Origin: a virus
Direction: 5' to 3' (one strand)
DNA: 64,000 nucleotides
IMG/VR virus record: IMGVR_UViG_3300049846_000430
Coordinates: 32,001-96,000 of that record
Shown here: positions 1 to 64,000 of the stretch, piece after piece
Numbering within the stretch: the stretch's first letter is position 1
How the letters are laid out: every line of letters begins with the position of its first letter
Translations under genes and position numbers: made by a program
The notes under the pieces: model-generated
The model's input: the letters and a program-made list of their open reading frames with translations, nothing else
Told to the model about the DNA's origin: nothing
The model's database searches: none

Positions 1-606
1 TGGAGACATAATGACCGTTGTGATTCTTATTCTAACTTCTATGGTATTTCTTATCCATGGGAAGTTGAATTTACAGAAACCACCGGTCAGAATGTAAATA
101 CTCTAAGAAGTATTGAATATCAGTTGGAGTGTTATGTGTATAAGGGTGATCTTATAAATGAATGTGGTGATGATAGATGGCATGATCTGGATTGGAACTT
201 TGATGAAGCCATTATATACAACACAGAACAAGTTTCAGGATTACTTAGACTTGAACTTAATCCTAAAGATGATCCCTTTGGTATGATGCAGTATCCTATC
301 ATAGGTCCAAGTGATATCAGGATTCTTTTCTCTAAAGAAGAACAGAAGTACAGATTTAATCAGTTCTGGGATATTACTAAAGACCGTGGTGAATTTACAT
401 CTGCACAAGACAGGATTTTCTTTACTCAACTTAACGGATATATACGTGATCTTAATGCAGCTAATATGAATTATCAGAAGCCTTCAGATCAACGTAAGAA
501 GTTCAGACACTACTACAATAGAGTTATTCTTAGAAGACAAAACTCTGAGAATAGAAAAATGCTCCTTAAATTAGCAAACACAAAACTTAATCTTTCATTC
601 AGATAA
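1..606 (+). CDS. C-terminal part of a large virion protein (probable crAss-like tail stabilization/muzzle-type protein), truncated by the window edge
   Basis: Frame 1 is open from base 1 (WRHNDRCDSYSNFYGISYPWEVEF...LRSIEYQLECYVY) to TAA at 606. The W-x-H-N...NFYG...E-F pattern and the position before the cargo genes resemble crAss-like tail genes (recognised from memory). Confidence 0.55.
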   Translation, partial: WRHNDRCDSYSNFYGISYPWEVEFTETTGQNVNTLRSIEYQLECYVYKGDLINECGDDRWHDLDWNFDEAIIYNTEQVSGLLRLELNPKDDPFGMMQYPIIGPSDIRILFSKEEQKYRFNQFWDITKDRGEFTSAQDRIFFTQLNGYIRDLNAANMNYQKPSDQRKKFRHYYNRVILRRQNSENRKMLLKLANTKLNLSFR

Positions 607-607
607 T

Positions 608-3190
608 ATGCAAAAGTCTTTTAGATACTCTGACAGAAGAGGATTACCAGGTGGTCCAAATGAAGAATCCTCTTTTGGTGAGGGATTTATTGTCAGTGAA
701 AGAGGTCAATGGGATTATCCGGGTATGAATACTCTGGTTCCTACAGATGGCAACATTACAATGCAGGGTGTTCCATATCCGGTAATGGCACAACCCGTAT
801 ATCCAGATTGGGCACAGCCTGCTATTGGACCCGCAACAATGATGTATCCAGATCAAGATTATTATTTTCCTGGTGCAGTGGCTGTTGCAGAAACACCTAT
901 GGCAAGATATGGTGGTGGGTTAAGAAAGTATCAAACTGGTAAAGAAGTTAATAATAATGCTGCAGTTAGCAATGGTAATCTTCCTTATGATCCTAATTGG
1001 CAAGATATCAAAACACTAGAGGAAATAAGGATTTCTCCTTATATGAGAATGAGGTCACAACTTGATACTCCTGAAGCAAGAGATCAATGGATAGATGAAA
1101 ATCTCCCAAAGTTCTCAAGATCAATGGGTATTAATAGAGATAACTGGAATCCAAATGAATGGGAAAAATATCAGAAGCACATAAACACAAAACTTGCAGA
1201 AGATATTTTTAAAAGAAAACCTTTTACTGCTGGTGATGGAAGTAGATTGGAGAATTTAAAAAGATATACACCTGAAGAACTGAATATCATTAAAGGATCT
1301 AGTTATGCGAATAAAATTGAACCTACTGTTTGGGAAAAATTTGAACAAGGTTTATTATCTATTGGTAATGTTGGAAGTCCTGTTAAGTTTAAAAATGAAA
1401 ATTTAACTCAAGAGGAAGCAAGACAAGAAAGTACTCCTTTAAATCTACTTCAACCACTTTCTATTCCACAAAAAATGGTTCAGGCTGGTTTTGAGAGAAT
1501 AAGACCTACTGTAACTGGGGGGTATACTATGTCAGAAGCTTTGTCTGGTGTGGAGAATGATGCACCAATGGCTGACAAATTTTATACAGATCCTCTCAAT
1601 TTTGTTGGTATGGGGTTATTTAAAGGTTTAGGTACAGGCTCAACAATAGGAAGAAATATTGGTAGATTTGGTGAAGCTGTAAATTATGTACCAGAAGATA
1701 TTGCAGGTTTTGCTAATATTGGATCTGATGCAGCAACCACTGCTTCAAAAATTAATCCTAAAGCCACACAGTTGACATTTGATTTTGGTCTTCCAAAAGC
1801 TCCTGTTAATGATGATCCATTTGGAGTTTACACTTCAGCTGAAAAATTAATTAATGATCTTCAGAAGATAAAAGAAACAGAAAAAAATGTTAAAAATCTA
1901 AGTGATTATGAAAACACAATACAGGAAGTTTTTGGAGGTCTTGAGGGTTATAAAAAAGCAAAAAATTTATATAAAGGGGATAATTCTGAATATTTAACAT
2001 TTGATCAACTTGTAGAAAAAATAAAAGGAAAAGCTTCTGAAAACATAAAGCAAAGTTCTTTAAATCTTCAAAAACCTATTACTTCTGAAAAAATAACTTA
2101 TCAGAAACCATTAAGTACTGATCAGGAGTATATTGATTGGGCAAATAAAATTCATCCAGATTTGGCCCGTATAGCTACACCAGAAGAACTTAGACAAGCT
2201 CATATTGAGGCCCTTGATTATTTTGGTAAAAGCCCTGTTGGACTTGAGGGTAAAGAATATGGAATGTATATGAGGAATAAATTTGCTGATAGAATTCCAT
2301 CATATACATATCCAACATCATATGATTTTGAAGGAAACATTTTACATTTTCCTCCTGATCATCCACATACTTCTTTTATGCCTTGGGGAACAGCTGAAAC
2401 CGCATCATTAAAACATGGCAATAGGTATACTACACTACTAGATGATATATTGAGAAATCAAGGTTATAGTACTCAATTTTTAACACCTCAAGAAGTAAAT
2501 GCAATTTATGGATATGCTAAAGGTTATGATGCACCAATAAACGGTGTATTAAGAGCTCAATCTGCTCAGTATAACCCTTCTTTATTAAATAGTCTTAATC
2601 TTTCTCTTAAAACTAAACCAGGATCTAAAACTGCTGAATTTTATGGTGACATTGCTGAGATGCTTAATCAAGGTATTCAAAGAAATAAACTAAGAAATCC
2701 AATCTCAGTTAAGAGAGGCATTGGTTCAGATTATAATGTTGAATTACTTCATCCTACAACTTTTGAACCTACTGGTCAAATAGTAAAAAGATCAGAACTC
2801 AATGTAGGAGATATTTTTAAAGATGCTTCATTTTTATCTTCAAGTCATCAAGGACCTCTTTATGAGTGGGGAACACCTGGACTTTCAGAATATATAGATT
2901 TACCAGGAGGAGGTATTCAATCATATGCATACCCAAATGCTTTATCTTGGTCTCCATTTTTAAATGAGTTTGAATTTATTTTGCCAAAAAATCTTGTACG
3001 TAGGGTAGAATTAATTACTGATAATCCAATGTCTGCTGGATACAAGTATAGAACTTCTATTTTAAATCCATATCAAATGGGAGGCACTGAAGATGAATCA
3101 GATGAACAATTTCCAATGGGTGCAATGAATGTAAACATACAAGATATACCTGATGATGTGCTTGCAATAATGATAGCCAATAACAGATAA
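608..3190 (+). CDS. Modular probable virion cargo protein with a C-terminal R-S-E (VIP2/T4 Alt-like) ADP-ribosyltransferase domain
   Basis: 860 aa. ART signature: Y...INGVLR, VKRGI (Arg, ~2713), FLSSS (~2831-2845), EFEFILP (ExE, 2966-2986). The N-terminal GQWDYPG...ITMQGVPYP domain is followed by ARYGG; YQMGG follows the ART domain. Confidence 0.75.
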   Translation: MQKSFRYSDRRGLPGGPNEESSFGEGFIVSERGQWDYPGMNTLVPTDGNITMQGVPYPVMAQPVYPDWAQPAIGPATMMYPDQDYYFPGAVAVAETPMARYGGGLRKYQTGKEVNNNAAVSNGNLPYDPNWQDIKTLEEIRISPYMRMRSQLDTPEARDQWIDENLPKFSRSMGINRDNWNPNEWEKYQKHINTKLAEDIFKRKPFTAGDGSRLENLKRYTPEELNIIKGSSYANKIEPTVWEKFEQGLLSIGNVGSPVKFKNENLTQEEARQESTPLNLLQPLSIPQKMVQAGFERIRPTVTGGYTMSEALSGVENDAPMADKFYTDPLNFVGMGLFKGLGTGSTIGRNIGRFGEAVNYVPEDIAGFANIGSDAATTASKINPKATQLTFDFGLPKAPVNDDPFGVYTSAEKLINDLQKIKETEKNVKNLSDYENTIQEVFGGLEGYKKAKNLYKGDNSEYLTFDQLVEKIKGKASENIKQSSLNLQKPITSEKITYQKPLSTDQEYIDWANKIHPDLARIATPEELRQAHIEALDYFGKSPVGLEGKEYGMYMRNKFADRIPSYTYPTSYDFEGNILHFPPDHPHTSFMPWGTAETASLKHGNRYTTLLDDILRNQGYSTQFLTPQEVNAIYGYAKGYDAPINGVLRAQSAQYNPSLLNSLNLSLKTKPGSKTAEFYGDIAEMLNQGIQRNKLRNPISVKRGIGSDYNVELLHPTTFEPTGQIVKRSELNVGDIFKDASFLSSSHQGPLYEWGTPGLSEYIDLPGGGIQSYAYPNALSWSPFLNEFEFILPKNLVRRVELITDNPMSAGYKYRTSILNPYQMGGTEDESDEQFPMGAMNVNIQDIPDDVLAIMIANNR

Positions 3191-3191
3191 C

Positions 3192-6100
3192 ATGAACTGG
3201 AAAGAATTTACAATGAAGTATGGTGGTGGACTCACTAAGTATCAAAAGAGAGGTGAGTTCAATTGGAAGACATATAAGGATGTAGGCATACAGACTTTAC
3301 CAAGTAAATCTCAAATAGTTGCTGCTCAAGGACAACAAAGGGATAATGTCTATGTTAATCCTGTTGTAAAAAATGCAGCTCAGTTGCAAAGGATAAATCA
3401 AATAGAGGAAGAAGAAAGACAAAGAAGAATTCAAGAAACTGCAGATAGAGTGCGAGGCACACTAAGAGCAACTACTGATGCAGATATAGAAGCTCAAAAT
3501 AGAGAAGACTATACACTTACAGGAAGAGCAAGAAGTCTTGGTAGAGGAGATTTTAACCCTTTAGTTGTAGCAGCCAGTGCTGCAGATTTGATTAATCCTG
3601 CTTCCTATTGGTATGCCGGTAAAGATTTTGGAAGAGGTGTAAAACAAACTGGAGAAGGGATAGTTAATCTAGATCCAGAACAAATAGGTTCTGGATTATT
3701 ACAAACAGGATTAAGTGCTTTACAATTGTATCCCGGAGCATCTACTGCCAGATCTGTTATAAAAGGAGCTGCTCCACGTCTATTTGGTTCTACAATGTCC
3801 AGTCAAGCTAATGATTTTTTAAGATCTGTAAGATCAATGGATGACTTTGCTACTGGCTCGCCATCTGTTTATAGAACTCAGCCAGGATTAAGTTCAGGAC
3901 CAATAAGTTCAACACCTGCTATATCAAGAGTTGGTAGTACTTCTGGACAAGCATTTATCCCATCTGCAAAACAAACCGGTAAGTATTCTCCTAGTATTGT
4001 TAGTGATTTAAGCTCGTTTTTTGCTCCATTTAATCCTAAAAATTTACAAACAAATTCCGGATTAGAATGGATGAAGCAGTGGTATTCAGATCCTGATATT
4101 ATAAGAAGAACTGAAGGTAATTTTCCAAAAGGATTTTCAAAATTTTCAATTATAATGGATTCCGATAATATTGGATCTAAAGCTCTAAAACATTTTAAAA
4201 ATAAATTAAATGCATATGAACCAAAAAATTATATTGATTTATTGAAAGATCGTGGGTTAAAAAAATATCTTCAAGCAAGTATGGGAAGTAAAGGACTTTC
4301 TGCTGGCTATCCTTCAGGTATATATGTCAATAGGACAGCTGCATTTCCTTTTGACAAGAGAGGATTAGAATCTACCAGAGTACATGAATTAACTCATTTA
4401 ATAGAGCATAATGGTGCTATTTTTAATGATGATAACATTAAGTCATTACTAAAACCTTTTGGATATTCTTCCTTATCTGAAGTTCCTGAAAATAAAACTT
4501 TGAGTTTTATAGATAGAGAAATAAGGGGTATTAATCCTGAATATTATTTAGAGCCTAGTGAAATACATGCTAGAATGAATCAAGGAAGATTTAATTTTAA
4601 TCTTACACCAAAAGATCAATTTACCACTAAAATGTTTGATGAAATATCTAAAAAATATGATTGGTATGGAATGGGAAGATATATAAAAGATAAAGATGCT
4701 TTTATAGATTTAATGAATAATTTTTGGGCAATACCTGCAACAGTTGGTATTGGTGCCGGAGCTTATCAACAGTTTAATCAAAAACCTCAAGGAACTTATC
4801 AGTATGGTGGTCCTACTATAGATTTAAAGCTTCCTCAGTTTGAAGAAGATAAACCCAGACCTTTCTTTGAAATGAGTGGTGCTGGCACTGGACCACAATA
4901 TGATATGTTTGGTTATGGTTATATTCCTCTTGGTAAGAACTTAGGTATATCTGCAGATCTAATGAGATGGAAAGAAGGAGATTGGCGTGGTGGTAGATAT
5001 GGTATAAGCGGAAACATAAACATTCCAATTAACAGAGGTGAGAGAAGAACACGTCCGGATATGAAAGATCCAGTAATGTATCAATATGGAGGAGCATCAA
5101 GAGCTGATACTTTAAATCTTTTAGCAAATACTAGAGCAGTTCGGAATTATTATACGGGAAGGGACTATACACCTGATGTAAATTATACTGGACGTAACTT
5201 GGTAAGCCCGTCAACATCAATGTATAAAAATATATGGGAGGCTTTAAAAGCAGATAGAAGTGGTTTTATAGCTACCAATGCTGCATATGGTATTGTAACA
5301 CCCTCAGGTCAAAGAAAATTAAGTATGAGTGATTACTATAGACCAATTGACCGTAATAAATTTTATCAAAGGGAAGATCAAAATCTTATTTTAGATACTA
5401 GAGCTCCAATGCAACTTTATGATAAGAGAATTGAACCTACTGGTGTATTGGGATATACTAATATAAAACCAAGTGATCCTATGTCATCAGATATAATTCA
5501 TTTTTATACTTATGATCCTATATCTATTACACCTTGGGATATGCTTAGTACAAAACAGAAAAAGCAAAGGATTAATAAGTATGGTGTTTCTGGCACTCCT
5601 TATGAAAGTAAGCAAGACTTTATAGAAAAGACATCTGATCAAGAAGTTATTAGAAAACAAAAACTTCTCAAAGAAGCTGGCTTATATAAAGGGGAAATTG
5701 ATGGTGACTGGGGAACCGGTTCTGAGAAAGCTTGGAAAAAGTATATGGAATTAAATACAATTCCAACAACTACAAATACTTCAAACACCATATCAGAGAC
5801 TCAAGTAATTCCCAGCACCCCAAGATTTAATATTCAAGGTATTATAGCAGATCAATATGTTCCAGATGCAAAAGATCAAACATCTAGAGAATATAGATAT
5901 AGGATAAATACTGATAAAGGTTTTGATGTAATTAAAAGCAAAAAAGATTTTGAAGAATGGAAACAAAGAAATGCAGCAGAGTATCAACCTTATTATCAAA
6001 GATCAACAAATGCTCCTATAGACTATAATAAAGGAAGAATACAAGAATATCTAGAAACACCCACCCTAATGTATACTGGAGATGGTACAAGAAGAAGTGG

Positions 6101-7244
6101 CGGTGAATCATCATATCAGTATGGAGGTGGTTTTTTACCTACAAGATATACTTCTAATCCTTATGATCCTGCAATAAAAAATTTCAATGATAGTTTAAAT
6201 TTATACAAAGGATATGTAATGCAGGATTATTTGATGGGTCCAAAAAATGAAAGAATATCTCCTGGAACTCGTATATCTTGGACACCAGCAGAATTAAAAA
6301 AGGATAGAACTAAAAAGTGGAATCCAGTTTTAAAACAAAAGATTGCTGATGATTTTCAAAATCAAGAAGAAATGTTTGCATCTGATTTTGTAAATGAAAA
6401 TAATAAAAAACTAGTAAGATACTATAAATCTCTTGGATTTACAGATGATAATATAATGTATCATACATCTGCAGATCTAGTTCATCCTACAATTAGAGCA
6501 ATAGGTACTTACATGGATGGTTCAGCATTAAGTCCTATTTATAAAAAACCAGTTCAACCTGTAAAATATGCTGATCCAAAAGTGGTAGAAAAACAAAAAA
6601 TACTTAAAGATGCGGGGCTTTACACAGGAGAATTAGATGGCGTGTGGGGGAGTGGTTCTAAAAAAGCGTGGGAAGAATATACAAAAAGAAATACTACTCC
6701 TAGATCATTAGATGGGATGACTGAAGTTACATATCCTACTTCTACTATGATAGAAACTACAAAGTTAGATCCTAACGGCAATCCTGTAACAGAAATACAT
6801 TATTATGATGATCTTAGAACCAGAGAAAGAAAAGATCCAAAAGTTCAGAAATATTTAGTACAGACATATAATCAAATGTCCACACCATATAAGAAGGCAG
6901 CTGTTGCAAAATATGGTGATCCTAGCAAAGTTCCTTTTCAGGGTGTAAACATATATGAATTAAATCCTAATCCTTATATGAAAGAAGAAGGAGGTGAAAC
7001 AAATCTGTTTAACTGGAACAATTTAGATCAATGGTTTAAGAATGGTGGTGAGTCAGACTTTGTAAATAACATTTACAGTGATTACATGGATGGTGTTTAT
7101 GATGGTACACCTTTGGAAGAGAATGCCAAGAAAGTGTATGATAAATTAAACACTATATACTATAGGCAAGCAAAGGAATCAGGTATGACTCCACCAAACT
7201 ACATTATGACCAATGTAATTAAAAAAGCTTTGAAACCTTCATAA
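3192..7244 (+). CDS. Modular probable virion cargo protein with a zincin HExxH domain and two peptidoglycan-binding-like domains
   Basis: 1350 aa. VHELTH at ~4380-4397 with downstream EIHAR. Two copies of QKxLKxAGLYxGExDGxWGxGSxKAW (5646-5744, 6582-6680). Modules are separated by YQYGG motifs. Confidence 0.7.
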   Translation: MNWKEFTMKYGGGLTKYQKRGEFNWKTYKDVGIQTLPSKSQIVAAQGQQRDNVYVNPVVKNAAQLQRINQIEEEERQRRIQETADRVRGTLRATTDADIEAQNREDYTLTGRARSLGRGDFNPLVVAASAADLINPASYWYAGKDFGRGVKQTGEGIVNLDPEQIGSGLLQTGLSALQLYPGASTARSVIKGAAPRLFGSTMSSQANDFLRSVRSMDDFATGSPSVYRTQPGLSSGPISSTPAISRVGSTSGQAFIPSAKQTGKYSPSIVSDLSSFFAPFNPKNLQTNSGLEWMKQWYSDPDIIRRTEGNFPKGFSKFSIIMDSDNIGSKALKHFKNKLNAYEPKNYIDLLKDRGLKKYLQASMGSKGLSAGYPSGIYVNRTAAFPFDKRGLESTRVHELTHLIEHNGAIFNDDNIKSLLKPFGYSSLSEVPENKTLSFIDREIRGINPEYYLEPSEIHARMNQGRFNFNLTPKDQFTTKMFDEISKKYDWYGMGRYIKDKDAFIDLMNNFWAIPATVGIGAGAYQQFNQKPQGTYQYGGPTIDLKLPQFEEDKPRPFFEMSGAGTGPQYDMFGYGYIPLGKNLGISADLMRWKEGDWRGGRYGISGNINIPINRGERRTRPDMKDPVMYQYGGASRADTLNLLANTRAVRNYYTGRDYTPDVNYTGRNLVSPSTSMYKNIWEALKADRSGFIATNAAYGIVTPSGQRKLSMSDYYRPIDRNKFYQREDQNLILDTRAPMQLYDKRIEPTGVLGYTNIKPSDPMSSDIIHFYTYDPISITPWDMLSTKQKKQRINKYGVSGTPYESKQDFIEKTSDQEVIRKQKLLKEAGLYKGEIDGDWGTGSEKAWKKYMELNTIPTTTNTSNTISETQVIPSTPRFNIQGIIADQYVPDAKDQTSREYRYRINTDKGFDVIKSKKDFEEWKQRNAAEYQPYYQRSTNAPIDYNKGRIQEYLETPTLMYTGDGTRRSGGESSYQYGGGFLPTRYTSNPYDPAIKNFNDSLNLYKGYVMQDYLMGPKNERISPGTRISWTPAELKKDRTKKWNPVLKQKIADDFQNQEEMFASDFVNENNKKLVRYYKSLGFTDDNIMYHTSADLVHPTIRAIGTYMDGSALSPIYKKPVQPVKYADPKVVEKQKILKDAGLYTGELDGVWGSGSKKAWEEYTKRNTTPRSLDGMTEVTYPTSTMIETTKLDPNGNPVTEIHYYDDLRTRERKDPKVQKYLVQTYNQMSTPYKKAAVAKYGDPSKVPFQGVNIYELNPNPYMKEEGGETNLFNWNNLDQWFKNGGESDFVNNIYSDYMDGVYDGTPLEENAKKVYDKLNTIYYRQAKESGMTPPNYIMTNVIKKALKPS

Positions 7245-7264
7245 TTAGCTTATTTGATGTTTAA

Positions 7265-7285
7265 TTTGTATATTAGTATTATACT
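7265..7285 (+). promoter_or_regulatory. Putative phage promoter/leader motif TTTGTATATTA
   Basis: Sits in a 41-bp intergenic gap. The same TTTGTATATTA...ATACTATG context recurs at 39312-39330. Confidence 0.4.
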
Positions 7286-10200
7286 ATGGCCAGCAAAAGA
7301 TTAAGTAAAAAATACTATCAGACAGGGGGTGACACATCTCCTGCACCTGATATTCATCCCGACATGATTGAGATTGTTCAGGCTGTTGAGGCTTCTCTTC
7401 AATCTGGACTTGCTCCTCAAGAAGTTGTATTGCATCTTGCTGGTCAGGGGTATAGAGAAGATGAAATAAGTTTTGCTTTTGAGCAAATGGGTTATGATCC
7501 TGCTGCCATTGCTACAATAATGCAAGCTGCAGAAGCAATGTATAACCAACAGTCTCAGCAGCAAATGCAACCAGGTATGGAACCCGGAATGGAACCTGGT
7601 ATGGAGCAACCTATGGAACCTGGAATGGAAGGTCCTATGCCTCCAGTAACGGAAGCTGAGATGCAAGCTCAAATGGCTCAGGCTGCTTCACCACAATCAA
7701 ATGTGGGTAGCATGGAAGATGAAGGTATTTCAAAAGAAGAACTTGCTACAGCTTTACAAAGAGCTGCTTCTAAAGCTTTAGCTAGAAGAGGTAGAGAAAT
7801 GCAATATGGTGGTTTGCTTCTTCCTGGTGAACATGCTTATGATCCTGTTGCTACTGTGAGTCAGGAAATGGGTAAGAGATTTTACTATCCATATGTTCCC
7901 GGTCCTGGAGATTTAGGAGGTGCATTGTCTACTGCTGTTGGTTCTATTGGAAATTTGTTTTCAGGACGTGTTGGTGCAGATGGTTTACAAGAAGGAACTT
8001 TCAGAGACCTTGGTGCAAAAAGTGCAAGGTTTCAAAGATCTAAACCAATGCAGTATACTTACAATGTTAAATTAGATCCTAATGACAAGAATCAGTATGC
8101 TGCAGATATGGAAGATATGTATGCTGCTTCTAGAGGAGAAGGCAAGTTGAGAACTAAAGAACAGTATCAACAAGATGTAAATAAGTATTCAAGAACTAAT
8201 TTTAATACAGATACTGGCAAGTATGATGTTCTTTATACTAGCAGAGAATTTGACCCAAGTCTTTTAGGAAATAAACAGGTTGATCCTTATGAAGGATTTA
8301 GAAAGAAGAGTATTTCATTTGCTGATTGGAAAAGAAGAATGGATCCTGAGACTCTCAGCCTTCTTAGAGAAAATGAAATAAATGCACCAAAAGGAACAAC
8401 TATAGGTATATCTCCACAAGGTTCACCAACATCATATATTTCTGGCAAAGAGAATCCATACTGGTATAATACTATGATGGGATTAAACACACTCAAATCA
8501 AATCAACATGGAAATATGAGGGTGTCAGGTTATATGAAAGCAGAGGGTGGTCCTTTTAATGAAACTGAATATACACCCATTGATCCAGAACCAAAACGTG
8601 TGTTAAGTGGAATTCCTTATAAGGAGGAAGATTATGAATTTGCAGATCCAATAAGAAGAAGAGAATTAAGAGCTTATAAAAAGTATCAAAGGCTTCCTGA
8701 AGATCAAAAGACTAATCCTTTTTATAGAACACATGATGTAAAGCGTTCCGGTCTTAAAAGATACTGGGAAGATATTCCTGATATTGATTATAATAAAGCT
8801 CTTCAAGGAACTACATTTGGTCAGTTTATTAGTAGAGCCAATTCTTTAAAAAGTAGGGGGGATCAGTTTGGTAATATATATGAAACAGGACCTCATCCTA
8901 TAGAAACTGGATATATGCCAAGAAACATTTGGACATCACCAACTACTGGTATTTCATTATATCCTGATGATGATCCAAACAATATACTTAAGCAAATGGA
9001 TGACGCATCAGCTGATAATTTTAAACCATATATTTATTTTTTACAACCAGATGATCAAACTGTTTTACCAGCAAATGTTGGATATCAAACTATTGTAGGA
9101 GGATCTGGAGCAATAAAAGGTCCTGAGAATTTAAAAAATCAAGATAAAAATCTTATTGATATAATGGGTTTTGGAAGTGAGGATATTCCAGCTGATAAAT
9201 ATCAAAAAACATTTGGTTATAATACTGATCTTATAAGAGTAACTACACCGCAAAGAAATAAAATTGCTGGAGTTACAGCAATTGATAAAGATGTTAATGA
9301 TTATCTTCATAAGATATATCAACAATATCAAAATGAAGATTTAAGCAAACTGTCAAAAGAAGAACGTGATGATGTAAAGTTAAAAAGAGAAGCTGAGGTT
9401 AAAAAATATCTTTTAGAGAAAGCGGGTCTTGATCCTGCACAGTATATGAGTACACTCATGCACTATAACTACACATCTCCTGAAATATATTCTGACATCA
9501 ACAGACCAGGCTTTACAGTTTTTGATCAGTATGGTGATGTGTATGATAAAAGAAAAAGAGACATGCCAGAGTTTATGAAAAGAATGAACACTAAAAAGTA
9601 TGGTGGTTATCTTCGTAAAGCTCAATTTGGTTATGAAAGTATGGGTGATAGAATGGATATGTTTGGAGTTGAAACTTCAGATCCAAAGATGTATTCTTCT
9701 GCAATAGCTTATGGTAAAGTAGATCCCCCAGATTTTTCAGGTTATGCACCAAGAGGCGTATACAGTTCTGCAATTCCTAATTCAGGTCTTTCACCTGTAG
9801 GTATGGTTAATATTCCAACAAGAAGAACGCCTGCCACTAGCTCAGTTCCTACAACTACTCCTTCTATTTCACCAGGTGTTGCTGTTTCTACTCCAAAACC
9901 AACGGATGAGATTAGCTCTGTAACAGCACCTACTGCAAGAGAAGCTTATGAGCCCATGAAGCCAAAAGAAAAAAGTGTAATAGTTCCGTCTGATGGTAAA
10001 ACATCTAAATCTTCAGCAGCCTCATTAAATCCTTTAGCTAAACCAGTTGATGTATCTAGATCAGTATCTGGCACAAGTGAGCTATATGACCCATTTGGTG
10101 TACCTACAGAGTTTGATAATCCTAAAATGACATCATCAGCTTTAGCTCTTGGTAAAACAACTGGTACTACAACAACTACACCAGCATCTCAACCAGAGGT

Positions 10201-10597
10201 AACAAAAAAGCTTAATCCTGAACAGTGGTTAAATAGACAACTCCAAAGACCGGGTATAAAAGCTTATGGTGATGTATCAAAAGCTGTTGTTGATACAGCT
10301 AACTTTGTAAACGAAGCATTTAAAGAAAGAGAACGTGCAGCATATGATAGCAGACTTAGAGAGATGACTGCAGCAGATAATGTATATGGTATTATCTTTG
10401 ATAATGAAAGAGGGGACTGGGATCCTAATTCAGGATTATTAAAAGTTGATAAATACGTACCTTATAGGATGCCTGACCAATTTAGACCTATAGCTGGAAG
10501 AGTTAAGTTTGGTGGTCAGAAAGATGATGTCTTTAATGTAGACATGAAAACACTTACACAATTAATTGCAGCTGGTGCTGATATTGAGATATTATAA
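7286..10597 (+). CDS. Large probable virion/cargo protein, modular, with low-complexity linkers
   Basis: 1103 aa. Q/P/M-rich N-terminus, S/T/P-rich region near the C-terminus, several xxxGG motifs; lies in the structural operon. Confidence 0.6.
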   Translation: MASKRLSKKYYQTGGDTSPAPDIHPDMIEIVQAVEASLQSGLAPQEVVLHLAGQGYREDEISFAFEQMGYDPAAIATIMQAAEAMYNQQSQQQMQPGMEPGMEPGMEQPMEPGMEGPMPPVTEAEMQAQMAQAASPQSNVGSMEDEGISKEELATALQRAASKALARRGREMQYGGLLLPGEHAYDPVATVSQEMGKRFYYPYVPGPGDLGGALSTAVGSIGNLFSGRVGADGLQEGTFRDLGAKSARFQRSKPMQYTYNVKLDPNDKNQYAADMEDMYAASRGEGKLRTKEQYQQDVNKYSRTNFNTDTGKYDVLYTSREFDPSLLGNKQVDPYEGFRKKSISFADWKRRMDPETLSLLRENEINAPKGTTIGISPQGSPTSYISGKENPYWYNTMMGLNTLKSNQHGNMRVSGYMKAEGGPFNETEYTPIDPEPKRVLSGIPYKEEDYEFADPIRRRELRAYKKYQRLPEDQKTNPFYRTHDVKRSGLKRYWEDIPDIDYNKALQGTTFGQFISRANSLKSRGDQFGNIYETGPHPIETGYMPRNIWTSPTTGISLYPDDDPNNILKQMDDASADNFKPYIYFLQPDDQTVLPANVGYQTIVGGSGAIKGPENLKNQDKNLIDIMGFGSEDIPADKYQKTFGYNTDLIRVTTPQRNKIAGVTAIDKDVNDYLHKIYQQYQNEDLSKLSKEERDDVKLKREAEVKKYLLEKAGLDPAQYMSTLMHYNYTSPEIYSDINRPGFTVFDQYGDVYDKRKRDMPEFMKRMNTKKYGGYLRKAQFGYESMGDRMDMFGVETSDPKMYSSAIAYGKVDPPDFSGYAPRGVYSSAIPNSGLSPVGMVNIPTRRTPATSSVPTTTPSISPGVAVSTPKPTDEISSVTAPTAREAYEPMKPKEKSVIVPSDGKTSKSSAASLNPLAKPVDVSRSVSGTSELYDPFGVPTEFDNPKMTSSALALGKTTGTTTTTPASQPEVTKKLNPEQWLNRQLQRPGIKAYGDVSKAVVDTANFVNEAFKERERAAYDSRLREMTAADNVYGIIFDNERGDWDPNSGLLKVDKYVPYRMPDQFRPIAGRVKFGGQKDDVFNVDMKTLTQLIAAGADIEIL
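7571..7639 (+). repeat. 12-bp coding tandem repeat (PGME units)
   Basis: ccaggtatggaa cccggaatggaa cctggtatggag caacctatggaa cctggaatggaa, translating to PGMEPGMEPGMEQPMEPGME. Confidence 0.85.
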
Positions 10598-10599
10598 CA

Positions 10600-13500
10600 A
10601 TGGCAAAAATCAGAGTAAAAAATCTGCCGGAAGGCTTTGAGATTAAAAATGGCAAGGTTGTCAAGAAGATGGCATTTGGTGGTCATACCACTGGTGATCA
10701 ATCTGAGTATGGTTTAGTTACTATACCATCATCCAGATATGATACATTCTTCAATAATGAAAAACAACCAGATGTAAGATATAGTATATCTGCTGTACCA
10801 AGAGATGTAGCTAACGTAGAAGCTGAAGGTGGTGAGACAGTTCTTGCTGATCTTAATAATGACGGAAGCTTTGGTCTTTATGATATAAAAGGAAAAAGAC
10901 ATAGCAATGGTGGAGTGCCTTTATACATGCCTCCTCAATCATTCTTTTATTCTGATACCCCAACAATGAAGTTTAAAAGAGATGAGCTTGCTGACTTTGG
11001 GATTAAATCAAAGAAAGGAATAACACCGGCTAAGATTTCAAAGATGCCGGGTTTTCAAATCAATGAATACTATGGTGCACTTAAAGATGAGTTTGTTGAT
11101 CCTATTATGAGGAATAGTGCAGAGCTTATGATTAATAAGAATCAAATGAATCTCTCTAAACTGGCATTTGCACAGGAAGCTAAAAAGAAATTTGAAGATG
11201 GTGTTCCTACAGCTTCCTATCCTTATCTTGCTTCCCAGGGTCAAGATCCTATTGAGTTTACACAAAGAATAGAAGAGATAAGCAGACAAGAGGCTGAGAT
11301 GAAAGCTTTAGCTTCTCTACCTCCAGATCAACTTCAACAGTTGATGATGCTTAGAGACTTTTTAGCCCAGGCTCAAGCTGAACAACAAGCAATGGCTCCA
11401 GTTAATATGGCACAAAATGGACCTATGGCTGTACCTGCTGCTCAGTATGGCGGTTCTCCATTTGAAGGAATGGAGATGGATATTCATGATCAATATACTA
11501 CAGAAGATGAGGCAATGCTAGGTAATGAAGATTTTGGTGCTATGCGGACTGGTGGTGAAGAGATGGAAGATGAAGAATATTCAAGGCAGAGTGGTGAAGG
11601 AGAACAGGTTGTTGTTGGAGAATATCAAACACAGAACTTTGATCTATGTCCCAGAGCTAGTGAGCTTTATGAAGAGATTGCAGAAGAAGGTGAGGATATT
11701 GCTATTGCACAAGAATCAGCAGCATTGCATGATCAATTGTTTGGCATAGAAAGAAATGCTATTGCTCAGGATTATGCTACAAAAGAAGATGTAGCTAATG
11801 CAAAAGAATTGGCAAGACAAATTATGGGCTTGGCTAAAGAGATGGGTTTGCTTAAAGCTCACAACTATATTAAAGACCATGTTAAAAAGATTGAAGAATT
11901 GGCTGGTAACATGGAAGAAAAAAGATATGGTGGTCAAAAAGATCTTCCCAAGTTTCAAGATAATGGTGAATGGAATTGGCAAGTAGATGCTCAAGGAAGT
12001 CCTATTGTAACAACTATTGATCCTGCTACAGGTTTTCCTATTGTTCCTCAAAATGGTACACCTGCTCAACCCCCAATTGTTCCTGATCCTTCTAAGACTA
12101 CAGTTGTAACTCAAAACGCAGTTGTTGGAACAAATAACCCAAGTCCTGATCAAGCATATGATGGTACACCAGCTTTAAAGGATTATTATGATTTGGAAAG
12201 ACTGCTTAAATCAAAAGATCCTAAATGGGTAGCCACAACAGATAGAGCTTATGAATTAGTTAAAGTTGCTGCAAAAAAATATAACTTTCCTCTTCCTTCT
12301 AAGGAGGAGATGATTGATAAATTTTTGAAGTATCAGAAAAACAACTATACTATTAAAGCAATTGCAACACCTGCTGAAAGACAGTTAAAAGGTTATGATA
12401 ATGAAGCTGCTGCTCTTGGCTATGGTGATTATGATAAGACTAATCAAAATACTCAGAGATTCATGGATGATTTGCAAAAAAGAAATAAAGCATATCCTGG
12501 GTATAAAATTGATCCAACTGAAACAAAACAAATTCAAGCTTTCTTTCAAGCTCTTTATTTAGCTGATAGAAATAATGCTGAACCATATCTTGATGTTTTT
12601 TATGAAGGTCCTAATCAAAATACCAACTGGGCTCAGAATCAGGAAATTTCTGATATTGATGCTTATTATGGAAACAATACAATCAACCAATTTGGAAAAG
12701 TAAGAGAACCAATAAAACCACCTCCTCCTAATAAAAAAGAAGGTTGTCCTTGTATAGATCCTTCTGGTAAATATACAGGAACTTATTCTAAGGACTGTTG
12801 TCCTACCCCTGGTGAGTTCAAAAGAAAATACACACCACCCCAATATCAATTCTGGGCTCAGGATGTTATTAAGGCAAATGCTATTGCTCAGCGTGATAGA
12901 AGAATGTTCATGCCTTGGCAACCTGCAGTAGGTATACCTCAAGTTGATTATATACTTGAAGATCCTACTAGAGAGATTGCTGCTAATCTTGAAGCTTACA
13001 ATATAGGCGTTCAAGGTGCAGGTGCATTTGGTGGACCACAAGCTCTTGCTGCTAGAACAGCACAAGGTACCGGTAAAGCTTTTGCTGCAAATGCAAATAC
13101 ACTTGCTAATGTAAATAGCAGAAACGTAGCAACAGTAAATGCTGGTAAAGCTCTTAATGCTCAGTTCCAGGAAAGAGGAATGAGAGAAGAAAGAGACAGA
13201 CGTGTTAAGGAGTATGATGATACACAGAAAGTTCTTCAAGAGTTTCTGAATGAAAGAAACTATGACAGAGAGAAGTTTGCTGATGCATATGCTAACATGC
13301 TCACCAATGCTGCTTACACATATGACCTTAACACTCTGAATCCTTACTATAACATTATGCCTGCTACCGGTGGTATTATTCAAATGACTAACACCAAAGG
13401 ACCATTCAAGCCCACACAACAAGGTGCTTCAACTCCTATGTATGAGCAACTTGAAAAGAAAGCTGTTGAACTTAATAACAAAGGTGTTCCTGAAAAGGTA

Positions 13501-13677
13501 ATAACTCAGATTCTAAAAAGTATGGCTGGTGAATCAATAACTACAGATGAAGAAGATGCAGTTATGGAAGCAATGAGAAAAAGTCTTAATTTTCCATTTA
13601 CTCCTACTAAAGCAAGAGGTGGAGAGAAGATGAAAAAATATGCAATACCTTTTTATACAGGCAAGATAGGATATTAA
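10600..13677 (+). CDS. Large probable virion/cargo protein (crAss-like)
   Basis: 1025 aa. N-terminal NVEAEGGE...GKRHSNGGVP motif of the kind seen in crAss-like structural proteins (from memory); A/G/N-rich helical C-terminal part; five xxxGG motifs. Confidence 0.6.
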   Translation: MAKIRVKNLPEGFEIKNGKVVKKMAFGGHTTGDQSEYGLVTIPSSRYDTFFNNEKQPDVRYSISAVPRDVANVEAEGGETVLADLNNDGSFGLYDIKGKRHSNGGVPLYMPPQSFFYSDTPTMKFKRDELADFGIKSKKGITPAKISKMPGFQINEYYGALKDEFVDPIMRNSAELMINKNQMNLSKLAFAQEAKKKFEDGVPTASYPYLASQGQDPIEFTQRIEEISRQEAEMKALASLPPDQLQQLMMLRDFLAQAQAEQQAMAPVNMAQNGPMAVPAAQYGGSPFEGMEMDIHDQYTTEDEAMLGNEDFGAMRTGGEEMEDEEYSRQSGEGEQVVVGEYQTQNFDLCPRASELYEEIAEEGEDIAIAQESAALHDQLFGIERNAIAQDYATKEDVANAKELARQIMGLAKEMGLLKAHNYIKDHVKKIEELAGNMEEKRYGGQKDLPKFQDNGEWNWQVDAQGSPIVTTIDPATGFPIVPQNGTPAQPPIVPDPSKTTVVTQNAVVGTNNPSPDQAYDGTPALKDYYDLERLLKSKDPKWVATTDRAYELVKVAAKKYNFPLPSKEEMIDKFLKYQKNNYTIKAIATPAERQLKGYDNEAAALGYGDYDKTNQNTQRFMDDLQKRNKAYPGYKIDPTETKQIQAFFQALYLADRNNAEPYLDVFYEGPNQNTNWAQNQEISDIDAYYGNNTINQFGKVREPIKPPPPNKKEGCPCIDPSGKYTGTYSKDCCPTPGEFKRKYTPPQYQFWAQDVIKANAIAQRDRRMFMPWQPAVGIPQVDYILEDPTREIAANLEAYNIGVQGAGAFGGPQALAARTAQGTGKAFAANANTLANVNSRNVATVNAGKALNAQFQERGMREERDRRVKEYDDTQKVLQEFLNERNYDREKFADAYANMLTNAAYTYDLNTLNPYYNIMPATGGIIQMTNTKGPFKPTQQGASTPMYEQLEKKAVELNNKGVPEKVITQILKSMAGESITTDEEDAVMEAMRKSLNFPFTPTKARGGEKMKKYAIPFYTGKIGY

Positions 13678-13722
13678 ACCTTTAAAGTTTAATATGAAAA
13701 ACTTTTAAAACTTAAAAAATTT
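13675..13722. promoter_or_regulatory. Palindromic operator-like element TAAAC-N7-GTTTA plus a degenerate copy, upstream of the giant-protein genes
   Basis: TAAACCTTTAAAGTTTA at 13675-13691 and AAACTTAAAAAATTT at 13708-13722. The same palindrome ends occur at 52176-52192. Confidence 0.4.
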
Positions 13723-13737
13723 TAGTACCTTAAAGAT

Positions 13738-16700
13738 ATGGCAACATACATACCAGGCGTTCAAGGATATTACCCAGAGTTTGAGCCGTTTGTACCAGAC
13801 TACAAATTTCTCTCTGGTGTATTAGATCAGAGAACAGATAGGTATAACACAAACTATAAAGCTCTCAATGATCTATATAGTAAAGTTGTTTACGCAGATC
13901 TCACTAGAGATGACTCAATTGAGATGAGAGACCAATATGCAAACTTGTTAGCACCTAAGCTAGAACAAGTTGCATCAATGGATTTATCAATTCAACAGAA
14001 TGTAGATGCAGCAAAAGCATTATTCCAACCATTTTATGATAATGATCTGATTGTAAAAGATCTTGTTGCTACTCAGCAGTATAAGAAAGAACTTGGTTAT
14101 GCCAATAGTCTTCTTGAATCAAGTGATAAAAAAACAAGAGAACAGTATTGGCAGACTGGTGTTGAAGCAATGCAATATCAGATGCAGGATTTTAAACAAG
14201 CTGATCCTGGTAAAGCACTTAAGATGGGTCTTCCCAAGTATGTACCCAATGTGAACCTGTTTGATATGTCTATGCAGGTTCTTAAAGATGCCGGTCTTTC
14301 TGTAGAACAGTCAAGTTTTGATCCTAAAGATCCTCATAAGACATGGATTATAAAACAAAAAAATGGCAGTCTTGTAACTCCTATAGCTTTTGAAACTGTA
14401 AAAAGAACACTGTTAGATGACCCAAGACTTATCAATGCTTACTATACAGATGCATATGTTAAGTCTAGAAAGTTTGCTGAAGATGGCATGGCACAAGGTC
14501 AGTTTACCACAGTAGATGAGGGTAGAACTGCATGGGCTAATAACATTATTGCAGATATTCAAGCTAAGACACTTAGGCAAAATGAAAAGACACAAACAAA
14601 AGTTAAAGAAGCTGGTGATGTAAAGAAAAACTGGGAGCAATATCAGAGACAATATGGTGTAGTTCCTGGTTCAGATGAAGATCTTGCCATGATAGAAGCT
14701 CTTGCCAAATATGATGGTGAAAGAGCCAGATTAAAATCTGAAGAAGATATTTTGCAAGAATCACAAGATCCAGCACCTTCAGATGAAACTCTTATAAGCA
14801 AAGCTTATAACATGCTTATGTCTTATAACATATCTGATGATATGATGGCTGCTGCTAAAGCGTTTAGCATGAAAGATGCAAGCTTGACATTTGAAGCAAA
14901 TCCATACAGGACAATGGAGCTTGAGCATGAGCATGATTTTGCAAAAATGCGGATGCAGTTTCAGCATGATAAAGACATGGCTGATTATAAACTCAAGAAA
15001 GATAAAGAACTTGAGGATTATAAAAACAGATTTGCATCAATGATATCTGCAGCATTCAATCCACTTGCTCTTCTTGGTAATGAAAAGACAACCATTGGTG
15101 ATAAAGATGGTGATGGAGAGTTGGATACAGATTTTGATGTAGTAGAATTCAATAAAAAAGCTCAGGCTGCTGTAATGAATGATGTTGCTAAATCAAAAAT
15201 TGATGCAATTAAGAAAGCTCATATAGCAACAGAAAGTTTAAAAGCTGATGGTGGCAAACCTCAAATGATTACCATTGAAACACAAAATGGTAAACAGATG
15301 ATGGATATGAACCAGTTTGAGAAAGAAATGCTCAAGCCTGGTAATGAGAGGTTTCTTGCTGATGTTTATTCTTCTTATAAGAATAAGATTAATAATGCTC
15401 AAAAGGAAAACCCACTTCTTCTTAATGCAGATAATAATAAAACATTTAGAGAATTAAAAAATAGTTTTCTTGATGCTGACACCAAAATGGCTGCTGTTGT
15501 AAGCGGTGAGAAAGAAATGGCAAAGGTGTATAATGATAATCTTCAGAATGTTGTTCAAACTGAGTATGGAAAACCAATCAAAGAAATGCAAGAAAAAGGT
15601 ATTCCTATGATTGTTACATCTCCCACAAAGAAAGCATTTGATTATCAAGAAGCTTTGAAAAATGCACCAACTACAGAAACACCAATGCAAAGACAAGCAA
15701 GGGTTGCAAATGCAACTATGCCTGATGACTTTACAAATTGGTTTATGGGTGGTGCACAACCCAGACTTTTAACTAAAGAAGAGTATAGGAATGATTTTGC
15801 AAAAAAATATAATGCTGGGCAAATAAAAGGTGTTAGTCCAAAAACTATGGGCAGTGATATTTCTAATTCACCATCAGCTAGAGCAACAACAGCTATGGGT
15901 GGTTGGCTTGTTCTTAATCTTGATGAAAGTGGAAGAGTTTCTGGACAAAGTGTTGTTGATATGGCAGATGAGCATTATAATGCTCAAATAAAAATTTTGA
16001 ATAAAACACTAAACGGTGCTATTACTCCAACTAGAACAGCAGATGGCAAAGAAACTGGTGTATTTAAAACATTTGGTTTTGATCAGTGGATGAGAGGTGC
16101 ACCTGTAAATGAAATGACAACGGGTAATATAACTACATTTCCTACATATTCAACATTTGTAAATCCTACAGCACTAGATGAAAAATCTACAGCAGCTCTT
16201 GTTGATTTTGCAAAACAATATGTGAATTCTCCAAATGCTGTTGTTATAAGTGGTGATCTTACAGGTGTAAGTGAAACACCCACTGAATCTGATGATAATG
16301 CCAAAAAGATTTTAGGACAAGCCATTCTTGATATACAAAAAGCTGCTTTAAATCCTAAAGCAAAAGAAGGTGAAAAAACACCAACATTCAGAATTAAGTA
16401 TGCACCTGTATATGGTGCACCTTCAGGTGATAGACAAAATGCTGCTTATGTTCTTGAATTTGACAAAGAATATATAAAGACTTTTGCTGCTTCAGAAGAT
16501 AAAGCCTATATAGGTAATGATGAAGTTGATGACTACACCAAAATAACTATGATGTTTCCAAGAGAAACAGATCTTAGTTCTAGAAATGCTGAAGCATACA
16601 ACTTTTCATTTGTACAGAATAACATCCAAAGATCTCCTGAAAGAAACTACACATATGTATCCCCCAATGGTGGTAAACTAAATGTCTTTCAAGATGGGAA

Positions 16701-16941
16701 TAATTGGATGTATAATATGAACACTTTAGTTTATGATCCAAAAACATCTAATCTTGTTACACAAGATATTCTTCCTGCTATGCCTCTTTCATATGCAGAT
16801 GGTTCAGCGGTAAAAAGAAATGATTTGGATAGAATTGTTAATGGTTTACAATACACATTAGATGGAATTGCAGAAGAAAATACAAAGGCAATGAATTTGT
16901 ATAAAAGGAATATCTTTGCTCAACTAAACAAGAATCAATAA
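13738..16941 (+). CDS. Large virion (ejected cargo) protein, partner of the virion RNAP
   Basis: 1067 aa, largely helical/coiled-coil. First of three giant genes, matching the three-gene ejected-protein block of crAss-like phages. Confidence 0.6.
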   Translation: MATYIPGVQGYYPEFEPFVPDYKFLSGVLDQRTDRYNTNYKALNDLYSKVVYADLTRDDSIEMRDQYANLLAPKLEQVASMDLSIQQNVDAAKALFQPFYDNDLIVKDLVATQQYKKELGYANSLLESSDKKTREQYWQTGVEAMQYQMQDFKQADPGKALKMGLPKYVPNVNLFDMSMQVLKDAGLSVEQSSFDPKDPHKTWIIKQKNGSLVTPIAFETVKRTLLDDPRLINAYYTDAYVKSRKFAEDGMAQGQFTTVDEGRTAWANNIIADIQAKTLRQNEKTQTKVKEAGDVKKNWEQYQRQYGVVPGSDEDLAMIEALAKYDGERARLKSEEDILQESQDPAPSDETLISKAYNMLMSYNISDDMMAAAKAFSMKDASLTFEANPYRTMELEHEHDFAKMRMQFQHDKDMADYKLKKDKELEDYKNRFASMISAAFNPLALLGNEKTTIGDKDGDGELDTDFDVVEFNKKAQAAVMNDVAKSKIDAIKKAHIATESLKADGGKPQMITIETQNGKQMMDMNQFEKEMLKPGNERFLADVYSSYKNKINNAQKENPLLLNADNNKTFRELKNSFLDADTKMAAVVSGEKEMAKVYNDNLQNVVQTEYGKPIKEMQEKGIPMIVTSPTKKAFDYQEALKNAPTTETPMQRQARVANATMPDDFTNWFMGGAQPRLLTKEEYRNDFAKKYNAGQIKGVSPKTMGSDISNSPSARATTAMGGWLVLNLDESGRVSGQSVVDMADEHYNAQIKILNKTLNGAITPTRTADGKETGVFKTFGFDQWMRGAPVNEMTTGNITTFPTYSTFVNPTALDEKSTAALVDFAKQYVNSPNAVVISGDLTGVSETPTESDDNAKKILGQAILDIQKAALNPKAKEGEKTPTFRIKYAPVYGAPSGDRQNAAYVLEFDKEYIKTFAASEDKAYIGNDEVDDYTKITMMFPRETDLSSRNAEAYNFSFVQNNIQRSPERNYTYVSPNGGKLNVFQDGNNWMYNMNTLVYDPKTSNLVTQDILPAMPLSYADGSAVKRNDLDRIVNGLQYTLDGIAEENTKAMNLYKRNIFAQLNKNQ

Positions 16942-16944
16942 GAA

Positions 16945-19900
16945 ATGGAATTAAACAATAACATGATTCCGGTTGCTCCGGACAATATGCCTTCAGCTGA
17001 TCAGCAACTAAATGGCAACCCTTATGTGATTGATGCTGCTCCTGGTACCGACCCTTCTGAAAATTTTAACTTCCAACCTGTAAGTGATTTTTTTGAATCT
17101 CCTACAAATAGTGATCTTGTTATTGGTGTTGATGAAGATTATCTCAACATGCTAAGACCTCTTAGCACATCAGTAAACAAATATATTAATCCTCCCAATG
17201 GCAATTTAAGGAATCCTTATCCTACTTACGCCAGTGACACATATAACCCCTATTCTCAACAGAGAGGTCTTAATCTATCAACTAGAGAAGGAAGACTTGC
17301 TGCATTAAAAAATCCAGGAGCAACAGCTGAAATATTTACTCCCGGTGGGCCAGCACAACCTGAAATAGCTGATCCTGTTTATTCATCTATAAGAGATACA
17401 AACTTTGATAGATACTATGCTCACCCAAAGTTTGAAGAACTTGGTTGGCAACCATATGCCAATAATGAGGAATACTATAATGCCAACTCATCTACATGGG
17501 ATGATTCTGTTAGAATGTGGGGTCAGTTTAGTGGATTATTTGGTACTGGTTTTGTAAGTGGTTACCGTTCTATTGCTGATCTTTTTGATGGTGATGACTA
17601 TTTATCAACTGCTGACTTAGATAGTGCTACAGAATTCTCAGATGCAATGAGAATAGGTATGTCATCAAGAGAAGGTTTTATGGCAGGAATTAATAATTTT
17701 GCACTTAACTCTGCTTATACCTTCGGTATTATTGGCAGCATAGCAGCAGAAGAACTTGCTTTAGCTCTTATGGCTTCAACAGGTGTTGGTGCAATTCCGG
17801 CAGCTGCAAGAACAGGTGCAAATGTGACAAGAGCTGGAAGAGCTATAGTAAATTTCTTTGATGTAGGTAAAGCATTAAATGCCACAAGACAAATGCTTAA
17901 AGGTCTTAATCAAGCTGATAGAGCAAGAGACTTTTATAACACAATGAGATCTGGTGGTAAGTTTGTTGGTGATTTCTTTTTACCTGAAACTATGGCCGCA
18001 ATCAGATCTATGAACACAACACAAAATGGTGTTCAAAATCTTTCAAATTTATCTAAAGCTGCAAGAGGATTTGGTGGTTTCTATAGAGATTTAAGAGGTA
18101 TTAATCTTGCCATGTCTGAATCTAAGCTTGAGGCAGGTATGGTGTATAATGATAAGTTTGCTGATATATCCGCAAATCTTAATGAAAAGAATGGTGGTAC
18201 AGGATTAACTCCCACTGATGTTGCTAAAGCACATGATGTTGCAGCTAAATCATCATTTGCCACTCTATGGTGGAATGCTCCATTAATTTACCTGAGTAAT
18301 AAGATTGTTCTTGGTACTGCACTTGGCGGTATGAATAAAACTCTGGGAAGAGTATTTGATGAAAAACTTACAGGCTTTGGTAAAAGACTAATTAGAACTA
18401 AACCATTAACTGATGCTAGTGGTAAGATATCAAGAGATGTTTTTGAAGATGCTGGTGAAGGAATGTTTGGTGGTCTTTTACCATCAATGAAAAGAATTAA
18501 AGGATACACTGTTGGTGGATCTCTTAAAGCAGCAGGACATGGTGCCGCAAGATACTTTGCTGCAAACTTAACTGAAGGTGCTCAAGAACTTGCACAAGAA
18601 GCTATTGCTGTTGGTACTAAAGATTACTATACTCAATTGTTTGAAGATCCTGCAGCTGCCGGTTATGATGTATTTAAAACAGCATTGAGTTCTGCAATAA
18701 GTAGTCAAATGAATGCTCAAGGTTTTGAAACATTCATGTCTGGATTTATGATGGGTGGTGTAGTACAAGGTCCTCAGAAACTATTGTTTCAGGGACTGCC
18801 TAATGCTATGCAGTATACCTTTAATAGAGAGGCATATGATAAATACAAAACTGCTAAGAATGATTACATTCAGAACCTTGTAAAGACTCATAATGAAGCA
18901 TGGAATACTATGGCTGATGATCCAACAGCAATGTTTGATCCTACTAAACTAAACTTCCTGGTTCAGAAACAAGTGGCTTCAGAGATGAAGCAGTCTGCAT
19001 ATGTAGATGATGTTTTTGGTTTTATTGATGCAAAAGACTTTGGTAAGTTTAATCAGATGTATACCATTTTTAGCAATGGTACAGCAAATCAATTTAAAGA
19101 TCAACTTCAAGGATTTCAATCATTAACTGATGAAGAACTTAACCAAGCATTTCCTGGATTTAAAGCTGACATCAAGAGTGGAAAGTTTAGAGAAAGAATA
19201 GACACTACTCTTAATCAAATTGATGAAACTGAAAAAGCTTATAATGATGCTCAAAATAAATTTCAAAATCCTTTTGATAGTAGAAAATTCAAAAAGGGTA
19301 CAAAAGAGTTTATAGATGAAGCATTGAAAGAAAGAGCTTTTGAACATGCCAAGTATCTTTACATGTTTACACAGGATGGCTTTAAAAGAGCTGTTGAAAG
19401 AGCAGAAAGTATTTACAGTGAAATGGCATCTGAACCGGTAATTTCAAAGATTGCCGCTAATGATCTATCTGTTCTTATGGATATAGATAGTATTAATAAT
19501 GAGTTAGCTGTACTTTTAAAAGAAGCATCAATTGAAGCAACAACTCCAGAAGAAGAAAAAATTGCTGCTGATAAGACTGAAAGGATGATGCATTTAACTG
19601 AAATCAAAAAAGTTCTTACAGATCCCGGCAACCTAAACTCTAATGGTATTCTTGATAGAAGAAAGATTAATAAGCTTTACAAACCATTTCAGAATTATGT
19701 AAACTTCTTGGCTAAGAGTAAGAATGACTTTGTGAATAAGGATGCTGTTGTAAATGCCCTTAAGAAAATCTCTGATTATAACGCACTTAAAGAGAGAGCT
19801 AAAGTTTATGATAAAGCTATTGAGTATCTGAATAATCCAGAAAGACTTACTGAAATGGTTAATAGAACCAGAGCCATTTTTGAAGACTTATTCCGGAACA

Positions 19901-22900
19901 ATAAAACAATGTTTGAAAAGAACATTAAGAAGCATGTTAAAAATCTTGAAGCAAATGAATTCTTAAACAAGCTTGTTAAGATTGGTGTATATCCAAATGC
20001 TGATCAAGTTGTTGAGTTCTTAAAAACAGGTGATGTAAATGTGTTAAAAGAATTCTTTTCTGAAGACGGGGTTGTAGATGTCATGAATGATCCCAAAAGA
20101 TTTCTTCAAATTGCAGGTCTTGTCAGAAGTTATAATGAAATAACTGGTAAAGAAGAGGTAAAAGAAGAGACAGAAGAAGAACCTGAAGAAGAAGCAGCTG
20201 AACCAGGAGCTAAACAAAAAAGCTTTGAAGATACATTAGATGATCTAGATATAGATACTAGCAGCATGCCTGGTGTTAAACCAAAACCAGCAAAAGAAAC
20301 AGTAGTTGAAACCAATGATCCAAGTCAATCTCCTTATGGTAAAAAGATTCTTGAGGAGGTATACAATAAATATAGAGCTGAGCAGCTTGCTATTGGTAAT
20401 ACATACTTGCCATATAATGAATGGGCCAAGACTGAAAAAACTCAAACTGTAATTGCAGCACTTCAAGCACTTAAGGTAGCATGGGCAAAGACTGTTACTA
20501 AAGAATCTCTAGCTAAACGTGGTACTGATGTTTCAACTCCTCAACTTGCAGAAGCTGCAATTAAGTTTGTAATAAAGCAGGATGTTGGATTTTCTCAATG
20601 GCTGCAGTCAAAGAAAGATGAACCATCAGTTAGAAAAGTTCTTGATGAAGCAGGTCTAACATTTGATGCGTTGGCACCAGTTGCACCGGGTAAAAATGAA
20701 GGTAAAGATTCTGTTGTTAAAGATAAGAAGAATACCAAGTGGCACAAGAAAGGTCCGGGTGTAAATATTCTTAAAATTACTAGTAGTGATAATGAGGGTA
20801 ATAAAACTACTTATTATCAGTTGGTAGATAATAATGGTGATGGTCTTTCAGAAGCAATACTAAAAGCTGCCGGTGTATCAATAAACGGTACTTATAGTAA
20901 AGCTAAAGCTGCAGAAGAAGCTCAGAAAAAGATTCTTGATGCTATGCCTGATACTACACCATTTCAATTTGATGGTGTAATGGTAAGATTTGGTGCCACT
21001 GTTACAGATAATAAAGGTAAAGAGTTTATTGTTCTTGGCACACCATCTAAAGTTGCAAAAGGTGGCAAGTTGTTTCTTTTACCAAAAGAGAAACAAACTT
21101 TAAAAGGAGTTAAAGAAAGAGAAAAAGCCTCAATAAAAGTTTCAGAAGGTGAGTTTAATGGATTCTATACTGTAGAAGATCTTAAGTTTAGTGAGCCAGT
21201 TGACAAAAATGTAAGTAAGCTCACTGTTGTTGATCTTCTTAAAAGCTATCCCCGTAACAATAGAGGTGAAGAAAGGGCTGAAGCTCAAAAAAGATTTGAT
21301 ATCATTATGAATGCTGTTACAGCAGAAGAATTTGAAAATGATATTGAATTTGTTGTTAGAAGAAATGAGGGTGCTGGTTCAGAAACAGGTCCATATAGAG
21401 CTGGTAGTAAAGAGCCTAACCCACAAATAATAAAGACAACTGAGACATACAACATTGGAATAAGAATTGGTAATCCAGCATTACAACAAAGACTGGATGC
21501 AATGCTTGAAGAAAAAGGATTTGTTCCTAGTGATTCTGCTGATGGTATCATTGGTTTCATGCCTAATAACTCATATAAACTTCTTGATAAAAATGGCAAG
21601 CAAATCAGTATTTTATCTCTTGATCCAGAAAACTTTGATCAATACTTTGGTGGAAGAGGTACTCTTCAAGACATAAAGACTGCCTATGCTACACAGCAAC
21701 TTCTTGTGAATGCTATCTCAGAACTAATAGGTGAGGCTAGTTTTGCAGTTGTAAAACCTTCTGAGTTAAAAGACAAGGTAACTTTTAGTTTCCAAAGTTT
21801 ATACAAGCAAGATGCATTACCAATATCACTAGATCAGCTTAATGATTATTACGGTACTGAAGATGGCAAAGGTTACACTGTTGATGGTAAGAATGTAATC
21901 ATATATGATAACAAAAGAGTTAGAACAGAAAAAGGATATAGTTATAGCACAACAGTTGTAAGTAATTTAAAACCTGGTAAAAGACTCAGTGATCTATCTG
22001 ACAAGATTGAAGATGAACTAAAAGCTTCAGGTAAATGGGAAAAAGCAACTGACCCAGTGGCAGGTCTTGGCCGTTATGTTATTGTAATAAGACAACCCAA
22101 TGGTGAACTTACTCTTGCTCAGCTTAAACAAAACAAGATAGATAAAGAAGAAGTATATGGATTTATTAAAGAACTTGTGCAAAGAGCTCAGGATACAGTT
22201 GACAATAACATTGAAAATATTGATGATCTTCCAAGAAATGCTTTAGGGGTTATAACAAATACCAAAGATGCTAGAGCTAAGAATCTGGATTATAATTATA
22301 AATGGAATGAAGAATTTAACAACAAGTTTTATCTGGCTGAGATGCCCGGTATAGATGTTGAAATGAAAGTAACAGCTTGGGGAAGAATTGAAATTTCATT
22401 TTATGACAAAAAAAATAAAGAATCATTAACTGCCGCTCCTCTGAAAATATTCCCAGAGCTATTTGCAAAAGCACTTGCAGATCCTCAAGAACTTTTAGAT
22501 AAGATTCAGAGTCTTTTAGATTCGGATCCAACCCTTAAGAAACAAAAAATTTCTGTTCAACCTCAAAACTTTAGAGCATCATTTCCTGAAAGCAGAGATG
22601 CTCAAGTAATTATTGATAATACAAAAACTCAACTTGATCCTAGAGTAAGATTTGATTATAAGATTATTGTTACAGGTGATTCAAGTCAAGTTCAAGCATT
22701 GGCTAACATCTCTACTCCAATTACTCCAGAAGATATTACTGCTGCTCAAGGACCAGTTTCTGAAGATACATTAGAACATATTGCTAAAAAGCTTAATACT
22801 CCTGGTTCTACACTTTCTAAGTATGAACAAGAGATCTATAACATCAATCAATCTAGAATTGAAAAGATAAGAAAAGATCTTGCCGGTAAATCAAGTCTTG

Positions 22901-25900
22901 ATACAAGTGAGGATACATATGATGGTATTAATCAGATGTCTGATGATGAATTCAACAGCTATGCTGATGATGAGTTTATGATGCTTCCTCTTGACATTAA
23001 GAATCAAATTGCTGCTAAAATTCTAAAGACTGGTGTAGCAAGTCTCTCAGCTAGAGAGAGGCAAGTAATGAACAGTGATGCCGGCTCCATGATCAATGGA
23101 TTAGTATCTAAACTTGTAAGTGAAGCTGTAAACACACCTTCAGAAGTTGCACCTGTAACTGAAGAAACTTTTACTCAAGGTAATGAAATAGAACAGATCA
23201 AAGCTGAAATTGCATCATTGAAGTTACAAATTGATGCAAGAGAAGAGTTACTTATGAAAGAGTCTTCTAATCCTAAAGAAAGCTTTACTAAAATAAATAA
23301 TGATTCAGAACTTAAAGCTTTAAAGAAACGAAGAAATGATCTAAACAATAAACTTATAGCAAATAAAATCCTTCCAGCAGCACCTCTTACCCCGTATGAT
23401 GGTGAGACAATTCAGCAGTTTGTAGATTGGGCAACAAATAATCTTCCTGACTTTATTAGCATTGCTGATATAAACACACTTAGAGGTAACCTCATGGGTA
23501 AAGGTGTTAGAGTTGGTGCTTTTGTTTTGAGTCTTGCTGATATTGCTGGTGGTATAAATGTACAGGGTACTCTCTATACCGGGGCATCATCACCTTTTAG
23601 ATACCACGAAGCATTCCATGCTGTGTTTAGAATGCTGCTTACTGATGAGCAGATAAAAAAATACTTGGCTCTTGGTAAGAAAGAACTGCTTGCTAAATAC
23701 AAAGCTGAGGGTAAGAGCTACCAGGCTGAGATGGAGAAGTTTAGAAACACTGCTCCCATGTATAGAGAGATGACTCCTGAAAGACTTGAGCAAGAATTCA
23801 TTGAAGAATACTTGGCTGATAAGTTTGAAGAGTTCAAAAAGTCTCCCGCAAAAACTCAAACAGCTCCGGAAATAAAATCTCTTTTCCAAAGAATCATTGA
23901 GTGGATTAAATCAATCTTTAAAAGATTTACAAAGAATGAACTGAATAGCCTGTATGAAAACATTGATTCTGGTAAGTACAGAACTACTGCTGTCCAGGAT
24001 AATATGTTTACCAACTCTCTAGTTAAAGGAATAACAGTAGAAGCAAACAAACTTATTCCAATTGAAACATATGAAGATGAAAGAGGTAATATAGGTTATA
24101 AGTATATGGATCCAGCTGCAGCAGATGGTTTAATTGCAAACATTGCTGCAATGTATATTTCAAGAGAAGACAAAGCTATTGCTGCAAGTAAGAATGGTCT
24201 TATAAACCGTGGTGAGATTCTTGATGAAACAATAATTGACTTCATGGTAATGTATAACCCAGAAGCCGAACATAATTCAACACTTGATAGAAGTTTATGG
24301 GCACCTTTATTTGAAAAATTCAATGCATTAAAGGATTATACTGAGTTTGTAAAACAAGGTGTTATTGAAAGACTTGCATTACTTGATGTATCAGCAGAAG
24401 AAGGAGCATATGATTTTGAACAGTTTGAACAAGAGGCTGGTCTGAGAAATGTATCTGACTATAAAAGAGGTGTTGAACAAATAGGTGGTTTTGAATCTAT
24501 CTCAAAAGAATTAAGAAGATACATAGGTTCTACAACCATCACCAATGCTGATGAGTTTGGTAATACAGAACTTACTCCTGGTGAATCATTAATTGTTCCT
24601 GTTGATTTTAATGAAGCTTATAATGGTATTCTCAAAGCTGTAAAGAACACAACAAATCCGTTAGATTTCTTTACCAAAATGTATTTCTTTGGGCAAACTA
24701 ATAGGCAAACTGAAGCAGTTGTTAGAAGATTGTTTCAAGATATTGGGGTTACTGATGAACAAATTCTTAATGATGATCTTCCAGCAAGTGTAAAAAATCC
24801 TTTGTTATTTCAGAGAGTTCTTAAAGGTTTTGAAAGCTTTAGACTTGACTATATTTTTATACACACCAATCCTAAAGATGGTAAGACCTATATATATAGT
24901 GCAGCAAACAGAGATGATACAAGTGCTCAGATAGATAGATGGTCTGCTGCTTATGATATTAAATTCCAAAACATGGTAAATAATATCAAGACATGGAGAG
25001 AAACAAAAAGAATACTTGCTAGAGTTGAAAAATATTTTAACCCTGCTGAAGCTTTTGAAACCTTGTCTGATAGGAGACTACAGATCATATCTAGATACTT
25101 ATCAAGAAATCTTTATGAACTCACTGGTATTAAACTAAGTGCTGGTTATATTGAATTTAGTATTGCTTCCGGAATTATAAACAAAACCAGATATCAGAAT
25201 GCTCTGTTAAGAGCAAATCAAAAATCTGAAGCATTAAATTATGATGATATCAAACAGTTTGCAATTCAGATAGAAGCTGCTTACAATGATGCAATCAAAA
25301 ACAGAGGTTACACCTCAATATTCTCTGATACTGCGGGTGTAGGTATGCCGGCCAGATTAAGAAGAATGGCTTTTGGTAATGCACCTTTTGATGAGACAAT
25401 AGGTAATAGTGTATTCAAAAACCCTAATGGTGATCTTGTATATGCTCACCAGGCTGCTACATATCATCTTAAAGCAATTACAGATCTTAATGACGTTGAG
25501 ACTCTTGAAAGACTTCAAGAATCAGATCCTTTCTTATTCAATAACATTCTTCTTAATAGTCCAGCATTTAAAGCTCTTGCTGCAGAAGATAGGCTTAGAG
25601 TGCTAAGGGTAGCAGGTTCTAAGAAGAGTGCTCTTGATAAAACAGATGAAGGTAATTATGCTGAAACAGGAGGTATAAACGTAAATGATGAAGCTACAAC
25701 TTATGGTGATTCTTCACCAAGACAGTTTATACTTAATTTGATAAACTCCTACACCTACAACTACAATCATACAACCGGTAAGAATGATACTATAATTGCT
25801 ATTGATCCTATCACTGGGGAAGAAAAAGAAACTGCTATTGCTCCATCTTTGATCCGTGTAATTGAAGCATCAAATACGGGTGATATGACAGGGTTACCTG

Positions 25901-28900
25901 TTATTCAAACTATTACAACAGATGATAACGGGGAAACTGTTCTTAAAGATGAGACTATTGACATGTTCTATGATGAAGTGAAAAGAGAATATGAAAGAAT
26001 AAGAAGAGAAGGTAAAGAAGAAACTAGAACAAAAGATCTTCTTGAAGGATACAATGCTAAAGATGGAGTGAGGGTTGATAAGAATGCTGATTCTAAAGAT
26101 GATCAATCTAGAGCATATAAGTTTACTAAGACTGGTACACTTCTAAAAGAATTTGAAGGAACTGCGGGTGATAAATCTAAGATCAAAGATCCAACAATGC
26201 CTGAAGAAACTGCTCAAAGATTAGTAGAGGGTACTCAAAGTATTATTGTAAGAAGAGCAAAAGCTGCTAGTACCATTGGTCTTACAAGAAAAGGAGCTTC
26301 AGGTTCAGCTACTGTTACAACTAAAGATAAAAAAGGCAATGATGTAAATACCGGGTTTACTATTATAAACCGTGGCCAGGTGATAGTTACTGAAAAGAAC
26401 TTCAAAAAAATCTTAGATTCTCTTGGAGATGCTGTTTCTGTAGATAAAACAGATACCCATAAGTATAAGTTTGAATATAAAAATAAAGTTGGTTATGTAG
26501 AAACTCCTGACTTAGCAAGCTTCTTGAATGGGTATGAGCCATTCTATGTATATGACATGTACAAGGAAGGAACTGAAATACCCAAGAATGTTCTTAAGGA
26601 TATTGAAAAATCTGACTCACAACCAATTGATTATAAATCAAGACTTGAAGCATATGCTAGAAATTCTGATGTAGAAGATTTGTCTTTTGAAGAGGCTATA
26701 GTTAAAATGAATACTACTGTAGCTGATTTCAAACAATTCTTAAATACTAGATTGATGGATGAATTCAAAGAATTCAGTAAGACACTTGATGAAATTAAAG
26801 CAAAAAAAGGATTAAGTAAGTTTGTAACATTTGGTTTAACCAATGAAGATGGCAGAACAAATTCTGAAACTGCAAGGGCCGCTGCTCAGTTGAATCTTAC
26901 AACTGATGTTGAATACAATCTTATGCAGATATTCTTCAATGATTGGTTGAATACTAAAGCTTTAAATCAAATTCTTCTTGGTGATTCAGCAATGAGTTTG
27001 AAAGATGCTGTTGATGAGATTAAAAGAGCTAAGATGCAGAATGCCGCTGGTAAAAGTGCAGCTGCAACTATCATAGCTCCGGAGTATGGTATCAATCACA
27101 TCTTCCAACAGATGAGTTTGTTTACATTTACTGACACTGAGTTTGAAAAAATCTACAGTGGTGCCAATGCAAAAGGTGAAAGAGGTGATGCTCAGATGTA
27201 TCTTACACCTAAAGGACTTAGATATATTCTCTTTGGTCTTGGCAACTTAAATGAAGCTCAAGTAAAACTTCTTGATAAAATTGAAAGAGGTGATAAGATA
27301 ACAGCTGATGAATTCTTTGGTACAGTTGGAGAAGATGGTTTTAAAGATCAAGGTGCTGTATTTAACTCACTCAAGCTTGTATATGGTGATGGTAAAACAT
27401 ATCTGAAGATGTCTGCGGTAATTCTTACCAAAGAACTTACATCCAGAAAAGTGAATGGTCAGTGGGTAGCAAAAGAAACCAGAAAAGAACTTCATAATAT
27501 GCGTGTGAAGTTAGAGCAGTTTGAAGAAGAAAATCAGACTGTAACAATTGCTGGTGGAAGATCTGCTGTAAAAATGTTAAAGCAGAATGTACTTAGAGAT
27601 ACGGATATGTTCTCTGAAGGATTGCTATCTAAAGACAATGCAACTATTCTAGATACAAACTTTATGAGATTACAGCTGGTCAATCCTTCCAACAAAATTG
27701 TAATTACAGATCCAACTCAGATGAAAACTTTGATTACATCTGAACAAAGTGATAATGTTGAAGTACTTCTTCCTGGATCTGATAAAGTAACCACACTTGG
27801 TGCTATTCGTGAGAAATATAATGAAGCTATATCAAATAGATCTAAACTCAAGTTCATTAACAGAAGAAACTTGATATTTAACTTTGATATTGATGTTGCA
27901 ATGGATGAATTGCATAAGAGTGTTAAATCTGGTCAGATTACTGCTAACTTGTTCAGCTTTCTACAATATGCAACAGAGAGTTTAAAAGCATCACAGTCTT
28001 CATCTAACATTCTTGAATTCTTTAATCCAGAGAACCAAGACAGATATAATCTCAATAATCCTCTTACCATTACAAAGTTTGAACAGTTGTTTCTCAGATA
28101 CTTTAATAATGGTGTATTTAGTGAAAAGATTCCTGGTCATTCAGTTGCTTTGATGTCTGATGTTGGAGTTAAGATTTATAGAAGAGTCTTCTCTGTAGAA
28201 ACACTTGAGGATGGTACCATTGTTCCAGATAGGTTTGAAGTAATTAGGGAAAAGGTTTGGGAAGCCATGCCGGATAAACCTCCAGTTGTTTTTGATGTAA
28301 CTGATAATCCAACTCTGCAGGGTCTTGAAGAAGCTATTAAAGCTAGTGGTAAAAAAGGTGTTGTTATCATTGATAATCTAAGACATAATCTCAAAGAGTA
28401 CAATGAGAAAGGTAAATATACAAAAACAAGATATTCTGAAGCATTAATACCAGCTCACTTCAAAGATGTAATGACACATGTTGAGGATTCTGTTGATGAT
28501 CCTAAGAGTGCTGAAGAAATTACACAAGAATGGAAAGCATGGATTAATGAAGAAAGATGGTCACCAAAAGCAAAAGCTTACATTATCAGACAAAACATTG
28601 AAGACTTTGACCGTAATAGATCAAAGAAAGAATTTGCTAAAGCATTTGGTTATACTTATGAAGAGAATGAAAAAGGTAATGTTAAGTTTACTGCTAGAGA
28701 AAAGAGTAAGTATATGAATGAGATTCCGGATGCTGTAGCTAAAATGTTTGGTATCCGTATTCCTTCACAGGATAAACACTCTGCTGTAAATATTAAAGTA
28801 GTTGACTTCTTACCAGTATTCTATGGATCAACCGGTATATTCCCTCCACAACTCATTGAGATATCTGGAGCTGACTTTGACATTGATAAACTCTATATAC

Positions 28901-31900
28901 ACATCAAACAGTGGTTTATGGAGAATGGAGATTTTGTTGAGTACGGTACTGCAAAAAATGACAAAGATGGATATCAGCAATACATTAACTATGTAAACCA
29001 GGAAGTTTATAAAGGTGGTTCCGCATTTGCCGAGGCATTTGAGAAGTATATGAGTGATCAAGGTGTAACTGAAAGAAATCAATTAAGTATTGAGGATATC
29101 CTTGATGCAAGAGATGCTGGCTTTAATGCTGATGCAGTAGATGCTCTTATGATGCTTGGTCTTCCTGTAACACTTAAACAGTACAAAGCTTATAAGAAAA
29201 AGAATCAATCAGAGCCATATGAAGCTCCTTATAACAACCAAGTTTTAGATTATAAGTTTGCTCTACTTGGTAATGAGCATGTAACAAATACTCCTGGACG
29301 TAATGTTCCAATATCATATGAACCTGCTGATCTAGAACCTTTAAAAGAGGTTTGGGATTTTATTAAGGATGAACTTCCTGAACTTGCTGAATTGGTAAAA
29401 GAAGAAGGGGTTGATATTGATAATCTCTTTGGTAAACTTAAAGCTTGGACCAATAACAAAGAAGGTGCAAACTCAATTGGTGCTGTGGTACTTCCAAACA
29501 TTTACTTGAGTTTGATGAAAGAGTATGATATTTCAATTAGACGTGAGAAAGTAGGTAAGCTTGGTGAGACAATTCCTCAGATTACTCTTAATGGTTACAC
29601 ATTCAGACACTTTGGTAAAGATCCAGAAGATCCTCAAATAACTGGTAACTATGAAATTGTTGATGGTAAAGAAAATAAAAATGGTGCAAGAAGACAGTAT
29701 GTAATATCTGCTTTGATTACAGCAATGACAGATAACGCCAAAGAAAGACTTGCTGCTAAACTTGGTCTGAACAAAGACGCACTTGCTGTTGTTGCAAACC
29801 TTACTGCTTTGGGTGTTCCAATTAAAACTTCCATTCTTTTGATTAACAATCCAATCATTAAGGAAGAATATTTTAATGCTGTAAACAAAGAAGATCCTTA
29901 TGATCCAGGTATTAAATCTCTTATCAGAAGAAGACTTAAAAACTTAGATGAGGTATTTGGCCCAGATATTCCTTTGGTTCCTGTTACAGATGATCTTTTA
30001 AAAGAATCTATTATTAATGCTAGAGTTTTTAATGACTTTAGTCAATCAAAATCATTTAATGTTAATATACTTAAAGAGCTGAAAAAGGAAAATCTTTACA
30101 CACTTACTGATGCATCAATTGATAAATCAATACTTACTCAGTTCTATAATGCTCATAAACTTAAAACCTTTACCGGCAACATTGGAAATATTGTAAACTT
30201 AGTTTCTGATATTGGATCTTCTTTTGAAGATATTATAGGCAGAGAAGAGTCAATTAGAAAACTTGGTCTTGAGTTAAATGATGAAGATTTTGAAAATCTT
30301 GTTGATGATGATGATGCACCTGTACCTATAGATGTAAGAAAGTTGTTTAAGGGAGATACTTGGCAGGCTACTTATTACAAAATGTATAAGGAACTGACAG
30401 AGCAATTGCTTCCTACAGTATTCTTAAGTCAGACCAAAGCCTTTAAAAATATTTATGAAAAACTTAAGGCTGCTTTCTTGGGCGGTGATGATAGTAATTT
30501 CTTCATGACTCCAGAAAGACTTAATAAAATGAGTAAGGACTTCTTGTCTTATCTGACTATTAAGTCATATATGCAGGAACTTGGCAGATCAAATGGTATC
30601 AGAAAACAATCATTGGCTTCTCTTACTAATGAGCTTATATACCCACAAGCAAACTCAGATATTAACATCAACAAGATCATAAGTAATCTTAAAGCTAAGT
30701 ATGAAGCTGAGGGTAGAACTAATTATTTCTTGCAGGCTTTTGCTTACAATGACCCGGCTAGTAGTCCTAAAAACAATACAGGTCTTGATACAGTTATTGC
30801 ATCTACGTTTGCTAAACTTAGTGAAGCTCAGAAAATTAAAGTGCAAGATGGGTTTATTGATCTGTATGGTCCGGCTGAAACAAGGCTGGATGCATTGCAC
30901 ATCCTTCACTACATAATGGTAAAAGATGGTCTTCAGTTTGCTTATGGTACACTCCTAGATGCTATTACACCTTTTATACTTGACAAATACTTAAGTACAA
31001 TTAACAATACGCATAAGGCTTTTGAAACTGGTGTTGACACCAAAGCTTTTGAAACTGTATTTGGCATGGACTATGAAGATTTGATAAATGATTTCATCAT
31101 GAACTATATGGAATCAAACAAAAACAATTACCTGCTGAAGACAATAAAAAGTGTAGTTAATAAAAAGAACATACCAGTTTATAATCCTATTGTTAGTGAT
31201 GCTCAAATAACAGGTACTCTTACTTTAGGAGAAGTTGTATCTAACCCACAAAACTTTTATGTCTTTGGAGAAAACCAAAATGAAGAAGGTTATGTTGATC
31301 AGTTAGCTGTTAGGGGTCAGAGTAATACTTTTGGTCTTATTTTTAAAAAGGGTTTTGCTAGAAATAAAGAAAACTATTTTAAAGATAAAGAACTGGATGA
31401 ATTTGTTAAAATTTTTAGTGCTGGTATAGCATTTCTTAAAACTGTTGAAAAACCAATTCTATTTCCGGCAAGAATTATTGGTGCAAATGACAGAGAGTAT
31501 ATGCAGAAAAATACTCCTGAAATTTACAAGCATATCAAAAATACACTGATAGACAACTTTGATTACGATATTGATGGAGTTGAAAAAGTTGCAGGCACTG
31601 TTAGCAAAGCTGAGGCAGCAAAATCTCCTATAAGAATTGACAAGAGTGGTGCCGCAGAGAAATTATATATAGATTTGTATAATGGTATCTACCAAATTAA
31701 TATAGATGCTGAAGGTACCAAAATTCAAAGAAATGCTGTAGCAGGTCCTAAACAAAAAGAAATGAGAGAGGCAAATCAAAAGTATATACAAGATGCTGGT
31801 TTCAAAACAAGAACATTCATTAAAAAGGAAGGGGATAAAAAAGAATTTACCACAGAAATAATTTTACCTCCATACTTTAGAATTGAACATAAGAATCAGC

Positions 31901-32613
31901 TTGATGAAAGAACTTATGATTTTTATAAATTGGTTAAAGTCTATACATCAACAGGAATTGATACACAAAACTTGATATCAAAAGATCCAAACCGATTGCA
32001 CATTTTTGGAAATGCAGCTATGTATGTCAAAGTAAAAATGAAAGGTTCTAATCAACAGAATCCAATAGGGTTTATGTTTGATACTGTAAACTTTAGCAGA
32101 CCTGATTACTTTGACGTAAGAGAAAATGTTAAGAAAAAGAATCAAGAAGAAGGTGATGAAGATATTACGATTCCAGGAGATGGAGAAATAGATGAGGGTA
32201 ATGTAGATTTTAGCAGCATGCCTGGAGCAAGAGTTGATGAGAATGGAATAACTGTAAATGGTAAATCTGTTACAGTTAATGAAATGATTGCAGCAACTGC
32301 CGCAGTAATTACTTCTACAGAAGATGTTACTGAATCTGATTCCAATGTAGAATCAGAAGTTGCGGGTCCACCTGTTAAAGCTGGAACTCTTACTAGTTTG
32401 CTTGATGATGATGATGAAGCATCTGATTTGTTTGATTTCTGGACAGAGAATATTGAAGATAATAAAGAAGCAATAGCAAAACTGAAAGCTAATGGGATTA
32501 AAGGAAAGAATGATGCGGATCCAGAAATTCAAGACTTCTTTAATGCAAGACGTAATAATAACTATAAGAGTGATCAAGATTTTCTAGATTACATTAAAAG
32601 TTGTATCTTATAA
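16945..32613 (+). CDS. Giant virion-packaged DNA-dependent RNA polymerase (crAss/phi14:2 gp66-like) with a zincin domain
   Basis: 5222 aa. RIPSQ (28756) ... GADFDIDK (28867-28890) matches the crAss-type two-barrel RNAP catalytic loop. TAMTDNAKE downstream. Zincin YHEAFH (23602-23619) plus EEYLADKF. Hydrophobic A/G-rich N-terminal region. Confidence 0.9.
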   Translation: MELNNNMIPVAPDNMPSADQQLNGNPYVIDAAPGTDPSENFNFQPVSDFFESPTNSDLVIGVDEDYLNMLRPLSTSVNKYINPPNGNLRNPYPTYASDTYNPYSQQRGLNLSTREGRLAALKNPGATAEIFTPGGPAQPEIADPVYSSIRDTNFDRYYAHPKFEELGWQPYANNEEYYNANSSTWDDSVRMWGQFSGLFGTGFVSGYRSIADLFDGDDYLSTADLDSATEFSDAMRIGMSSREGFMAGINNFALNSAYTFGIIGSIAAEELALALMASTGVGAIPAAARTGANVTRAGRAIVNFFDVGKALNATRQMLKGLNQADRARDFYNTMRSGGKFVGDFFLPETMAAIRSMNTTQNGVQNLSNLSKAARGFGGFYRDLRGINLAMSESKLEAGMVYNDKFADISANLNEKNGGTGLTPTDVAKAHDVAAKSSFATLWWNAPLIYLSNKIVLGTALGGMNKTLGRVFDEKLTGFGKRLIRTKPLTDASGKISRDVFEDAGEGMFGGLLPSMKRIKGYTVGGSLKAAGHGAARYFAANLTEGAQELAQEAIAVGTKDYYTQLFEDPAAAGYDVFKTALSSAISSQMNAQGFETFMSGFMMGGVVQGPQKLLFQGLPNAMQYTFNREAYDKYKTAKNDYIQNLVKTHNEAWNTMADDPTAMFDPTKLNFLVQKQVASEMKQSAYVDDVFGFIDAKDFGKFNQMYTIFSNGTANQFKDQLQGFQSLTDEELNQAFPGFKADIKSGKFRERIDTTLNQIDETEKAYNDAQNKFQNPFDSRKFKKGTKEFIDEALKERAFEHAKYLYMFTQDGFKRAVERAESIYSEMASEPVISKIAANDLSVLMDIDSINNELAVLLKEASIEATTPEEEKIAADKTERMMHLTEIKKVLTDPGNLNSNGILDRRKINKLYKPFQNYVNFLAKSKNDFVNKDAVVNALKKISDYNALKERAKVYDKAIEYLNNPERLTEMVNRTRAIFEDLFRNNKTMFEKNIKKHVKNLEANEFLNKLVKIGVYPNADQVVEFLKTGDVNVLKEFFSEDGVVDVMNDPKRFLQIAGLVRSYNEITGKEEVKEETEEEPEEEAAEPGAKQKSFEDTLDDLDIDTSSMPGVKPKPAKETVVETNDPSQSPYGKKILEEVYNKYRAEQLAIGNTYLPYNEWAKTEKTQTVIAALQALKVAWAKTVTKESLAKRGTDVSTPQLAEAAIKFVIKQDVGFSQWLQSKKDEPSVRKVLDEAGLTFDALAPVAPGKNEGKDSVVKDKKNTKWHKKGPGVNILKITSSDNEGNKTTYYQLVDNNGDGLSEAILKAAGVSINGTYSKAKAAEEAQKKILDAMPDTTPFQFDGVMVRFGATVTDNKGKEFIVLGTPSKVAKGGKLFLLPKEKQTLKGVKEREKASIKVSEGEFNGFYTVEDLKFSEPVDKNVSKLTVVDLLKSYPRNNRGEERAEAQKRFDIIMNAVTAEEFENDIEFVVRRNEGAGSETGPYRAGSKEPNPQIIKTTETYNIGIRIGNPALQQRLDAMLEEKGFVPSDSADGIIGFMPNNSYKLLDKNGKQISILSLDPENFDQYFGGRGTLQDIKTAYATQQLLVNAISELIGEASFAVVKPSELKDKVTFSFQSLYKQDALPISLDQLNDYYGTEDGKGYTVDGKNVIIYDNKRVRTEKGYSYSTTVVSNLKPGKRLSDLSDKIEDELKASGKWEKATDPVAGLGRYVIVIRQPNGELTLAQLKQNKIDKEEVYGFIKELVQRAQDTVDNNIENIDDLPRNALGVITNTKDARAKNLDYNYKWNEEFNNKFYLAEMPGIDVEMKVTAWGRIEISFYDKKNKESLTAAPLKIFPELFAKALADPQELLDKIQSLLDSDPTLKKQKISVQPQNFRASFPESRDAQVIIDNTKTQLDPRVRFDYKIIVTGDSSQVQALANISTPITPEDITAAQGPVSEDTLEHIAKKLNTPGSTLSKYEQEIYNINQSRIEKIRKDLAGKSSLDTSEDTYDGINQMSDDEFNSYADDEFMMLPLDIKNQIAAKILKTGVASLSARERQVMNSDAGSMINGLVSKLVSEAVNTPSEVAPVTEETFTQGNEIEQIKAEIASLKLQIDAREELLMKESSNPKESFTKINNDSELKALKKRRNDLNNKLIANKILPAAPLTPYDGETIQQFVDWATNNLPDFISIADINTLRGNLMGKGVRVGAFVLSLADIAGGINVQGTLYTGASSPFRYHEAFHAVFRMLLTDEQIKKYLALGKKELLAKYKAEGKSYQAEMEKFRNTAPMYREMTPERLEQEFIEEYLADKFEEFKKSPAKTQTAPEIKSLFQRIIEWIKSIFKRFTKNELNSLYENIDSGKYRTTAVQDNMFTNSLVKGITVEANKLIPIETYEDERGNIGYKYMDPAAADGLIANIAAMYISREDKAIAASKNGLINRGEILDETIIDFMVMYNPEAEHNSTLDRSLWAPLFEKFNALKDYTEFVKQGVIERLALLDVSAEEGAYDFEQFEQEAGLRNVSDYKRGVEQIGGFESISKELRRYIGSTTITNADEFGNTELTPGESLIVPVDFNEAYNGILKAVKNTTNPLDFFTKMYFFGQTNRQTEAVVRRLFQDIGVTDEQILNDDLPASVKNPLLFQRVLKGFESFRLDYIFIHTNPKDGKTYIYSAANRDDTSAQIDRWSAAYDIKFQNMVNNIKTWRETKRILARVEKYFNPAEAFETLSDRRLQIISRYLSRNLYELTGIKLSAGYIEFSIASGIINKTRYQNALLRANQKSEALNYDDIKQFAIQIEAAYNDAIKNRGYTSIFSDTAGVGMPARLRRMAFGNAPFDETIGNSVFKNPNGDLVYAHQAATYHLKAITDLNDVETLERLQESDPFLFNNILLNSPAFKALAAEDRLRVLRVAGSKKSALDKTDEGNYAETGGINVNDEATTYGDSSPRQFILNLINSYTYNYNHTTGKNDTIIAIDPITGEEKETAIAPSLIRVIEASNTGDMTGLPVIQTITTDDNGETVLKDETIDMFYDEVKREYERIRREGKEETRTKDLLEGYNAKDGVRVDKNADSKDDQSRAYKFTKTGTLLKEFEGTAGDKSKIKDPTMPEETAQRLVEGTQSIIVRRAKAASTIGLTRKGASGSATVTTKDKKGNDVNTGFTIINRGQVIVTEKNFKKILDSLGDAVSVDKTDTHKYKFEYKNKVGYVETPDLASFLNGYEPFYVYDMYKEGTEIPKNVLKDIEKSDSQPIDYKSRLEAYARNSDVEDLSFEEAIVKMNTTVADFKQFLNTRLMDEFKEFSKTLDEIKAKKGLSKFVTFGLTNEDGRTNSETARAAAQLNLTTDVEYNLMQIFFNDWLNTKALNQILLGDSAMSLKDAVDEIKRAKMQNAAGKSAAATIIAPEYGINHIFQQMSLFTFTDTEFEKIYSGANAKGERGDAQMYLTPKGLRYILFGLGNLNEAQVKLLDKIERGDKITADEFFGTVGEDGFKDQGAVFNSLKLVYGDGKTYLKMSAVILTKELTSRKVNGQWVAKETRKELHNMRVKLEQFEEENQTVTIAGGRSAVKMLKQNVLRDTDMFSEGLLSKDNATILDTNFMRLQLVNPSNKIVITDPTQMKTLITSEQSDNVEVLLPGSDKVTTLGAIREKYNEAISNRSKLKFINRRNLIFNFDIDVAMDELHKSVKSGQITANLFSFLQYATESLKASQSSSNILEFFNPENQDRYNLNNPLTITKFEQLFLRYFNNGVFSEKIPGHSVALMSDVGVKIYRRVFSVETLEDGTIVPDRFEVIREKVWEAMPDKPPVVFDVTDNPTLQGLEEAIKASGKKGVVIIDNLRHNLKEYNEKGKYTKTRYSEALIPAHFKDVMTHVEDSVDDPKSAEEITQEWKAWINEERWSPKAKAYIIRQNIEDFDRNRSKKEFAKAFGYTYEENEKGNVKFTAREKSKYMNEIPDAVAKMFGIRIPSQDKHSAVNIKVVDFLPVFYGSTGIFPPQLIEISGADFDIDKLYIHIKQWFMENGDFVEYGTAKNDKDGYQQYINYVNQEVYKGGSAFAEAFEKYMSDQGVTERNQLSIEDILDARDAGFNADAVDALMMLGLPVTLKQYKAYKKKNQSEPYEAPYNNQVLDYKFALLGNEHVTNTPGRNVPISYEPADLEPLKEVWDFIKDELPELAELVKEEGVDIDNLFGKLKAWTNNKEGANSIGAVVLPNIYLSLMKEYDISIRREKVGKLGETIPQITLNGYTFRHFGKDPEDPQITGNYEIVDGKENKNGARRQYVISALITAMTDNAKERLAAKLGLNKDALAVVANLTALGVPIKTSILLINNPIIKEEYFNAVNKEDPYDPGIKSLIRRRLKNLDEVFGPDIPLVPVTDDLLKESIINARVFNDFSQSKSFNVNILKELKKENLYTLTDASIDKSILTQFYNAHKLKTFTGNIGNIVNLVSDIGSSFEDIIGREESIRKLGLELNDEDFENLVDDDDAPVPIDVRKLFKGDTWQATYYKMYKELTEQLLPTVFLSQTKAFKNIYEKLKAAFLGGDDSNFFMTPERLNKMSKDFLSYLTIKSYMQELGRSNGIRKQSLASLTNELIYPQANSDININKIISNLKAKYEAEGRTNYFLQAFAYNDPASSPKNNTGLDTVIASTFAKLSEAQKIKVQDGFIDLYGPAETRLDALHILHYIMVKDGLQFAYGTLLDAITPFILDKYLSTINNTHKAFETGVDTKAFETVFGMDYEDLINDFIMNYMESNKNNYLLKTIKSVVNKKNIPVYNPIVSDAQITGTLTLGEVVSNPQNFYVFGENQNEEGYVDQLAVRGQSNTFGLIFKKGFARNKENYFKDKELDEFVKIFSAGIAFLKTVEKPILFPARIIGANDREYMQKNTPEIYKHIKNTLIDNFDYDIDGVEKVAGTVSKAEAAKSPIRIDKSGAAEKLYIDLYNGIYQINIDAEGTKIQRNAVAGPKQKEMREANQKYIQDAGFKTRTFIKKEGDKKEFTTEIILPPYFRIEHKNQLDERTYDFYKLVKVYTSTGIDTQNLISKDPNRLHIFGNAAMYVKVKMKGSNQQNPIGFMFDTVNFSRPDYFDVRENVKKKNQEEGDEDITIPGDGEIDEGNVDFSSMPGARVDENGITVNGKSVTVNEMIAATAAVITSTEDVTESDSNVESEVAGPPVKAGTLTSLLDDDDEASDLFDFWTENIEDNKEAIAKLKANGIKGKNDADPEIQDFFNARRNNNYKSDQDFLDYIKSCIL

Positions 32614-32616
32614 TAT

Positions 32617-35600
32617 ATGGCGGCAAGATGTCACAATAGAGCAACCCCTGAGTATAAAGCTTTACTTCAGGAGTTTAAAACAAACATTGCAACAGACAAT
32701 GTTATAACCAGTTGGCAAGATCTTAATAATACAAATGAGTTTCCTACTGTATCACAAGCACAAGAGTTTTTAAAGCAGTATAAAACAAGTGAGTCTTTAA
32801 GAAAAAGAGAGTTTGCTGAAGCACTTCTTTCTAACTTATCAAGATTGGGATATGCTAAAGCTGGTAAAAATGGATATTATGTTACAAACAGCAATCAACC
32901 AGGCGGCATATTTGATGAGAATGTTTTAAACTCTAATAGAAACAAAATCATCAACTACTTGATGATGAATAATATTCCTGTTGACTCAGTAAGCTTTTCT
33001 GACACAACCAAAGGAGAAACATACTTCATATCTATTGATGATGCAAGTCTTTCACAAAGAGATATATTACCTAAAAGAAGAGGGTTTGATGAACCAAAGA
33101 CAGTTAAGATTTTAAATCATCTCAATAATCTTTTTCCAGAACTTAATATTCAAATTGCTACAATCCAAGAAGCAAGAAACTATTATGATTCTTTGGATCC
33201 TGCAATGAAGGCTAATGTAAAGTTTGAAGATGTCAAATCTTTTTATGTAAGAGGTAAGGTTTATTTGGTAAGAGGAAGAGTAACAGATAACACAGCCATA
33301 GAAGAAGTACTTCACCCATTTGTTGATGCACTCTTTATTCAGAACAGAGCCTTGTTTGATAACTTACTTAAAGAAGCAAGAACAAACTTTCCAGAATTAA
33401 ACAGAGAGATTAACAGAGTTTATTCTGAGATGAATGGTTTTACTCAAGAAGAAAGAGATCTGGAACTTGTAACTCAATCTCTTACTAGACATTTTGCAGA
33501 TGAGTATGAGAAGGCACCTACAAAAACATTCATGGATAGAATCCGTGAGTTTCTTGAATGGTTTAAAACTGTTATTAATGATTTTCATAAGTATCTGACT
33601 GGTGTAACAATCCGTAGAGCAGATCAAATAGTATCAGCCACCACTCCAATTAAACCAGGTGTTGCAGAACTATTTGAATCTAATCCTAAATTAGCTACTT
33701 CTGTATATGAAGCTTTAGGATTTACTGAAAAAAAATATGCAGATAAACTAAAAGGAATTGCACAAAGAAGAAGTTTAGCTACTAAAGAGGATCTTGAAAA
33801 GTCTCAGCTTATTAAAGATCTGGTAGTAAATGAGTCTCAACCTAATGAATTAAAACCAAATAAATCTGATAAAAATCTAGCTGCTATAATGCTTTATGGT
33901 GAGAGATATGATGATTTATCAGATACAAGAACATCTGAAGAAGATTTTGAAAATTCTTCAGATTATAAAAAGTCTCAGTCTGAGTTATTAGCTTACAGAA
34001 TATTAAACAATTTAATGTTTGATGTTGAAGAATTAGCTTATTATGAAGACATCATCAAACAATATCCGGAATATGCTTCAACATTATCTACCAATGAAAA
34101 TCCTGTAAAAGATTTTTTTGAAAATGATATATTTGAACAAGCCGAAAAAGAAAAGTTTGAAATAACTTCAAAGCAAAAACAACAAGCTCAACAACTATAT
34201 TCCCAATATCTTGATACTATATTTCCTGATAGTAAAGTAAAGGATATTGTTTATCATGGTACAAATTCTAAATTTGATAAATTTGTAATACCTGAAAGAA
34301 CTTTTTCAGAATATGATGATGAATTAAAAAAAATGGTTCAGCTAAAAGGTAAAGGGGCTGCTTATTTTACAGATAAAAAATCTTTAGCAGAACAATCTGG
34401 AAAGAGTAAAAAAGCAGAAAATGTTTTATCTGCTGTTATAAATTTAAAAAATCCAAAAGAAACAACTAGTCAAGTTGGAGTAGATGATAATATTATAAAT
34501 CTAAGAAAGAGTTTTGATGGGTATGTTTATACTAATATAAAAGCAAACTATATAGTGCAAGCTGTATTTGAACCAGAACAAATCCACATACTAGGTAATC
34601 AAGAAGACATAGAAGGATTTAAAGAGTTTGCATCTAAGGAAATACAGGTTACTCCTACATTAGCAGTTGGAGAAATTAAACCGATAGCTAAACTTACTGA
34701 TATTGCAAAGCTTCTGAATACCAGCATGTTTAAGTTTGATCTTCAAACTGAAGATAGTTTAAGAGTTAGATATGCTTTGAGTGATAGAAAACAAAAGCTG
34801 GTTGACAAAGCATTAGACTCATCTAACGAGGTTCAGAAGAATGTAATTAATAGATTGTTTGGTATAGCCAGGACAAGGGATGAAAGTATTGATTCTCTCT
34901 CTGCAAACATATACAGCCCTTATGAAGATTCAAGTATTGTTGTTCTAAACAAAGCTGATCACACATATATTGATATAACTACAGGTGATATATATACCTC
35001 TGTAACTACAGCAATCAAAGGAAAGTTAAAGAATGAAGAGGATGTGCAATTAAATGTTACACTTGGTAATGACTTTGATTTTATCATGGATGGTATTGTG
35101 TCAAACATGACACTGAAAGATATCCTTGAGTCTGGAGAGATAAAGATTCTAAATGAAGAGCAGGTTGAAAGAGCTTTTAATGATCTTCAAGAAAAAATTC
35201 AAGACCTTAGATCTGATGGTTCAGTTGCAATATCTCAAGTAGTATTGTTTGATCAAGCCACTAAGATAGCTGGTACTGCTGACCTTGTACTCATTACTCC
35301 TCAAGGTAAACTTAAAATTCTTGACTTAAAAACAAGTAAGAGTTGGTATGCCACCATGAGAGAAGAATATGATAAGGAATGGAATCTAGATGATGATAGT
35401 GTTTTAAAATCCAGAGGTATTGCTGATAAACTTTCTACAAGACAGCAACACAACCTGCAGGTTAATCTCTATAGGAGAATGGCTGAGAACATGGGTTATG
35501 ATGTAGCTACAGATGAATATGCAACATCAACCTATCATATCCATGTAGACATTACCGGTAAAGGTAAAGAACAGAAGTTTGAGGGAACATTTGAAGTTGA

Positions 35601-38600
35601 TGGTTGGGTGCCGCATCCCCCTAGTCAGAACTCTGTTTATGTAGATAAACTAATTCCAGTTGATTACATGAATAGAGATCCAGAAATGACTGCTGCAAGA
35701 CTTGGTTTAGATTCTCCAGAAGATTTTGATCCTGATAACTTTTTAGATCCTGAAGAACAGTTGCCTGAAGATCTTACAGATGAAAATGACTATACTGAAT
35801 TCAACACTATCTTTAATGCTCTAAATCAATACAAGACCGGTCTTTTAAATAGAAGACAAGCAATTGAAAGAATAAAGAGTGGTATCTTTATGGATAGAAG
35901 AACTGAACAGATTATTGAAAATATAGATAATACTGTTGGTGCTATTATGGTTGCAATGAGTGAGGGTGGTGCATTAGTATCTTCCACATATACTGATCTT
36001 CTCAGAGATGCAATCAAAGAAGTAGATCAGTTTACAGAGTACATGCTAGACCCGTTAAACTTTGACAAGAATGAGTATATCAACTATGCACTCAACTTTG
36101 ACAGGTTCTTGGTAACATTCAACGGCCTTACTGAGATACAAAAATCAGATGCTGTAAATGCCACACAAGCAAAACTTCTTCTTACTCTTGAGACAAAACT
36201 AAGAAGTCTTGGCGGAACAAAAACAAAGACTGGTATCATTGATGCAGCTATTATGAACTATGTAAAGGAGACTGTTAGAAATACAAGTAGCAGAAACTTT
36301 ACAGAAGCTGAGCTTGATGAGTTAATGAGAACAGCAAAAGATATAGGCATCTTAGATCTTGGAACCAGAGATTTAGCTACATCTACAGATACACTTCTTG
36401 CTATAATGGATAAGATCTATAAGGCCAAGAAACAAGAGCTTTATGATAAGATTGATGCTAGAAATGAAGAGATAATCAATGCTGCAAATAAACTTTTAAA
36501 ACTTTCACCAACATCAAATAGAAATGAGATTTATGATTTTATGTTGGAGTTTGATGATCAAGGAGGATTCACTGGCAGATATGTAAAAGCTTTAGGTAAG
36601 CAGTATTATGATAAGATTGATAAACTAAGAGCTGAACTTTTTGATGAAGAAGGTAACTGGAAAGAATACAGAGAGATTGATGATTTAAGAACAGCCAAGA
36701 AAGAAGACATTGATTATAATAAAGCTTTATATAAAGCTAAGCAAGCTTATACAGATTTCTGGAGAGCAGAAACAATTGGGACAAACGATAACCCAATTGA
36801 TGGGGAATATCATGGATATACTTCTGAATTTAAAGAAGCTAGGGCAAAGCATGAGGTTTTTGTTGCTGAAGGAAAACATGGTTACTGGGTTAGAAAGAGA
36901 GGTATTTCAGACAAAGCATATCTCAACTATAAACTTAAATACTTTGATACATTTGAAACAAAGTTTGCTGTTAAAAAAGATGGTGTCTTTACTGGTAAGG
37001 TTACAGATGGTACTATCCAAGTTCCTAAAGTAAAATACAGATTTGCCAGAGAGATTAGCTCTAAGGGTGAAGATATGCGTAATGCAAAGTATACAGCAAT
37101 CATGAATCCTACTGATGCTTTAGGTGAAGCAAGAAAGGAATTCTATGAAGTGTATGTTAAAAACTTTGAGAATGATCTTCTTAATAAACTTCCAACTGGT
37201 GTAAGAGATCAGATGCTTGGGAGAGTTCCTCTTGTGCAGTCTAATTTGGTTAACAGTCTTAAGGAAAAAGGAAACCTGTTTACAAAACTCTGGAGTAAAA
37301 CAACTAGATCTGTAAGAAACTTAACAACAGAAACTTCTCATATGAGAAGAGTTGTTGTTGATGAGACAGGTCAGTTTGTTGATACGCTTCCCATATTCTA
37401 TGTAGGTAATACTAGAGATGATCAGGCACTTGAAATTCTTGAAGCAAAGCTGGACCAGCTTAACAAAGAAAGAAAGATGGGTGCTGTCAATGCCATTGAG
37501 TATAAGAAGCAAAGCATGGAGTTAAATGGGAAGATTACTGATATCAAAAATAAACCTGCAACTAATGAGATAAGCAGAGATATGGGAGATAGTCTTCTTA
37601 AGTTTAGTGCTATGGCTGAGCATTATGAAACCATGGGTGCAATTGAAGACACCATGAATGCTTTTCTATATGTCATTGAAAATAGACAGTATGAATCTGC
37701 AGAAGATAATGTTACCAGAATAGCTAGATACGGAAAAGAAAACATAAAGGTATTTCAAAAGAAAGGTAGTACTGAGGCCAATGTCATAACAAGAGCTAAG
37801 AAATTTATGAGTATGGTCTATTATGATAGTGATGAAATAACAAAAGGTAAGTGGGATAAAATATCTGATTTCATTATCAATACATCATCCATGACATATG
37901 TAGCCTTTAACCCTTTTGGTAATATAAATAACTATGTGATGGGTAGACTTAACAATAACATTGAATTGTTAGGTCAAAGATTTTTTACAGCTAAGTCCGG
38001 ATTAAGAGCAACACAAGAGTTTAATAAAAGAGCTTTACCTGATGTAGCTAAAAGATTTGGAATGCATGGTTACAAGCTTGGTATGGGAGGTCAATATGAC
38101 CCAACTAAACCAATGAGTAAATATGAAGGTTTTGTTGACATGTTTAGAATGATGGATACAAAGTCTGATATCCGTGAGACAAGAGGAAGTACTGCTCAGA
38201 AAAGTTGGTTTGAAAGTTTCTTTATTGAAAAACTTGGTTATGGTCTTCAGGATGCTGCAGAATACAACGTGCAGACAAAGGTTGGTATGGCCATGGTTAT
38301 GGATACCATTTTAAAGAACAAGACAACTGGTGAAACACTTAGTCTTTATGATGCTGCTGAATTTGATTCAGTAACACATAAACTTAAATTCAAAGATGGA
38401 TTTGATACTATAGTTAAGAAAAACGGTGTTGAAGTAGCTTTTGATGACAAGTTTAGATATGATCTTAGAAACAGAATCCGTGAGGTAAACAAACAGATTC
38501 ATGGTAACTATGCAAGAGAAGACAGGATGGTTATTCAAGCTAACGCACTTGGTAGACTTGCTGCACAATTTCACAAATGGGTGGCACCAGCTATTAGAGC

Positions 38601-39291
38601 AAGGTTTGGAAGAGAATACTTTGACGAAAACTTAGGATGGATGGAAGGAAGATACAAGTCCTTCTGGCAGTTCATGGGTTACTTCTTTAGAAATCTTGAT
38701 AAAGTAGAAATGACCGGTAAAATCATTGGTCCTAAAATGAAGGAAGGTTTTCTTAAAGATTATGGTTATAAAGGAGACGGTTCTCAGGATGATGCAAAAG
38801 CTGAGAACAAACTTTATAATATGTACAGAACTCTTGGTGAATTAGGTATTATCATTTCAATTATGGTGGTAAGAGAAATACTTGGAGGAATGTTATCAGG
38901 TGATGATGATGATAATGAAACTATAAAAAGACTTGAAAATGCTATTCTATTCCAGGCAGACAGATCTGTAAAAGAAATGAAGACTTTTATACCTGTTATT
39001 GGATTTACAGATATGTATCAAATGGCAAAAAGTCCTGTTGCTTCAACAAGAACTCTTGCGGAATGGGGACAAGCACTTGGTAGTACTATGCTTACCGGAT
39101 ATAATGGTGTAAAGTATATGGCAACAGATAATCCAGAGTACTGGGAAGGTAATAAAGATATTGTTTACCAAAGAAAACCAGATAAAGGAAATCTTAAGAT
39201 GGCAAAAGAATGGAAAGATGCTATTCCAATTTTGTATACCTTTCAGAGATGGGCTAGCTATGATACTGTATCAGACTTCTACATCAAATAA
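32617..39291 (+). CDS. Giant polyvalent virion protein with degenerate zincin, ART-like (YHGT) and PD-(D/E)xK nuclease domains
   Basis: 2224 aa. TAIEEVLHPF (~33292); DIVYHGT...AAYFTD...VFEPEQI (~34243-34590); SVTT...AGTADLV...ILDLKTS...QVNLY (~34990-35480); long helical C-terminal region. Confidence 0.75.
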   Translation: MAARCHNRATPEYKALLQEFKTNIATDNVITSWQDLNNTNEFPTVSQAQEFLKQYKTSESLRKREFAEALLSNLSRLGYAKAGKNGYYVTNSNQPGGIFDENVLNSNRNKIINYLMMNNIPVDSVSFSDTTKGETYFISIDDASLSQRDILPKRRGFDEPKTVKILNHLNNLFPELNIQIATIQEARNYYDSLDPAMKANVKFEDVKSFYVRGKVYLVRGRVTDNTAIEEVLHPFVDALFIQNRALFDNLLKEARTNFPELNREINRVYSEMNGFTQEERDLELVTQSLTRHFADEYEKAPTKTFMDRIREFLEWFKTVINDFHKYLTGVTIRRADQIVSATTPIKPGVAELFESNPKLATSVYEALGFTEKKYADKLKGIAQRRSLATKEDLEKSQLIKDLVVNESQPNELKPNKSDKNLAAIMLYGERYDDLSDTRTSEEDFENSSDYKKSQSELLAYRILNNLMFDVEELAYYEDIIKQYPEYASTLSTNENPVKDFFENDIFEQAEKEKFEITSKQKQQAQQLYSQYLDTIFPDSKVKDIVYHGTNSKFDKFVIPERTFSEYDDELKKMVQLKGKGAAYFTDKKSLAEQSGKSKKAENVLSAVINLKNPKETTSQVGVDDNIINLRKSFDGYVYTNIKANYIVQAVFEPEQIHILGNQEDIEGFKEFASKEIQVTPTLAVGEIKPIAKLTDIAKLLNTSMFKFDLQTEDSLRVRYALSDRKQKLVDKALDSSNEVQKNVINRLFGIARTRDESIDSLSANIYSPYEDSSIVVLNKADHTYIDITTGDIYTSVTTAIKGKLKNEEDVQLNVTLGNDFDFIMDGIVSNMTLKDILESGEIKILNEEQVERAFNDLQEKIQDLRSDGSVAISQVVLFDQATKIAGTADLVLITPQGKLKILDLKTSKSWYATMREEYDKEWNLDDDSVLKSRGIADKLSTRQQHNLQVNLYRRMAENMGYDVATDEYATSTYHIHVDITGKGKEQKFEGTFEVDGWVPHPPSQNSVYVDKLIPVDYMNRDPEMTAARLGLDSPEDFDPDNFLDPEEQLPEDLTDENDYTEFNTIFNALNQYKTGLLNRRQAIERIKSGIFMDRRTEQIIENIDNTVGAIMVAMSEGGALVSSTYTDLLRDAIKEVDQFTEYMLDPLNFDKNEYINYALNFDRFLVTFNGLTEIQKSDAVNATQAKLLLTLETKLRSLGGTKTKTGIIDAAIMNYVKETVRNTSSRNFTEAELDELMRTAKDIGILDLGTRDLATSTDTLLAIMDKIYKAKKQELYDKIDARNEEIINAANKLLKLSPTSNRNEIYDFMLEFDDQGGFTGRYVKALGKQYYDKIDKLRAELFDEEGNWKEYREIDDLRTAKKEDIDYNKALYKAKQAYTDFWRAETIGTNDNPIDGEYHGYTSEFKEARAKHEVFVAEGKHGYWVRKRGISDKAYLNYKLKYFDTFETKFAVKKDGVFTGKVTDGTIQVPKVKYRFAREISSKGEDMRNAKYTAIMNPTDALGEARKEFYEVYVKNFENDLLNKLPTGVRDQMLGRVPLVQSNLVNSLKEKGNLFTKLWSKTTRSVRNLTTETSHMRRVVVDETGQFVDTLPIFYVGNTRDDQALEILEAKLDQLNKERKMGAVNAIEYKKQSMELNGKITDIKNKPATNEISRDMGDSLLKFSAMAEHYETMGAIEDTMNAFLYVIENRQYESAEDNVTRIARYGKENIKVFQKKGSTEANVITRAKKFMSMVYYDSDEITKGKWDKISDFIINTSSMTYVAFNPFGNINNYVMGRLNNNIELLGQRFFTAKSGLRATQEFNKRALPDVAKRFGMHGYKLGMGGQYDPTKPMSKYEGFVDMFRMMDTKSDIRETRGSTAQKSWFESFFIEKLGYGLQDAAEYNVQTKVGMAMVMDTILKNKTTGETLSLYDAAEFDSVTHKLKFKDGFDTIVKKNGVEVAFDDKFRYDLRNRIREVNKQIHGNYAREDRMVIQANALGRLAAQFHKWVAPAIRARFGREYFDENLGWMEGRYKSFWQFMGYFFRNLDKVEMTGKIIGPKMKEGFLKDYGYKGDGSQDDAKAENKLYNMYRTLGELGIIISIMVVREILGGMLSGDDDDNETIKRLENAILFQADRSVKEMKTFIPVIGFTDMYQMAKSPVASTRTLAEWGQALGSTMLTGYNGVKYMATDNPEYWEGNKDIVYQRKPDKGNLKMAKEWKDAIPILYTFQRWASYDTVSDFYIK

Positions 39292-39311
39292 TTTGTATTT
39301 TTAAAAAACAC

Positions 39312-39327
39312 TTTGTATATTAATACT
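39312..39327 (+). promoter_or_regulatory. Putative promoter/leader motif TTTGTATATTA before the basic-protein cluster
   Basis: Identical 11-mer to 7265-7275, followed by ATACTATG. Confidence 0.4.
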
Positions 39328-39639
39328 ATGACCATACTAAAAAAAATAATCAACTGGCTTCTTGGTAAAACCAACATTGATGAAAAAGTCCTTGAAGCAA
39401 AAGAAACAGTAACTGGAAAAGTTGCTGATGCAAAAGTGTACATCAAGAATGTAGAGAAAGAAGTTGTTGATGTAGTAGATGCTGTAGCAGGTAAGAAACA
39501 AAAGCCGGAGGTAGTTCCTGCCAAACCTGTTGTTGAAGAAACAAAAGCATTTGAAACACCTATTGCTAAACCAAAACCCAAGAAGAAGTATTACAAAAAA
39601 AAGAATGCTTCTAAGACCACCAAGACTACTAAAAAATAA
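39328..39639 (+). CDS. Small protein with Lys-rich C-terminus
   Basis: ATG at 39328 (MTILKKIINWLLG..., amphipathic N-terminus); tail KPKPKKKYYKKK. Confidence 0.7.
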   Translation: MTILKKIINWLLGKTNIDEKVLEAKETVTGKVADAKVYIKNVEKEVVDVVDAVAGKKQKPEVVPAKPVVEETKAFETPIAKPKPKKKYYKKKNASKTTKTTKK

Positions 39640-39644
39640 AAATA

Positions 39645-39842
39645 ATGGCTGAGAAAAAATGGATTCAGAAGGCTATTAAGAAGCCTGGTTCATTGACAGC
39701 TACCGCAAAAAAAGCTGGTGCTGTTACTAAAAGTGGCACAATCAAAAAAGATTGGCTTGAGTCAAAGGCTAAAGAAGGTGGTAAGACTGGTCAAAGAGCC
39801 AGACTTGCTATCACTCTTGGTAAAATGAGTAAGAAAAAGTAA
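39645..39842 (+). CDS. Small basic protein (WIQKAIKKPG type)
   Basis: 65 aa, very Lys-rich; TAATG-coupled to the next ORF. Confidence 0.75.
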   Translation: MAEKKWIQKAIKKPGSLTATAKKAGAVTKSGTIKKDWLESKAKEGGKTGQRARLAITLGKMSKKK

Positions 39843-39985
39843 TGGCAAAGGCAAAAGCATCTAAAGAAGTCACTAAGTGGAAACCTAAAGCAAAGGTTAA
39901 GAGACCTGGTGTTGTTTCTAAAAAGAAAAATAGTAGTCTCAAGACTAGTAAGAATTATGTAAAACCTTATAGAGGACAAGGATAA
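39842..39985 (+). CDS. Small basic protein, 47 aa (absent from the ORF track), ending in YRGQG
   Basis: MAKAKASKEVTKWKPKAKVKRPGVVSKKKNSSLKTSKNYVKPYRGQG*; TAATG overlaps at both ends. Confidence 0.75.
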   Translation: MAKAKASKEVTKWKPKAKVKRPGVVSKKKNSSLKTSKNYVKPYRGQG

Positions 39986-40428
39986 TGAAAAAGCCTGTAA
40001 AAAAACTCACCAAAAAACAAGGTGGTGGACCACAGGATAACACAAGAGAATACTATCCTGCTGGATCAATGCCTATAAGTACGGCTGATAATATTTCTAG
40101 AAGAGACAGATTTAGAAATCAGGTTAGTGCTGGTGCATATGATTTTATAAGCCAAACACCAGGACGTGAAGGAACCAGGAATGAAAGAAATACTGCCATA
40201 GATATTGTTAATGCTGGCCGTAAAGAAAGTGGTATGGGACGTGCTGGAAGAATAAAAACAGCTGCAAATTATCTTGAGCTTGATAAACCAGCAGTTAGAA
40301 CCATGCTTAAAACTGCTCCTGCTAAATCAAGAATACCTTCAAATCAAAGTCCTTTTTGGGGAGGAAAATGCCCAATGCCAGAACAGAAAAAAGGCGGAGA
40401 AACTAAAACTTCAAAAAAGAAAAAATAA
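39985..40428 (+). CDS. Basic protein with a GG-motif-bounded core
   Basis: 147 aa: KKLTKKQGGG-[core]-QKKGGETKTSKKKK. Confidence 0.75.
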   Translation: MKKPVKKLTKKQGGGPQDNTREYYPAGSMPISTADNISRRDRFRNQVSAGAYDFISQTPGREGTRNERNTAIDIVNAGRKESGMGRAGRIKTAANYLELDKPAVRTMLKTAPAKSRIPSNQSPFWGGKCPMPEQKKGGETKTSKKKK

Positions 40429-40429
40429 T

Positions 40430-41059
40430 ATGAAAAGTCTTAAGAAAAAAACACTTGTAAAGAAGGCAAGTGGTGGTCCAATGGGTGAAAAAAAACCTGC
40501 TCTTAACAAAGTAACTCCTGCTCAAAGTAAAGTTACAGGAGCAAAAGTTGGTGAGTCTTATAGAACAGCACCAATTAAAGGTGATGCTATTAATGCTCCA
40601 ATCCGTCAGAAATTATCTGATTATGCTACACGTGGTCCTGAACCTAAAGAGTATACCAAATATCAAGAGCTTACAAGAGCTGCATCTAAACCCGCTATGA
40701 AAAGAGGTGGTTCTATACCTAAGAAACAAGATGGTGGTTCTATTGGTAAAACTACAGAATCTCAAGTATTTAGACCAAATATGCAACCTCCAGGTGGATT
40801 TAAACCCACACCTGTTCCTAGAAAAGTAAGAAAACAGATGGAAAGATATGAAGATGCTGTGTCTAAAGAAAGAATAAACCCCAGCCCTCTATTAAAAGAA
40901 CCTTCTCCAAAAATAAAACCCAGCCCTCTTAAAGAAGACAAAAAACTTTATCAGGATTTAAAAGTTACACCCATGAAGAAAGGTGGTTCAATGTCTAAAA
41001 TGACAATGATGAAAAAGGGTGGTGCTATGAAAGTTTCAACTATCAAAAAAAAGAAATAA
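40430..41059 (+). CDS. Basic protein with multiple MKxGG/KQDGG motifs
   Basis: The likely start is ATG 40430 (MKSLKKK), just after the upstream stop. Motifs: KASGG, MKRGG, KQDGG, MKKGG x2. Confidence 0.75.
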   Translation: MKSLKKKTLVKKASGGPMGEKKPALNKVTPAQSKVTGAKVGESYRTAPIKGDAINAPIRQKLSDYATRGPEPKEYTKYQELTRAASKPAMKRGGSIPKKQDGGSIGKTTESQVFRPNMQPPGGFKPTPVPRKVRKQMERYEDAVSKERINPSPLLKEPSPKIKPSPLKEDKKLYQDLKVTPMKKGGSMSKMTMMKKGGAMKVSTIKKKK

Positions 41060-41060
41060 T

Positions 41061-41678
41061 ATGAAAAAGTACAAAAAAGGAAGTGAACTGAAACCAGTTC
41101 CTTCAGACAGACCCGGACTTGGTAAACTTCCAAGCAAAGTACGTAATGCCATGGGTTACATGAAATCTGGTGGCTCCATGATTAAGAAACAGGATGGTGG
41201 CCCTATACCATCAAAAATAGATGTTACTAAAAAAGATATAAGGCGGATGGAGAGAGCAATTAACAGACAAAATCCTGATATGTACAATAAAACAAGTAAA
41301 CCTACAGGTATGATTTATGATTCTAATGAGAAGCCGACTTTCCCAAAGATTGAGGAATTAAGAAAAACTACTCCAAAAGATTCAACAGTAAAGACAACAC
41401 CTATTTATAATAAAAAAAGAGGTGGTTCTATAGGAAATGCAATGTCAGCTGTAAAGAAAGGCTTTGATCAAGCAGGAGCAATGATAACCTCTAAGAAAGC
41501 ATATGGTGGTTCTATGGTTAATAAACCCGCAAATAAAATGCTTATCAAAGCAATGCAAGCTGGTGGACCCATGGATATGGTTGATGTAGTTGCCATGAAA
41601 AAAGGTGGTTGCATGAAGTGTGGCGGATCCATGAAGAAGATGGGTGGAGCTGTCATCAACACAAAAATGAAGAAGTAA
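41061..41678 (+). CDS. Basic Met/Lys-rich protein with eight xxxGG motifs
   Basis: 205 aa: MKSGG, KQDGG, KKRGG, KAYGG, MQAGG, MKKGG, MKCGG, KKMGG. Confidence 0.75.
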   Translation: MKKYKKGSELKPVPSDRPGLGKLPSKVRNAMGYMKSGGSMIKKQDGGPIPSKIDVTKKDIRRMERAINRQNPDMYNKTSKPTGMIYDSNEKPTFPKIEELRKTTPKDSTVKTTPIYNKKRGGSIGNAMSAVKKGFDQAGAMITSKKAYGGSMVNKPANKMLIKAMQAGGPMDMVDVVAMKKGGCMKCGGSMKKMGGAVINTKMKK

Positions 41679-41684
41679 GTAACT

Positions 41685-41720
41685 AGCAGGTAGGTATAAA
41701 AGCCTACCTGCTTTTTATTT
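41685..41720 (+). terminator. Rho-independent terminator
   Basis: Stem AGCAGGTAGG / CCTACCTGCT followed by TTTTATTT. Confidence 0.8.
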
Positions 41721-41753
41721 ATAAAAGTTATGAGGACTTATCAATAAAAAATC

Positions 41754-41939
41754 ATGGCAACTAAATCAAAAGTAAACCAAGCGGGTGTTTATACTAAACC
41801 CGGAATGAGAAAGACTTTGTTCAATAAGATCAAAGCAGGTAGTAAAGGTGGTGACCCAGGTGAGTGGTCAGCCCGCAAGGCACAAATGCTTGCAAGAGAA
41901 TACAAAGCCAAAGGTGGTGGCTATAAAACTAAAAAATGA
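41754..41939 (+). CDS. Small basic protein (resembles the N-terminal half of the DUF5872 family)
   Basis: YTKPGMR...IKAGSKGGDPGEWSARKAQMLAREYKAKGGGY. Confidence 0.65.
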   Translation: MATKSKVNQAGVYTKPGMRKTLFNKIKAGSKGGDPGEWSARKAQMLAREYKAKGGGYKTKK

Positions 41940-41940
41940 T

Positions 41941-42240
41941 ATGGCAATCAAGAAAAAAATTACTAAAAAACCTTTAGTTAAAGCACAAAAAGGAAAAGAA
42001 ATAAAACCTGATTATAGTAATATAAAAGGTAAAGGTTGGGATTATTTTAAAACTCCTACAGCAAAAGATAGTGCAGATTATAGACAAGGTTTCTATAAAA
42101 AAGTTAAAGGTGAACAGCTTAAACAATTTCCAAGTCCATCAGGAGCTGAAATAAGAGGATACAATGAAGCAACAAAAAGAAAGTTAAAGACTGGCGGAGC
42201 TATTAAAACTAAAGCTCTTGTTTACAAAACTAAAAAGTAA
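41941..42240 (+). CDS. Basic protein with a motif-bounded core
   Basis: Likely start ATG 41941: MAIKKKITKKPLVKAQKG-[core]-LKTGG-[basic tail]. Confidence 0.7.
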   Translation: MAIKKKITKKPLVKAQKGKEIKPDYSNIKGKGWDYFKTPTAKDSADYRQGFYKKVKGEQLKQFPSPSGAEIRGYNEATKRKLKTGGAIKTKALVYKTKK

Positions 42241-42383
42241 TGGCAAAGAATAAAAAACAACAAGCTGCAATTGCTGTCTCTATGAAAGAGAAAGGCAAAG
42301 TTCCTAAGGGTTATCACAGAATGCCTGATGGAAAGATCATGAAAGATTCTGCACACAAAACCCCAGCCAAGAAAAAGAAATAA
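42240..42383 (+). CDS. Small basic protein, 47 aa (absent from the ORF track)
   Basis: MAKNKKQQAAIAVSMKEKGKVPKGYHRMPDGKIMKDSAHKTPAKKKK*; TAATG coupling at both ends. Confidence 0.7.
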   Translation: MAKNKKQQAAIAVSMKEKGKVPKGYHRMPDGKIMKDSAHKTPAKKKK

Positions 42384-42652
42384 TGGTTAAGAAAGATCCA
42401 CAACAAAGTCTTAGAGACTGGACAGCACAGAAGTGGATGACCTCTGGTACCCATGCTAATAAGAAAAAGGGTAGCAGTAAAGAGGTAAAGTCAGAAGGTA
42501 AGAAGAGATACTTACCTGAAGCTGCATGGGGGGCTCTCTCTAAAGGAGAAAAAGCTGCAACCAATAAAGCAAAGGCTTCTGGCAATGCTAAAGGTAAGCA
42601 GTTTGTGAAGCAACCTAAGACAATTGCTAAGAAAGCAAGTAAATACAGATAA
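42383..42652 (+). CDS. Small basic protein (resembles the C-terminal half of the DUF5872 family)
   Basis: QQSLRDWTAQKW...RYLPEAAWGALS...KQFVKQP. Confidence 0.65.
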   Translation: MVKKDPQQSLRDWTAQKWMTSGTHANKKKGSSKEVKSEGKKRYLPEAAWGALSKGEKAATNKAKASGNAKGKQFVKQPKTIAKKASKYR

Positions 42653-42670
42653 AATCTATAAATTTGTACT

Positions 42671-42904
42671 ATGGCAAAACTAAAAATAAATAAAGAAATG
42701 GCTAAGCAGGAACGCCAGTGGCAAGTTGAGGATGCAATGAGAACCCTCAAACGTGCTGAAGAAATCCGCCAAGATGGTAAATTAATGGGTGAAGTTAAGA
42801 AGTCTATGGAGAGTCTTAACAAGATGCTTATGGGTGGTGCTATGAAACCAGCAGCTCCTAAAGTAATGAAACCTGTTGCAAAGAAAATCATGAAGAAGAA
42901 GTAA
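42671..42904 (+). CDS. Small basic helical protein
   Basis: 77 aa: WQVEDAMRTLKRAEEI, Lys-rich tail. Confidence 0.7.
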   Translation: MAKLKINKEMAKQERQWQVEDAMRTLKRAEEIRQDGKLMGEVKKSMESLNKMLMGGAMKPAAPKVMKPVAKKIMKKK

Positions 42905-42905
42905 G

Positions 42906-44234
42906 ATGTCACTAGATCCAAAAAGAAGATTTTACCTGGATGGTTATGGTCAACATCCGGAATGGTACACTTGGCATTATCAAATGCTAGGTAGACTTAT
43001 TGATATTAATAACAGTATCACAGGTCAATCAGGACCATCTTCAACTGCCCAGGATTCTTTTGGAAGGCTTAGAGTTTCTGAGCCTTTCACTCTTTTTGAT
43101 TCTAGTCACAGATATTCTGATAATGGTTTATGGGCTACAGCTACTGCTACTGGCGGTACTGCTGTATTTAACGCTAACCAAGGACTGGTAGATTTAAATG
43201 TAACAGCAGCTTCTGGTTCTTCTGTTAAAAGAGAAACATATAAAGTATTCTCTTACCAGCCTGGCAAGTCTTTACTTGTCATGTCCACTTTTGTTATGAG
43301 TCCTGCAAAAACAGGTCTTACTCAAAAAGTTGGTTATTATGGAGACAGTAATGGCTTTTATCTGCAACAAGAAAATAGCACAATATCTTTTGTTAAAAGA
43401 AGTTTTGTTACAGGTTCAATTGTTGAGACTCCCATTGAACAAGCTAACTGGAACTATGATAAGTTAAATGGTACTGGTCCATCCCGAATTACTCTTGACT
43501 TAACCAAAGCTCAAATCTTATGGATGGATATGGAATGGTTAGGTGTAGGTTCTGTAAGAATGGGATTTGTAATTAATGGACAATTTATTGTTTGTCACAT
43601 CTTTGAACATGCCAATCTAATTACCTCCACTTATATCACCAGTGCGTCTCTTCCATTACGTTATGAGATTGAGAACACCGCTGGTACATCTGGAGCTAGC
43701 ACATTAAAACAGATTTGTTCTACCATACTTTCAGAAGGTGGATATGAACTAAGAGGAGAAGCACATACTGCAGCAACAGCTATTGGAACTCCTTACAACA
43801 TGACAGTTGCTTCAACTTATTATCCAATAGTATCTATAAGATTGAAATCAACTAATTTAGATGGTATAGTTATACCTACAGCAATGTCATGTCTTCCAAT
43901 TAGTACAGGAACTTACGAATGGAGATTAGTTGAAAAGGGAACAACAAGTGGAGGTACTTGGGTATCTGCAGGTATAGATTCAGTAGTTGAATATAACATA
44001 ACTGGTACATCATTTACCGGAGGTAATATAGTGCACACAGGATTTTTTAATGCTTCTAACCAAGGAACAACAACGTCTGGATTAGATAAATCAGGTCTAT
44101 TTGACCATCAATTGCAAAGAGATTCTTTTACATCCACTCGTTATGAGTTTACACTTGTTGTAGCTGCCAACACTATAGGTGGAGGCGGCAGTAATGTTTT
44201 GGGTCATATAGATTGGGATGAAATAAGCCGATGA
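42906..44234 (+). CDS. Beta-rich virion structural protein (possible tail or capsid accessory, ConA-like)
   Basis: 442 aa, S/T/G-rich; DSFGRLRVS...YQPGKS motif common in phage structural proteins (from memory). Confidence 0.55.
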   Translation: MSLDPKRRFYLDGYGQHPEWYTWHYQMLGRLIDINNSITGQSGPSSTAQDSFGRLRVSEPFTLFDSSHRYSDNGLWATATATGGTAVFNANQGLVDLNVTAASGSSVKRETYKVFSYQPGKSLLVMSTFVMSPAKTGLTQKVGYYGDSNGFYLQQENSTISFVKRSFVTGSIVETPIEQANWNYDKLNGTGPSRITLDLTKAQILWMDMEWLGVGSVRMGFVINGQFIVCHIFEHANLITSTYITSASLPLRYEIENTAGTSGASTLKQICSTILSEGGYELRGEAHTAATAIGTPYNMTVASTYYPIVSIRLKSTNLDGIVIPTAMSCLPISTGTYEWRLVEKGTTSGGTWVSAGIDSVVEYNITGTSFTGGNIVHTGFFNASNQGTTTSGLDKSGLFDHQLQRDSFTSTRYEFTLVVAANTIGGGGSNVLGHIDWDEISR

Positions 44235-44677
44235 AAAAACTAATAGCCATACTAGCTTTATCTATTCTTTTTACTTCTTGTATTGTAACCAAGAAGCAAA
44301 GACAAAAGATATGTAATGAATGCCATGTCATTGAACATGATAGTATTTATATAAAGGATACCATTGTCAAAGTTGACAGTGATACAGCCTTTATTGAAAC
44401 TAAACTTGATTGTGATAGTTTAGGAAATGTCAGGATGGTTGAGATCAATCAGCTCAATGGAAAACTGATTTCCATGCAAGCTAAACTCAAAGATAACAGG
44501 CTCAGAATTATCTCCAGAACTGATACCATAAAGGTTTATGTAAAGGGAAATACTCAAATTAAAGTAAGAACCCTGGTAAGAGAGAAGGAAGTTTATAAAG
44601 ACTACTGGTGGAAATGGCCTTTGATTATTTGGGCTTTGATTGCCACAGTGCTTTATTTATTGAAAAAAATTTTGTAA
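44231..44677 (+). CDS. Lipoprotein with a C-terminal TM helix, candidate unimolecular spanin
   Basis: Signal peptide MKKLIAILALSILFTS-C, beta-rich middle, C-terminal WWKWPLIIWALIATVLYLLKKIL. Confidence 0.55.
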   Translation: MKKLIAILALSILFTSCIVTKKQRQKICNECHVIEHDSIYIKDTIVKVDSDTAFIETKLDCDSLGNVRMVEINQLNGKLISMQAKLKDNRLRIISRTDTIKVYVKGNTQIKVRTLVREKEVYKDYWWKWPLIIWALIATVLYLLKKIL

Positions 44678-44686
44678 ATTATAATT

Positions 44687-45088
44687 ATGAAAACTCTAAC
44701 TGAACAAGAGCAAACCAATCTTAATATTATTGCCCAGTCATCCACACCTTATCTTCCTTTTACATTAGTATCTGCAGCAACTGATAATTCAACAGTTGTA
44801 AAAGGAACAATGGGGACTATTGGAAATATAACAGCAATAAATGTTAGTGGTACTATACACTACTTAAAATTTTATAATAAAGATACTGCTCCTAATCCAG
44901 CTTTAGATACTCCAATTGCTGTATATCCAATACCGGCTAGCACAAGCGGTGCAGGATTAACAGTAAACTTTCCTTCAGGACTTAGATTTTCCAAAGGAAT
45001 AAGTTTTGTTATTGTAAAAGGTATAGCCTCAAATAATAACACACCAGCAAATTCTAATGCGGTTGTTGTAACAATAGCTTATAAGTAA
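44687..45088 (+). CDS. Small beta-sandwich structural protein
   Basis: 133 aa, T/N/A/V-rich; HYLKFYNK...YPIPA...GLRFSKGI. Confidence 0.55.
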   Translation: MKTLTEQEQTNLNIIAQSSTPYLPFTLVSAATDNSTVVKGTMGTIGNITAINVSGTIHYLKFYNKDTAPNPALDTPIAVYPIPASTSGAGLTVNFPSGLRFSKGISFVIVKGIASNNNTPANSNAVVVTIAYK

Positions 45089-45951
45089 TGAGTTTAACAC
45101 TACTTGGTGCAGGTGCAGTTATCTCTGCTGGTCCTAGTTATACTGGGGTACTTGATCTGTATCCAGGGGCCGGTGTTGCTTATTCTGTAAGGAGACTAAG
45201 TGGTAGTTATTTAGGTGATGCTATAAGAGTACGTAGATCATCAGATAATAATGAGCAAGATATTGGGTTTCTTTCAAATGGTAATTTAAATGAAGCTCAG
45301 TTAACTTCTTTTGTAGGTGTTGGTGATGGTTTCATAACTAGTTGGTATGATCAATCTGGTAATGGTAACAATGCCAACCAAACCAATGGATTAAATCAAC
45401 CTAAAATTGTAAGTGCTGGTGTTGTTAATAAATTAAATTCTAAGCCTGTAATAACTTTTGATGGTATAAATGACTTCATACCCATTAGTTCAGCTCCGTC
45501 AGTTAGTAATCCAACTTTGTTTTTTGTTGTTAAGCCATTAGGAGATTCACCAGGCTTTGGAAGAAATGGTGGTGTAATTACTATGCATGGTTCTAGCATT
45601 ATTGTTAACAACCATTTTGGTATTACAGGTCCAGATTGGTATGATTCATTTTGTAGTACAAATAGACCCTATATAACTAGTGGTATAACTACACAACAAT
45701 ACCTTGGAACTATGTATCATAGTGGAACAAGTATTGTAGCATCATTGAACGCAGGTGCAGATATAACTGTTAGTGCTACAATAGATACAAATCTTACTAG
45801 GTATGGTATAGGAAACTTCTTAACTGGATACTATAATGTGTTTCCATCTAACAATCAATATCAAGAAGTAATATTATATCCCGATAATCAAACCTCTAAC
45901 ATGTCTGCAATAAAAGCAAACATAAATAGTTATTATACCATTTATCCATGA
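45088..45951 (+). CDS. Concanavalin A/LamG-like lectin domain protein (tail fibre or receptor-binding candidate)
   Basis: AYSVRRL...IRVRRSSDNNEQDIGF...WYDQSGNGNNA...FDGINDF...EVILY pattern. Confidence 0.7.
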   Translation: MSLTLLGAGAVISAGPSYTGVLDLYPGAGVAYSVRRLSGSYLGDAIRVRRSSDNNEQDIGFLSNGNLNEAQLTSFVGVGDGFITSWYDQSGNGNNANQTNGLNQPKIVSAGVVNKLNSKPVITFDGINDFIPISSAPSVSNPTLFFVVKPLGDSPGFGRNGGVITMHGSSIIVNNHFGITGPDWYDSFCSTNRPYITSGITTQQYLGTMYHSGTSIVASLNAGADITVSATIDTNLTRYGIGNFLTGYYNVFPSNNQYQEVILYPDNQTSNMSAIKANINSYYTIYP

Positions 45952-46187
45952 TAATAAAAGGCTATAAATTTTTGACAGAGCAAGAAGCAATTGATGCAAG
46001 AGAGTCTTGTGATAAGTATTATGGTATACCAGTAACTCCACAAGATGTTACTCAGAATTGGGTAGAATATTACTCTACATACTTTGATGATCCGGTATTT
46101 TGGTATATGATGGGAGATGATTCCCTTATACCAATATTAGGTGAGCCATATGAGTTTGAAGTTACGTTTCCAATTGATCCTATATAA
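45948..46187 (+). CDS. Small acidic protein, probably a partner of the lectin/tail protein
   Basis: 79 aa; ATGA overlap with the upstream gene. Confidence 0.6.
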   Translation: MIIKGYKFLTEQEAIDARESCDKYYGIPVTPQDVTQNWVEYYSTYFDDPVFWYMMGDDSLIPILGEPYEFEVTFPIDPI

Positions 46188-46188
46188 T

Positions 46189-46497
46189 ATGAAAAAGAAA
46201 GATTCAAGATTAGAAAAGGCTGGAGTATCTGGCTATAATCAACCCAAGCGTACACCATCACATCCTACTAAGTCACATATTGTTGTGGCCAAGTCAGGTG
46301 AGCAAGTTAAGACAATCCGCTTTGGTCAGCAGGGTGTAAAGACCAATCAAACTGCAGGTCAAAGAGAAGCTTTTAAGTCTAGGCATGCTAAGAATATTTC
46401 CAAAGGAAAAATGTCTGCTGCCTATTGGGCTGATAAAGTTAAGTGGAGTCCTAGCAAGACTGCTTCTCCAAGTAAGAAGTGGAAAAAAGGATCATGA
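46189..46497 (+). CDS. Small basic protein (KTIRFGQQG...FKSRH...SAAYW type)
   Basis: Likely start ATG 46189 (MKKKDSRL); K/R-rich. Confidence 0.7.
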   Translation: MKKKDSRLEKAGVSGYNQPKRTPSHPTKSHIVVAKSGEQVKTIRFGQQGVKTNQTAGQREAFKSRHAKNISKGKMSAAYWADKVKWSPSKTASPSKKWKKGS

Positions 46498-46727
46498 AAA
46501 AAGTAACAGCTGGTAACGAAAAGCACATTGTCTATAAAAAGAAAAACAATATAGGCAAAGGCAAGAAGGGAGATATTATTGTAAACCATCCTACCATGGA
46601 TAAAGGTAAATGGGATACAATCAATCTCACTAAGAAAGCTGGTGCTAAAACAGTTGCTGAAGGGGTAAAAGCTACAAAGAAGTGGCATAAGGAAAATCCT
46701 TACCCGAAGAAAATGAAGAAAAAGTAA
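46494..46727 (+). CDS. Small basic protein
   Basis: ATG 46494 overlaps the upstream TGA; IIVNHP...WDTINLT. Confidence 0.65.
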   Translation: MKKVTAGNEKHIVYKKKNNIGKGKKGDIIVNHPTMDKGKWDTINLTKKAGAKTVAEGVKATKKWHKENPYPKKMKKK

Positions 46728-46800
46728 TTTTTCTCTTTGAATCTTCATGCTGAATGATTAACTTATATCATACAGTTTAACTAAGAATCTATTAATTGAA

Positions 46801-47061
46801 ATGAAACTCCCAATCAACTTTGATCAGTTCTCTAAAGACCCAGTAAAAGGCTTATTATTTATCACTATCTTGACCATTGGTTATCTTTATGTAGATAACA
46901 AAATGAATTATCAGGATCAAATTGAAAGTTGTAGTGTCAAGGTTGAAAAGCTTACACTTAAAATAGAAATACTAGAAGACAAACTTAGAAAAAGTGATAG
47001 CACATTAGCGAGAGCTGCTGCTAGATTAGAAATTCTCAATGAAACAGGAAGAATAAAATGA
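46801..47061 (+). CDS. Membrane-anchored coiled-coil protein (i-spanin- or holin-like)
   Basis: N-terminal TM (GLLFITILTIGYLYV), then a coiled coil; within the lysis cluster. Confidence 0.5.
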   Translation: MKLPINFDQFSKDPVKGLLFITILTIGYLYVDNKMNYQDQIESCSVKVEKLTLKIEILEDKLRKSDSTLARAAARLEILNETGRIK

Positions 47062-47441
47062 AAACAATAGCATTAATCATTCTTGTACTGATAATTCCTT
47101 CATGTATGGAACAGTCAGCCAAGACAACTAATCCTAAAAGATATCTTGAATCAGCTAGTAATGAAGACACTGCATACTCTCCTTTAGAAAGAGCTGAAGA
47201 TGCTCTTGAGATGACGGAAGGAATAGAAGAAGAAGTAGCATTAGCTTTTCATGATGTTGATTCATTGGCAAATCAAAACAAAAAGTTGAAGAAAGAATTG
47301 AAAGAGACTATAGATTCTTTGAAAGAAGCAAAGAAGCAACTTGAGATCATCAGAATGGTGCCCAAGAAAAGAAACTTTATTCAAAAAGTTTTTAATATAA
47401 CTCCAGATTCAATTCAAGTAAAAGACACAATAACTAATTAA
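47058..47441 (+). CDS. Lipoprotein with a coiled coil (o-spanin-like)
   Basis: MKTIALIILVLIIPS-C lipobox-like signal; ATGA overlap with the previous gene. Confidence 0.5.
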   Translation: MKTIALIILVLIIPSCMEQSAKTTNPKRYLESASNEDTAYSPLERAEDALEMTEGIEEEVALAFHDVDSLANQNKKLKKELKETIDSLKEAKKQLEIIRMVPKKRNFIQKVFNITPDSIQVKDTITN

Positions 47442-47442
47442 T

Positions 47443-47706
47443 ATGAAATTCCTAAGAGACTTATTTGATGATGCCAACACTGTAAATGAAAAAGCAGTGG
47501 TTGGTTTTATTGCATTTATCATGCTGGTGATTGCTTTGGTTGTTGACCTTGTTACCGGCTATGATGGTAAACCCCTTGTAATAAATGAATTCATCTTTGA
47601 CGGCTTCATGGTCATTGTGCTTGGAGCATTTGGTATTGCTTCAGTAGATAAGTGGCTGAATAAGAAAAACAATAATCAAGATAACCAAGATAATACAACT
47701 GTATGA
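47443..47706 (+). CDS. Putative holin (2 TM helices)
   Basis: Two hydrophobic helices and a charged tail; overlaps the endolysin start. Confidence 0.65.
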   Translation: MKFLRDLFDDANTVNEKAVVGFIAFIMLVIALVVDLVTGYDGKPLVINEFIFDGFMVIVLGAFGIASVDKWLNKKNNNQDNQDNTTV

Positions 47707-48518
47707 TAAAAATAGGTTCAACCGGTGATGCTGTAAAAAAAATCCAACTTAAAGTTGGTGCTAAAGATGATGGAGACTTTGGTCCAGGCACTGAAGCCAA
47801 AGTAAAAGCTTGGCAAAAAGCTAATGGTTTACTTGATGATGGAATCATTGGTCCAAATACATGGGATAAAATGTTTCCTGGTGAAACATTTCCTAAACAA
47901 CCTATTGTATCCACAGAATTTAAGCTAAGTGCACTACAGGGACATCTTCCTGCTGCAGTTATTGATCAGATTCCAGAAACATCACAGAAGTTCAATATCA
48001 CAAATGTTCTGAGACTAGCTCATTTCCTTGCTCAATGTTCTCATGAGTCTGGTGGATTTAAACTTGTAAGGGAGAATCTTAATTATGCTGCTGGACAACT
48101 TACTAAGTCATGGCCTGCTTTGTTTCCTCCTGCAGTTGCTGCACAATACGGAGGTAATGCTCAAGCAATTGGTAACCGGGCTTATGGAAACAGAATGGGG
48201 AATGGTCCTGAGTCTTCCGGTGAAGGATTCTTATTCCGTGGTAGAGGATATATTCAACTCACTGGTAAAGACAATTACAGAATATTCTCACAGTTCATTG
48301 GTGAAGACTGTGTGGCTAATCCGGATTTGGTAGCTACTAAATACCCAATGGCATCTGCTGCTTTCTTCTTTAATAAAAATGGACTCTGGTCTATATGTGA
48401 TCAGGGTTCTTCAGATTCCGTAGTCACTGCAGTAACTAAAAGAGTTAACGGTGGCACCAACGGATTATCTCATAGACTTGCTGAGTTCAAGAAGTTCTAC
48501 CAGCTTCTCTCGGTTTGA
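47703..48518 (+). CDS. Endolysin: peptidoglycan-binding domain plus GH19 (chitinase/lysozyme-like) catalytic domain
   Basis: DGDFGPGT...WQKANGLLDDGIIGPNTW; AHFLAQCSHESGGF; RGRGYIQLTGKDNY; VTKRVNGGTNGL. Confidence 0.9.
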   Translation: MIKIGSTGDAVKKIQLKVGAKDDGDFGPGTEAKVKAWQKANGLLDDGIIGPNTWDKMFPGETFPKQPIVSTEFKLSALQGHLPAAVIDQIPETSQKFNITNVLRLAHFLAQCSHESGGFKLVRENLNYAAGQLTKSWPALFPPAVAAQYGGNAQAIGNRAYGNRMGNGPESSGEGFLFRGRGYIQLTGKDNYRIFSQFIGEDCVANPDLVATKYPMASAAFFFNKNGLWSICDQGSSDSVVTAVTKRVNGGTNGLSHRLAEFKKFYQLLSV

Positions 48519-48541
48519 TTTGTTAGTGTTTCATAGGTTTG

Positions 48542-48576
48542 TAAAGGGGAGCTGATTACTCCCCTTTATTTTTTAT
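48542..48576. terminator. Probable bidirectional terminator between the convergent gene blocks
   Basis: TAAAGGGGAG-ctgatta-CTCCCCTTTA, with a T-tract on the + side. Confidence 0.75.
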
Positions 48577-49204
48577 ATTGATTCATAATCAAATCAACTT
48601 CTTCCTTTGATAAGTATTTATCAATTGCATGATAGCCAAGTGTTCCAAGTTGGAATACTGATTCAACAGAAAATTTTTGATTGATATCTTTAGATAGTTT
48701 AGCTTTTAATTTTTTGAGAGCTGTATAGAAATAAACATCCTCATTTATTTTACCACTCCACTTGTATCTTCTCAAACACTCAATCATTTTGGATACAGTT
48801 CTTAATGATAATCCACCATTAGAACCATCTCTCCAGTATTCTCCTTTTGACCATTCTGAGTCTGGCCATGGTGCTCCTACCCAATCATATTCTTCAAATT
48901 CTTCAATACCTTCTCTTAATAATCCTGAGTCAGATTGAAATGTTAAAACTTTGTCACAGTTAAGTGATTCCCAAAAATTTAAAGATGTAAGCAGGACGTT
49001 GTAATCATGCTGAGATGTGATGTTGTTTTTTAGAACTGTAATTTCAGTATCTCTTCCAAAGTCAATATCTTCTACCAGATGTTTGTTTACATCTGATACA
49101 AAAATGTGTAGCTTATACTTAGAAGGAAGATACTTTAAGTGATCTTTAATGACTTCTACTAGATTTATAATTCTTGTCTCAACTATTACAGCTTTGAATT
49201 TCAT
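48566..49204 (-). CDS. DUF5672-like, glycosyltransferase-related protein
   Basis: LTFQSDS...YDWVGAPW...NGGLSLR...NEDVYF pattern. Confidence 0.65.
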   Translation of the reverse strand: MKFKAVIVETRIINLVEVIKDHLKYLPSKYKLHIFVSDVNKHLVEDIDFGRDTEITVLKNNITSQHDYNVLLTSLNFWESLNCDKVLTFQSDSGLLREGIEEFEEYDWVGAPWPDSEWSKGEYWRDGSNGGLSLRTVSKMIECLRRYKWSGKINEDVYFYTALKKLKAKLSKDINQKFSVESVFQLGTLGYHAIDKYLSKEEVDLIMNQYKK

Positions 49205-49761
49205 AAACCAAGTTTACTTACTTTCTTTCTGAGCTCATATAGATCACCATTGTTTTCAATCACATAATCAAAGTCATGGCCATCTAAAGCTGTTTCACTT
49301 GGATGAGCATTTGCTAAAGCAACCATTGAGGTACCAAAGCCTGGACGGTTAACTCTAATGATAATACCACCTTTTGATTTAACTGCGTCATACTCATTTG
49401 GAAATCTAACATCTGTGATAATCCAGTTATTATGAGGAACATACTCACAGAGTAATGCATTTACCCAGGTGTTTGTATGCAAACCATTTCTCATGGCCTC
49501 CGTACCTAACTTTTGCAAAAGCTCTCTCACTGTCATTTGTCTCCGGGATATACCATATGTATCCCATTCAGGACCAAGAAATGTATTTTTAAAATCTTGG
49601 TCCTCAAACTTATCTACAGAAATGCCAGTAAGCATAGAAGCAATCTGCTTTAACTTGCCAGCAAACTTCTTTACTTCCCATTGTTTCTCAGATATTTCAG
49701 AAATAATCTGAGCAATAGTATCCTTTCCGGATCCTATCTTACCACTTATTCCTATTATCAT
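49201..49761 (-). CDS. Deoxynucleoside monophosphate kinase
   Basis: GKIGSGKDT P-loop, FAGKLK, RELLQKLGTE, IITDVRFPNE, HPSE. Confidence 0.9.
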   Translation of the reverse strand: MIIGISGKIGSGKDTIAQIISEISEKQWEVKKFAGKLKQIASMLTGISVDKFEDQDFKNTFLGPEWDTYGISRRQMTVRELLQKLGTEAMRNGLHTNTWVNALLCEYVPHNNWIITDVRFPNEYDAVKSKGGIIIRVNRPGFGTSMVALANAHPSETALDGHDFDYVIENNGDLYELRKKVSKLGL

Positions 49762-49767
49762 TACTTT

Positions 49768-50067
49768 TTATTTATTACCTTCGTATGTTTTGTTATAGTA
49801 TTGCTCTCCATCTTCTTTTGTCATATAATCATAACAACCACATCCAGTTAAACTTCCTGCAATATATGCTTCTATTGTCTGCTCTTTTTCCACCTCTAAC
49901 AACTCCTTACACTTAACTACTAAATGAAATGGAATTTTATAGCCATGAGATAATAATTCATCAAGCATAATTTGCATTGCTGTCTGCTGTTTATACAATC
50001 CATCTTTTGCATCTTCATTCATGATGTCTATTATTAGTTGTTTTTGTTTTTGTTTCATCACATCCAT
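49768..50067 (-). CDS. Small hypothetical phage protein
   Basis: KQQTAM...EKEQTIEAY...EQYYNKTY pattern; packed between neighbours. Confidence 0.6.
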   Translation of the reverse strand: MDVMKQKQKQLIIDIMNEDAKDGLYKQQTAMQIMLDELLSHGYKIPFHLVVKCKELLEVEKEQTIEAYIAGSLTGCGCYDYMTKEDGEQYYNKTYEGNK

Positions 50068-50273
50068 CCTTCTTTTATTACTTTAGGTTTACCATTTACT
50101 AACTGCCAATGTTCAAACCATTCCCCCCATTCACCTCTTCTGCGTCTGTAAACTCTTACTGTTCCGTCAACTGCATCATTGATCATTGTTTTGATTGTTG
50201 CTTTGACATCTGTATAGCGTGGCACTATAAATGACACATCTTTTTTACCGTTGTTGTAATACACTGAAGGCAT
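50058..50273 (-). CDS. Hypothetical protein
   Basis: 71 aa ORF in the - strand operon; Trp-rich C-terminus. Confidence 0.6.
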   Translation of the reverse strand: MPSVYYNNGKKDVSFIVPRYTDVKATIKTMINDAVDGTVRVYRRRRGEWGEWFEHWQLVNGKPKVIKEGWM

Positions 50274-50279
50274 ACTGTT

Positions 50280-50468
50280 TTAAATTTTTGGTTTCCCGCA
50301 ATCACTGCAGGTTTTGATTATTATAAAGTAATCACCCTGGTTCCAAAGTTCATCGTAGTCCTCAAACTTTTCAGGCTTTATGTACTTACTTGGTTTTAAG
50401 TAAGTTCTTTCAACTGGTTTTGATTCATGACAAAAGTCACAAATATCTTTTTCTATATCACCACTCAT
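50280..50468 (-). CDS. Small Zn-ribbon protein
   Basis: Likely start MSGDIEKD; CDFC...CSDC. Confidence 0.6.
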   Translation of the reverse strand: MSGDIEKDICDFCHESKPVERTYLKPSKYIKPEKFEDYDELWNQGDYFIIIKTCSDCGKPKI

Positions 50469-50473
50469 ATGTT

Positions 50474-50734
50474 TTATATAAAGAAAGGTCTTATTGTTAA
50501 TACACCTAAACCAAAGCCACATGCAAAAGCTAAAGCAATCAATGCTCTCTGCTTAAATGATTTGGCTTCAATGTTATAATGATTCATAGGTAGACAAAGA
50601 AAAGGATTCATAAATACCATAAGGAACATACCCATCCAGTTCTTATCCATCAGGAATCTAAAACCTGCAATACTGTTTACTTCAAGAAGTATTGCTGTAA
50701 TAAATACTATTAATAGTCTGTATCTAAATCTCAT
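50474..50734 (-). CDS. Small membrane protein (about 3 TM helices)
   Basis: Likely start MRFRYRLL at 50734; three hydrophobic segments. Confidence 0.6.
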   Translation of the reverse strand: MRFRYRLLIVFITAILLEVNSIAGFRFLMDKNWMGMFLMVFMNPFLCLPMNHYNIEAKSFKQRALIALAFACGFGLGVLTIRPFFI

Positions 50735-50880
50735 TGTTTTAAATTTGAGAGGTGGCCGGTAATGCCATAACCCGGCCATTGCTCTCTACCTTTTAACTAA
50801 ACATGAAAACCATGCGGCATTAATATCTGTATCCCTCTTTACCAAGAAGGAGTTTAATCAGTCCTATAGCAACCAATATT

Positions 50881-51240
50881 TTAACGGCCAACCAAATCAT
50901 CAAAACTCACAGGCTCACCATTAGCTGTTAAACTGAATGCTACTGAAGCAGGCCAAACTCTATCATCCTCAACATCTTCATTCATGATGCTTAAGAGCTC
51001 AGCCTTATATTCTATTTCCCCTATATCTATGACCATGGGAAACATATTTGCTATTTTAGTATAGTCACCAACTGTTAAGAAGGTGAATGTTTCAAATACT
51101 AGATAAGAATCCTTTATGTTGTAACCTCTTAACTCTGGTATGGTTGGATCCTCATAAGAAGGCTCCAACCTAAAACCAGCGTCAGTAAAGTTTTGAAACA
51201 ACTCCTGTAAGAATTCTTTATGCAAGAGATTCTCAGTCAT
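50881..51240 (-). CDS. Acidic hypothetical protein
   Basis: 119 aa; overlaps the upstream gene stop. Confidence 0.6.
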   Translation of the reverse strand: MTENLLHKEFLQELFQNFTDAGFRLEPSYEDPTIPELRGYNIKDSYLVFETFTFLTVGDYTKIANMFPMVIDIGEIEYKAELLSIMNEDVEDDRVWPASVAFSLTANGEPVSFDDLVGR

Positions 51241-52138
51241 TTATTTCAAAAGTAAAAGGGTCTTCAAAATCTGGAATTTCAGACTGAATTTCATGAAGCT
51301 CCATGTCAACAGTCATATCTACAGGAACAGTAGCTGTTATTTCTGCAGGCATAATGGGATCTGGAGTCACAACATCCTTGGCAGTATTGGCCATGGTAGA
51401 GAGAAGATTTGCAACAATAAACTCATGGAACTTCTGAGTATCACTCAACCATGTCTTTGGGTGAGATGTCTTTAGAGCATGAGTTACATGATTATAGAAT
51501 GTCCATGCGTTGTCCATGTCACACTGATAATCATAACTTGGATTCTTCATCTGTGCTTTTACAGTGCTCAGCTGAGTTACATCCAGGATCTCCTCATCAT
51601 AGTACAATCTACCAAGAAGCTCAGCTTGTTCTTTGATATTCAGCTGAACTGTCTTCAGATTGTCCTTATCATCAATCATTCTTCTGTAATACTTCTCAGC
51701 ATGCAGAACTTGATTTGAGATTTGATTCTTCATGTCCTGGTCTGCAGAACCGGTGTGCTTTCTACGGAAGTTCATCATGTCTCCTGATACCATACCGTTG
51801 TTACACACCATTACATAACCACCAATTGCACATTGGAACCGTGTGCTCTTGTCATAAGAGTTGGTCCAGGCAAACATCATTCCCAGTTCGTTCTCCAGTT
51901 GAATCATAGGGTCAACAGGATTCTGAGGAACAATATGATAGATGCCCTGTGCAATGTTAGCTTCATGGTTTGCTCTGTAAAGTTCTTTTACAATTCTGAA
52001 GCCACTGTTTTGAAGAATAGAATACGTGTTAGATATCACATCTCTGTGTGATATAACTGTGTAGGTTTTACCATGGTTAGGTAAAACTGCATTTTCCAGA
52101 TAATTTCTGGTAGTCTCTGATGGTTTTTTATAGCCCAT
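51233..52138 (-). CDS. DUF932/DUF945-like protein
   Basis: Likely start MGYKKP at 52138; YTVISH...NSYDKS...GGYVMVCNNGM...RKHTG...WTFYNHVT. Confidence 0.75.
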   Translation of the reverse strand: MGYKKPSETTRNYLENAVLPNHGKTYTVISHRDVISNTYSILQNSGFRIVKELYRANHEANIAQGIYHIVPQNPVDPMIQLENELGMMFAWTNSYDKSTRFQCAIGGYVMVCNNGMVSGDMMNFRRKHTGSADQDMKNQISNQVLHAEKYYRRMIDDKDNLKTVQLNIKEQAELLGRLYYDEEILDVTQLSTVKAQMKNPSYDYQCDMDNAWTFYNHVTHALKTSHPKTWLSDTQKFHEFIVANLLSTMANTAKDVVTPDPIMPAEITATVPVDMTVDMELHEIQSEIPDFEDPFTFEIND

Positions 52139-52142
52139 ATTT

Positions 52143-52192
52143 AAAGTTTTAAAGTTTAAACAAATATACAAAACATAAACTTAAAAAGTTTA
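52143..52192 (-). promoter_or_regulatory. Bacteroidota-type -7 promoter element (TAnnTTTG) flanked by TAAAC-N7-GTTTA palindromes
   Basis: TATATTTG on the - strand at 52168-52161, about 22 nt before the ATG; palindrome at 52176-52192; degenerate copy at 52143-52157. Confidence 0.5.
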
Positions 52193-52205
52193 CATTCAGT
52201 AAAAT

Positions 52206-52418
52206 TTATTTTGATGTATCAAAAGTTTGCTCTTTGAAGAACAAACAACGGGAGGCTCTTGGTGTAAGCCCCCCGGTTGTTGTATAAGTTGCAACATAAT
52301 TGCTATCAAACTTGACTCTGATGCAACAGAGTACCTGTGGTTCAATGATGTCAACAACAGTGCCCCATCCATATAGGACACACCATACACGGTCATTTAG
52401 ATTGAAGATTTGACTCAT
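52206..52418 (-). CDS. Small SH3/KOW-like hypothetical protein
   Basis: FNLNDRVW...YGWGTVVDI...IRVKF; ATGA-coupled to the polymerase gene. Confidence 0.6.
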   Translation of the reverse strand: MSQIFNLNDRVWCVLYGWGTVVDIIEPQVLCCIRVKFDSNYVATYTTTGGLTPRASRCLFFKEQTFDTSK

Positions 52419-54406
52419 AACAATTTGAGTTGATTAGAAGGAACTGAAAGGATGTTATTTATCTCTGATTCAATTTCTTCCAGATAATAACCGGTGTTGA
52501 TATCATAGTCTTCCCATTTAGGTTTGACAACCATCTTGTTGTACAATGTCTGAAGCCATTTGCCGGATTCAAGTTGTATCTCTCTTCCGTCTACCTCATT
52601 TACTTTGGTCATCTTAACACCCTTCTTGGAAATATAATATCTGTTTACCTTCTGTAGGTTGTCTTCTGTAAAGGCTCCGTCTTTAATGTACCTGGCTACC
52701 TGCTTCCAATCACCTTTTGATTTGACACCAATACAATAATCAAGAATGTTCTTGTTGGTTTGGATATAATCATGTGGCAGGATACCGTTAATGAAGTAAG
52801 CATACACGCCTTTGGCAACAACAAGTTTAGATTTGTTTTTATGAAGCTGAAGTTCATGATAATCAAACCTACCTTTCATCTTGACTGGAGCATACATAAA
52901 CTTATCACCAGTTACCTTGAATAGATAATGGGGATTCTGATCTCTAATCTCTCTCCATGTAGTAATATCAACCTCTTTAAAATTATTCACGGCAATGTAG
53001 TTGTTTACATCCGCCAGGATAAGTTGCTGATAAGAATCATGTTCAAGTTCTAGATTAGTGATCTGTTCCCATTCTTTACAGATGCTCATATACTCATCAT
53101 AATACTGCCTAGGAATTCTTGTTTCTAGACCATCTGTGTTTTGCATAATGGCAACTGCACCAGGTATCCGGGTCATTATCATTTCATACAACATCATAAG
53201 GCTAAGCTGACCGTTAACAGTAATGCTCATACAGAATTCCGGATCATAGAAGAAACTATCTGCGTCATTACTCAAGCCATATGTAGAGTTCAGAATGATC
53301 TTGTACACATAGTTCATTGGGTCCTTCTTGGGAATCTTCTTCCTTTCATTAAAAAACCATTCATACTGATCACAAAACTCCTGTTTAGGGAAGTGAGCTG
53401 GTGCCCACTTGTTTCTGATGGCCAGGTTAGGATAGAAGCTTACTACATCTGAAGTAATAATTATGTGCTCATCATCAGATTTGTAAACACCGGATGTCCT
53501 TGCACCATGCACACCACCCAAACCAAAGTCTGTCTTTACATCCTTATAGACAAGTGTATGTTTAAATGAACCTTTCAGGTTATCACCTTTCAGTTTAACT
53601 TTTCTGAATGTATCAAGTAAATGGTTAAACTCTGGAGATGTAAATTTTATATAGGGCAAGATTATATCTTCAAGTTTAATCACGTCCCTGTGGGTCCTCA
53701 TGTTTTTGATTTCCCTTTTTTCCATGTTGAGCTTCTGGGAGAGATAATAAGCAAATAGCTCCTTACTTATCCTTGGCTCAGAGGCACTATACAGATTGAT
53801 GTCATATCTATCAGTCAATGCTTTTCTTAGTTTGATTTGAGATGCAGATTTTTTAAAGATCTCCTTGGTAGACCGTACATCATTAAGACAATACTCAATG
53901 ATCAGATCTATTTCCTCCATGGTTTTAATCTCTGTGCTATGATGGATTGGCATTTCAAGAATGTTCTCCCAATCCATACTGTACTGAATCCATTTCAAAC
54001 TGGATCTCTTGGCAGGATTGTCCCAGTGGTTCATCTTGAATATGTCAATCTGACCTATATCAAGCTTCCATTGAGGATACTGCTGCCATTCTTTTTTATC
54101 CTGCTTTCTGATGCAGTCCTGTGCGTACTTGTAAATCTGCACAGCCTTACCACAAGCATCATACTCAGACCACTTGGTGTGGTTATTGAGTATGTGTTGG
54201 GTTATTTGAGAATCAAAAGTTAGACCGTTAAAAGATATATGCCATTCTCTTTTTTGCTTGTTCTGTTGCAAGAACATTATAAACTCATTGAAGTCATCTC
54301 TGAGGTTGTGCACCACAAAGACTTTCTTCTCATTGGTTTTATAATGCTCAAAGCATGCAACAAAGCAATTGCTAAGAGTCTCATAATCCATTATCCAATG
54401 TGTCAT
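52415..54406 (-). CDS. DNA polymerase family B with 3'-5' exonuclease
   Basis: Exonuclease motifs DYET, FNGLTFD, YCLNDV; polymerase motifs SDVVSFYP, KIILNSTYG, NTDG. Confidence 0.92.
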   Translation of the reverse strand: MTHWIMDYETLSNCFVACFEHYKTNEKKVFVVHNLRDDFNEFIMFLQQNKQKREWHISFNGLTFDSQITQHILNNHTKWSEYDACGKAVQIYKYAQDCIRKQDKKEWQQYPQWKLDIGQIDIFKMNHWDNPAKRSSLKWIQYSMDWENILEMPIHHSTEIKTMEEIDLIIEYCLNDVRSTKEIFKKSASQIKLRKALTDRYDINLYSASEPRISKELFAYYLSQKLNMEKREIKNMRTHRDVIKLEDIILPYIKFTSPEFNHLLDTFRKVKLKGDNLKGSFKHTLVYKDVKTDFGLGGVHGARTSGVYKSDDEHIIITSDVVSFYPNLAIRNKWAPAHFPKQEFCDQYEWFFNERKKIPKKDPMNYVYKIILNSTYGLSNDADSFFYDPEFCMSITVNGQLSLMMLYEMIMTRIPGAVAIMQNTDGLETRIPRQYYDEYMSICKEWEQITNLELEHDSYQQLILADVNNYIAVNNFKEVDITTWREIRDQNPHYLFKVTGDKFMYAPVKMKGRFDYHELQLHKNKSKLVVAKGVYAYFINGILPHDYIQTNKNILDYCIGVKSKGDWKQVARYIKDGAFTEDNLQKVNRYYISKKGVKMTKVNEVDGREIQLESGKWLQTLYNKMVVKPKWEDYDINTGYYLEEIESEINNILSVPSNQLKLL

Positions 54407-54414
54407 ACTTGATT

Positions 54415-54446
54415 GAAAAAAATAGGGCAGTATTACCCACCCTATT
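54415..54446 (-). terminator. Rho-independent terminator/attenuator upstream of the polymerase gene
   Basis: - strand AATAGGGTGG-gtaata-CTGCCCTATT-TTTTT; the G-U pairs only form on the - strand. Confidence 0.65.
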
Positions 54447-54467
54447 AAAATAAAACGTAACCTATGC

Positions 54468-54881
54468 TTATGAAGGCATAATTATTTTAGGAGTCTCAAC
54501 TTGATTCACATCCACCATGTATTGTTTGAAATCAAAGCTAGAAGCATTGATAGCAAACAAATGGATGAAAGCTTCTATGTCAGACTTATCTGAAATATAG
54601 TGCTCTCCAAATGTTTCAACCAGGACTCTTTGTTCTTTTACAACCTTGCCGGTTGTAGGATTGGGTGCCTTAAGTCTTACAGGCTCACCATTCTCATCAA
54701 GTTTGGGAAGCATATGAAAGGATTCTTTTTTAACCTTTGATATGACAGCCAGGATACCTGAACTAGGGTCATACATTGCCTCTACATAGGGGCAATCATT
54801 GCTTGCTGGGATAATGCCAAATGATTTAGCATTTCTAAAAGCTGAATGAATCAGCATCATGTTGGATCCGATAGTACTCAT
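54468..54881 (-). CDS. Hypothetical phage protein
   Basis: 137 aa; CPYVEAMYDP...HMLPKLDENG. Confidence 0.65.
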   Translation of the reverse strand: MSTIGSNMMLIHSAFRNAKSFGIIPASNDCPYVEAMYDPSSGILAVISKVKKESFHMLPKLDENGEPVRLKAPNPTTGKVVKEQRVLVETFGEHYISDKSDIEAFIHLFAINASSFDFKQYMVDVNQVETPKIIMPS

Positions 54882-55471
54882 GTTGGTTTTGTGTTTTGGT
54901 TCAAAGATATACCAACTTCATTTAATAAATCAACCACTTCAGAAAGTTTTTCATAGAGTGTTTCTTTATCTAGATCTGGTTTATTACAAAGCTCATACAC
55001 TGATTCAATTACATTCATTGGGACATTCAGAGCTTTTGCATACTCTGCATGATAGATATCAGGAAACAAGAAGGCTGTTACAAAACTTGCAATCTTACCA
55101 TTGTTTCCAAAGAATTCTTCAATAACATCCTTTGAAATCTTAGTGAACTTAGAATACTTACCTTGTACAAATGAATCAAAATCACGTTTAAAAGGTGTGA
55201 AATCAAAAATGTATAAGTGGGTGTCATCACTGAGTTTGTGATATTCTTCAAAGAGCACATTACCTCTAAGATTAGATTCAAATGCTTTAAACTTATCATT
55301 CATCTCCGTGTTGTACACACAAAGGAATTTAAAGTCACTTGCATCATATACCCCGTCCCAGCAGATGTAAGTCTCTGCTGGGGTAAAGGGTACATTCTTT
55401 TTTATTCTCAACAGCGGGTATAAGAATACCTTGCTCTTTTGGAAATAGTCTGTGTAGACACCGTTACTCAT
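54878..55471 (-). CDS. Hypothetical phage protein (replication region)
   Basis: 197 aa; KSKVFLYPLL...FVQGKYSKF; ATGA-coupled. Confidence 0.65.
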   Translation of the reverse strand: MSNGVYTDYFQKSKVFLYPLLRIKKNVPFTPAETYICWDGVYDASDFKFLCVYNTEMNDKFKAFESNLRGNVLFEEYHKLSDDTHLYIFDFTPFKRDFDSFVQGKYSKFTKISKDVIEEFFGNNGKIASFVTAFLFPDIYHAEYAKALNVPMNVIESVYELCNKPDLDKETLYEKLSEVVDLLNEVGISLNQNTKPT

Positions 55472-56469
55472 AGCTGAATTTTTTGGTTTAGAAACAAATA
55501 AGGTAGGCTATAATTTCTCTGTTCATAGTGATACTGAGCCATCTGGAGTGTGTCTATAAGACCTGTACCCCATTCTAACAAAGTATTCTCACTCACATCA
55601 AATACATAAACCTGATTGTACTTGTCAATCACCACAAATTTGCACATAATATCATAATCTTTTTCCTCTTCAGAAAGATTTTCATAGACAAGTCTTCCAT
55701 AGATAGCCATCTGGAGCCAGTAGTTGTAGAAATCTACGGTCTCTTTGAAATCCATAATGGTCTTGGAGGTTGTCTTCAAATCACAGATTATAACCTGCTT
55801 CTTCTGGTCATCCACCTTATAAAAATCCACAATACCTTTCAGGCCAAAGGGATAATCATTCAGTTTCTGAACCATTAAAGGCTGCTCAACATATGTCTTT
55901 ACAGGATCCAACTCAAAGTCTGTTTGATTGGATTCAAACAAAGCCATTACATCTTTGTTACTCTTAATTATATCAACCTGCTCTTGGCATCTTGCTAATG
56001 TATCAGGATCAATAATATCAAGAACACTAGAGTTCAAGAACTGCCAGTAAACATCATTCTCTGGTGTCTGAATTTTCTCAAGTCTTTTAAAATCTTCCTT
56101 CAGAGTCTGATAAAGATTCTCTGATTCTAATGCTTTAAGAATCAAATCAAGATGAGATGCCTCAGTAGATAACAATGATTCCGGCTTAAAAGGATTATCT
56201 TTCATTACCTGAAGAACTTTCTTAATAGAATCAGTGGGGACTTTAGATGGAGCCACATTGAATTTCTTATTCAAGTTCTGAGGTTCAAACAAAAGACAAT
56301 GGATGAGTTTACCTTCTACAAGGTGCTTGTCTGTTCTCTCTTCCTTTTCACCAAGGATATAATCCCGGTAAAATAGGGTAGGGGAAAACAAAAGCTTGTT
56401 TAATGATGAGTAACTAAACTGGAATTCTTTTGAATAGAATTCTTCTTCTTTCACAAAATCTCTTTTCAT
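55468..56469 (-). CDS. PD-(D/E)xK (RecB/Cas4-like) nuclease
   Basis: FSYSSL...GKLIHC...E...LKGIVD...ICDLKTT...YWLQMAIY. Confidence 0.85.
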   Translation of the reverse strand: MKRDFVKEEEFYSKEFQFSYSSLNKLLFSPTLFYRDYILGEKEERTDKHLVEGKLIHCLLFEPQNLNKKFNVAPSKVPTDSIKKVLQVMKDNPFKPESLLSTEASHLDLILKALESENLYQTLKEDFKRLEKIQTPENDVYWQFLNSSVLDIIDPDTLARCQEQVDIIKSNKDVMALFESNQTDFELDPVKTYVEQPLMVQKLNDYPFGLKGIVDFYKVDDQKKQVIICDLKTTSKTIMDFKETVDFYNYWLQMAIYGRLVYENLSEEEKDYDIMCKFVVIDKYNQVYVFDVSENTLLEWGTGLIDTLQMAQYHYEQRNYSLPYLFLNQKIQL

Positions 56470-56666
56470 TTCATTACGGGTAAACCCAATTGTTTTGCTG
56501 CATAGTTAATATGCTTTGTTGTTGTCATGGACCAGTAGCCAAGAGGTCTTACATAGTTATTAGTAACTACTGCTACTTTGGTTCCATACGAAAATATAAA
56601 CTTATCACCACGGTCTTCAACCATTTTTAAGTTTTCTTTGTACTTAGGGAATGTTTTAATAGTCAT
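56466..56666 (-). CDS. Small hypothetical protein
   Basis: FSYGTKVA...YWSMTTTKHINYAA; ATGA-coupled. Confidence 0.65.
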   Translation of the reverse strand: MTIKTFPKYKENLKMVEDRGDKFIFSYGTKVAVVTNNYVRPLGYWSMTTTKHINYAAKQLGLPVMK

Positions 56667-56672
56667 AATTTA

Positions 56673-56717
56673 AAGGAGTGGGTGAGCCGAAGCCCACCCA
56701 ATACTATGGCACTCCTT
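56673..56717 (-). other. Structured intergenic RNA hairpin with a C(UUCG)G tetraloop
   Basis: - strand TGGGTGGGC-TTCG-GCTCACCCA, extendable by AAGGAG/CTCCTT pairing. Confidence 0.65.
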
Positions 56718-57852
56718 AGAATGGAACAAGAGATTTAACCAATCTGTCCTGATACTTTGGATTGAGTTTGATTGCATCTAAAGAAATTGAGAATGCTCTT
56801 TCTTTTTCATTCGTACCAAGTGTGGTACATATGACATTTTCAAAGAACAATCTTGCTGATTCTTTAAAAGCAAACTCAGTCAAAGCTTTATCTCTTGATA
56901 AGTTATAAATCAAAGCATTATAAGAATGGCTGTTAGAGAAATAACTTCCGCCCATATAGTTTGAGAATTTGGTTCTCAAGACTTTAAAGGCCACACTATT
57001 ATAATTCTTTGATGACTTTAACTTTTCAGTGTTGAAATAAAGAAGCAATGCAAGCTTGTCAAATGATGTCTCAATGTTAGTATTACTCATAATACTGATT
57101 GCCAGACTTCTGTCTTCATCACTTGCATAGATCATCTTCTTGATATTTTCATATCCTTCTTCATCCAATGTATGCAATTGCTTATCAGCAAACTTATACA
57201 CATGAGTATCAGCAACAAGTTTACTGCTACCAAGCATTGCTTGTATAGCAATATTTGAAGAATGAGAAATATAACCAACAGATTTCCAATCAAAAGAATG
57301 TTCAAAAGATCTGAGTGCAGGTTTTGATGCATGGCTGGAGTTCCAATGACCTCTGAAAGTAAAATCAACAAGATCTTTTTTATCAAACATACTCAATGTA
57401 TGCACCATGTTGTGAAATGCGGTATCTTCAAAATACTGTTTTGTTTTTATAATACCTTTTAAAAATTCACCAACATTTGCACTCCTACAGTGTCTTGTCC
57501 ATTCAACCATGTTAGAAAAAGTTTTCAATGAAACAATCTCATAATCTGCAGTACTTGCTGTTTTTACAAGTTTGCAATCATATGTTTCTTTGATCATGTT
57601 AAACTTCTCTCTAGGAAGATTCACGTCTGAATGCCTATAAAAGCTTTTACCTTTTATATCATCTTCAGATGGAGTCATAAGCTTGTTAACAAGGTTTATG
57701 TAAAATGGTGTATTCACAATATCAAAACCGTATCTTCCACCACCATATACAACATAACCTAAATCTTTTATAAGAATGTTTCCATCACCAATAAGTTGAT
57801 GGTCACCCAAACCATTAGTATTAATTTCTAAATCAATTATTTTTTGCTGCAT
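56716..57852 (-). CDS. Hypothetical protein associated with MoxR-VWA (BRCT-like segment plus a shared helical motif)
   Basis: 378 aa; appears paralogous to 57833-58888. Confidence 0.6.
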   Translation of the reverse strand: MQQKIIDLEINTNGLGDHQLIGDGNILIKDLGYVVYGGGRYGFDIVNTPFYINLVNKLMTPSEDDIKGKSFYRHSDVNLPREKFNMIKETYDCKLVKTASTADYEIVSLKTFSNMVEWTRHCRSANVGEFLKGIIKTKQYFEDTAFHNMVHTLSMFDKKDLVDFTFRGHWNSSHASKPALRSFEHSFDWKSVGYISHSSNIAIQAMLGSSKLVADTHVYKFADKQLHTLDEEGYENIKKMIYASDEDRSLAISIMSNTNIETSFDKLALLLYFNTEKLKSSKNYNSVAFKVLRTKFSNYMGGSYFSNSHSYNALIYNLSRDKALTEFAFKESARLFFENVICTTLGTNEKERAFSISLDAIKLNPKYQDRLVKSLVPF

Positions 57853-58888
57853 AATACTTTCTGTATTGAGGTTTTAACTCTACTTTAAAAATGTACAGGT
57901 CCCTGTTTTCAATCCTGATATCTTTCCGTACAATATGTTCCAAGAACTTAAATGAAACTGAATCAAGCTTGTTATTTTCTTCAAGCCATTGAATCATTTC
58001 CAAAGCATCCTTATACCTGAAATCACTGTACCCTGATACATCCATCCAGTACTGCACATCTTTGTTTTTATTAAAGACATACATTCTTGAGTGAGTATCC
58101 TTAGCAAAATCCCAGAGTATATGATAGTTCTTTGTGTAATCAATTGTTGGAATAATCTTACCAGCAATATCTCTATCATCACTGTTAGAGGAGTTGATGT
58201 ATCTCATGAGATCTATCTTAAGTTCTTCTGTTAGAACAATCTTATTTGCAGAAGCATTCACAATAGACTCAGCATCATACACATCATACTTACCAGATTC
58301 AATTAGATAAGCAAGATTTAAAGCAAGACCGGTAATCATGTACCTATCATGAACTGTATAATCTGTATCTACATACCAGGATCTAACACCAAAGGGTATA
58401 TACTTATCATCAAGCAACACACTGGTGTTGTTAAGACTAAGCCAACGGTCTGTAAATGGATGCTTGCCTCTTGTACTTGTCATTACGTCATAGTTCCAGA
58501 GACTACCCATCATTGCTGTAGTAAGAATAGGATCACCATTTCTAAAAGTCTTGTAGAAATCATCATGTGTGATAATAAAATCAGCTGCTTCATAATCATT
58601 TGTAACAGTGATCTTATGTTCTTTAAGAGCGGCTTTGATTCTATCCTGAGACACAGGACATAAGGGAAGAATGAATGCTTTCTTTTTACTTCTGAATGTT
58701 GTATCATCCAGAGTATTTGTACTCAAAATATCCCTGATTTTCATATAAACACCATCATTTGATGTAACTAGCACTTTCTCAATTGCATCACCAGCATTGG
58801 ATAGTACCCCCAAATAGGAGGCACCATCCAATCCATAGTGAGTTAATGCAGTGCTATCATAAGTCTGATAAACTGATTTACTTGCCAT
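57833..58888 (-). CDS. Hypothetical protein associated with MoxR-VWA (BRCT-like segment plus a shared helical motif)
   Basis: 351 aa; TAATG-coupled to the ATPase gene. Confidence 0.6.
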   Translation of the reverse strand: MASKSVYQTYDSTALTHYGLDGASYLGVLSNAGDAIEKVLVTSNDGVYMKIRDILSTNTLDDTTFRSKKKAFILPLCPVSQDRIKAALKEHKITVTNDYEAADFIITHDDFYKTFRNGDPILTTAMMGSLWNYDVMTSTRGKHPFTDRWLSLNNTSVLLDDKYIPFGVRSWYVDTDYTVHDRYMITGLALNLAYLIESGKYDVYDAESIVNASANKIVLTEELKIDLMRYINSSNSDDRDIAGKIIPTIDYTKNYHILWDFAKDTHSRMYVFNKNKDVQYWMDVSGYSDFRYKDALEMIQWLEENNKLDSVSFKFLEHIVRKDIRIENRDLYIFKVELKPQYRKYYAAKNN

Positions 58889-60165
58889 TACTTAATTGTC
58901 ATTCTGATGATGTTTGGATCCATCATCATCTTGTTAAATTTCTGTTTGTTACCGTTAAAGATTGTTCTCACAACGAGATATTTCAAATCATTTGTGAAAT
59001 AATCCTTAGTGCACAAAGCAATCAACCTGTTGGTGATCTTGTCACTGATGGTGTTATCTTTAGAATACACCACAGCAAAGTTTGCCAACCTGGTTGCCAG
59101 AGTAGATGCAATATCTGCACGATAGCTGTCACCCTTACCTATGCAAGACTCAAGCTGATTGAGAATGTTTTGCTCATTCTCAGCCAACATCAAATCTTTA
59201 GGTGTTACCAGTTTGTCAAGCTTGTTGTTGATAAACGTGGTGAACATACTTGCAAATGTGTCACCAACAGAACCTTCACCAATCATTTGAATCATGCTCA
59301 AGTTAGATTCAAAATCTGCAAAGCTTGAGATAGAGTTAAAGAATGTGGTGATAGATCTTGAGTTTGTTTCTTGAGTAACAAGCTCAGGATGCAACAACAG
59401 GAAGTTGATACAACGGGTATCAATGCCGGCTTCTTCTGCCCATCTAGCCCATACATTAACATCATACTTCAGATTAGCAGTGATGTATCTGGTCTTTTGA
59501 GCAGCATCAATACTGTTAACCATATAGTCACCATTGTCTGGGTTTGCTGTCAGGATGATGTGCCAATCTTTAGGAAGAGACCAAGAGATGTAAGTCTGAC
59601 GGTCAATCAATTCCATCACGGCCTGAATGAATCTGGTATCTGCACGGTTCCAGTCATCAAGCAAAAGAATGCCACCTTCTTTCTTATCTGCAATCCATTC
59701 CGGAGCACAGTATGACATCCTGTTCTTACCAGTCATCTTATATCCATTCTTCAGATACTCAGCAACAGCAAGTTCATCTACCCACAAACCAATCTTCTTA
59801 ACCTGACCTTCACCAAGTTTAGCCATATCACTAGAAGCAGCTTGCCTCTGTGCAGCAGTAAAGTTTACTTGCTGAGCCTCTTCTGCAGAAGGAGTTACTC
59901 TTGTTTCCTTGTACATCTGAAACTGACGGACAGGAAAACCAACCAGGTCACCAAGCTCCTCAATCTGAGCCAAGTTTAACTTAACAAAGTTGAGGTTGTT
60001 TTCTTTAGCAATCTCAATTACAGTTGAGGTTTTACCAATACCAGATTCTCCAAGTACCTCAATGGATACGGGATTTTTACCTTGTGCTTGCAGGAAGCGG
60101 TTGTTCTTAATGATGTGATTTACAAAGCCCTTGAGCTCATCAATGTTTAAATTTACGTTTGCCAT
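58888..60165 (-). CDS. MoxR-type AAA+ ATPase
   Basis: Walker A GESGIGKT, GDLVGFP, Walker B LLLDDWNRA, TANP sensor, DAAQKTR arginine finger. Confidence 0.88.
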   Translation of the reverse strand: MANVNLNIDELKGFVNHIIKNNRFLQAQGKNPVSIEVLGESGIGKTSTVIEIAKENNLNFVKLNLAQIEELGDLVGFPVRQFQMYKETRVTPSAEEAQQVNFTAAQRQAASSDMAKLGEGQVKKIGLWVDELAVAEYLKNGYKMTGKNRMSYCAPEWIADKKEGGILLLDDWNRADTRFIQAVMELIDRQTYISWSLPKDWHIILTANPDNGDYMVNSIDAAQKTRYITANLKYDVNVWARWAEEAGIDTRCINFLLLHPELVTQETNSRSITTFFNSISSFADFESNLSMIQMIGEGSVGDTFASMFTTFINNKLDKLVTPKDLMLAENEQNILNQLESCIGKGDSYRADIASTLATRLANFAVVYSKDNTISDKITNRLIALCTKDYFTNDLKYLVVRTIFNGNKQKFNKMMMDPNIIRMTIK

Positions 60166-60168
60166 AGT

Positions 60169-61329
60169 TTAGTTTAATTTGATTGTTTTTCCAGGTAAAT
60201 GATCTGTCTCAGGAGATACACTGCTAAGAACCCAAAGGGTATTCTTAGGACAGTTATCAGGTGCAGAACATTCACCATCAGTTAAATATATGAGGGCAGT
60301 ATAACGCCCGTGTTGATTAAAATGGTCAATAACAGGTTGGAAATCAGTCCCACCTCTACCTTTGACTTCAAATTCCTTTTTAGGATTGAAATCTTCTACT
60401 GAGTTTAGTCTTGAATCACACTGAGCTACGGTAATCTTGTGACCGGTTTTATGCATGTGATGCAATTCACTCAAGAATTCTTTCAGCTCATCATTGTTTA
60501 CAGATCCTGAAGTATCTATACCCACAAGGATATGATTCTTAAACTTGATCTTCAAACCAGGATTCTCAATATATCTCTTATTGAATTTCCTTCTGAGCTT
60601 TTTAGTGTACGTGATAGTTGAATTACCTACAAACCTTCTAAGATATCCTTTCCAGTCAAACTTTGGAGGTTCAACATGGAACAATCTTTCTAGAATGCCA
60701 GCCAACTCACCAGGAACAGTCCCTCTTCTTTTCTCAGTTTGTTCTGCAACTTCTTTCAGTTGGTGTTCAATTTGCTTTTGAACCAACTTCTTATCTGCTT
60801 CAGACAACTGATCAAAATCTTCCCAACCGGGATGACAATAAGGACTGTTACCATCCATTTGATCCAATAAAGAATCCAAAGACGGGGATGTACCATCTTG
60901 TTGTGCTTGTTGTAGTAAGTCATAATAAGTATCAGTACCTGCTTTTGCAGGAAGATTCAACTCAGGAAATCTGTCCAAAGTCAAACCACCTTCTGGAAGA
61001 AAGTCAGCATCTATGTACTGATTGATTTCCAAATCTGCGGCAATGTTGAACAGTTTCTTATCAGGATACAAATCACCAGTCATAAGATGCCCAAAAGAAA
61101 TATGAAGAAGCTCATGCTTAATCAAACCAATTCTGTGTTTTTCACCAAGACCCATAAAGAAGTCAGGGTTAATTACAAGCTGGGCACCAATGCCGTGTTT
61201 CTTAACACCGGCTGTTGGGATTGTTTTTAGATAAGACTTATTCAGCCCTATAAGGAAGAGACCATAGAATGGCTCATCCAGAATTAAAATTTTAGAGGTT
61301 CTTGAAACCTCATCTATAACATGTTGCAT
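60169..61329 (-). CDS. Metallopeptidase-like plus VWA domain protein (DUF2201 type)
   Basis: HELLH, NIAADLEIN; MIDAS residues DTSGS, GGTDF, YLTDG. Confidence 0.88.
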   Translation of the reverse strand: MQHVIDEVSRTSKILILDEPFYGLFLIGLNKSYLKTIPTAGVKKHGIGAQLVINPDFFMGLGEKHRIGLIKHELLHISFGHLMTGDLYPDKKLFNIAADLEINQYIDADFLPEGGLTLDRFPELNLPAKAGTDTYYDLLQQAQQDGTSPSLDSLLDQMDGNSPYCHPGWEDFDQLSEADKKLVQKQIEHQLKEVAEQTEKRRGTVPGELAGILERLFHVEPPKFDWKGYLRRFVGNSTITYTKKLRRKFNKRYIENPGLKIKFKNHILVGIDTSGSVNNDELKEFLSELHHMHKTGHKITVAQCDSRLNSVEDFNPKKEFEVKGRGGTDFQPVIDHFNQHGRYTALIYLTDGECSAPDNCPKNTLWVLSSVSPETDHLPGKTIKLN

Positions 61330-61332
61330 ATG

Positions 61333-61719
61333 TTACCATCTTAGTTTTATTTCAATGCTTTTAATAAACTCATTATCTGGATTCAGAAACGGAGAATGCA
61401 TTCTCATTACATCATTTGCAATGTAGTATTCAAAGCAATCCTTAAAATTCTTAGGAGGATTCTTTTCTGCAAGTGCACGGTAATAATCAGTTATTCTTGT
61501 ATGTACTCCAGCAAATGACATTTGTTCTGCTTTCTGTTTCACACGGTTTATAAACTCCAATCTTCTATCTAATACCAATTGTCTGATAAAAATTATAAGA
61601 TAGGGCTCATAAAGATCCATGTTTATTATAGTCTCAACTGCCAAATTAAAATCCTCTTCTGAGGCATTCAGCATTTTGAGAAGGTTTTTGTATTCTTCTA
61701 GGGTAAGTTCATTATTCAT
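61333..61719 (-). CDS. Small helical protein sharing a motif with the two genes downstream of MoxR
   Basis: LTLEEYKNLLKMLNASEEDFNLA. Confidence 0.65.
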   Translation of the reverse strand: MNNELTLEEYKNLLKMLNASEEDFNLAVETIINMDLYEPYLIIFIRQLVLDRRLEFINRVKQKAEQMSFAGVHTRITDYYRALAEKNPPKNFKDCFEYYIANDVMRMHSPFLNPDNEFIKSIEIKLRW

Positions 61720-62113
61720 CTAATGAAAAGTATTCAATATTGTCACAGTTAAGCAACTCTATGTAAACACCGGGGTTGGTTTTATCATACACATACTCAA
61801 TAAAGACAGGGATGATTACATCTGCATTGTCATCAGTAATCCAATCATAGTTAACCATATCATCCTGAACAGTTTGTGCAGGATTAATGTAGTCAAACTT
61901 GTGTTTACTGTTTCTTACAAATGTGAATCCCACTCTTACTGGTTGTTTGCACTTTGCAAAAGCATCTCTGAATTCTTGAGCATACTGCTCATAGAAAGCT
62001 TTTGAATTCTTTCTGTAATTCATTACACTTTTACTTGCAATAAAGTATTGACCGGTCCACCGTCTTCCATTCTTACTACTTGGAACATTACCAGGTATAA
62101 ACCATTTTGCCAT
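61712..62113 (-). CDS. RusA-like Holliday junction resolvase
   Basis: IPGNVPSSKN...FDYIN...VQDDM...WITDDN...PGVYI matches the RusA D-x2-N...D...DD layout. Confidence 0.7.
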   Translation of the reverse strand: MAKWFIPGNVPSSKNGRRWTGQYFIASKSVMNYRKNSKAFYEQYAQEFRDAFAKCKQPVRVGFTFVRNSKHKFDYINPAQTVQDDMVNYDWITDDNADVIIPVFIEYVYDKTNPGVYIELLNCDNIEYFSLDE

Positions 62114-62116
62114 TTC

Positions 62117-63082
62117 TTAGGGATTTAAAATTGATTTTAACAAAGGCTTCAACTCTTCATGAGTTCTCTGCACACCAAACTTTTTTACAGCATCTGACAC
62201 ATCTTTATCAAGACTAAGAGCACAACCATTGATACTATACAATTCTTTGTATCTCTCAATTGCTTTTGTACCTGCTTCATCATTGTCAAAGAGAGTCATC
62301 ACTTTCTTATATCTATCACGAAGATACTCAATAAGAAAGGGTTTTATGATACTATTCTCACTATCTGGTGCAATCACTTCTATGTTATAACCAAAACTCT
62401 TCAGGCACATGGCATCTTTTAAAGATGAACATATTACCAGATAAGGTTGGTTATACTTCAATTGGTCTAGACCTTGTACATAAGAAGATACTTTTATGAA
62501 TTTCTTATTCTTGTTGTACGGCTGATAGACCTTGTATATTTCATCATGCTTGTTGAAATAACCATAGATATAAGAACCTTTGATTGTGATTCTCTCAGTG
62601 TCTTTTTCCATCTCATAATACTCTATGGGACGGACATTGTACTCTTTTAGAATCTTGGAACCAATGTTAAAATCTAACCAATACTTTGCATCATGCTCAA
62701 ACCACGGGCGTTCTTGCACAAAGCCTACACCCCAGGACTCTTCAATCTTTATCTCTGATTTAACAGAACCATTCTTTTTGACATACTTGTTGTAGTCATC
62801 AATAAGTTTGGTTACTGCCTCACCATAAGACATGTTGAACAATATCATTACAATATCAATCTTGCTGCCCTGTTTACCAGTTGAAAAGTCTTTAAACTTG
62901 TACTGCATAACAGACTTGTCAACATAGATACACATGCTGGGTGTTTTCTCACTAGGATTGAATATTGACCTGATCTTTTCTGTTTGACCTGTGAGTGGTC
63001 TATCTAAGTTTAGATAATAATGGAACACCCAATAACTTGGAACCTGTGATTCATGAATAATGAGATTCTTTGTGCTCAGCAT
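62117..63082 (-). CDS. DNA primase (TOPRIM, crAss-like)
   Basis: Degenerate Zn-finger region (SIFNPSEKTPS...FKDFSTG), ICSSLKDAMCL, FDNDEAG, KDVSD. Confidence 0.8.
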   Translation of the reverse strand: MLSTKNLIIHESQVPSYWVFHYYLNLDRPLTGQTEKIRSIFNPSEKTPSMCIYVDKSVMQYKFKDFSTGKQGSKIDIVMILFNMSYGEAVTKLIDDYNKYVKKNGSVKSEIKIEESWGVGFVQERPWFEHDAKYWLDFNIGSKILKEYNVRPIEYYEMEKDTERITIKGSYIYGYFNKHDEIYKVYQPYNKNKKFIKVSSYVQGLDQLKYNQPYLVICSSLKDAMCLKSFGYNIEVIAPDSENSIIKPFLIEYLRDRYKKVMTLFDNDEAGTKAIERYKELYSINGCALSLDKDVSDAVKKFGVQRTHEELKPLLKSILNP

Positions 63083-63085
63083 AAT

Positions 63086-63116
63086 TAAAAGAAAGGGGGA
63101 TATTACTCCCCCCTTC
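63086..63116 (-). terminator. Rho-independent terminator/attenuator
   Basis: - strand AAGGGGGA-gtaata-TCCCCCTT-TCTTTT. Confidence 0.65.
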
Positions 63117-63123
63117 TATAAAA

Positions 63124-63798
63124 TTATAAATCAAAATCAGAACCAGGTGCCTCTGTAGTAAAAGGATTAAAGTCATCAACAGGTGCTGATGCTTTCTTCT
63201 GAAGAGGTTTGATGTGTTCTTCTTTGTTGAACTTAAGAAGTCTTGAGTTTTCAACATCAAGAGCTTCCATTGGAGTTCCTTCTTTGGATGGTCTTGGCAG
63301 GAACAGGTCATAGTTTACATAACCTTCTTTGTTTTCCCACTCACGACCACCAACACATGCATTAAAGAACTTGCTATTACCAAGAATCTTACTGCAAGCA
63401 GCAATGAATTCTTCTATAGTCTGTGCCTGGATGGTGTCCAGTTCTTCTCTCTTGCCAGTTGTCTCAGCTATGAGAACCATTGCTTTCAGAATCTCAGTAT
63501 CCCTACTGATAGTTCTACCGGTAGGAAGAGTTGTATCCTTAAAAGGATAAGGACTCATCCTTACTCTACCAACCTGACCTTCATAACGGGGGCCTGTTGG
63601 GTTGTTCTGTTCTTTCAGAAAACCTTCAAAGTCTCCGCCAACAGGCTGACTTTCTACATGCAGCATTACATTGAATGCTTCCTTGTCATAAGGAGTTTGT
63701 TCTAAAGTAACAGAGTTGATTCTGATTACCTGATTGCCAGGACTGATCACTGGTTTTGCTTTACCACTACCCGTGGTGATGTCTTTTGTGTTAAACAT
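63124..63798 (-). CDS. Putative single-stranded DNA-binding protein
   Basis: 224 aa, beta-rich, with an acidic/aromatic tail (DDFNPF...SDFDL); lies between an AAA ATPase and the primase. Confidence 0.5.
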   Translation of the reverse strand: MFNTKDITTGSGKAKPVISPGNQVIRINSVTLEQTPYDKEAFNVMLHVESQPVGGDFEGFLKEQNNPTGPRYEGQVGRVRMSPYPFKDTTLPTGRTISRDTEILKAMVLIAETTGKREELDTIQAQTIEEFIAACSKILGNSKFFNACVGGREWENKEGYVNYDLFLPRPSKEGTPMEALDVENSRLLKFNKEEHIKPLQKKASAPVDDFNPFTTEAPGSDFDL

Positions 63799-63811
63799 AA
63801 ACTTTAATTAA

Positions 63812-64000
63812 TTATTCATTTTCGTACTTCAAGATAGCCTGTCTCACATATTCCAAATCATTTCCAATCATTGGCTGTTCAAACATTCCCATAGGGGACT
63901 TACATGTATTCTCACCATTATTTTGGGTTTCAAATACATAAGCAAGAGTACCATCTTCTTTCTTTATAATGCGGGCAAACAGAACAATTGAGAACAAACC
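63812..64000 (-). CDS. C-terminus of an AAA_24/Sak4-like ATPase (truncated by the window edge)
   Basis: GLFSIVLFA...YVFETQ...TCKSPMGMF...IGNDL pattern. Confidence 0.65.
   Translation of the reverse strand, partial: GLFSIVLFARIIKKEDGTLAYVFETQNNGENTCKSPMGMFEQPMIGNDLEYVRQAILKYENE

What the first reader, a model, noticed from the sequence alone, without database searches (positions are those of the whole stretch)
608..13677. A di-glycine motif partitions four virion genes into swappable passenger modules: candidate protease-processed polyprotein cargo system
Seen in the sequence: a short motif [MYFKA]-[QKAR]-x-G-G recurs in four otherwise unrelated adjacent proteins. ORF608 has ARYGG (~902) and YQMGG (3071). 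ORF3192 has MKYGG (3213), YQYGG (4797, 5079, ~6114), RRSGG, KEEGG and FKNGG. ORF7286 has YQTGG, MQYGG (7799), KAEGG, KKYGG (9593) and VKFGG (10502). ORF10600 has MAFGG, AQYGG (11440), MRTGG (11542), KRYGG (11920) and KARGG (13609). It is often doubled: ARYGGGLRKYQTG, MKYGGGLTKYQKRG, KKYGGYLRKAQFG, KRYGGQKDLPKFQDNG. The motifs fall at domain borders and near termini, bracketing an ART domain, a zincin module, two PG-binding modules and a His-rich helical domain. Codons vary synonymously (ggt/gga/ggc), so selection appears to act on the peptide. Established: di-glycine sites are cleavage signals for adenovirus protease ((M/I/L)xGG|x) and for ASFV pS273R on core polyproteins (GG|x). Inference: these are maturation-protease sites and/or capsid-loading tags that let the phage package and release an exchangeable set of effectors. 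I do not know of this being characterised in crAss-like phages.
Basis: partly seen in the sequence, partly recalled or inferred. Interest (0 to 1): 0.9.

Follow-up and report, generated by a model that had tools for sequence, protein, structure and literature searches.

The report
Gly-Gly junction tags in phage cargo proteins
Four large proteins and four tiny basic proteins that this distant crAss-like marine phage probably carries in its particle share a short conserved peptide ending in Gly-Gly at their starts and module joints; the pattern is real and I found no published description, but whether it is a protease cutting site or an uncut docking handle remains open, and I favour docking.

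Summary
All motif coordinates are exact. A stricter form occurs once in the other 31,500 residues of the 113-kb genome.

The window lies in a distant crAss-like phage. The four ORFs sit between the tail ring and muzzle-like genes and the giant ORFs, where crAss001 has its cargo genes.

In 76 related loci the motif is enriched 3-7 fold in the three orthologous genes only. Here one of those genes is split into ORF608 and ORF3192.

All ten sites in the two folded proteins lie in low-confidence linkers beside confident domains. Homology breakpoints track the sites in ORF608 and ORF3192 but not in the other two.

The motif is often a 13-residue peptide, hydrophobic-K/R-x-G-G-x-L-P-K-A-Q-x-G, and follows short basic N-terminal leaders.

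I found no GG-specific or prohead protease. In crAss001 gp45 the ordered portal-bound domain starts at A-F-G-G.

I favour an uncut docking or junction tag (about 0.5) over cleavage (about 0.25).

This scan met the same phenomenon on at least eight other genomes. I found no paper describing it.

The parts
1..606 (+). C-terminal end of a 2050-aa muzzle-like virion protein (genome 26454-32606). It follows the crAss tail ring 2 and ring 1 genes and carries no GG tags.
   Evidence: PHROGs virion structural families phrog_37948 and phrog_15100. Ring genes match PF25702 at E 1.7e-21 and PF24228 at E 1e-7. The orthologous ORF -3 in relatives has 0.8x motif density.
608..3190 (+). Cargo protein, first half of a split gene (860 aa). 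Residues 1-105 are a conserved N-handle (GLPGGPNE...GQW...ITMQGVPYPV) that ends at ARYGGGLRKYQTG (nt 902). An ADP-ribosyltransferase module spans aa 623-805. YQMGG (nt 3071) is followed by a 35-aa acidic/amphipathic C-tail.
   Evidence: PF03496 at E 2e-5. The N-handle matches the N-terminus of the single ORF -2 of 48 relatives, and the match ends at the motif. 58% of breakpoints lie within 15 aa of a motif against 7% for random sites.
3192..7244 (+). Cargo protein, second half of the split gene (1350 aa). It starts with a 7-residue leader plus MKYGGGLTKYQKRG. A HExxH (HELTH) zincin module spans aa ~285-535 and ends at YQYGG (nt 4797). Further YQYGG sites lie at 5079 and 6114. Two peptidoglycan-binding modules lie at aa ~816-847 and ~1121-1169. 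The conserved C-handle starts at FKNGG (nt 7035).
   Evidence: PF01471 and endolysin PHROGs. The zincin module recurs in 33 other modular proteins. The C-handle matches the C-terminus of ORF -2 in 53 relatives from residue 1282 on. Breakpoints: 61% against 11%, with 2 of 1000 random placements reaching that.
7286..10597 (+). Cargo protein (1103 aa). Basic leader plus YQTGG (aa 11-15). Confident three-helix domain at 21-94. MQYGG at 172. Confident alpha/beta domain at 205-405. KAEGG at 418. Long disordered Pro/Thr/Ser-rich middle with KKYGGYLRKAQFG at 770. VKFGG at 1073 is followed by a conserved C-tail (...LIAAGADIEIL).
   Evidence: AlphaFold2 on 36 sequences: all five sites lie in pLDDT<50 segments. 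In the family consensus G175 and G1077 are nearly invariant and G1076 is invariant. Orthologs carry the sites at matching places.
10600..13677 (+). Cargo protein (1025 aa). Conserved leader MAKI..LPxGF..GKVVKK-M-x-x-G-G (aa 24-28). Conserved N-domain 60-262. Variable middle with AQYGG 281, MRTGG 315, a His-rich helical module 352-443 and KRYGGQKDLPKFQDNG 441. Conserved C-domain ~750-940 and a basic C-tail.
   Evidence: More than 548 metagenome homologs. M24 is kept in 90 of 120, Q25 in 82 of 120, G27 in 119 of 120 and G28 in 120 of 120. G284 is kept in at least 90%. AlphaFold2: sites lie in pLDDT<50 segments 24-59, 262-353, 443-520 and 996-1025.
13738..16941 (+). 1067-aa protein at the position of crassvirus cargo protein 2. 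Its N-terminus is conserved (MATYIPG...PFxPDYKFLS). It has no GG tags and is included as context.
   Evidence: No strict motif. Orthologs have 0.8x motif density. No sequence similarity to crAss001 gp46.
16945..39291 (+). Two giant ORFs (5222 and 2224 aa) at the position of crassvirus virion RNA polymerase genes. One MRSGG only. Included as context; their identity was not tested here.
   Evidence: ORF list, motif scan, synteny with crAss001 gp47-gp50.
39985..40428 (+). Small basic protein (147 aa; K+R 32, D+E 13). It has the leader MKKPVKKLTKKQGGG and two GG near the C-terminus.
40430..41059 (+). Small basic protein (209 aa from the ATG at 40430). Leader MKSLKKKTLVKKASGG, then MKRGGSIPKKQDGG and two MKKGG.
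41061..41678 (+). Small basic protein (205 aa) with eight tags, some only 4-7 residues apart (MKKGGCMKCGGSMKKMGG). Its N-terminal half is conserved in relatives.
   Evidence: Relatives of 57-94 aa with 2-4 tags each occur in three complete genomes.
41941..42240 (+). Small basic protein (99 aa). It starts with ...KKPLVKAQKGKE, the L-x-K-A-Q-x-G half of the composite tag, and ends with KLKTGGAIKTK.

Best explanation
ORFs 608-13677 encode the cargo or ejection proteins of a distant crAss-like marine podophage. Each has a conserved N-terminal handle, a hypervariable string of plug-in modules (ADP-ribosyltransferase, zincin, peptidoglycan-binding, helical bundles) and a conserved C-terminal handle.

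The recurring peptide is hydrophobic/aromatic-[K/Q/R]-x-G-G, often extended to G-G-x-L-P-K-A-Q-x-G. It is a short linear motif in disordered linkers. It sits just after short basic N-terminal leaders, at module joints and just before C-terminal tails.

I think it most likely stays uncut. In that reading it is a docking and junction handle that binds a repeated site inside the particle: portal wing, tail-barrel rings, muzzle, or a small domain of a neighbouring cargo protein. Any module placed between two tags would then be loaded, held and threaded out on infection. The small basic proteins would be multivalent carriers of the same tag.

Shown: the motif, its enrichment, its conservation, its linker position, the modular swapping and the synteny.
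Inferred: presence in the virion, docking, and the absence of cleavage.
For: Motif real and confined to these genes.

Lineage-wide: 4.8x, 7.3x and 3.3x enrichment in ORFs -2, -1 and 0 of 76 IMG/VR loci, against 0.8x in ORFs -3 and +1. Three complete genomes of about 117 kb show the same confinement, plus small multi-tag proteins.

Positional conservation with variable spacing.

Linker position.

Modularity.

For 'uncut':
- The conserved footprint reaches 8 residues past GG (28 unique G-G-x-L-P-K-A-Q-x-G sites in all three families).
- Residues 29-59 after the first GG of ORF10600 are highly conserved yet predicted disordered.
- Tags lie 4-10 residues apart in the small proteins.
- At least six GG-Pro sites occur in this genome.
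- Pfam C48, C5, C39, S78, S77 and ClpP give no match in a 97% complete genome, and the Pfam scans of 46 proteins or protein segments (covering about 40 of the 116 ORFs) showed no other maturation protease.
- crAss001 cargo protein gp45 has A-[F/Y]-G-G at 207-210, 330-333, 425-428 and 560-563. Its cryo-EM-ordered segments are residues 214-245 and 425-552 (PMC10172136). The portal-bound domain is therefore modelled from the A-F-G-G itself, straight through the would-be scissile bond.
- Distant gp45 homologs begin their similarity at residues 422-427, 369-372 and 264.
Against: - No direct evidence of binding, and no receptor identified.
- Failing to find a protease is weak evidence. Its fold could be unknown, it could be a host enzyme, or it could be the cargo's own HELTH zincin or the DUF2201 metallopeptidase at 60169-61329.
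- Leader-then-GG on eight proteins looks like T4 capsid-targeting sequences or double-glycine leaders, both of which are cut.
- The residue after GG is biased to E, S, D and G, which a protease could also explain.
- One crassvirus C2 homolog (cr85) ends exactly in GG.
- My peptide-mass fingerprint of the published crAss001 gel spectra found no full-length gp45 in the bands the paper sizes at roughly 58-100 kDa.
- The giant ORFs and the 1067-aa protein, also presumed cargo, lack the tag, so it is not a universal loading signal.
- The crAss001 tags (A-F/Y-G-G) and those here (M/Y/F-K/Q-x-G-G) are similar, but homology is not proven: hhalign was not significant and PF25725 gave no match.
Confidence: 0.5

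Rival explanations
1. The tags are cleavage sites of a maturation protease. The leaders are removed and the polyproteins are cut into free modules. The small basic proteins are cut into DNA-associated peptides, as in adenovirus core maturation or T4 internal-protein processing.
For: - The hydrophobic-x-x-G-G form resembles the sites of adenain, ASFV pS273R and coronavirus PLpro (established knowledge).
- Short basic leaders followed by GG occur on eight proteins.
- The sites lie in exposed linkers.
- The residue after GG is biased to E, S, D and G.
- A C2 homolog ends in GG.
- No full-length gp45 band appeared in my fingerprint of the crAss001 gel spectra.
- Candidate enzymes exist: the HELTH zincin in ORF3192 and a DUF2201 metallopeptidase with VWA and MoxR partners at 58888-61329.
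Against: - No clan CE, C39, S77, S78 or ClpP match.
- The hydrophobic residue is one position further out than in adenain sites.
- The 8-residue conserved stretch after GG is unusual for a protease site.
- Tandem sites would release peptides of 4-10 residues.
- GG-Pro sites occur.
- crAss001 gp45 is modelled through A425-F-G-G-W429 and is read as one chain spanning tail and capsid.
- The zincin is itself a swappable module that many relatives lack, so it cannot be the general enzyme.
Confidence: 0.25
2. The motif is only a flexible hinge or a lineage-typical linker composition. It lets beads-on-a-string proteins unfold and pass the portal and tail channel, and no partner recognises it.
For: All sites lie in predicted disordered linkers. 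Gly-Gly gives flexibility. crAss001 cargo is thought to be extruded partly unfolded (PMC10172136).
Against: - A hinge does not need a conserved M/Y/F at -3, K/Q at -2 or L-P-K-A-Q-x-G after it.
- Plain GG is not enriched; only GG in this context is.
- The tag is kept at the N-terminus of each half after the gene split.
- It fills small proteins that have no domains to hinge.
Confidence: 0.12
3. The tags are multivalent 'stickers' (aromatic or Met plus Gly, with Lys and Gln). They drive co-condensation of cargo with the small basic proteins and DNA, or are cross-linking sites, rather than docking to one defined pocket.
For: Many copies occur in disordered, basic, Gly/Lys/Gln-rich contexts. Tagged proteins include strongly basic ones likely to bind DNA.
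Against: Pure inference. The positional conservation at leaders and handles suggests specific roles. No transglutaminase-like gene was seen in the scans made.
Confidence: 0.08

Closest known systems
Cargo protein C1 (gp45) of Bacteroides phage crAss001 (Bayfield et al. 2023, PMC10172136; PDB 7QOG, 7QOI, 7QOJ, 7QOL, 8CKB; Pfam PF25725 crAss_CARG1)
   Same: - Gene position right after the ring and muzzle genes and before the giant ORFs.
- Basic N-terminal leader followed by GG.
- Many GG in aromatic contexts (A-F/Y-G-G).
- GGGL...Y/N-G composite (AEGGGLSREKNYG against ARYGGGLRKYQTG).
- Basic C-tail.
- Ordered segments bracketed by the tags.
- Homology blocks that start at the tags.
   Different: - No detectable sequence homology.
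- Three genes, four here after a split, instead of one.
- The flank consensus differs (M/Y/F-K/Q-x-G-G and L-P-K-A-Q-x-G).
- The proteins carry enzyme modules (ART, zincin, PG-binding).
- The published work does not mention the motif or any processing.
T4 capsid-targeting sequences and gp21 processing of internal proteins (IPI-III, Alt)
   Same: Works alike in outline: unrelated packaged proteins, including an injected ADP-ribosyltransferase, share a short N-terminal address peptide (established knowledge).
   Different: T4 sites are (L/I)-x-E and are cut by an S77 prohead protease. No S77 or S78 match was found here. The tags here also occur internally and in tandem.
Adenovirus adenain and ASFV pS273R polyprotein processing at GG
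   Same: A GG-ending consensus preceded by a hydrophobic residue, and small basic DNA-associated proteins that carry the sites (established knowledge).
   Different: - Hydrophobic residue at P5, or aromatic at P3, rather than at P4.
- A long conserved stretch after GG.
- No clan CE protease detected.
- The host and virus realm are unrelated.
Encapsulin cargo-loading peptides; PEX5 WxxxF/Y motifs docking on the PEX14 N-terminal domain
   Same: Analogy only: short Gly- or aromatic-containing peptides in disordered regions that address diverse cargo to a shell or receptor and stay uncut. ORF7286 residues 21-94 weakly resemble the PEX14 N-terminal domain.
   Different: No homology shown. The Foldseek E-values of 2-4 are not significant. 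The receptor here is unknown.
Ejection proteins of podoviruses (T7 gp14/15/16, P22 gp7/16/20, N4 and DEV ejection proteins)
   Same: A set of three internal proteins encoded after the tail genes. Some carry cell-wall hydrolase modules. They are expelled before the DNA (established knowledge; homologs of ORF10600 carry SLT, GH108 or glucosaminidase).
   Different: No sequence or fold match, and I know of no reported shared junction peptide in those systems.

Membership tests
Crassvirus cargo protein 1 (Pfam PF25725 crAss_CARG1) | Sequence match to the portal-bound domain model | tested here: not met
   No PF25725 match in the genome at E<=10. hmmscan of the four proteins gave none. hhalign of the ORF10600 family against gp45 gave probability 0.1.
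Crassvirus cargo protein 1 (Pfam PF25725 crAss_CARG1) | Gene position between muzzle and giant ORFs, downstream of tail ring genes | tested here: met
   CrAss_Ring_2 and CrAss_Ring_1 hits, then the 2050-aa ORF, the four ORFs, the 1067-aa ORF and the 5222- and 2224-aa ORFs. The order is the same in crAss001.
Crassvirus cargo protein 1 (Pfam PF25725 crAss_CARG1) | Physical presence inside the virion, bound to portal and tail barrel | not testable with these tools
   Uncultured phage; no proteome or map exists.
Crassvirales-like phage | Portal, terminase, major capsid and ring proteins of crass type | tested here: met
   phrog_6547 portal at 9e-94, phrog_6681 terminase at 8e-68, phrog_11589 major head protein. 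The portal is 21-26% identical to crAss-like phages and to Cellulophaga phi4:1 and phi17:2, and 33% to Leptolyngbya phage Lbo-JY46. Ring proteins.
Adenain / pS273R-type GG polyprotein processing | Consensus (M/L/I)-x-G-G|x with the hydrophobic residue at P4 | tested here: not met
   M/Y/F lies three residues before the first Gly (P5), or an aromatic residue lies directly before it (P3).
Adenain / pS273R-type GG polyprotein processing | Virus-encoded clan CE cysteine protease | tested here: inconclusive
   No PF00770 or PF02902 match. A divergent or novel fold cannot be excluded.
Adenain / pS273R-type GG polyprotein processing | Cleaved products in mature particles | not testable with these tools
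   Needs virion N-terminomics. My fingerprint of the published crAss001 spectra was uninformative for gp45.
T4-type capsid-targeting sequence with prohead protease | S77 or S78 prohead protease gene | tested here: inconclusive
   No PF03420, PF04586 or PF00574 match. The 442-aa ORF between portal and capsid genes has no family and only a weak scaffold-like lead.
T4-type capsid-targeting sequence with prohead protease | Shared short N-terminal leader on unrelated internal proteins | tested here: met
   Leaders ending in GG occur on ORF3192, ORF7286, ORF10600 and three small ORFs. ORF608 has GLPGG at residues 12-16. They are conserved in relatives, including GTG-start genes.
Double-glycine leader / peptidase C39 export | Leader consensus L-S-x-x-E-L-x-x-I-x-G-G and a C39 peptidase | tested here: not met
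   The leaders are basic (M-x-K-V-K-x-N-K...) and lack the acidic/hydrophobic pattern. No PF03412 match.

The most novel reading that the evidence does not exclude
A tailed phage lineage matures its injected cargo as adenovirus and ASFV mature their cores. In this reading a GG-directed protease of unrecognised fold removes the basic leaders, cuts the cargo polyproteins into free effector modules, and chops the small basic proteins into DNA-bound peptides. The tags would then be a portable 'cut here' code for an exchangeable effector set.
Probability: 0.22. Interest if true: 0.85.

Novelty: new variant of a known kind. Interest (0 to 1): 0.62.

Why it matters
Crassviruses and their marine relatives are among the most abundant phages. 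How they load and eject several megadaltons of protein cargo is an open question raised by the crAss001 structure.

A short, conserved, position-specific peptide shared by all the modular cargo proteins makes that question testable. The peptide can be mutated, used as bait, looked for in existing maps, or checked for cleavage by mass spectrometry.

If it is an address or junction code, it explains how these phages swap effector modules so freely. It would also offer a handle for loading chosen proteins into phage particles in laboratory strains.

If it is a cleavage code, it would be polyprotein processing of a kind I found no report of in tailed phages.

Tried and rejected
- Sequence searches of the four proteins and of the ORF10600 family profile against the PDB gave nothing relevant.
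- Foldseek and VIA-align on the ORF10600 model gave only generic helical-bundle matches. Foldseek on the ORF7286 model gave nothing at E<=0.001, and only a weak PEX14-like lead.
- tblastn of ORF3192 and ORF10600 against 50,697 GenBank phage records found no match. The families are known only from metagenomes.
- A single-sequence scan of IMG/VR with ORF10600 found nothing. The alignment-based scan worked.
- Pfam on sub-regions, including the zincin, gave no family.
- Protease families C48, C5, C39, S78, S77 and ClpP, and a homolog of the crAss001 'aspartyl protease' gp66, were absent. A Peptidase_C8 hit at E 0.036 on a 172-aa ORF is below the cut-off and I rejected it as chance.
- ORF10600 as a homolog of crAss001 gp45, and the 1067-aa ORF as a homolog of gp46, were not supported by sequence.
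- Peptide-mass fingerprinting of the published crAss001 gel spectra assigned bands 3-9 to gp47+gp50, gp49+gp44, portal, gp26+gp22, gp22+gp25, gp25 and gp23. gp45 gave only chance-level matches, and bands 11-13 were cut from the stored file, so this does not decide cut against uncut.
- Literature searches for a GG motif or processing in crass-like cargo found no description.
- A DNA-level explanation (repeat or ribosome-binding-like signal) was rejected, because the motif is kept in homologs of 35-56% identity.

Full report
**What the window is**

The window is bases 32001-96000 of a single 113.4-kb virus contig, 97% complete by CheckV. Terminase, portal and major capsid genes match crass-type PHROG families. 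The portal is 21-26% identical to portals of crAss-like phages and of Cellulophaga phages phi4:1 and phi17:2, and 33% identical to that of Leptolyngbya phage Lbo-JY46. Two ORFs match the crassvirus tail ring families (PF25702 at E 1.7e-21; PF24228 at E 1e-7).

The gene order after the ring genes is:
- a 2050-aa virion structural ORF that ends at window base 606;
- the four ORFs of the finding;
- a 1067-aa ORF;
- ORFs of 5222 and 2224 aa.

crAss001 has the same order: ring, muzzle gp44, cargo gp45 and gp46, then the giant polymerase-associated genes (PMC10172136). By position the four ORFs are cargo or ejection proteins. Their presence in the virion is inferred, not shown.

**Check of the observation**

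All listed motifs sit at the stated coordinates.
- [MYF][QKR]xGG occurs 9 times against 0.58, and [KRQ][YF]GG 10 times against 0.42.
- Plain GG is not enriched (34 against 27).
- The other 31,477 residues of the proteome hold one strict hit.
- The same peptide fills four small, strongly basic ORFs at 39985-42240, with up to eight copies in 205 residues.
- Glycine codons at the sites are 47/62 GGT, against 224/411 for all Gly codons of the same ORFs. Codon variety is therefore weak evidence. Conservation across homologs is the strong evidence.

**Conservation in relatives**

ORF10600 belongs to a large metagenome-only family: at least 548 proteins, none in GenBank phage records.
- In 120 members the N-terminus reads MAKI(K/R)I..LP.GF....GKVVKK-M-Q-x-G-G-..TGDQ.
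- M24 is kept in 90, Q25 in 82, G27 in 119 and G28 in all 120.
- G284 of AQYGG is kept in at least 90%, inside a consensus A-x-Y-G-x-E-L-P-x-A-Q-x-G.
- KARGG at 13609 is not a conserved GG.

An alignment-based scan of IMG/VR returned 80 loci. In the 76 of them where the ORF10600 ortholog was recognised, the motif is enriched 4.8-, 7.3- and 3.3-fold over shuffles in the three genes at positions -2, -1 and 0. The enrichment is 0.8-fold in the genes at -3 and +1.

Three complete relatives of about 117 kb show the same confinement. They also carry small proteins of 57-94 aa with 2-4 tags each.

In the ORF7286 family, tags recur at matching places while the distances between them vary. They lie at residues 9-15, about 115-175, about 410-770, and at two sites near the C-terminus.

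**Architecture**

In relatives the gene at -2 is a single protein. Its first ~100 residues match ORF608 residues 1-105, and the match ends at the ARYGGG tag. Its last ~60 residues match ORF3192 from FKNGG (residue 1282) onward. This phage has therefore split that gene; the stop at 3188-3190 is followed by the ATG at 3192. Both new ends carry a tag. ORF3192 opens with MNWKEFTMKYGGGLTKYQKRG. ORF608 closes with YQMGG plus a tail that resembles the C-tail of ORF7286.

The middle parts are hypervariable.
- The HELTH zincin module of ORF3192 (residues ~285-535, ending at YQYGG) recurs in 33 other proteins of 761-2000 aa, next to SLT, LysM/YkuD and other modules.
- It is often followed directly by K-K-G-G and then the 'GQW...ITMQGVPYPV' module, which also forms the N-handle of ORF608.
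- Homologs of ORF10600 carry GH108, SLT or glucosaminidase inserts in the variable middle.

AlphaFold2 with family alignments places all five sites of ORF10600 and all five of ORF7286 in pLDDT<50 segments that border confident modules.

Homology breakpoints fall within 15 residues of a tag far more often than for randomly placed sites in ORF608 (58% against 7%) and ORF3192 (61% against 11%). They do not in ORF7286 (12% against 13%) or ORF10600 (21% against 15%). There the breaks fall at domain edges, and the tags lie further inside the linkers. 'Swaps break at the motifs' is thus only partly true.

**The motif is longer than five residues**

Other classes are:
- the end of the N-handle (M-A-K-M-G-G-G-L-L-D-K-T);
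- the start of the C-handle (M-A-K-G-G-E-Y-x-V-F-x-N-Y);
- the leaders: (M)KVNKISLKQ-x-GG in the -1 family, including GTG-start genes, and MKKPVKKLTKKQGGG and MKSLKKKTLVKKASGG in the small proteins.

**Cut or uncut**

I found no match to peptidase families C48, C5, C39, S78, S77 or ClpP. Pfam and PHROG scans of the virion module showed no other maturation protease. A DUF2201 metallopeptidase with VWA and MoxR partners lies in the replication arm. The cargo zincin is a facultative module. This absence is weak evidence.

Stronger points for an uncut tag:
- The conserved footprint extends eight residues beyond GG.
- Residues 29-59 of ORF10600 are highly conserved yet predicted disordered, as expected for a partner-binding stretch.
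- Tags lie 4-10 residues apart in the small proteins.
- GG-Pro sites occur.
- The hydrophobic residue is one position further out than in adenain sites.

The best outside evidence comes from crAss001. Its cargo protein gp45 has a basic leader followed by FDTGG, and A-[F/Y]-G-G at 207-210, 330-333, 425-428 and 560-563. It also has AEGGGLSREKNYG. The published cryo-EM model orders residues 214-245 in the tail barrel and residues 425-552 on the portal, and reads gp45 as one chain spanning both. The portal-bound domain is therefore built from the A-F-G-G itself. tblastn blocks of distant gp45 homologs start at residues 422-427, 369-372 and 264, next to GG sites. Other crassvirus C1 proteins repeat (A/D)-(E/D/F)-G-G-(W/Y/F)-(L/I) joints.

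Against the uncut reading:
- Leader-then-GG is the layout of T4 targeting sequences and of double-glycine leaders, and both are cut.
- The residue after GG is biased to E, S, D and G.
- One C2 homolog ends in GG.
- My peptide-mass fingerprint of the deposited crAss001 gel spectra identified gp47+gp50, gp49+gp44, portal, gp26, gp22, gp25 and gp23 in bands 3-9. It gave only chance-level matches for gp45 in the bands the paper sizes at roughly 58-100 kDa. The lowest three bands were missing from the stored file. The 2018 paper does not list gp45 among the gel-identified proteins either. This settles nothing.

**Verdict**

The motif is a real, selected short linear motif. It marks leaders and module joints of the modular cargo proteins of a large phage lineage. 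My probabilities are about 0.5 for an uncut docking or junction handle, 0.25 for a protease site, 0.12 for a mere hinge and 0.08 for a condensation or cross-link sticker.

The tag is not a universal loading signal, because the 1067-aa protein and the giant ORFs lack it.

**Prior knowledge**

The crAss001 structure paper mentions no such motif and no cleavage, and full-text searches found no description.

Earlier notes of this scan report the same phenomenon on at least eight other genomes, with similar open verdicts, and on this genome's small basic ORFs. I re-derived the statistics, conservation and structure predictions here independently. Their Pfam PF25725 lead I tested, and it was not met.

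Only 80 of 309 IMG/VR loci were retrieved. The receptor question needs multimer folding or experiments, neither available here.

Noticed in passing
window 3188-3192: ORF608 and ORF3192 are two halves of a gene that is a single ORF in 48-53 related phages. The stop codon is followed one base later by the ATG. Each half has gained its own tag-bearing terminus.
   Followed up: yes
window 42906-44234: A 442-aa virion structural protein (phrog_1645) is 55-60% identical to proteins of Puniceispirillum phage HMO-2011 and of cyanomyophages (S-RIM, S-WAM). That is far closer than any other gene of this phage is to a cultured phage, which suggests a fibre or structural module shared across marine phage lineages.
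   Followed up: partly
window 7346-7567 (ORF7286 residues 21-94): A confident three-helix domain (pLDDT>90), conserved in the family, shows weak Foldseek resemblance to the PEX14 N-terminal domain, a binder of short aromatic peptides (TM-score, target-normalised, 0.53-0.62, E 2-4). It is a possible tag receptor and only a lead.
   Followed up: partly
window 58888-61329 (- strand): A MoxR-like AAA ATPase is followed by a DUF2201_N putative metallopeptidase with a VWA-like domain (E about 1e-17), in the replication arm. It is one of only two peptidase-like matches above threshold found in the scans, besides the HExxH zincin motif of ORF3192 (no family match). A link to the GG tags was not tested.
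   Followed up: partly
motif sites in window 608-13677 and 39985-41678: Motif glycines use GGT in 47 of 62 codons, against 224 of 411 for all Gly codons of the same ORFs. This bias is unexplained.
   Followed up: no
genome 12345-13550 (L002:12345-13547): A 401-aa ORF in the head module has 15 GG dipeptides but none in the tag context and matches no family. It may be a Gly-rich head decoration or fibre.
   Followed up: no
L085:11987-14515 (crAss001 gp45) and PMC6235969 supplementary spectra: Peptide-mass fingerprinting of the published gel bands recovers gp47+gp50, gp49+gp44, portal, gp26, gp22, gp25 and gp23. It gives no significant gp45 signal in the bands the paper sizes at roughly 58-100 kDa, so the size of gp45 in virions appears not to be documented.
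   Followed up: partly
L107-L110 (crassvirus C1 genes of cr85_1, p-crAssphage, DAC17, cr108_1): A repeated ~60-aa unit, GGG-IHIK..NRGKFT.YCGG.VT..CI....KW.HA(E/D)GG(Y/W/F)L, recurs one to three times in gut crassvirus C1 proteins, and each copy is bounded by GG.
   Followed up: no

What the first reader, a model, noticed from the sequence alone, without database searches (positions are those of the whole stretch)
39985..42240. The same GG motif saturates a separate cluster of small basic proteins 26 kb away
Seen in the sequence: about 17 further copies (KQGGG, QKKGG, KASGG, MKRGG, KQDGG x2, MKKGG x3, MKSGG, KKRGG, KAYGG, MQAGG, MKCGG, KKMGG, LKTGG, AKGGG). These include the doubled form MKRGGSIPKKQDGG / MKSGGSMIKKQDGG, which parallels the cargo-gene motif. 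ORFs 39985 and 41941 have a clean cassette layout: basic leader + motif, unique core, motif + basic tail. Inference: cleavage would release many short cationic peptides, analogous to the processed adenovirus core proteins pVII/pX. This would tie the locus to the same processing or loading pathway as 608-13677.
Basis: partly seen in the sequence, partly recalled or inferred. Interest (0 to 1): 0.8.

Follow-up and report, generated by a model that had tools for sequence, protein, structure and literature searches.

The report
Gly-Gly-jointed lysine-rich phage mini-proteins
A marine crAss-like phage carries eleven back-to-back late genes for small, very lysine-rich, mostly unfolded proteins built from portable mini-modules joined by a recurring Met/Tyr-Lys-x-Gly-Gly motif that in this genome occurs otherwise only in its injected cargo proteins; they are probably DNA-associated proteins carried in the head, but cutting at the motif is unproven and no protease was found.

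Summary
All 17 listed GG copies are present, plus three more, and the cluster is larger than stated: 11 co-oriented ORFs at 39328-42904, 22-34% K+R. GG is 2.6 times commoner than in composition-preserving shuffles. Two ORFs drive this (40430 and 41061).

The sharper motif [MYF][KQ]xGG occurs 7 times in the cluster and 8 times in the four cargo proteins. It occurs nowhere in the other 104 ORFs. The excess recurs in the basic clusters of four related phages.

The proteins are real genes (dN/dS 0.04-0.25) but mostly disordered. They are assembled from short portable modules that also occur in marine podoviruses (HMO-2011 type, pelagiphages). One is an undescribed ~30-residue "LKPVP" mini-domain fenced by GG on both sides, found in 1106 clusters at 50% identity.

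The cleavage reading is neither supported nor excluded:
- GG does sit at module borders.
- No protease was found: C5, C48, C39, S77, S78, JAB and MPTase are all absent.
- The motif is conserved on both sides of GG.
- Pro follows GG in 4 of 22 sites here.
- Many relatives end 4-6 residues after GG.

I read these as head-internal polycations with a hinge or sticker motif. Earlier scan notes describe GG-fenced basic proteins only in giant viruses, not in phages.

The parts
39328..39639 (+). 103-aa Lys-rich ORF (25% K, net +13). A TTG at 39313 is an alternative start. No GG.
39645..39842 (+). 65-aa basic ORF. phrog_20603 (E 2.8e-11). Sub-threshold match to the Fusellovirus VP2 family (24.5 bits, cut-off 27). 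Orthologues in L094 and L135, dN/dS 0.04-0.16.
39842..39985 (+). 47-aa basic ORF (34% K+R). Orthologues in nine related loci.
39985..40428 (+). 147-aa ORF: basic leader + GGG, 112-residue non-Lys-rich core, GG + basic tail. Near-orphan, with only one close homologue.
40430..41059 (+). 209-aa ORF with 6 GG sites (1.4 expected), including the doubled motif and two MKKGG copies before a KKKK end.
41061..41678 (+). 205-aa ORF with 8 GG sites (2.5 expected). An N-terminal LKPVP mini-domain (about residues 8-38) is the only high-confidence part besides one helix. Relatives of 121 aa lack residues ~41-125, an insertion bounded by GGSM and GGSI.
41685..41712 (+). Terminator-like hairpin (11-bp stem, 6 GC, T run) that splits the array into two units.
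41754..41939 (+). 61-aa ORF, phrog_17747 (E 1.8e-35), the 'WSARKAQ' module. In other phages it is fused directly after the LKPVP module's closing GG. Ends GGG + 5 residues.
41941..42240 (+). 99-aa basic ORF. Single GG motif 13 residues before the C-terminus.
42240..42383 (+). 47-aa basic ORF. Its N-terminal module is shared with a 116-aa protein of L064.
42383..42652 (+). 89-aa basic ORF, phrog_14910 (E 5.6e-26). AF2 predicts a small helical fold (pLDDT 83, pTM 0.68) with no PDB match.
42671..42904 (+). 77-aa basic, Met-rich ORF. One GG motif 21 residues before the KKK end.
608..13677 (+). Four cargo-type ORFs (860, 1350, 1103 and 1025 aa). They are the only other carriers of [MYF][KQ]xGG in this genome (8 copies, 0.45 expected). 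GG sites lie near their N- and C-termini.

Best explanation
The array encodes late-expressed, intrinsically disordered polycations: net +201 over 1149 residues for one copy of each.

They are strings of short portable modules:
- the LKPVP mini-domain;
- the WSARKAQ module;
- the 89-aa helical module;
- a VP2-like module.

The modules are joined and capped by a short linear motif, roughly G-[KY]-[MYF]-[KQ]-x-G-G-[SAPC]-[VMIL]-K-K.

I infer that the proteins are loaded into the head with the DNA and the cargo proteins, neutralise and bind DNA there, and leave with it. In this reading the GG motif is a flexible joint and a repeated sticker, for DNA or for co-assembly with the cargo proteins that share it. 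It is not necessarily a cut site.

Shown: the genes are real, the motif is non-random, and the architecture is modular and mostly disordered.

Inferred: virion location, DNA binding, and the role of the motif.
For: - Real genes under purifying selection: dN/dS 0.04-0.25 against orthologues in L094 and L135.
- Tightly packed on the late strand, between the virion-RNA-polymerase-type giant ORFs and a virion structural protein.
- In related crAss-like phages L064 and L076 (MCP of L064 79% identical to ours) an equivalent basic cluster sits inside the head module, between homologues of this genome's ORFs at 13992 and 15020 in genome coordinates.
- The motif is exclusive to the cluster and the cargo proteins here. 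It is enriched in the basic proteins, but not their neighbours, in four relatives.
- Motif logo from 685 sites in 149 diverse relatives: positions +2 (V/L/I/M) and +3 (K) are as constrained as -3 (M/Y). 51 of 149 proteins end 4-6 residues after GG. This fits a two-sided binding or structural unit.
- Tandem arrays with a period of roughly 10-12 residues occur in relatives L113 and L133.
- Disorder: AF2 pLDDT 61.8 and pTM 0.24, with only the LKPVP mini-domain and one helix confident. The Atlas model has pLDDT 0.48.
- An N-terminal module of related family members matches C-terminal parts of tape-measure and virion proteins.
- Weak VP2-like hit for the 65-aa ORF.
Against: - No proteomic or structural evidence places any of these proteins in a virion.
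- There is no cultured close relative: the best MCP match among isolates is 27.6% identical.
- No module matches a known DNA-binding fold: best PDB Z 3.4, Foldseek E above 8.
- In HMO-2011-type phages the homologous small genes lie near lysis and terminase genes, not inside a head module.
- Border features fit cleavage as well as they fit a hinge. These are GG sites at module borders and 'leader-GG-core-GG-tail' layouts.
Confidence: 0.4

Rival explanations
1. First reader's model. The GG motif is the recognition site of a phage-encoded or packaged protease. Cleavage inside the head trims basic leaders and tails, and releases many short cationic peptides and module-sized proteins. This would resemble adenovirus pVII/pX/pVI or the T4 internal proteins, and the same enzyme would process the cargo proteins.
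For: - GG lies at module borders. The 84-residue insertion in the 205-aa ORF is bounded by GGSM and GGSI.
- The stand-alone 61-aa ORF starts where the fused forms continue directly after GG.
- The conserved C-terminal ~60-residue module of the 1350-aa cargo protein is immediately preceded by GG in all six phages compared, although the upstream sequence is unrelated.
- Cargo proteins and several small ORFs have GG sites near both ends.
- The motif is absent from non-cargo proteins.
- HExxH motifs exist in two cargo-region ORFs.
Against: - No C5, C48, C39, S77, S78, Prok-JAB or MPTase-PolyVal match at E up to 1 in six frames.
- No Pfam support for the HExxH segments as peptidases.
- No recognisable protease among the commonest neighbour families of 80 family loci. 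HMO-2011 has a P22-type coat and no annotated protease.
- Pro follows GG in 4 of 22 sites here and is not depleted across the family (0.8x).
- Strong conservation at +2 and +3.
- Many proteins would lose only a 4-6-residue tail.
- Tandem sites would yield 6-9-residue peptides.
- The crAss001 structure paper reports no processing.
Confidence: 0.25
2. The proteins are not packaged. They would act in the infected cell late in infection. Possible roles: condensing or coating replicated phage DNA before packaging, binding RNA, or acting as cationic helpers of envelope disruption at lysis.
For: - In HMO-2011 and CRP-9 the homologous small basic genes lie beside the lysozyme, spanin-like and terminase genes.
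- An endolysin lies 5 kb downstream here.
- There is no direct evidence of packaging.
Against: - The motif is shared specifically with the cargo proteins.
- In L064 and L076 the cluster sits between head genes.
- Eleven different proteins is a lot for a lysis accessory.
- No transmembrane or amphipathic lytic-peptide features were seen.
Confidence: 0.2
3. Artefact: low-complexity K/G/M composition or spurious ORFs produce GG by chance.
For: Individually, 9 of the 11 ORFs do not exceed shuffles for plain GG.
Against: - Pooled GG and every contextual pattern exceed all shuffles.
- The excess is replicated in four other phages and in 78 and 149 relatives.
- dN/dS is well below 1.
- Codons vary between copies.
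Confidence: 0.02

Closest known systems
Phage T4 internal proteins IPI, IPII, IPIII (variable ip locus) with a capsid-targeting sequence removed by prohead protease gp21
   Same: Both are clusters of small, basic, fast-evolving late proteins that share little except a short conserved motif. Both are co-packaged with DNA and injected, which for the present array is only inferred. In both, the motif is shared with larger injected enzymes such as Alt. This comparison rests on my own knowledge of T4.
   Different: The T4 motif is a single N-terminal leader ending L/I-x-E, cut by gp21. Here the motif is x-x-GG and occurs many times per protein, often at the C-terminus. No S77 protease is present.
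Adenovirus core and capsid precursors pVII, pX (Mu) and pVI, cut by adenain at (M/L/I)XGG-X or (M/L/I)XGX-G
   Same: Basic DNA-associated proteins with GG preceded by Met or another hydrophobic residue. The idea of short cationic products also matches.
   Different: The hydrophobic residue is at -3 from the first Gly (two residues between it and GG), not -2. No Peptidase_C5 or C48 is present. The host is a bacterium and the virus has an HK97-type capsid.
Polyvalent proteins of phages and conjugative elements (Iyer et al. 2017, PMC5512222)
   Same: Freely shuffled modules in proteins delivered with the DNA. Neighbouring giant ORFs give a weak ART-PolyVal match (sub-threshold, 22.6 bits against a cut-off of 31.2) and an ADP-ribosyltransferase exoenzyme match just above its cut-off (24.5 against 23.4).
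   Different: The modules here are 25-90 residues with no enzyme domains. Many are stand-alone ORFs. The MPTase proposed to process polyvalent proteins was not found.
Cargo protein gp45 of Bacteroides phage crAss001 (PMC10172136)
   Same: Same virus order and same genome position class. gp45 has excess GG (20 vs 11.8) and aromatic-GG sites. It ends in a KGG + poly-Lys tail.
   Different: gp45 is one 842-aa protein with a transmembrane segment. It has no strict [MYF][KQ]xGG copies. No array of small basic proteins and no processing is reported for crAss001.
Fusellovirus SSV1 VP2 family (PF25632), a small basic virion DNA-binding protein
   Same: The 65-aa ORF matches the first 46 model positions, E 3.7e-5.
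   Different: The score of 24.5 is below the curated cut-off of 27. Only one of the 11 ORFs matches, and SSV1 is an archaeal virus.

Membership tests
Adenain-type (Peptidase C5) maturation substrates | Site consensus (M/L/I)-X-G-G|X, with the hydrophobic residue at P4 | tested here: not met
   The enriched hydrophobic residue (M/Y/F) is at -3 from the first Gly, which is P5. Position -2 is K/Q/A.
Adenain-type (Peptidase C5) maturation substrates | A C5 or related C48/C57-type cysteine protease encoded by the virus | tested here: not met
   PF00770 and PF02902: no match at E up to 1 in six frames of the 97%-complete genome. C57 was not scanned.
T4-type internal proteins | Prohead protease of the gp21 (S77) or HK97 (S78) type | tested here: not met
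   PF03420 and PF04586: no match.
T4-type internal proteins | Small basic proteins in a variable late-gene cluster that share a short conserved motif | tested here: met
   11 ORFs with 22-34% K+R. Content and position of the cluster vary between relatives, but the motif is retained.
T4-type internal proteins | Presence in the mature head and injection with the DNA | not testable with these tools
   No cultured close relative and no proteome.
Polyvalent proteins (Iyer 2017) | MPTase-PolyVal or another embedded processing peptidase | tested here: not met
   PF18818: no match. The HExxH segments have no peptidase Pfam hit.
Fusello_VP2_Capsid (PF25632) | Score at or above the gathering cut-off of 27 bits | tested here: not met
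   24.5 bits, E 3.7e-5, for ORF 39645-39842 only. A lead, not membership.
Ubiquitin-like precursors / double-glycine leader peptides | Cognate JAB, Ulp or C39 peptidase | tested here: not met
   PF14464, PF02902 and PF03412: no match.
PHROG families 17747, 14910, 20603 (unknown function) | Significant profile match | tested here: met
   E 1.8e-35, 5.6e-26 and 2.8e-11. All three are unannotated.

The most novel reading that the evidence does not exclude
A portable Gly-Gly 'joint code' marks the proteins that this crAss-like phage loads into its head: both the giant cargo enzymes and an array of small polycations. An as-yet unrecognised protease cuts at it, perhaps one of the HExxH segments inside the cargo proteins. 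That would give a tailed phage an adenovirus- or ASFV-like core maturation that releases many short DNA-condensing peptides. The same code, together with the undescribed LKPVP mini-domain, would then operate in abundant ocean podoviruses (HMO-2011 type, pelagiphages).
Probability: 0.2. Interest if true: 0.8.

Novelty: new variant of a known kind. Interest (0 to 1): 0.55.

Why it matters
Nothing is known about how crAss-like phages select and load the megadaltons of cargo protein seen in their heads, or about what neutralises DNA there.

A motif found only in cargo proteins and in an array of small polycations is a concrete, testable handle on that question.

The modules are not confined to this phage. 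The LKPVP mini-domain has at least 1106 clusters at 50% identity and at least 445 viral contigs, and no Pfam model. It occurs with the other modules in cultured phages of SAR11, SAR116, Roseobacter and Methylophilales, where every copy seen is annotated 'hypothetical'.

Those cultured phages make the packaging and cleavage questions directly answerable by virion mass spectrometry.

Tried and rejected
Searches that found nothing useful:
- Pfam at E up to 5 on ten of the 11 ORFs: only the sub-threshold VP2 hit.
- PDB sequence searches with the family profile and three ORFs: nothing.
- The 89-aa model against PDB: Foldseek E above 8; VIA-wide best Z 3.4 (arterivirus nucleocapsid), which is within noise. 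BFVD returned only unnamed homologues.
- Literature search for the module signatures: zero papers.
- The phiRIO-1 proteomics paper, checked for HMO-2011-type processing: no processing and no protease reported.
- The HMO-2011 paper was not held.

Ideas tested and dropped:
- Adenain-like register: rejected, because the hydrophobic residue is one position off.
- A DNA-level repeat as the cause of the motif: rejected, because codons vary.
- Testing whether T4-like phages carry the same modules with gp21-type joints: the modules were found only in podoviruses.

Limits and weaker results:
- No close relatives of the 1350-aa cargo protein by peptide patterns.
- In whole relatives G001 and G003 the strict motif is rare in cargo ORFs, which weakens the generality of the cargo tie.
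Full report
**Setting.**
- The window is bases 32001-96000 of a 113.4-kb, 97%-complete IMG/VR virus record.
- Upstream lie a terminase, a portal and a major head protein that match PHROG head families, and a 2050-aa virion protein.
- The window then has four large 'cargo-type' ORFs (608-13677), a 1067-aa ORF, a 5222-aa ORF and a 2224-aa ORF.
- These carry a weak ART-PolyVal hit and an ADP-ribosyltransferase exoenzyme hit.
- The order matches crAss-like phages. The nearest isolates are remote: the best MCP match is 27.6% identical, followed by gut crAss-like and Cellulophaga phages.

**The array.**
- Between the 2224-aa ORF and a 442-aa virion structural protein lie eleven co-oriented ORFs of 47-209 aa (39328-42904). 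Most have abutting or overlapping stop and start codons.
- The 442-aa protein is phrog_1645 and is 60% identical to HMO-2011 gp65.
- The eleven ORFs are 22-34% K+R, with net charge +201 over 1149 residues. Most end in a Lys run.
- A terminator-like hairpin at 41685-41712 splits the array.
- Orthologues in relatives L094 and L135 give dN/dS 0.04-0.25 with saturated dS, so these are real genes.

**Observation check.**
- Composition-preserving shuffles give 8.3 GG where 22 are seen (maximum 18 of 5000). The excess is carried by ORFs 40430 (6 vs 1.4) and 41061 (8 vs 2.5).
- Contextual patterns are more extreme: [MYF][KQ]xGG 7 vs 0.18, and GGx[VMILA] 15 vs 2.4.
- Gly codons differ between copies.
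- The doubled motif is a 16-residue stretch, 75% identical between the two ORFs.

**Link to the cargo genes.**
- In this genome [MYF][KQ]xGG occurs 8 times in the four cargo ORFs (0.45 expected).
- It occurs zero times in the three giant ORFs downstream and in the other 101 ORFs. That is 30.5 thousand residues, with about 1.4 expected.
- Cargo ORFs carry a GG site near their N-terminus (within about the first 30 residues in three, at residue 102 in the 860-aa ORF) and within the last 20-85 residues.
- Only the last ~65 residues of the 1350-aa ORF are conserved in five relatives. In all six phages that module is immediately preceded by GG, and in four of the six the context is [YF]-K-x-GG.
- The tie is less general than it looks. 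In complete relatives G001 and G003 the strict motif is absent or rare in cargo ORFs.

**A much larger family.**
- The 205-aa ORF has 121-aa relatives that lack residues ~41-125. This insertion is bounded by GGSM and GGSI.
- Its N-terminal ~30 residues form a conserved mini-domain fenced by GG on both sides. I call it LKPVP after its start.
- The mini-domain is found in at least 445 viral contigs and in 1106 clusters at 50% identity. It has no Pfam or PHROG model and no literature trace.
- In relatives it is fused in varying order to other modules:
  - the WSARKAQ module, which here is the stand-alone 61-aa ORF (phrog_17747);
  - DUF5872;
  - a CxxC module;
  - an N-terminal module that matches C-terminal parts of tape-measure and virion proteins.
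- The stand-alone 61-aa ORF begins where fused forms continue right after GG.
- The same modules occur in cultured HMO-2011, CRP and MEP phages and in pelagiphages. All copies seen are 'hypothetical'.

**The motif itself.**
- GG is about twice as frequent as expected in 78 family proteins (406 vs 204).
- From 685 sites in 149 diverse representatives, the logo is G-[KYF]-[MY]-[KQA]-K-GG-[SAT]-[VLIM]-K-[KP].
- Pro at +1 is not depleted (0.8x). 51 of 149 proteins end 4-6 residues after the last GG.
- The motif excess recurs in the basic proteins, but not the neighbours, of L064, L076, L094 and L135.
- In L064 and L076 the basic cluster sits inside the head module rather than after the polymerase genes. 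MCP identity between L064 and this phage is 79%.

**Structure.**
- AF2 with a 127-sequence alignment gives pLDDT 61.8 and pTM 0.24 for the 205-aa ORF. Only the LKPVP mini-domain (pLDDT 87-89) and one helix are confident.
- The Atlas model has pLDDT 0.48.
- The 89-aa ORF folds into a small helical domain (pLDDT 83, pTM 0.68) with no PDB match.
- The picture is beads on a string, with GG in the string.

**Protease search.**
- Six-frame scans found no Peptidase_C48, C5, C39, S78, S77, MPTase-PolyVal or Prok-JAB.
- Pfam on the large ORFs found no peptidase.
- HExxH occurs in the 1350-aa and 5222-aa ORFs, without family support. It also occurs in a DUF2201 metallopeptidase-VWA gene on the early strand.
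- No recognisable protease was among the commonest neighbour families of 80 family loci.
- HMO-2011 has a P22-type coat and no annotated protease.
- The crAss001 atlas paper does not mention processing.

**Verdict.**
- The motif is real, specific and conserved, and it marks module joints.
- Whether it is cut is open. Border positions favour cutting. The two-sided conservation, tolerated Pro, near-terminal copies, tandem arrays and the missing protease argue against it.
- I favour head-internal, DNA-associated polycations with a hinge or sticker motif (0.40) over protease-processed precursors (0.25) and a non-virion late role (0.20).
- Earlier scan notes describe GG-fenced basic proteins in giant viruses and protease-jointed bead strings in other phages. 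These served as leads only.

Noticed in passing
window 41082-41174 (residues ~8-38 of ORF 41061-41678): An undescribed ~30-residue mini-domain, GG-fenced and with nearly invariant G, L, K, P, V, R, N, M positions. Found in at least 445 viral contigs and 1106 clusters at 50% identity. No Pfam or PHROG model. AF2 predicts a closed mini-fold with the two ends adjacent.
   Followed up: partly
window 7032-7223 (residues ~1281-1344 of the 1350-aa cargo ORF); L144-L148: This C-terminal ~65-residue module is the only part conserved in five related phages (42-56% identity). It is always preceded directly by GG. It is a candidate anchoring or packaging domain of cargo proteins.
   Followed up: partly
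L149:21988-24516 (crAss001 gp45): The cargo protein gp45 has excess GG (20 vs 11.8). It has aromatic-GG sites at residues 209, 427 and 562, which bracket the two segments resolved by cryo-EM (214-245 and 425-552). It ends in KGG + poly-Lys.
   Followed up: partly
window 41685-41712: A strong terminator-like hairpin (11-bp stem, T run) right after the 205-aa ORF splits the basic-protein array into two units.
   Followed up: no
window 42906-44234: A 442-aa virion structural protein (phrog_1645) is 55-60% identical to proteins of the SAR116 phage HMO-2011 and of T4-like cyanophages (S-RIM, S-WAM). This gene is shared across very different phage types.
   Followed up: no
L064:5399-9185 and L076:3523-8117: In related crAss-like phages the equivalent cluster of basic mini-proteins lies inside the head module rather than after the polymerase genes. 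The array behaves as a movable cassette.
   Followed up: partly
window 4383-4397, 23605-23619, 60169-61329 (-): Three HExxH sites: in the 1350-aa cargo ORF, in the 5222-aa ORF, and in a DUF2201 metallopeptidase-VWA gene next to a MoxR-type ATPase. Only the last has family support.
   Followed up: partly
window 45088-45951: A 287-aa virion-structural-type protein (phrog_10356) with an arabinofuranosidase-B-like catalytic segment (PF09206, 38.5 bits). Possibly a glycan-degrading tail protein.
   Followed up: no
L003:3566-4048 (CRP-9 gp66): In CRP-9 the 89-aa module is fused to a four-Cys zinc-ribbon-like segment and a variant of the LKPVP module. The window's 205-aa ORF keeps only one CxxC.
   Followed up: no
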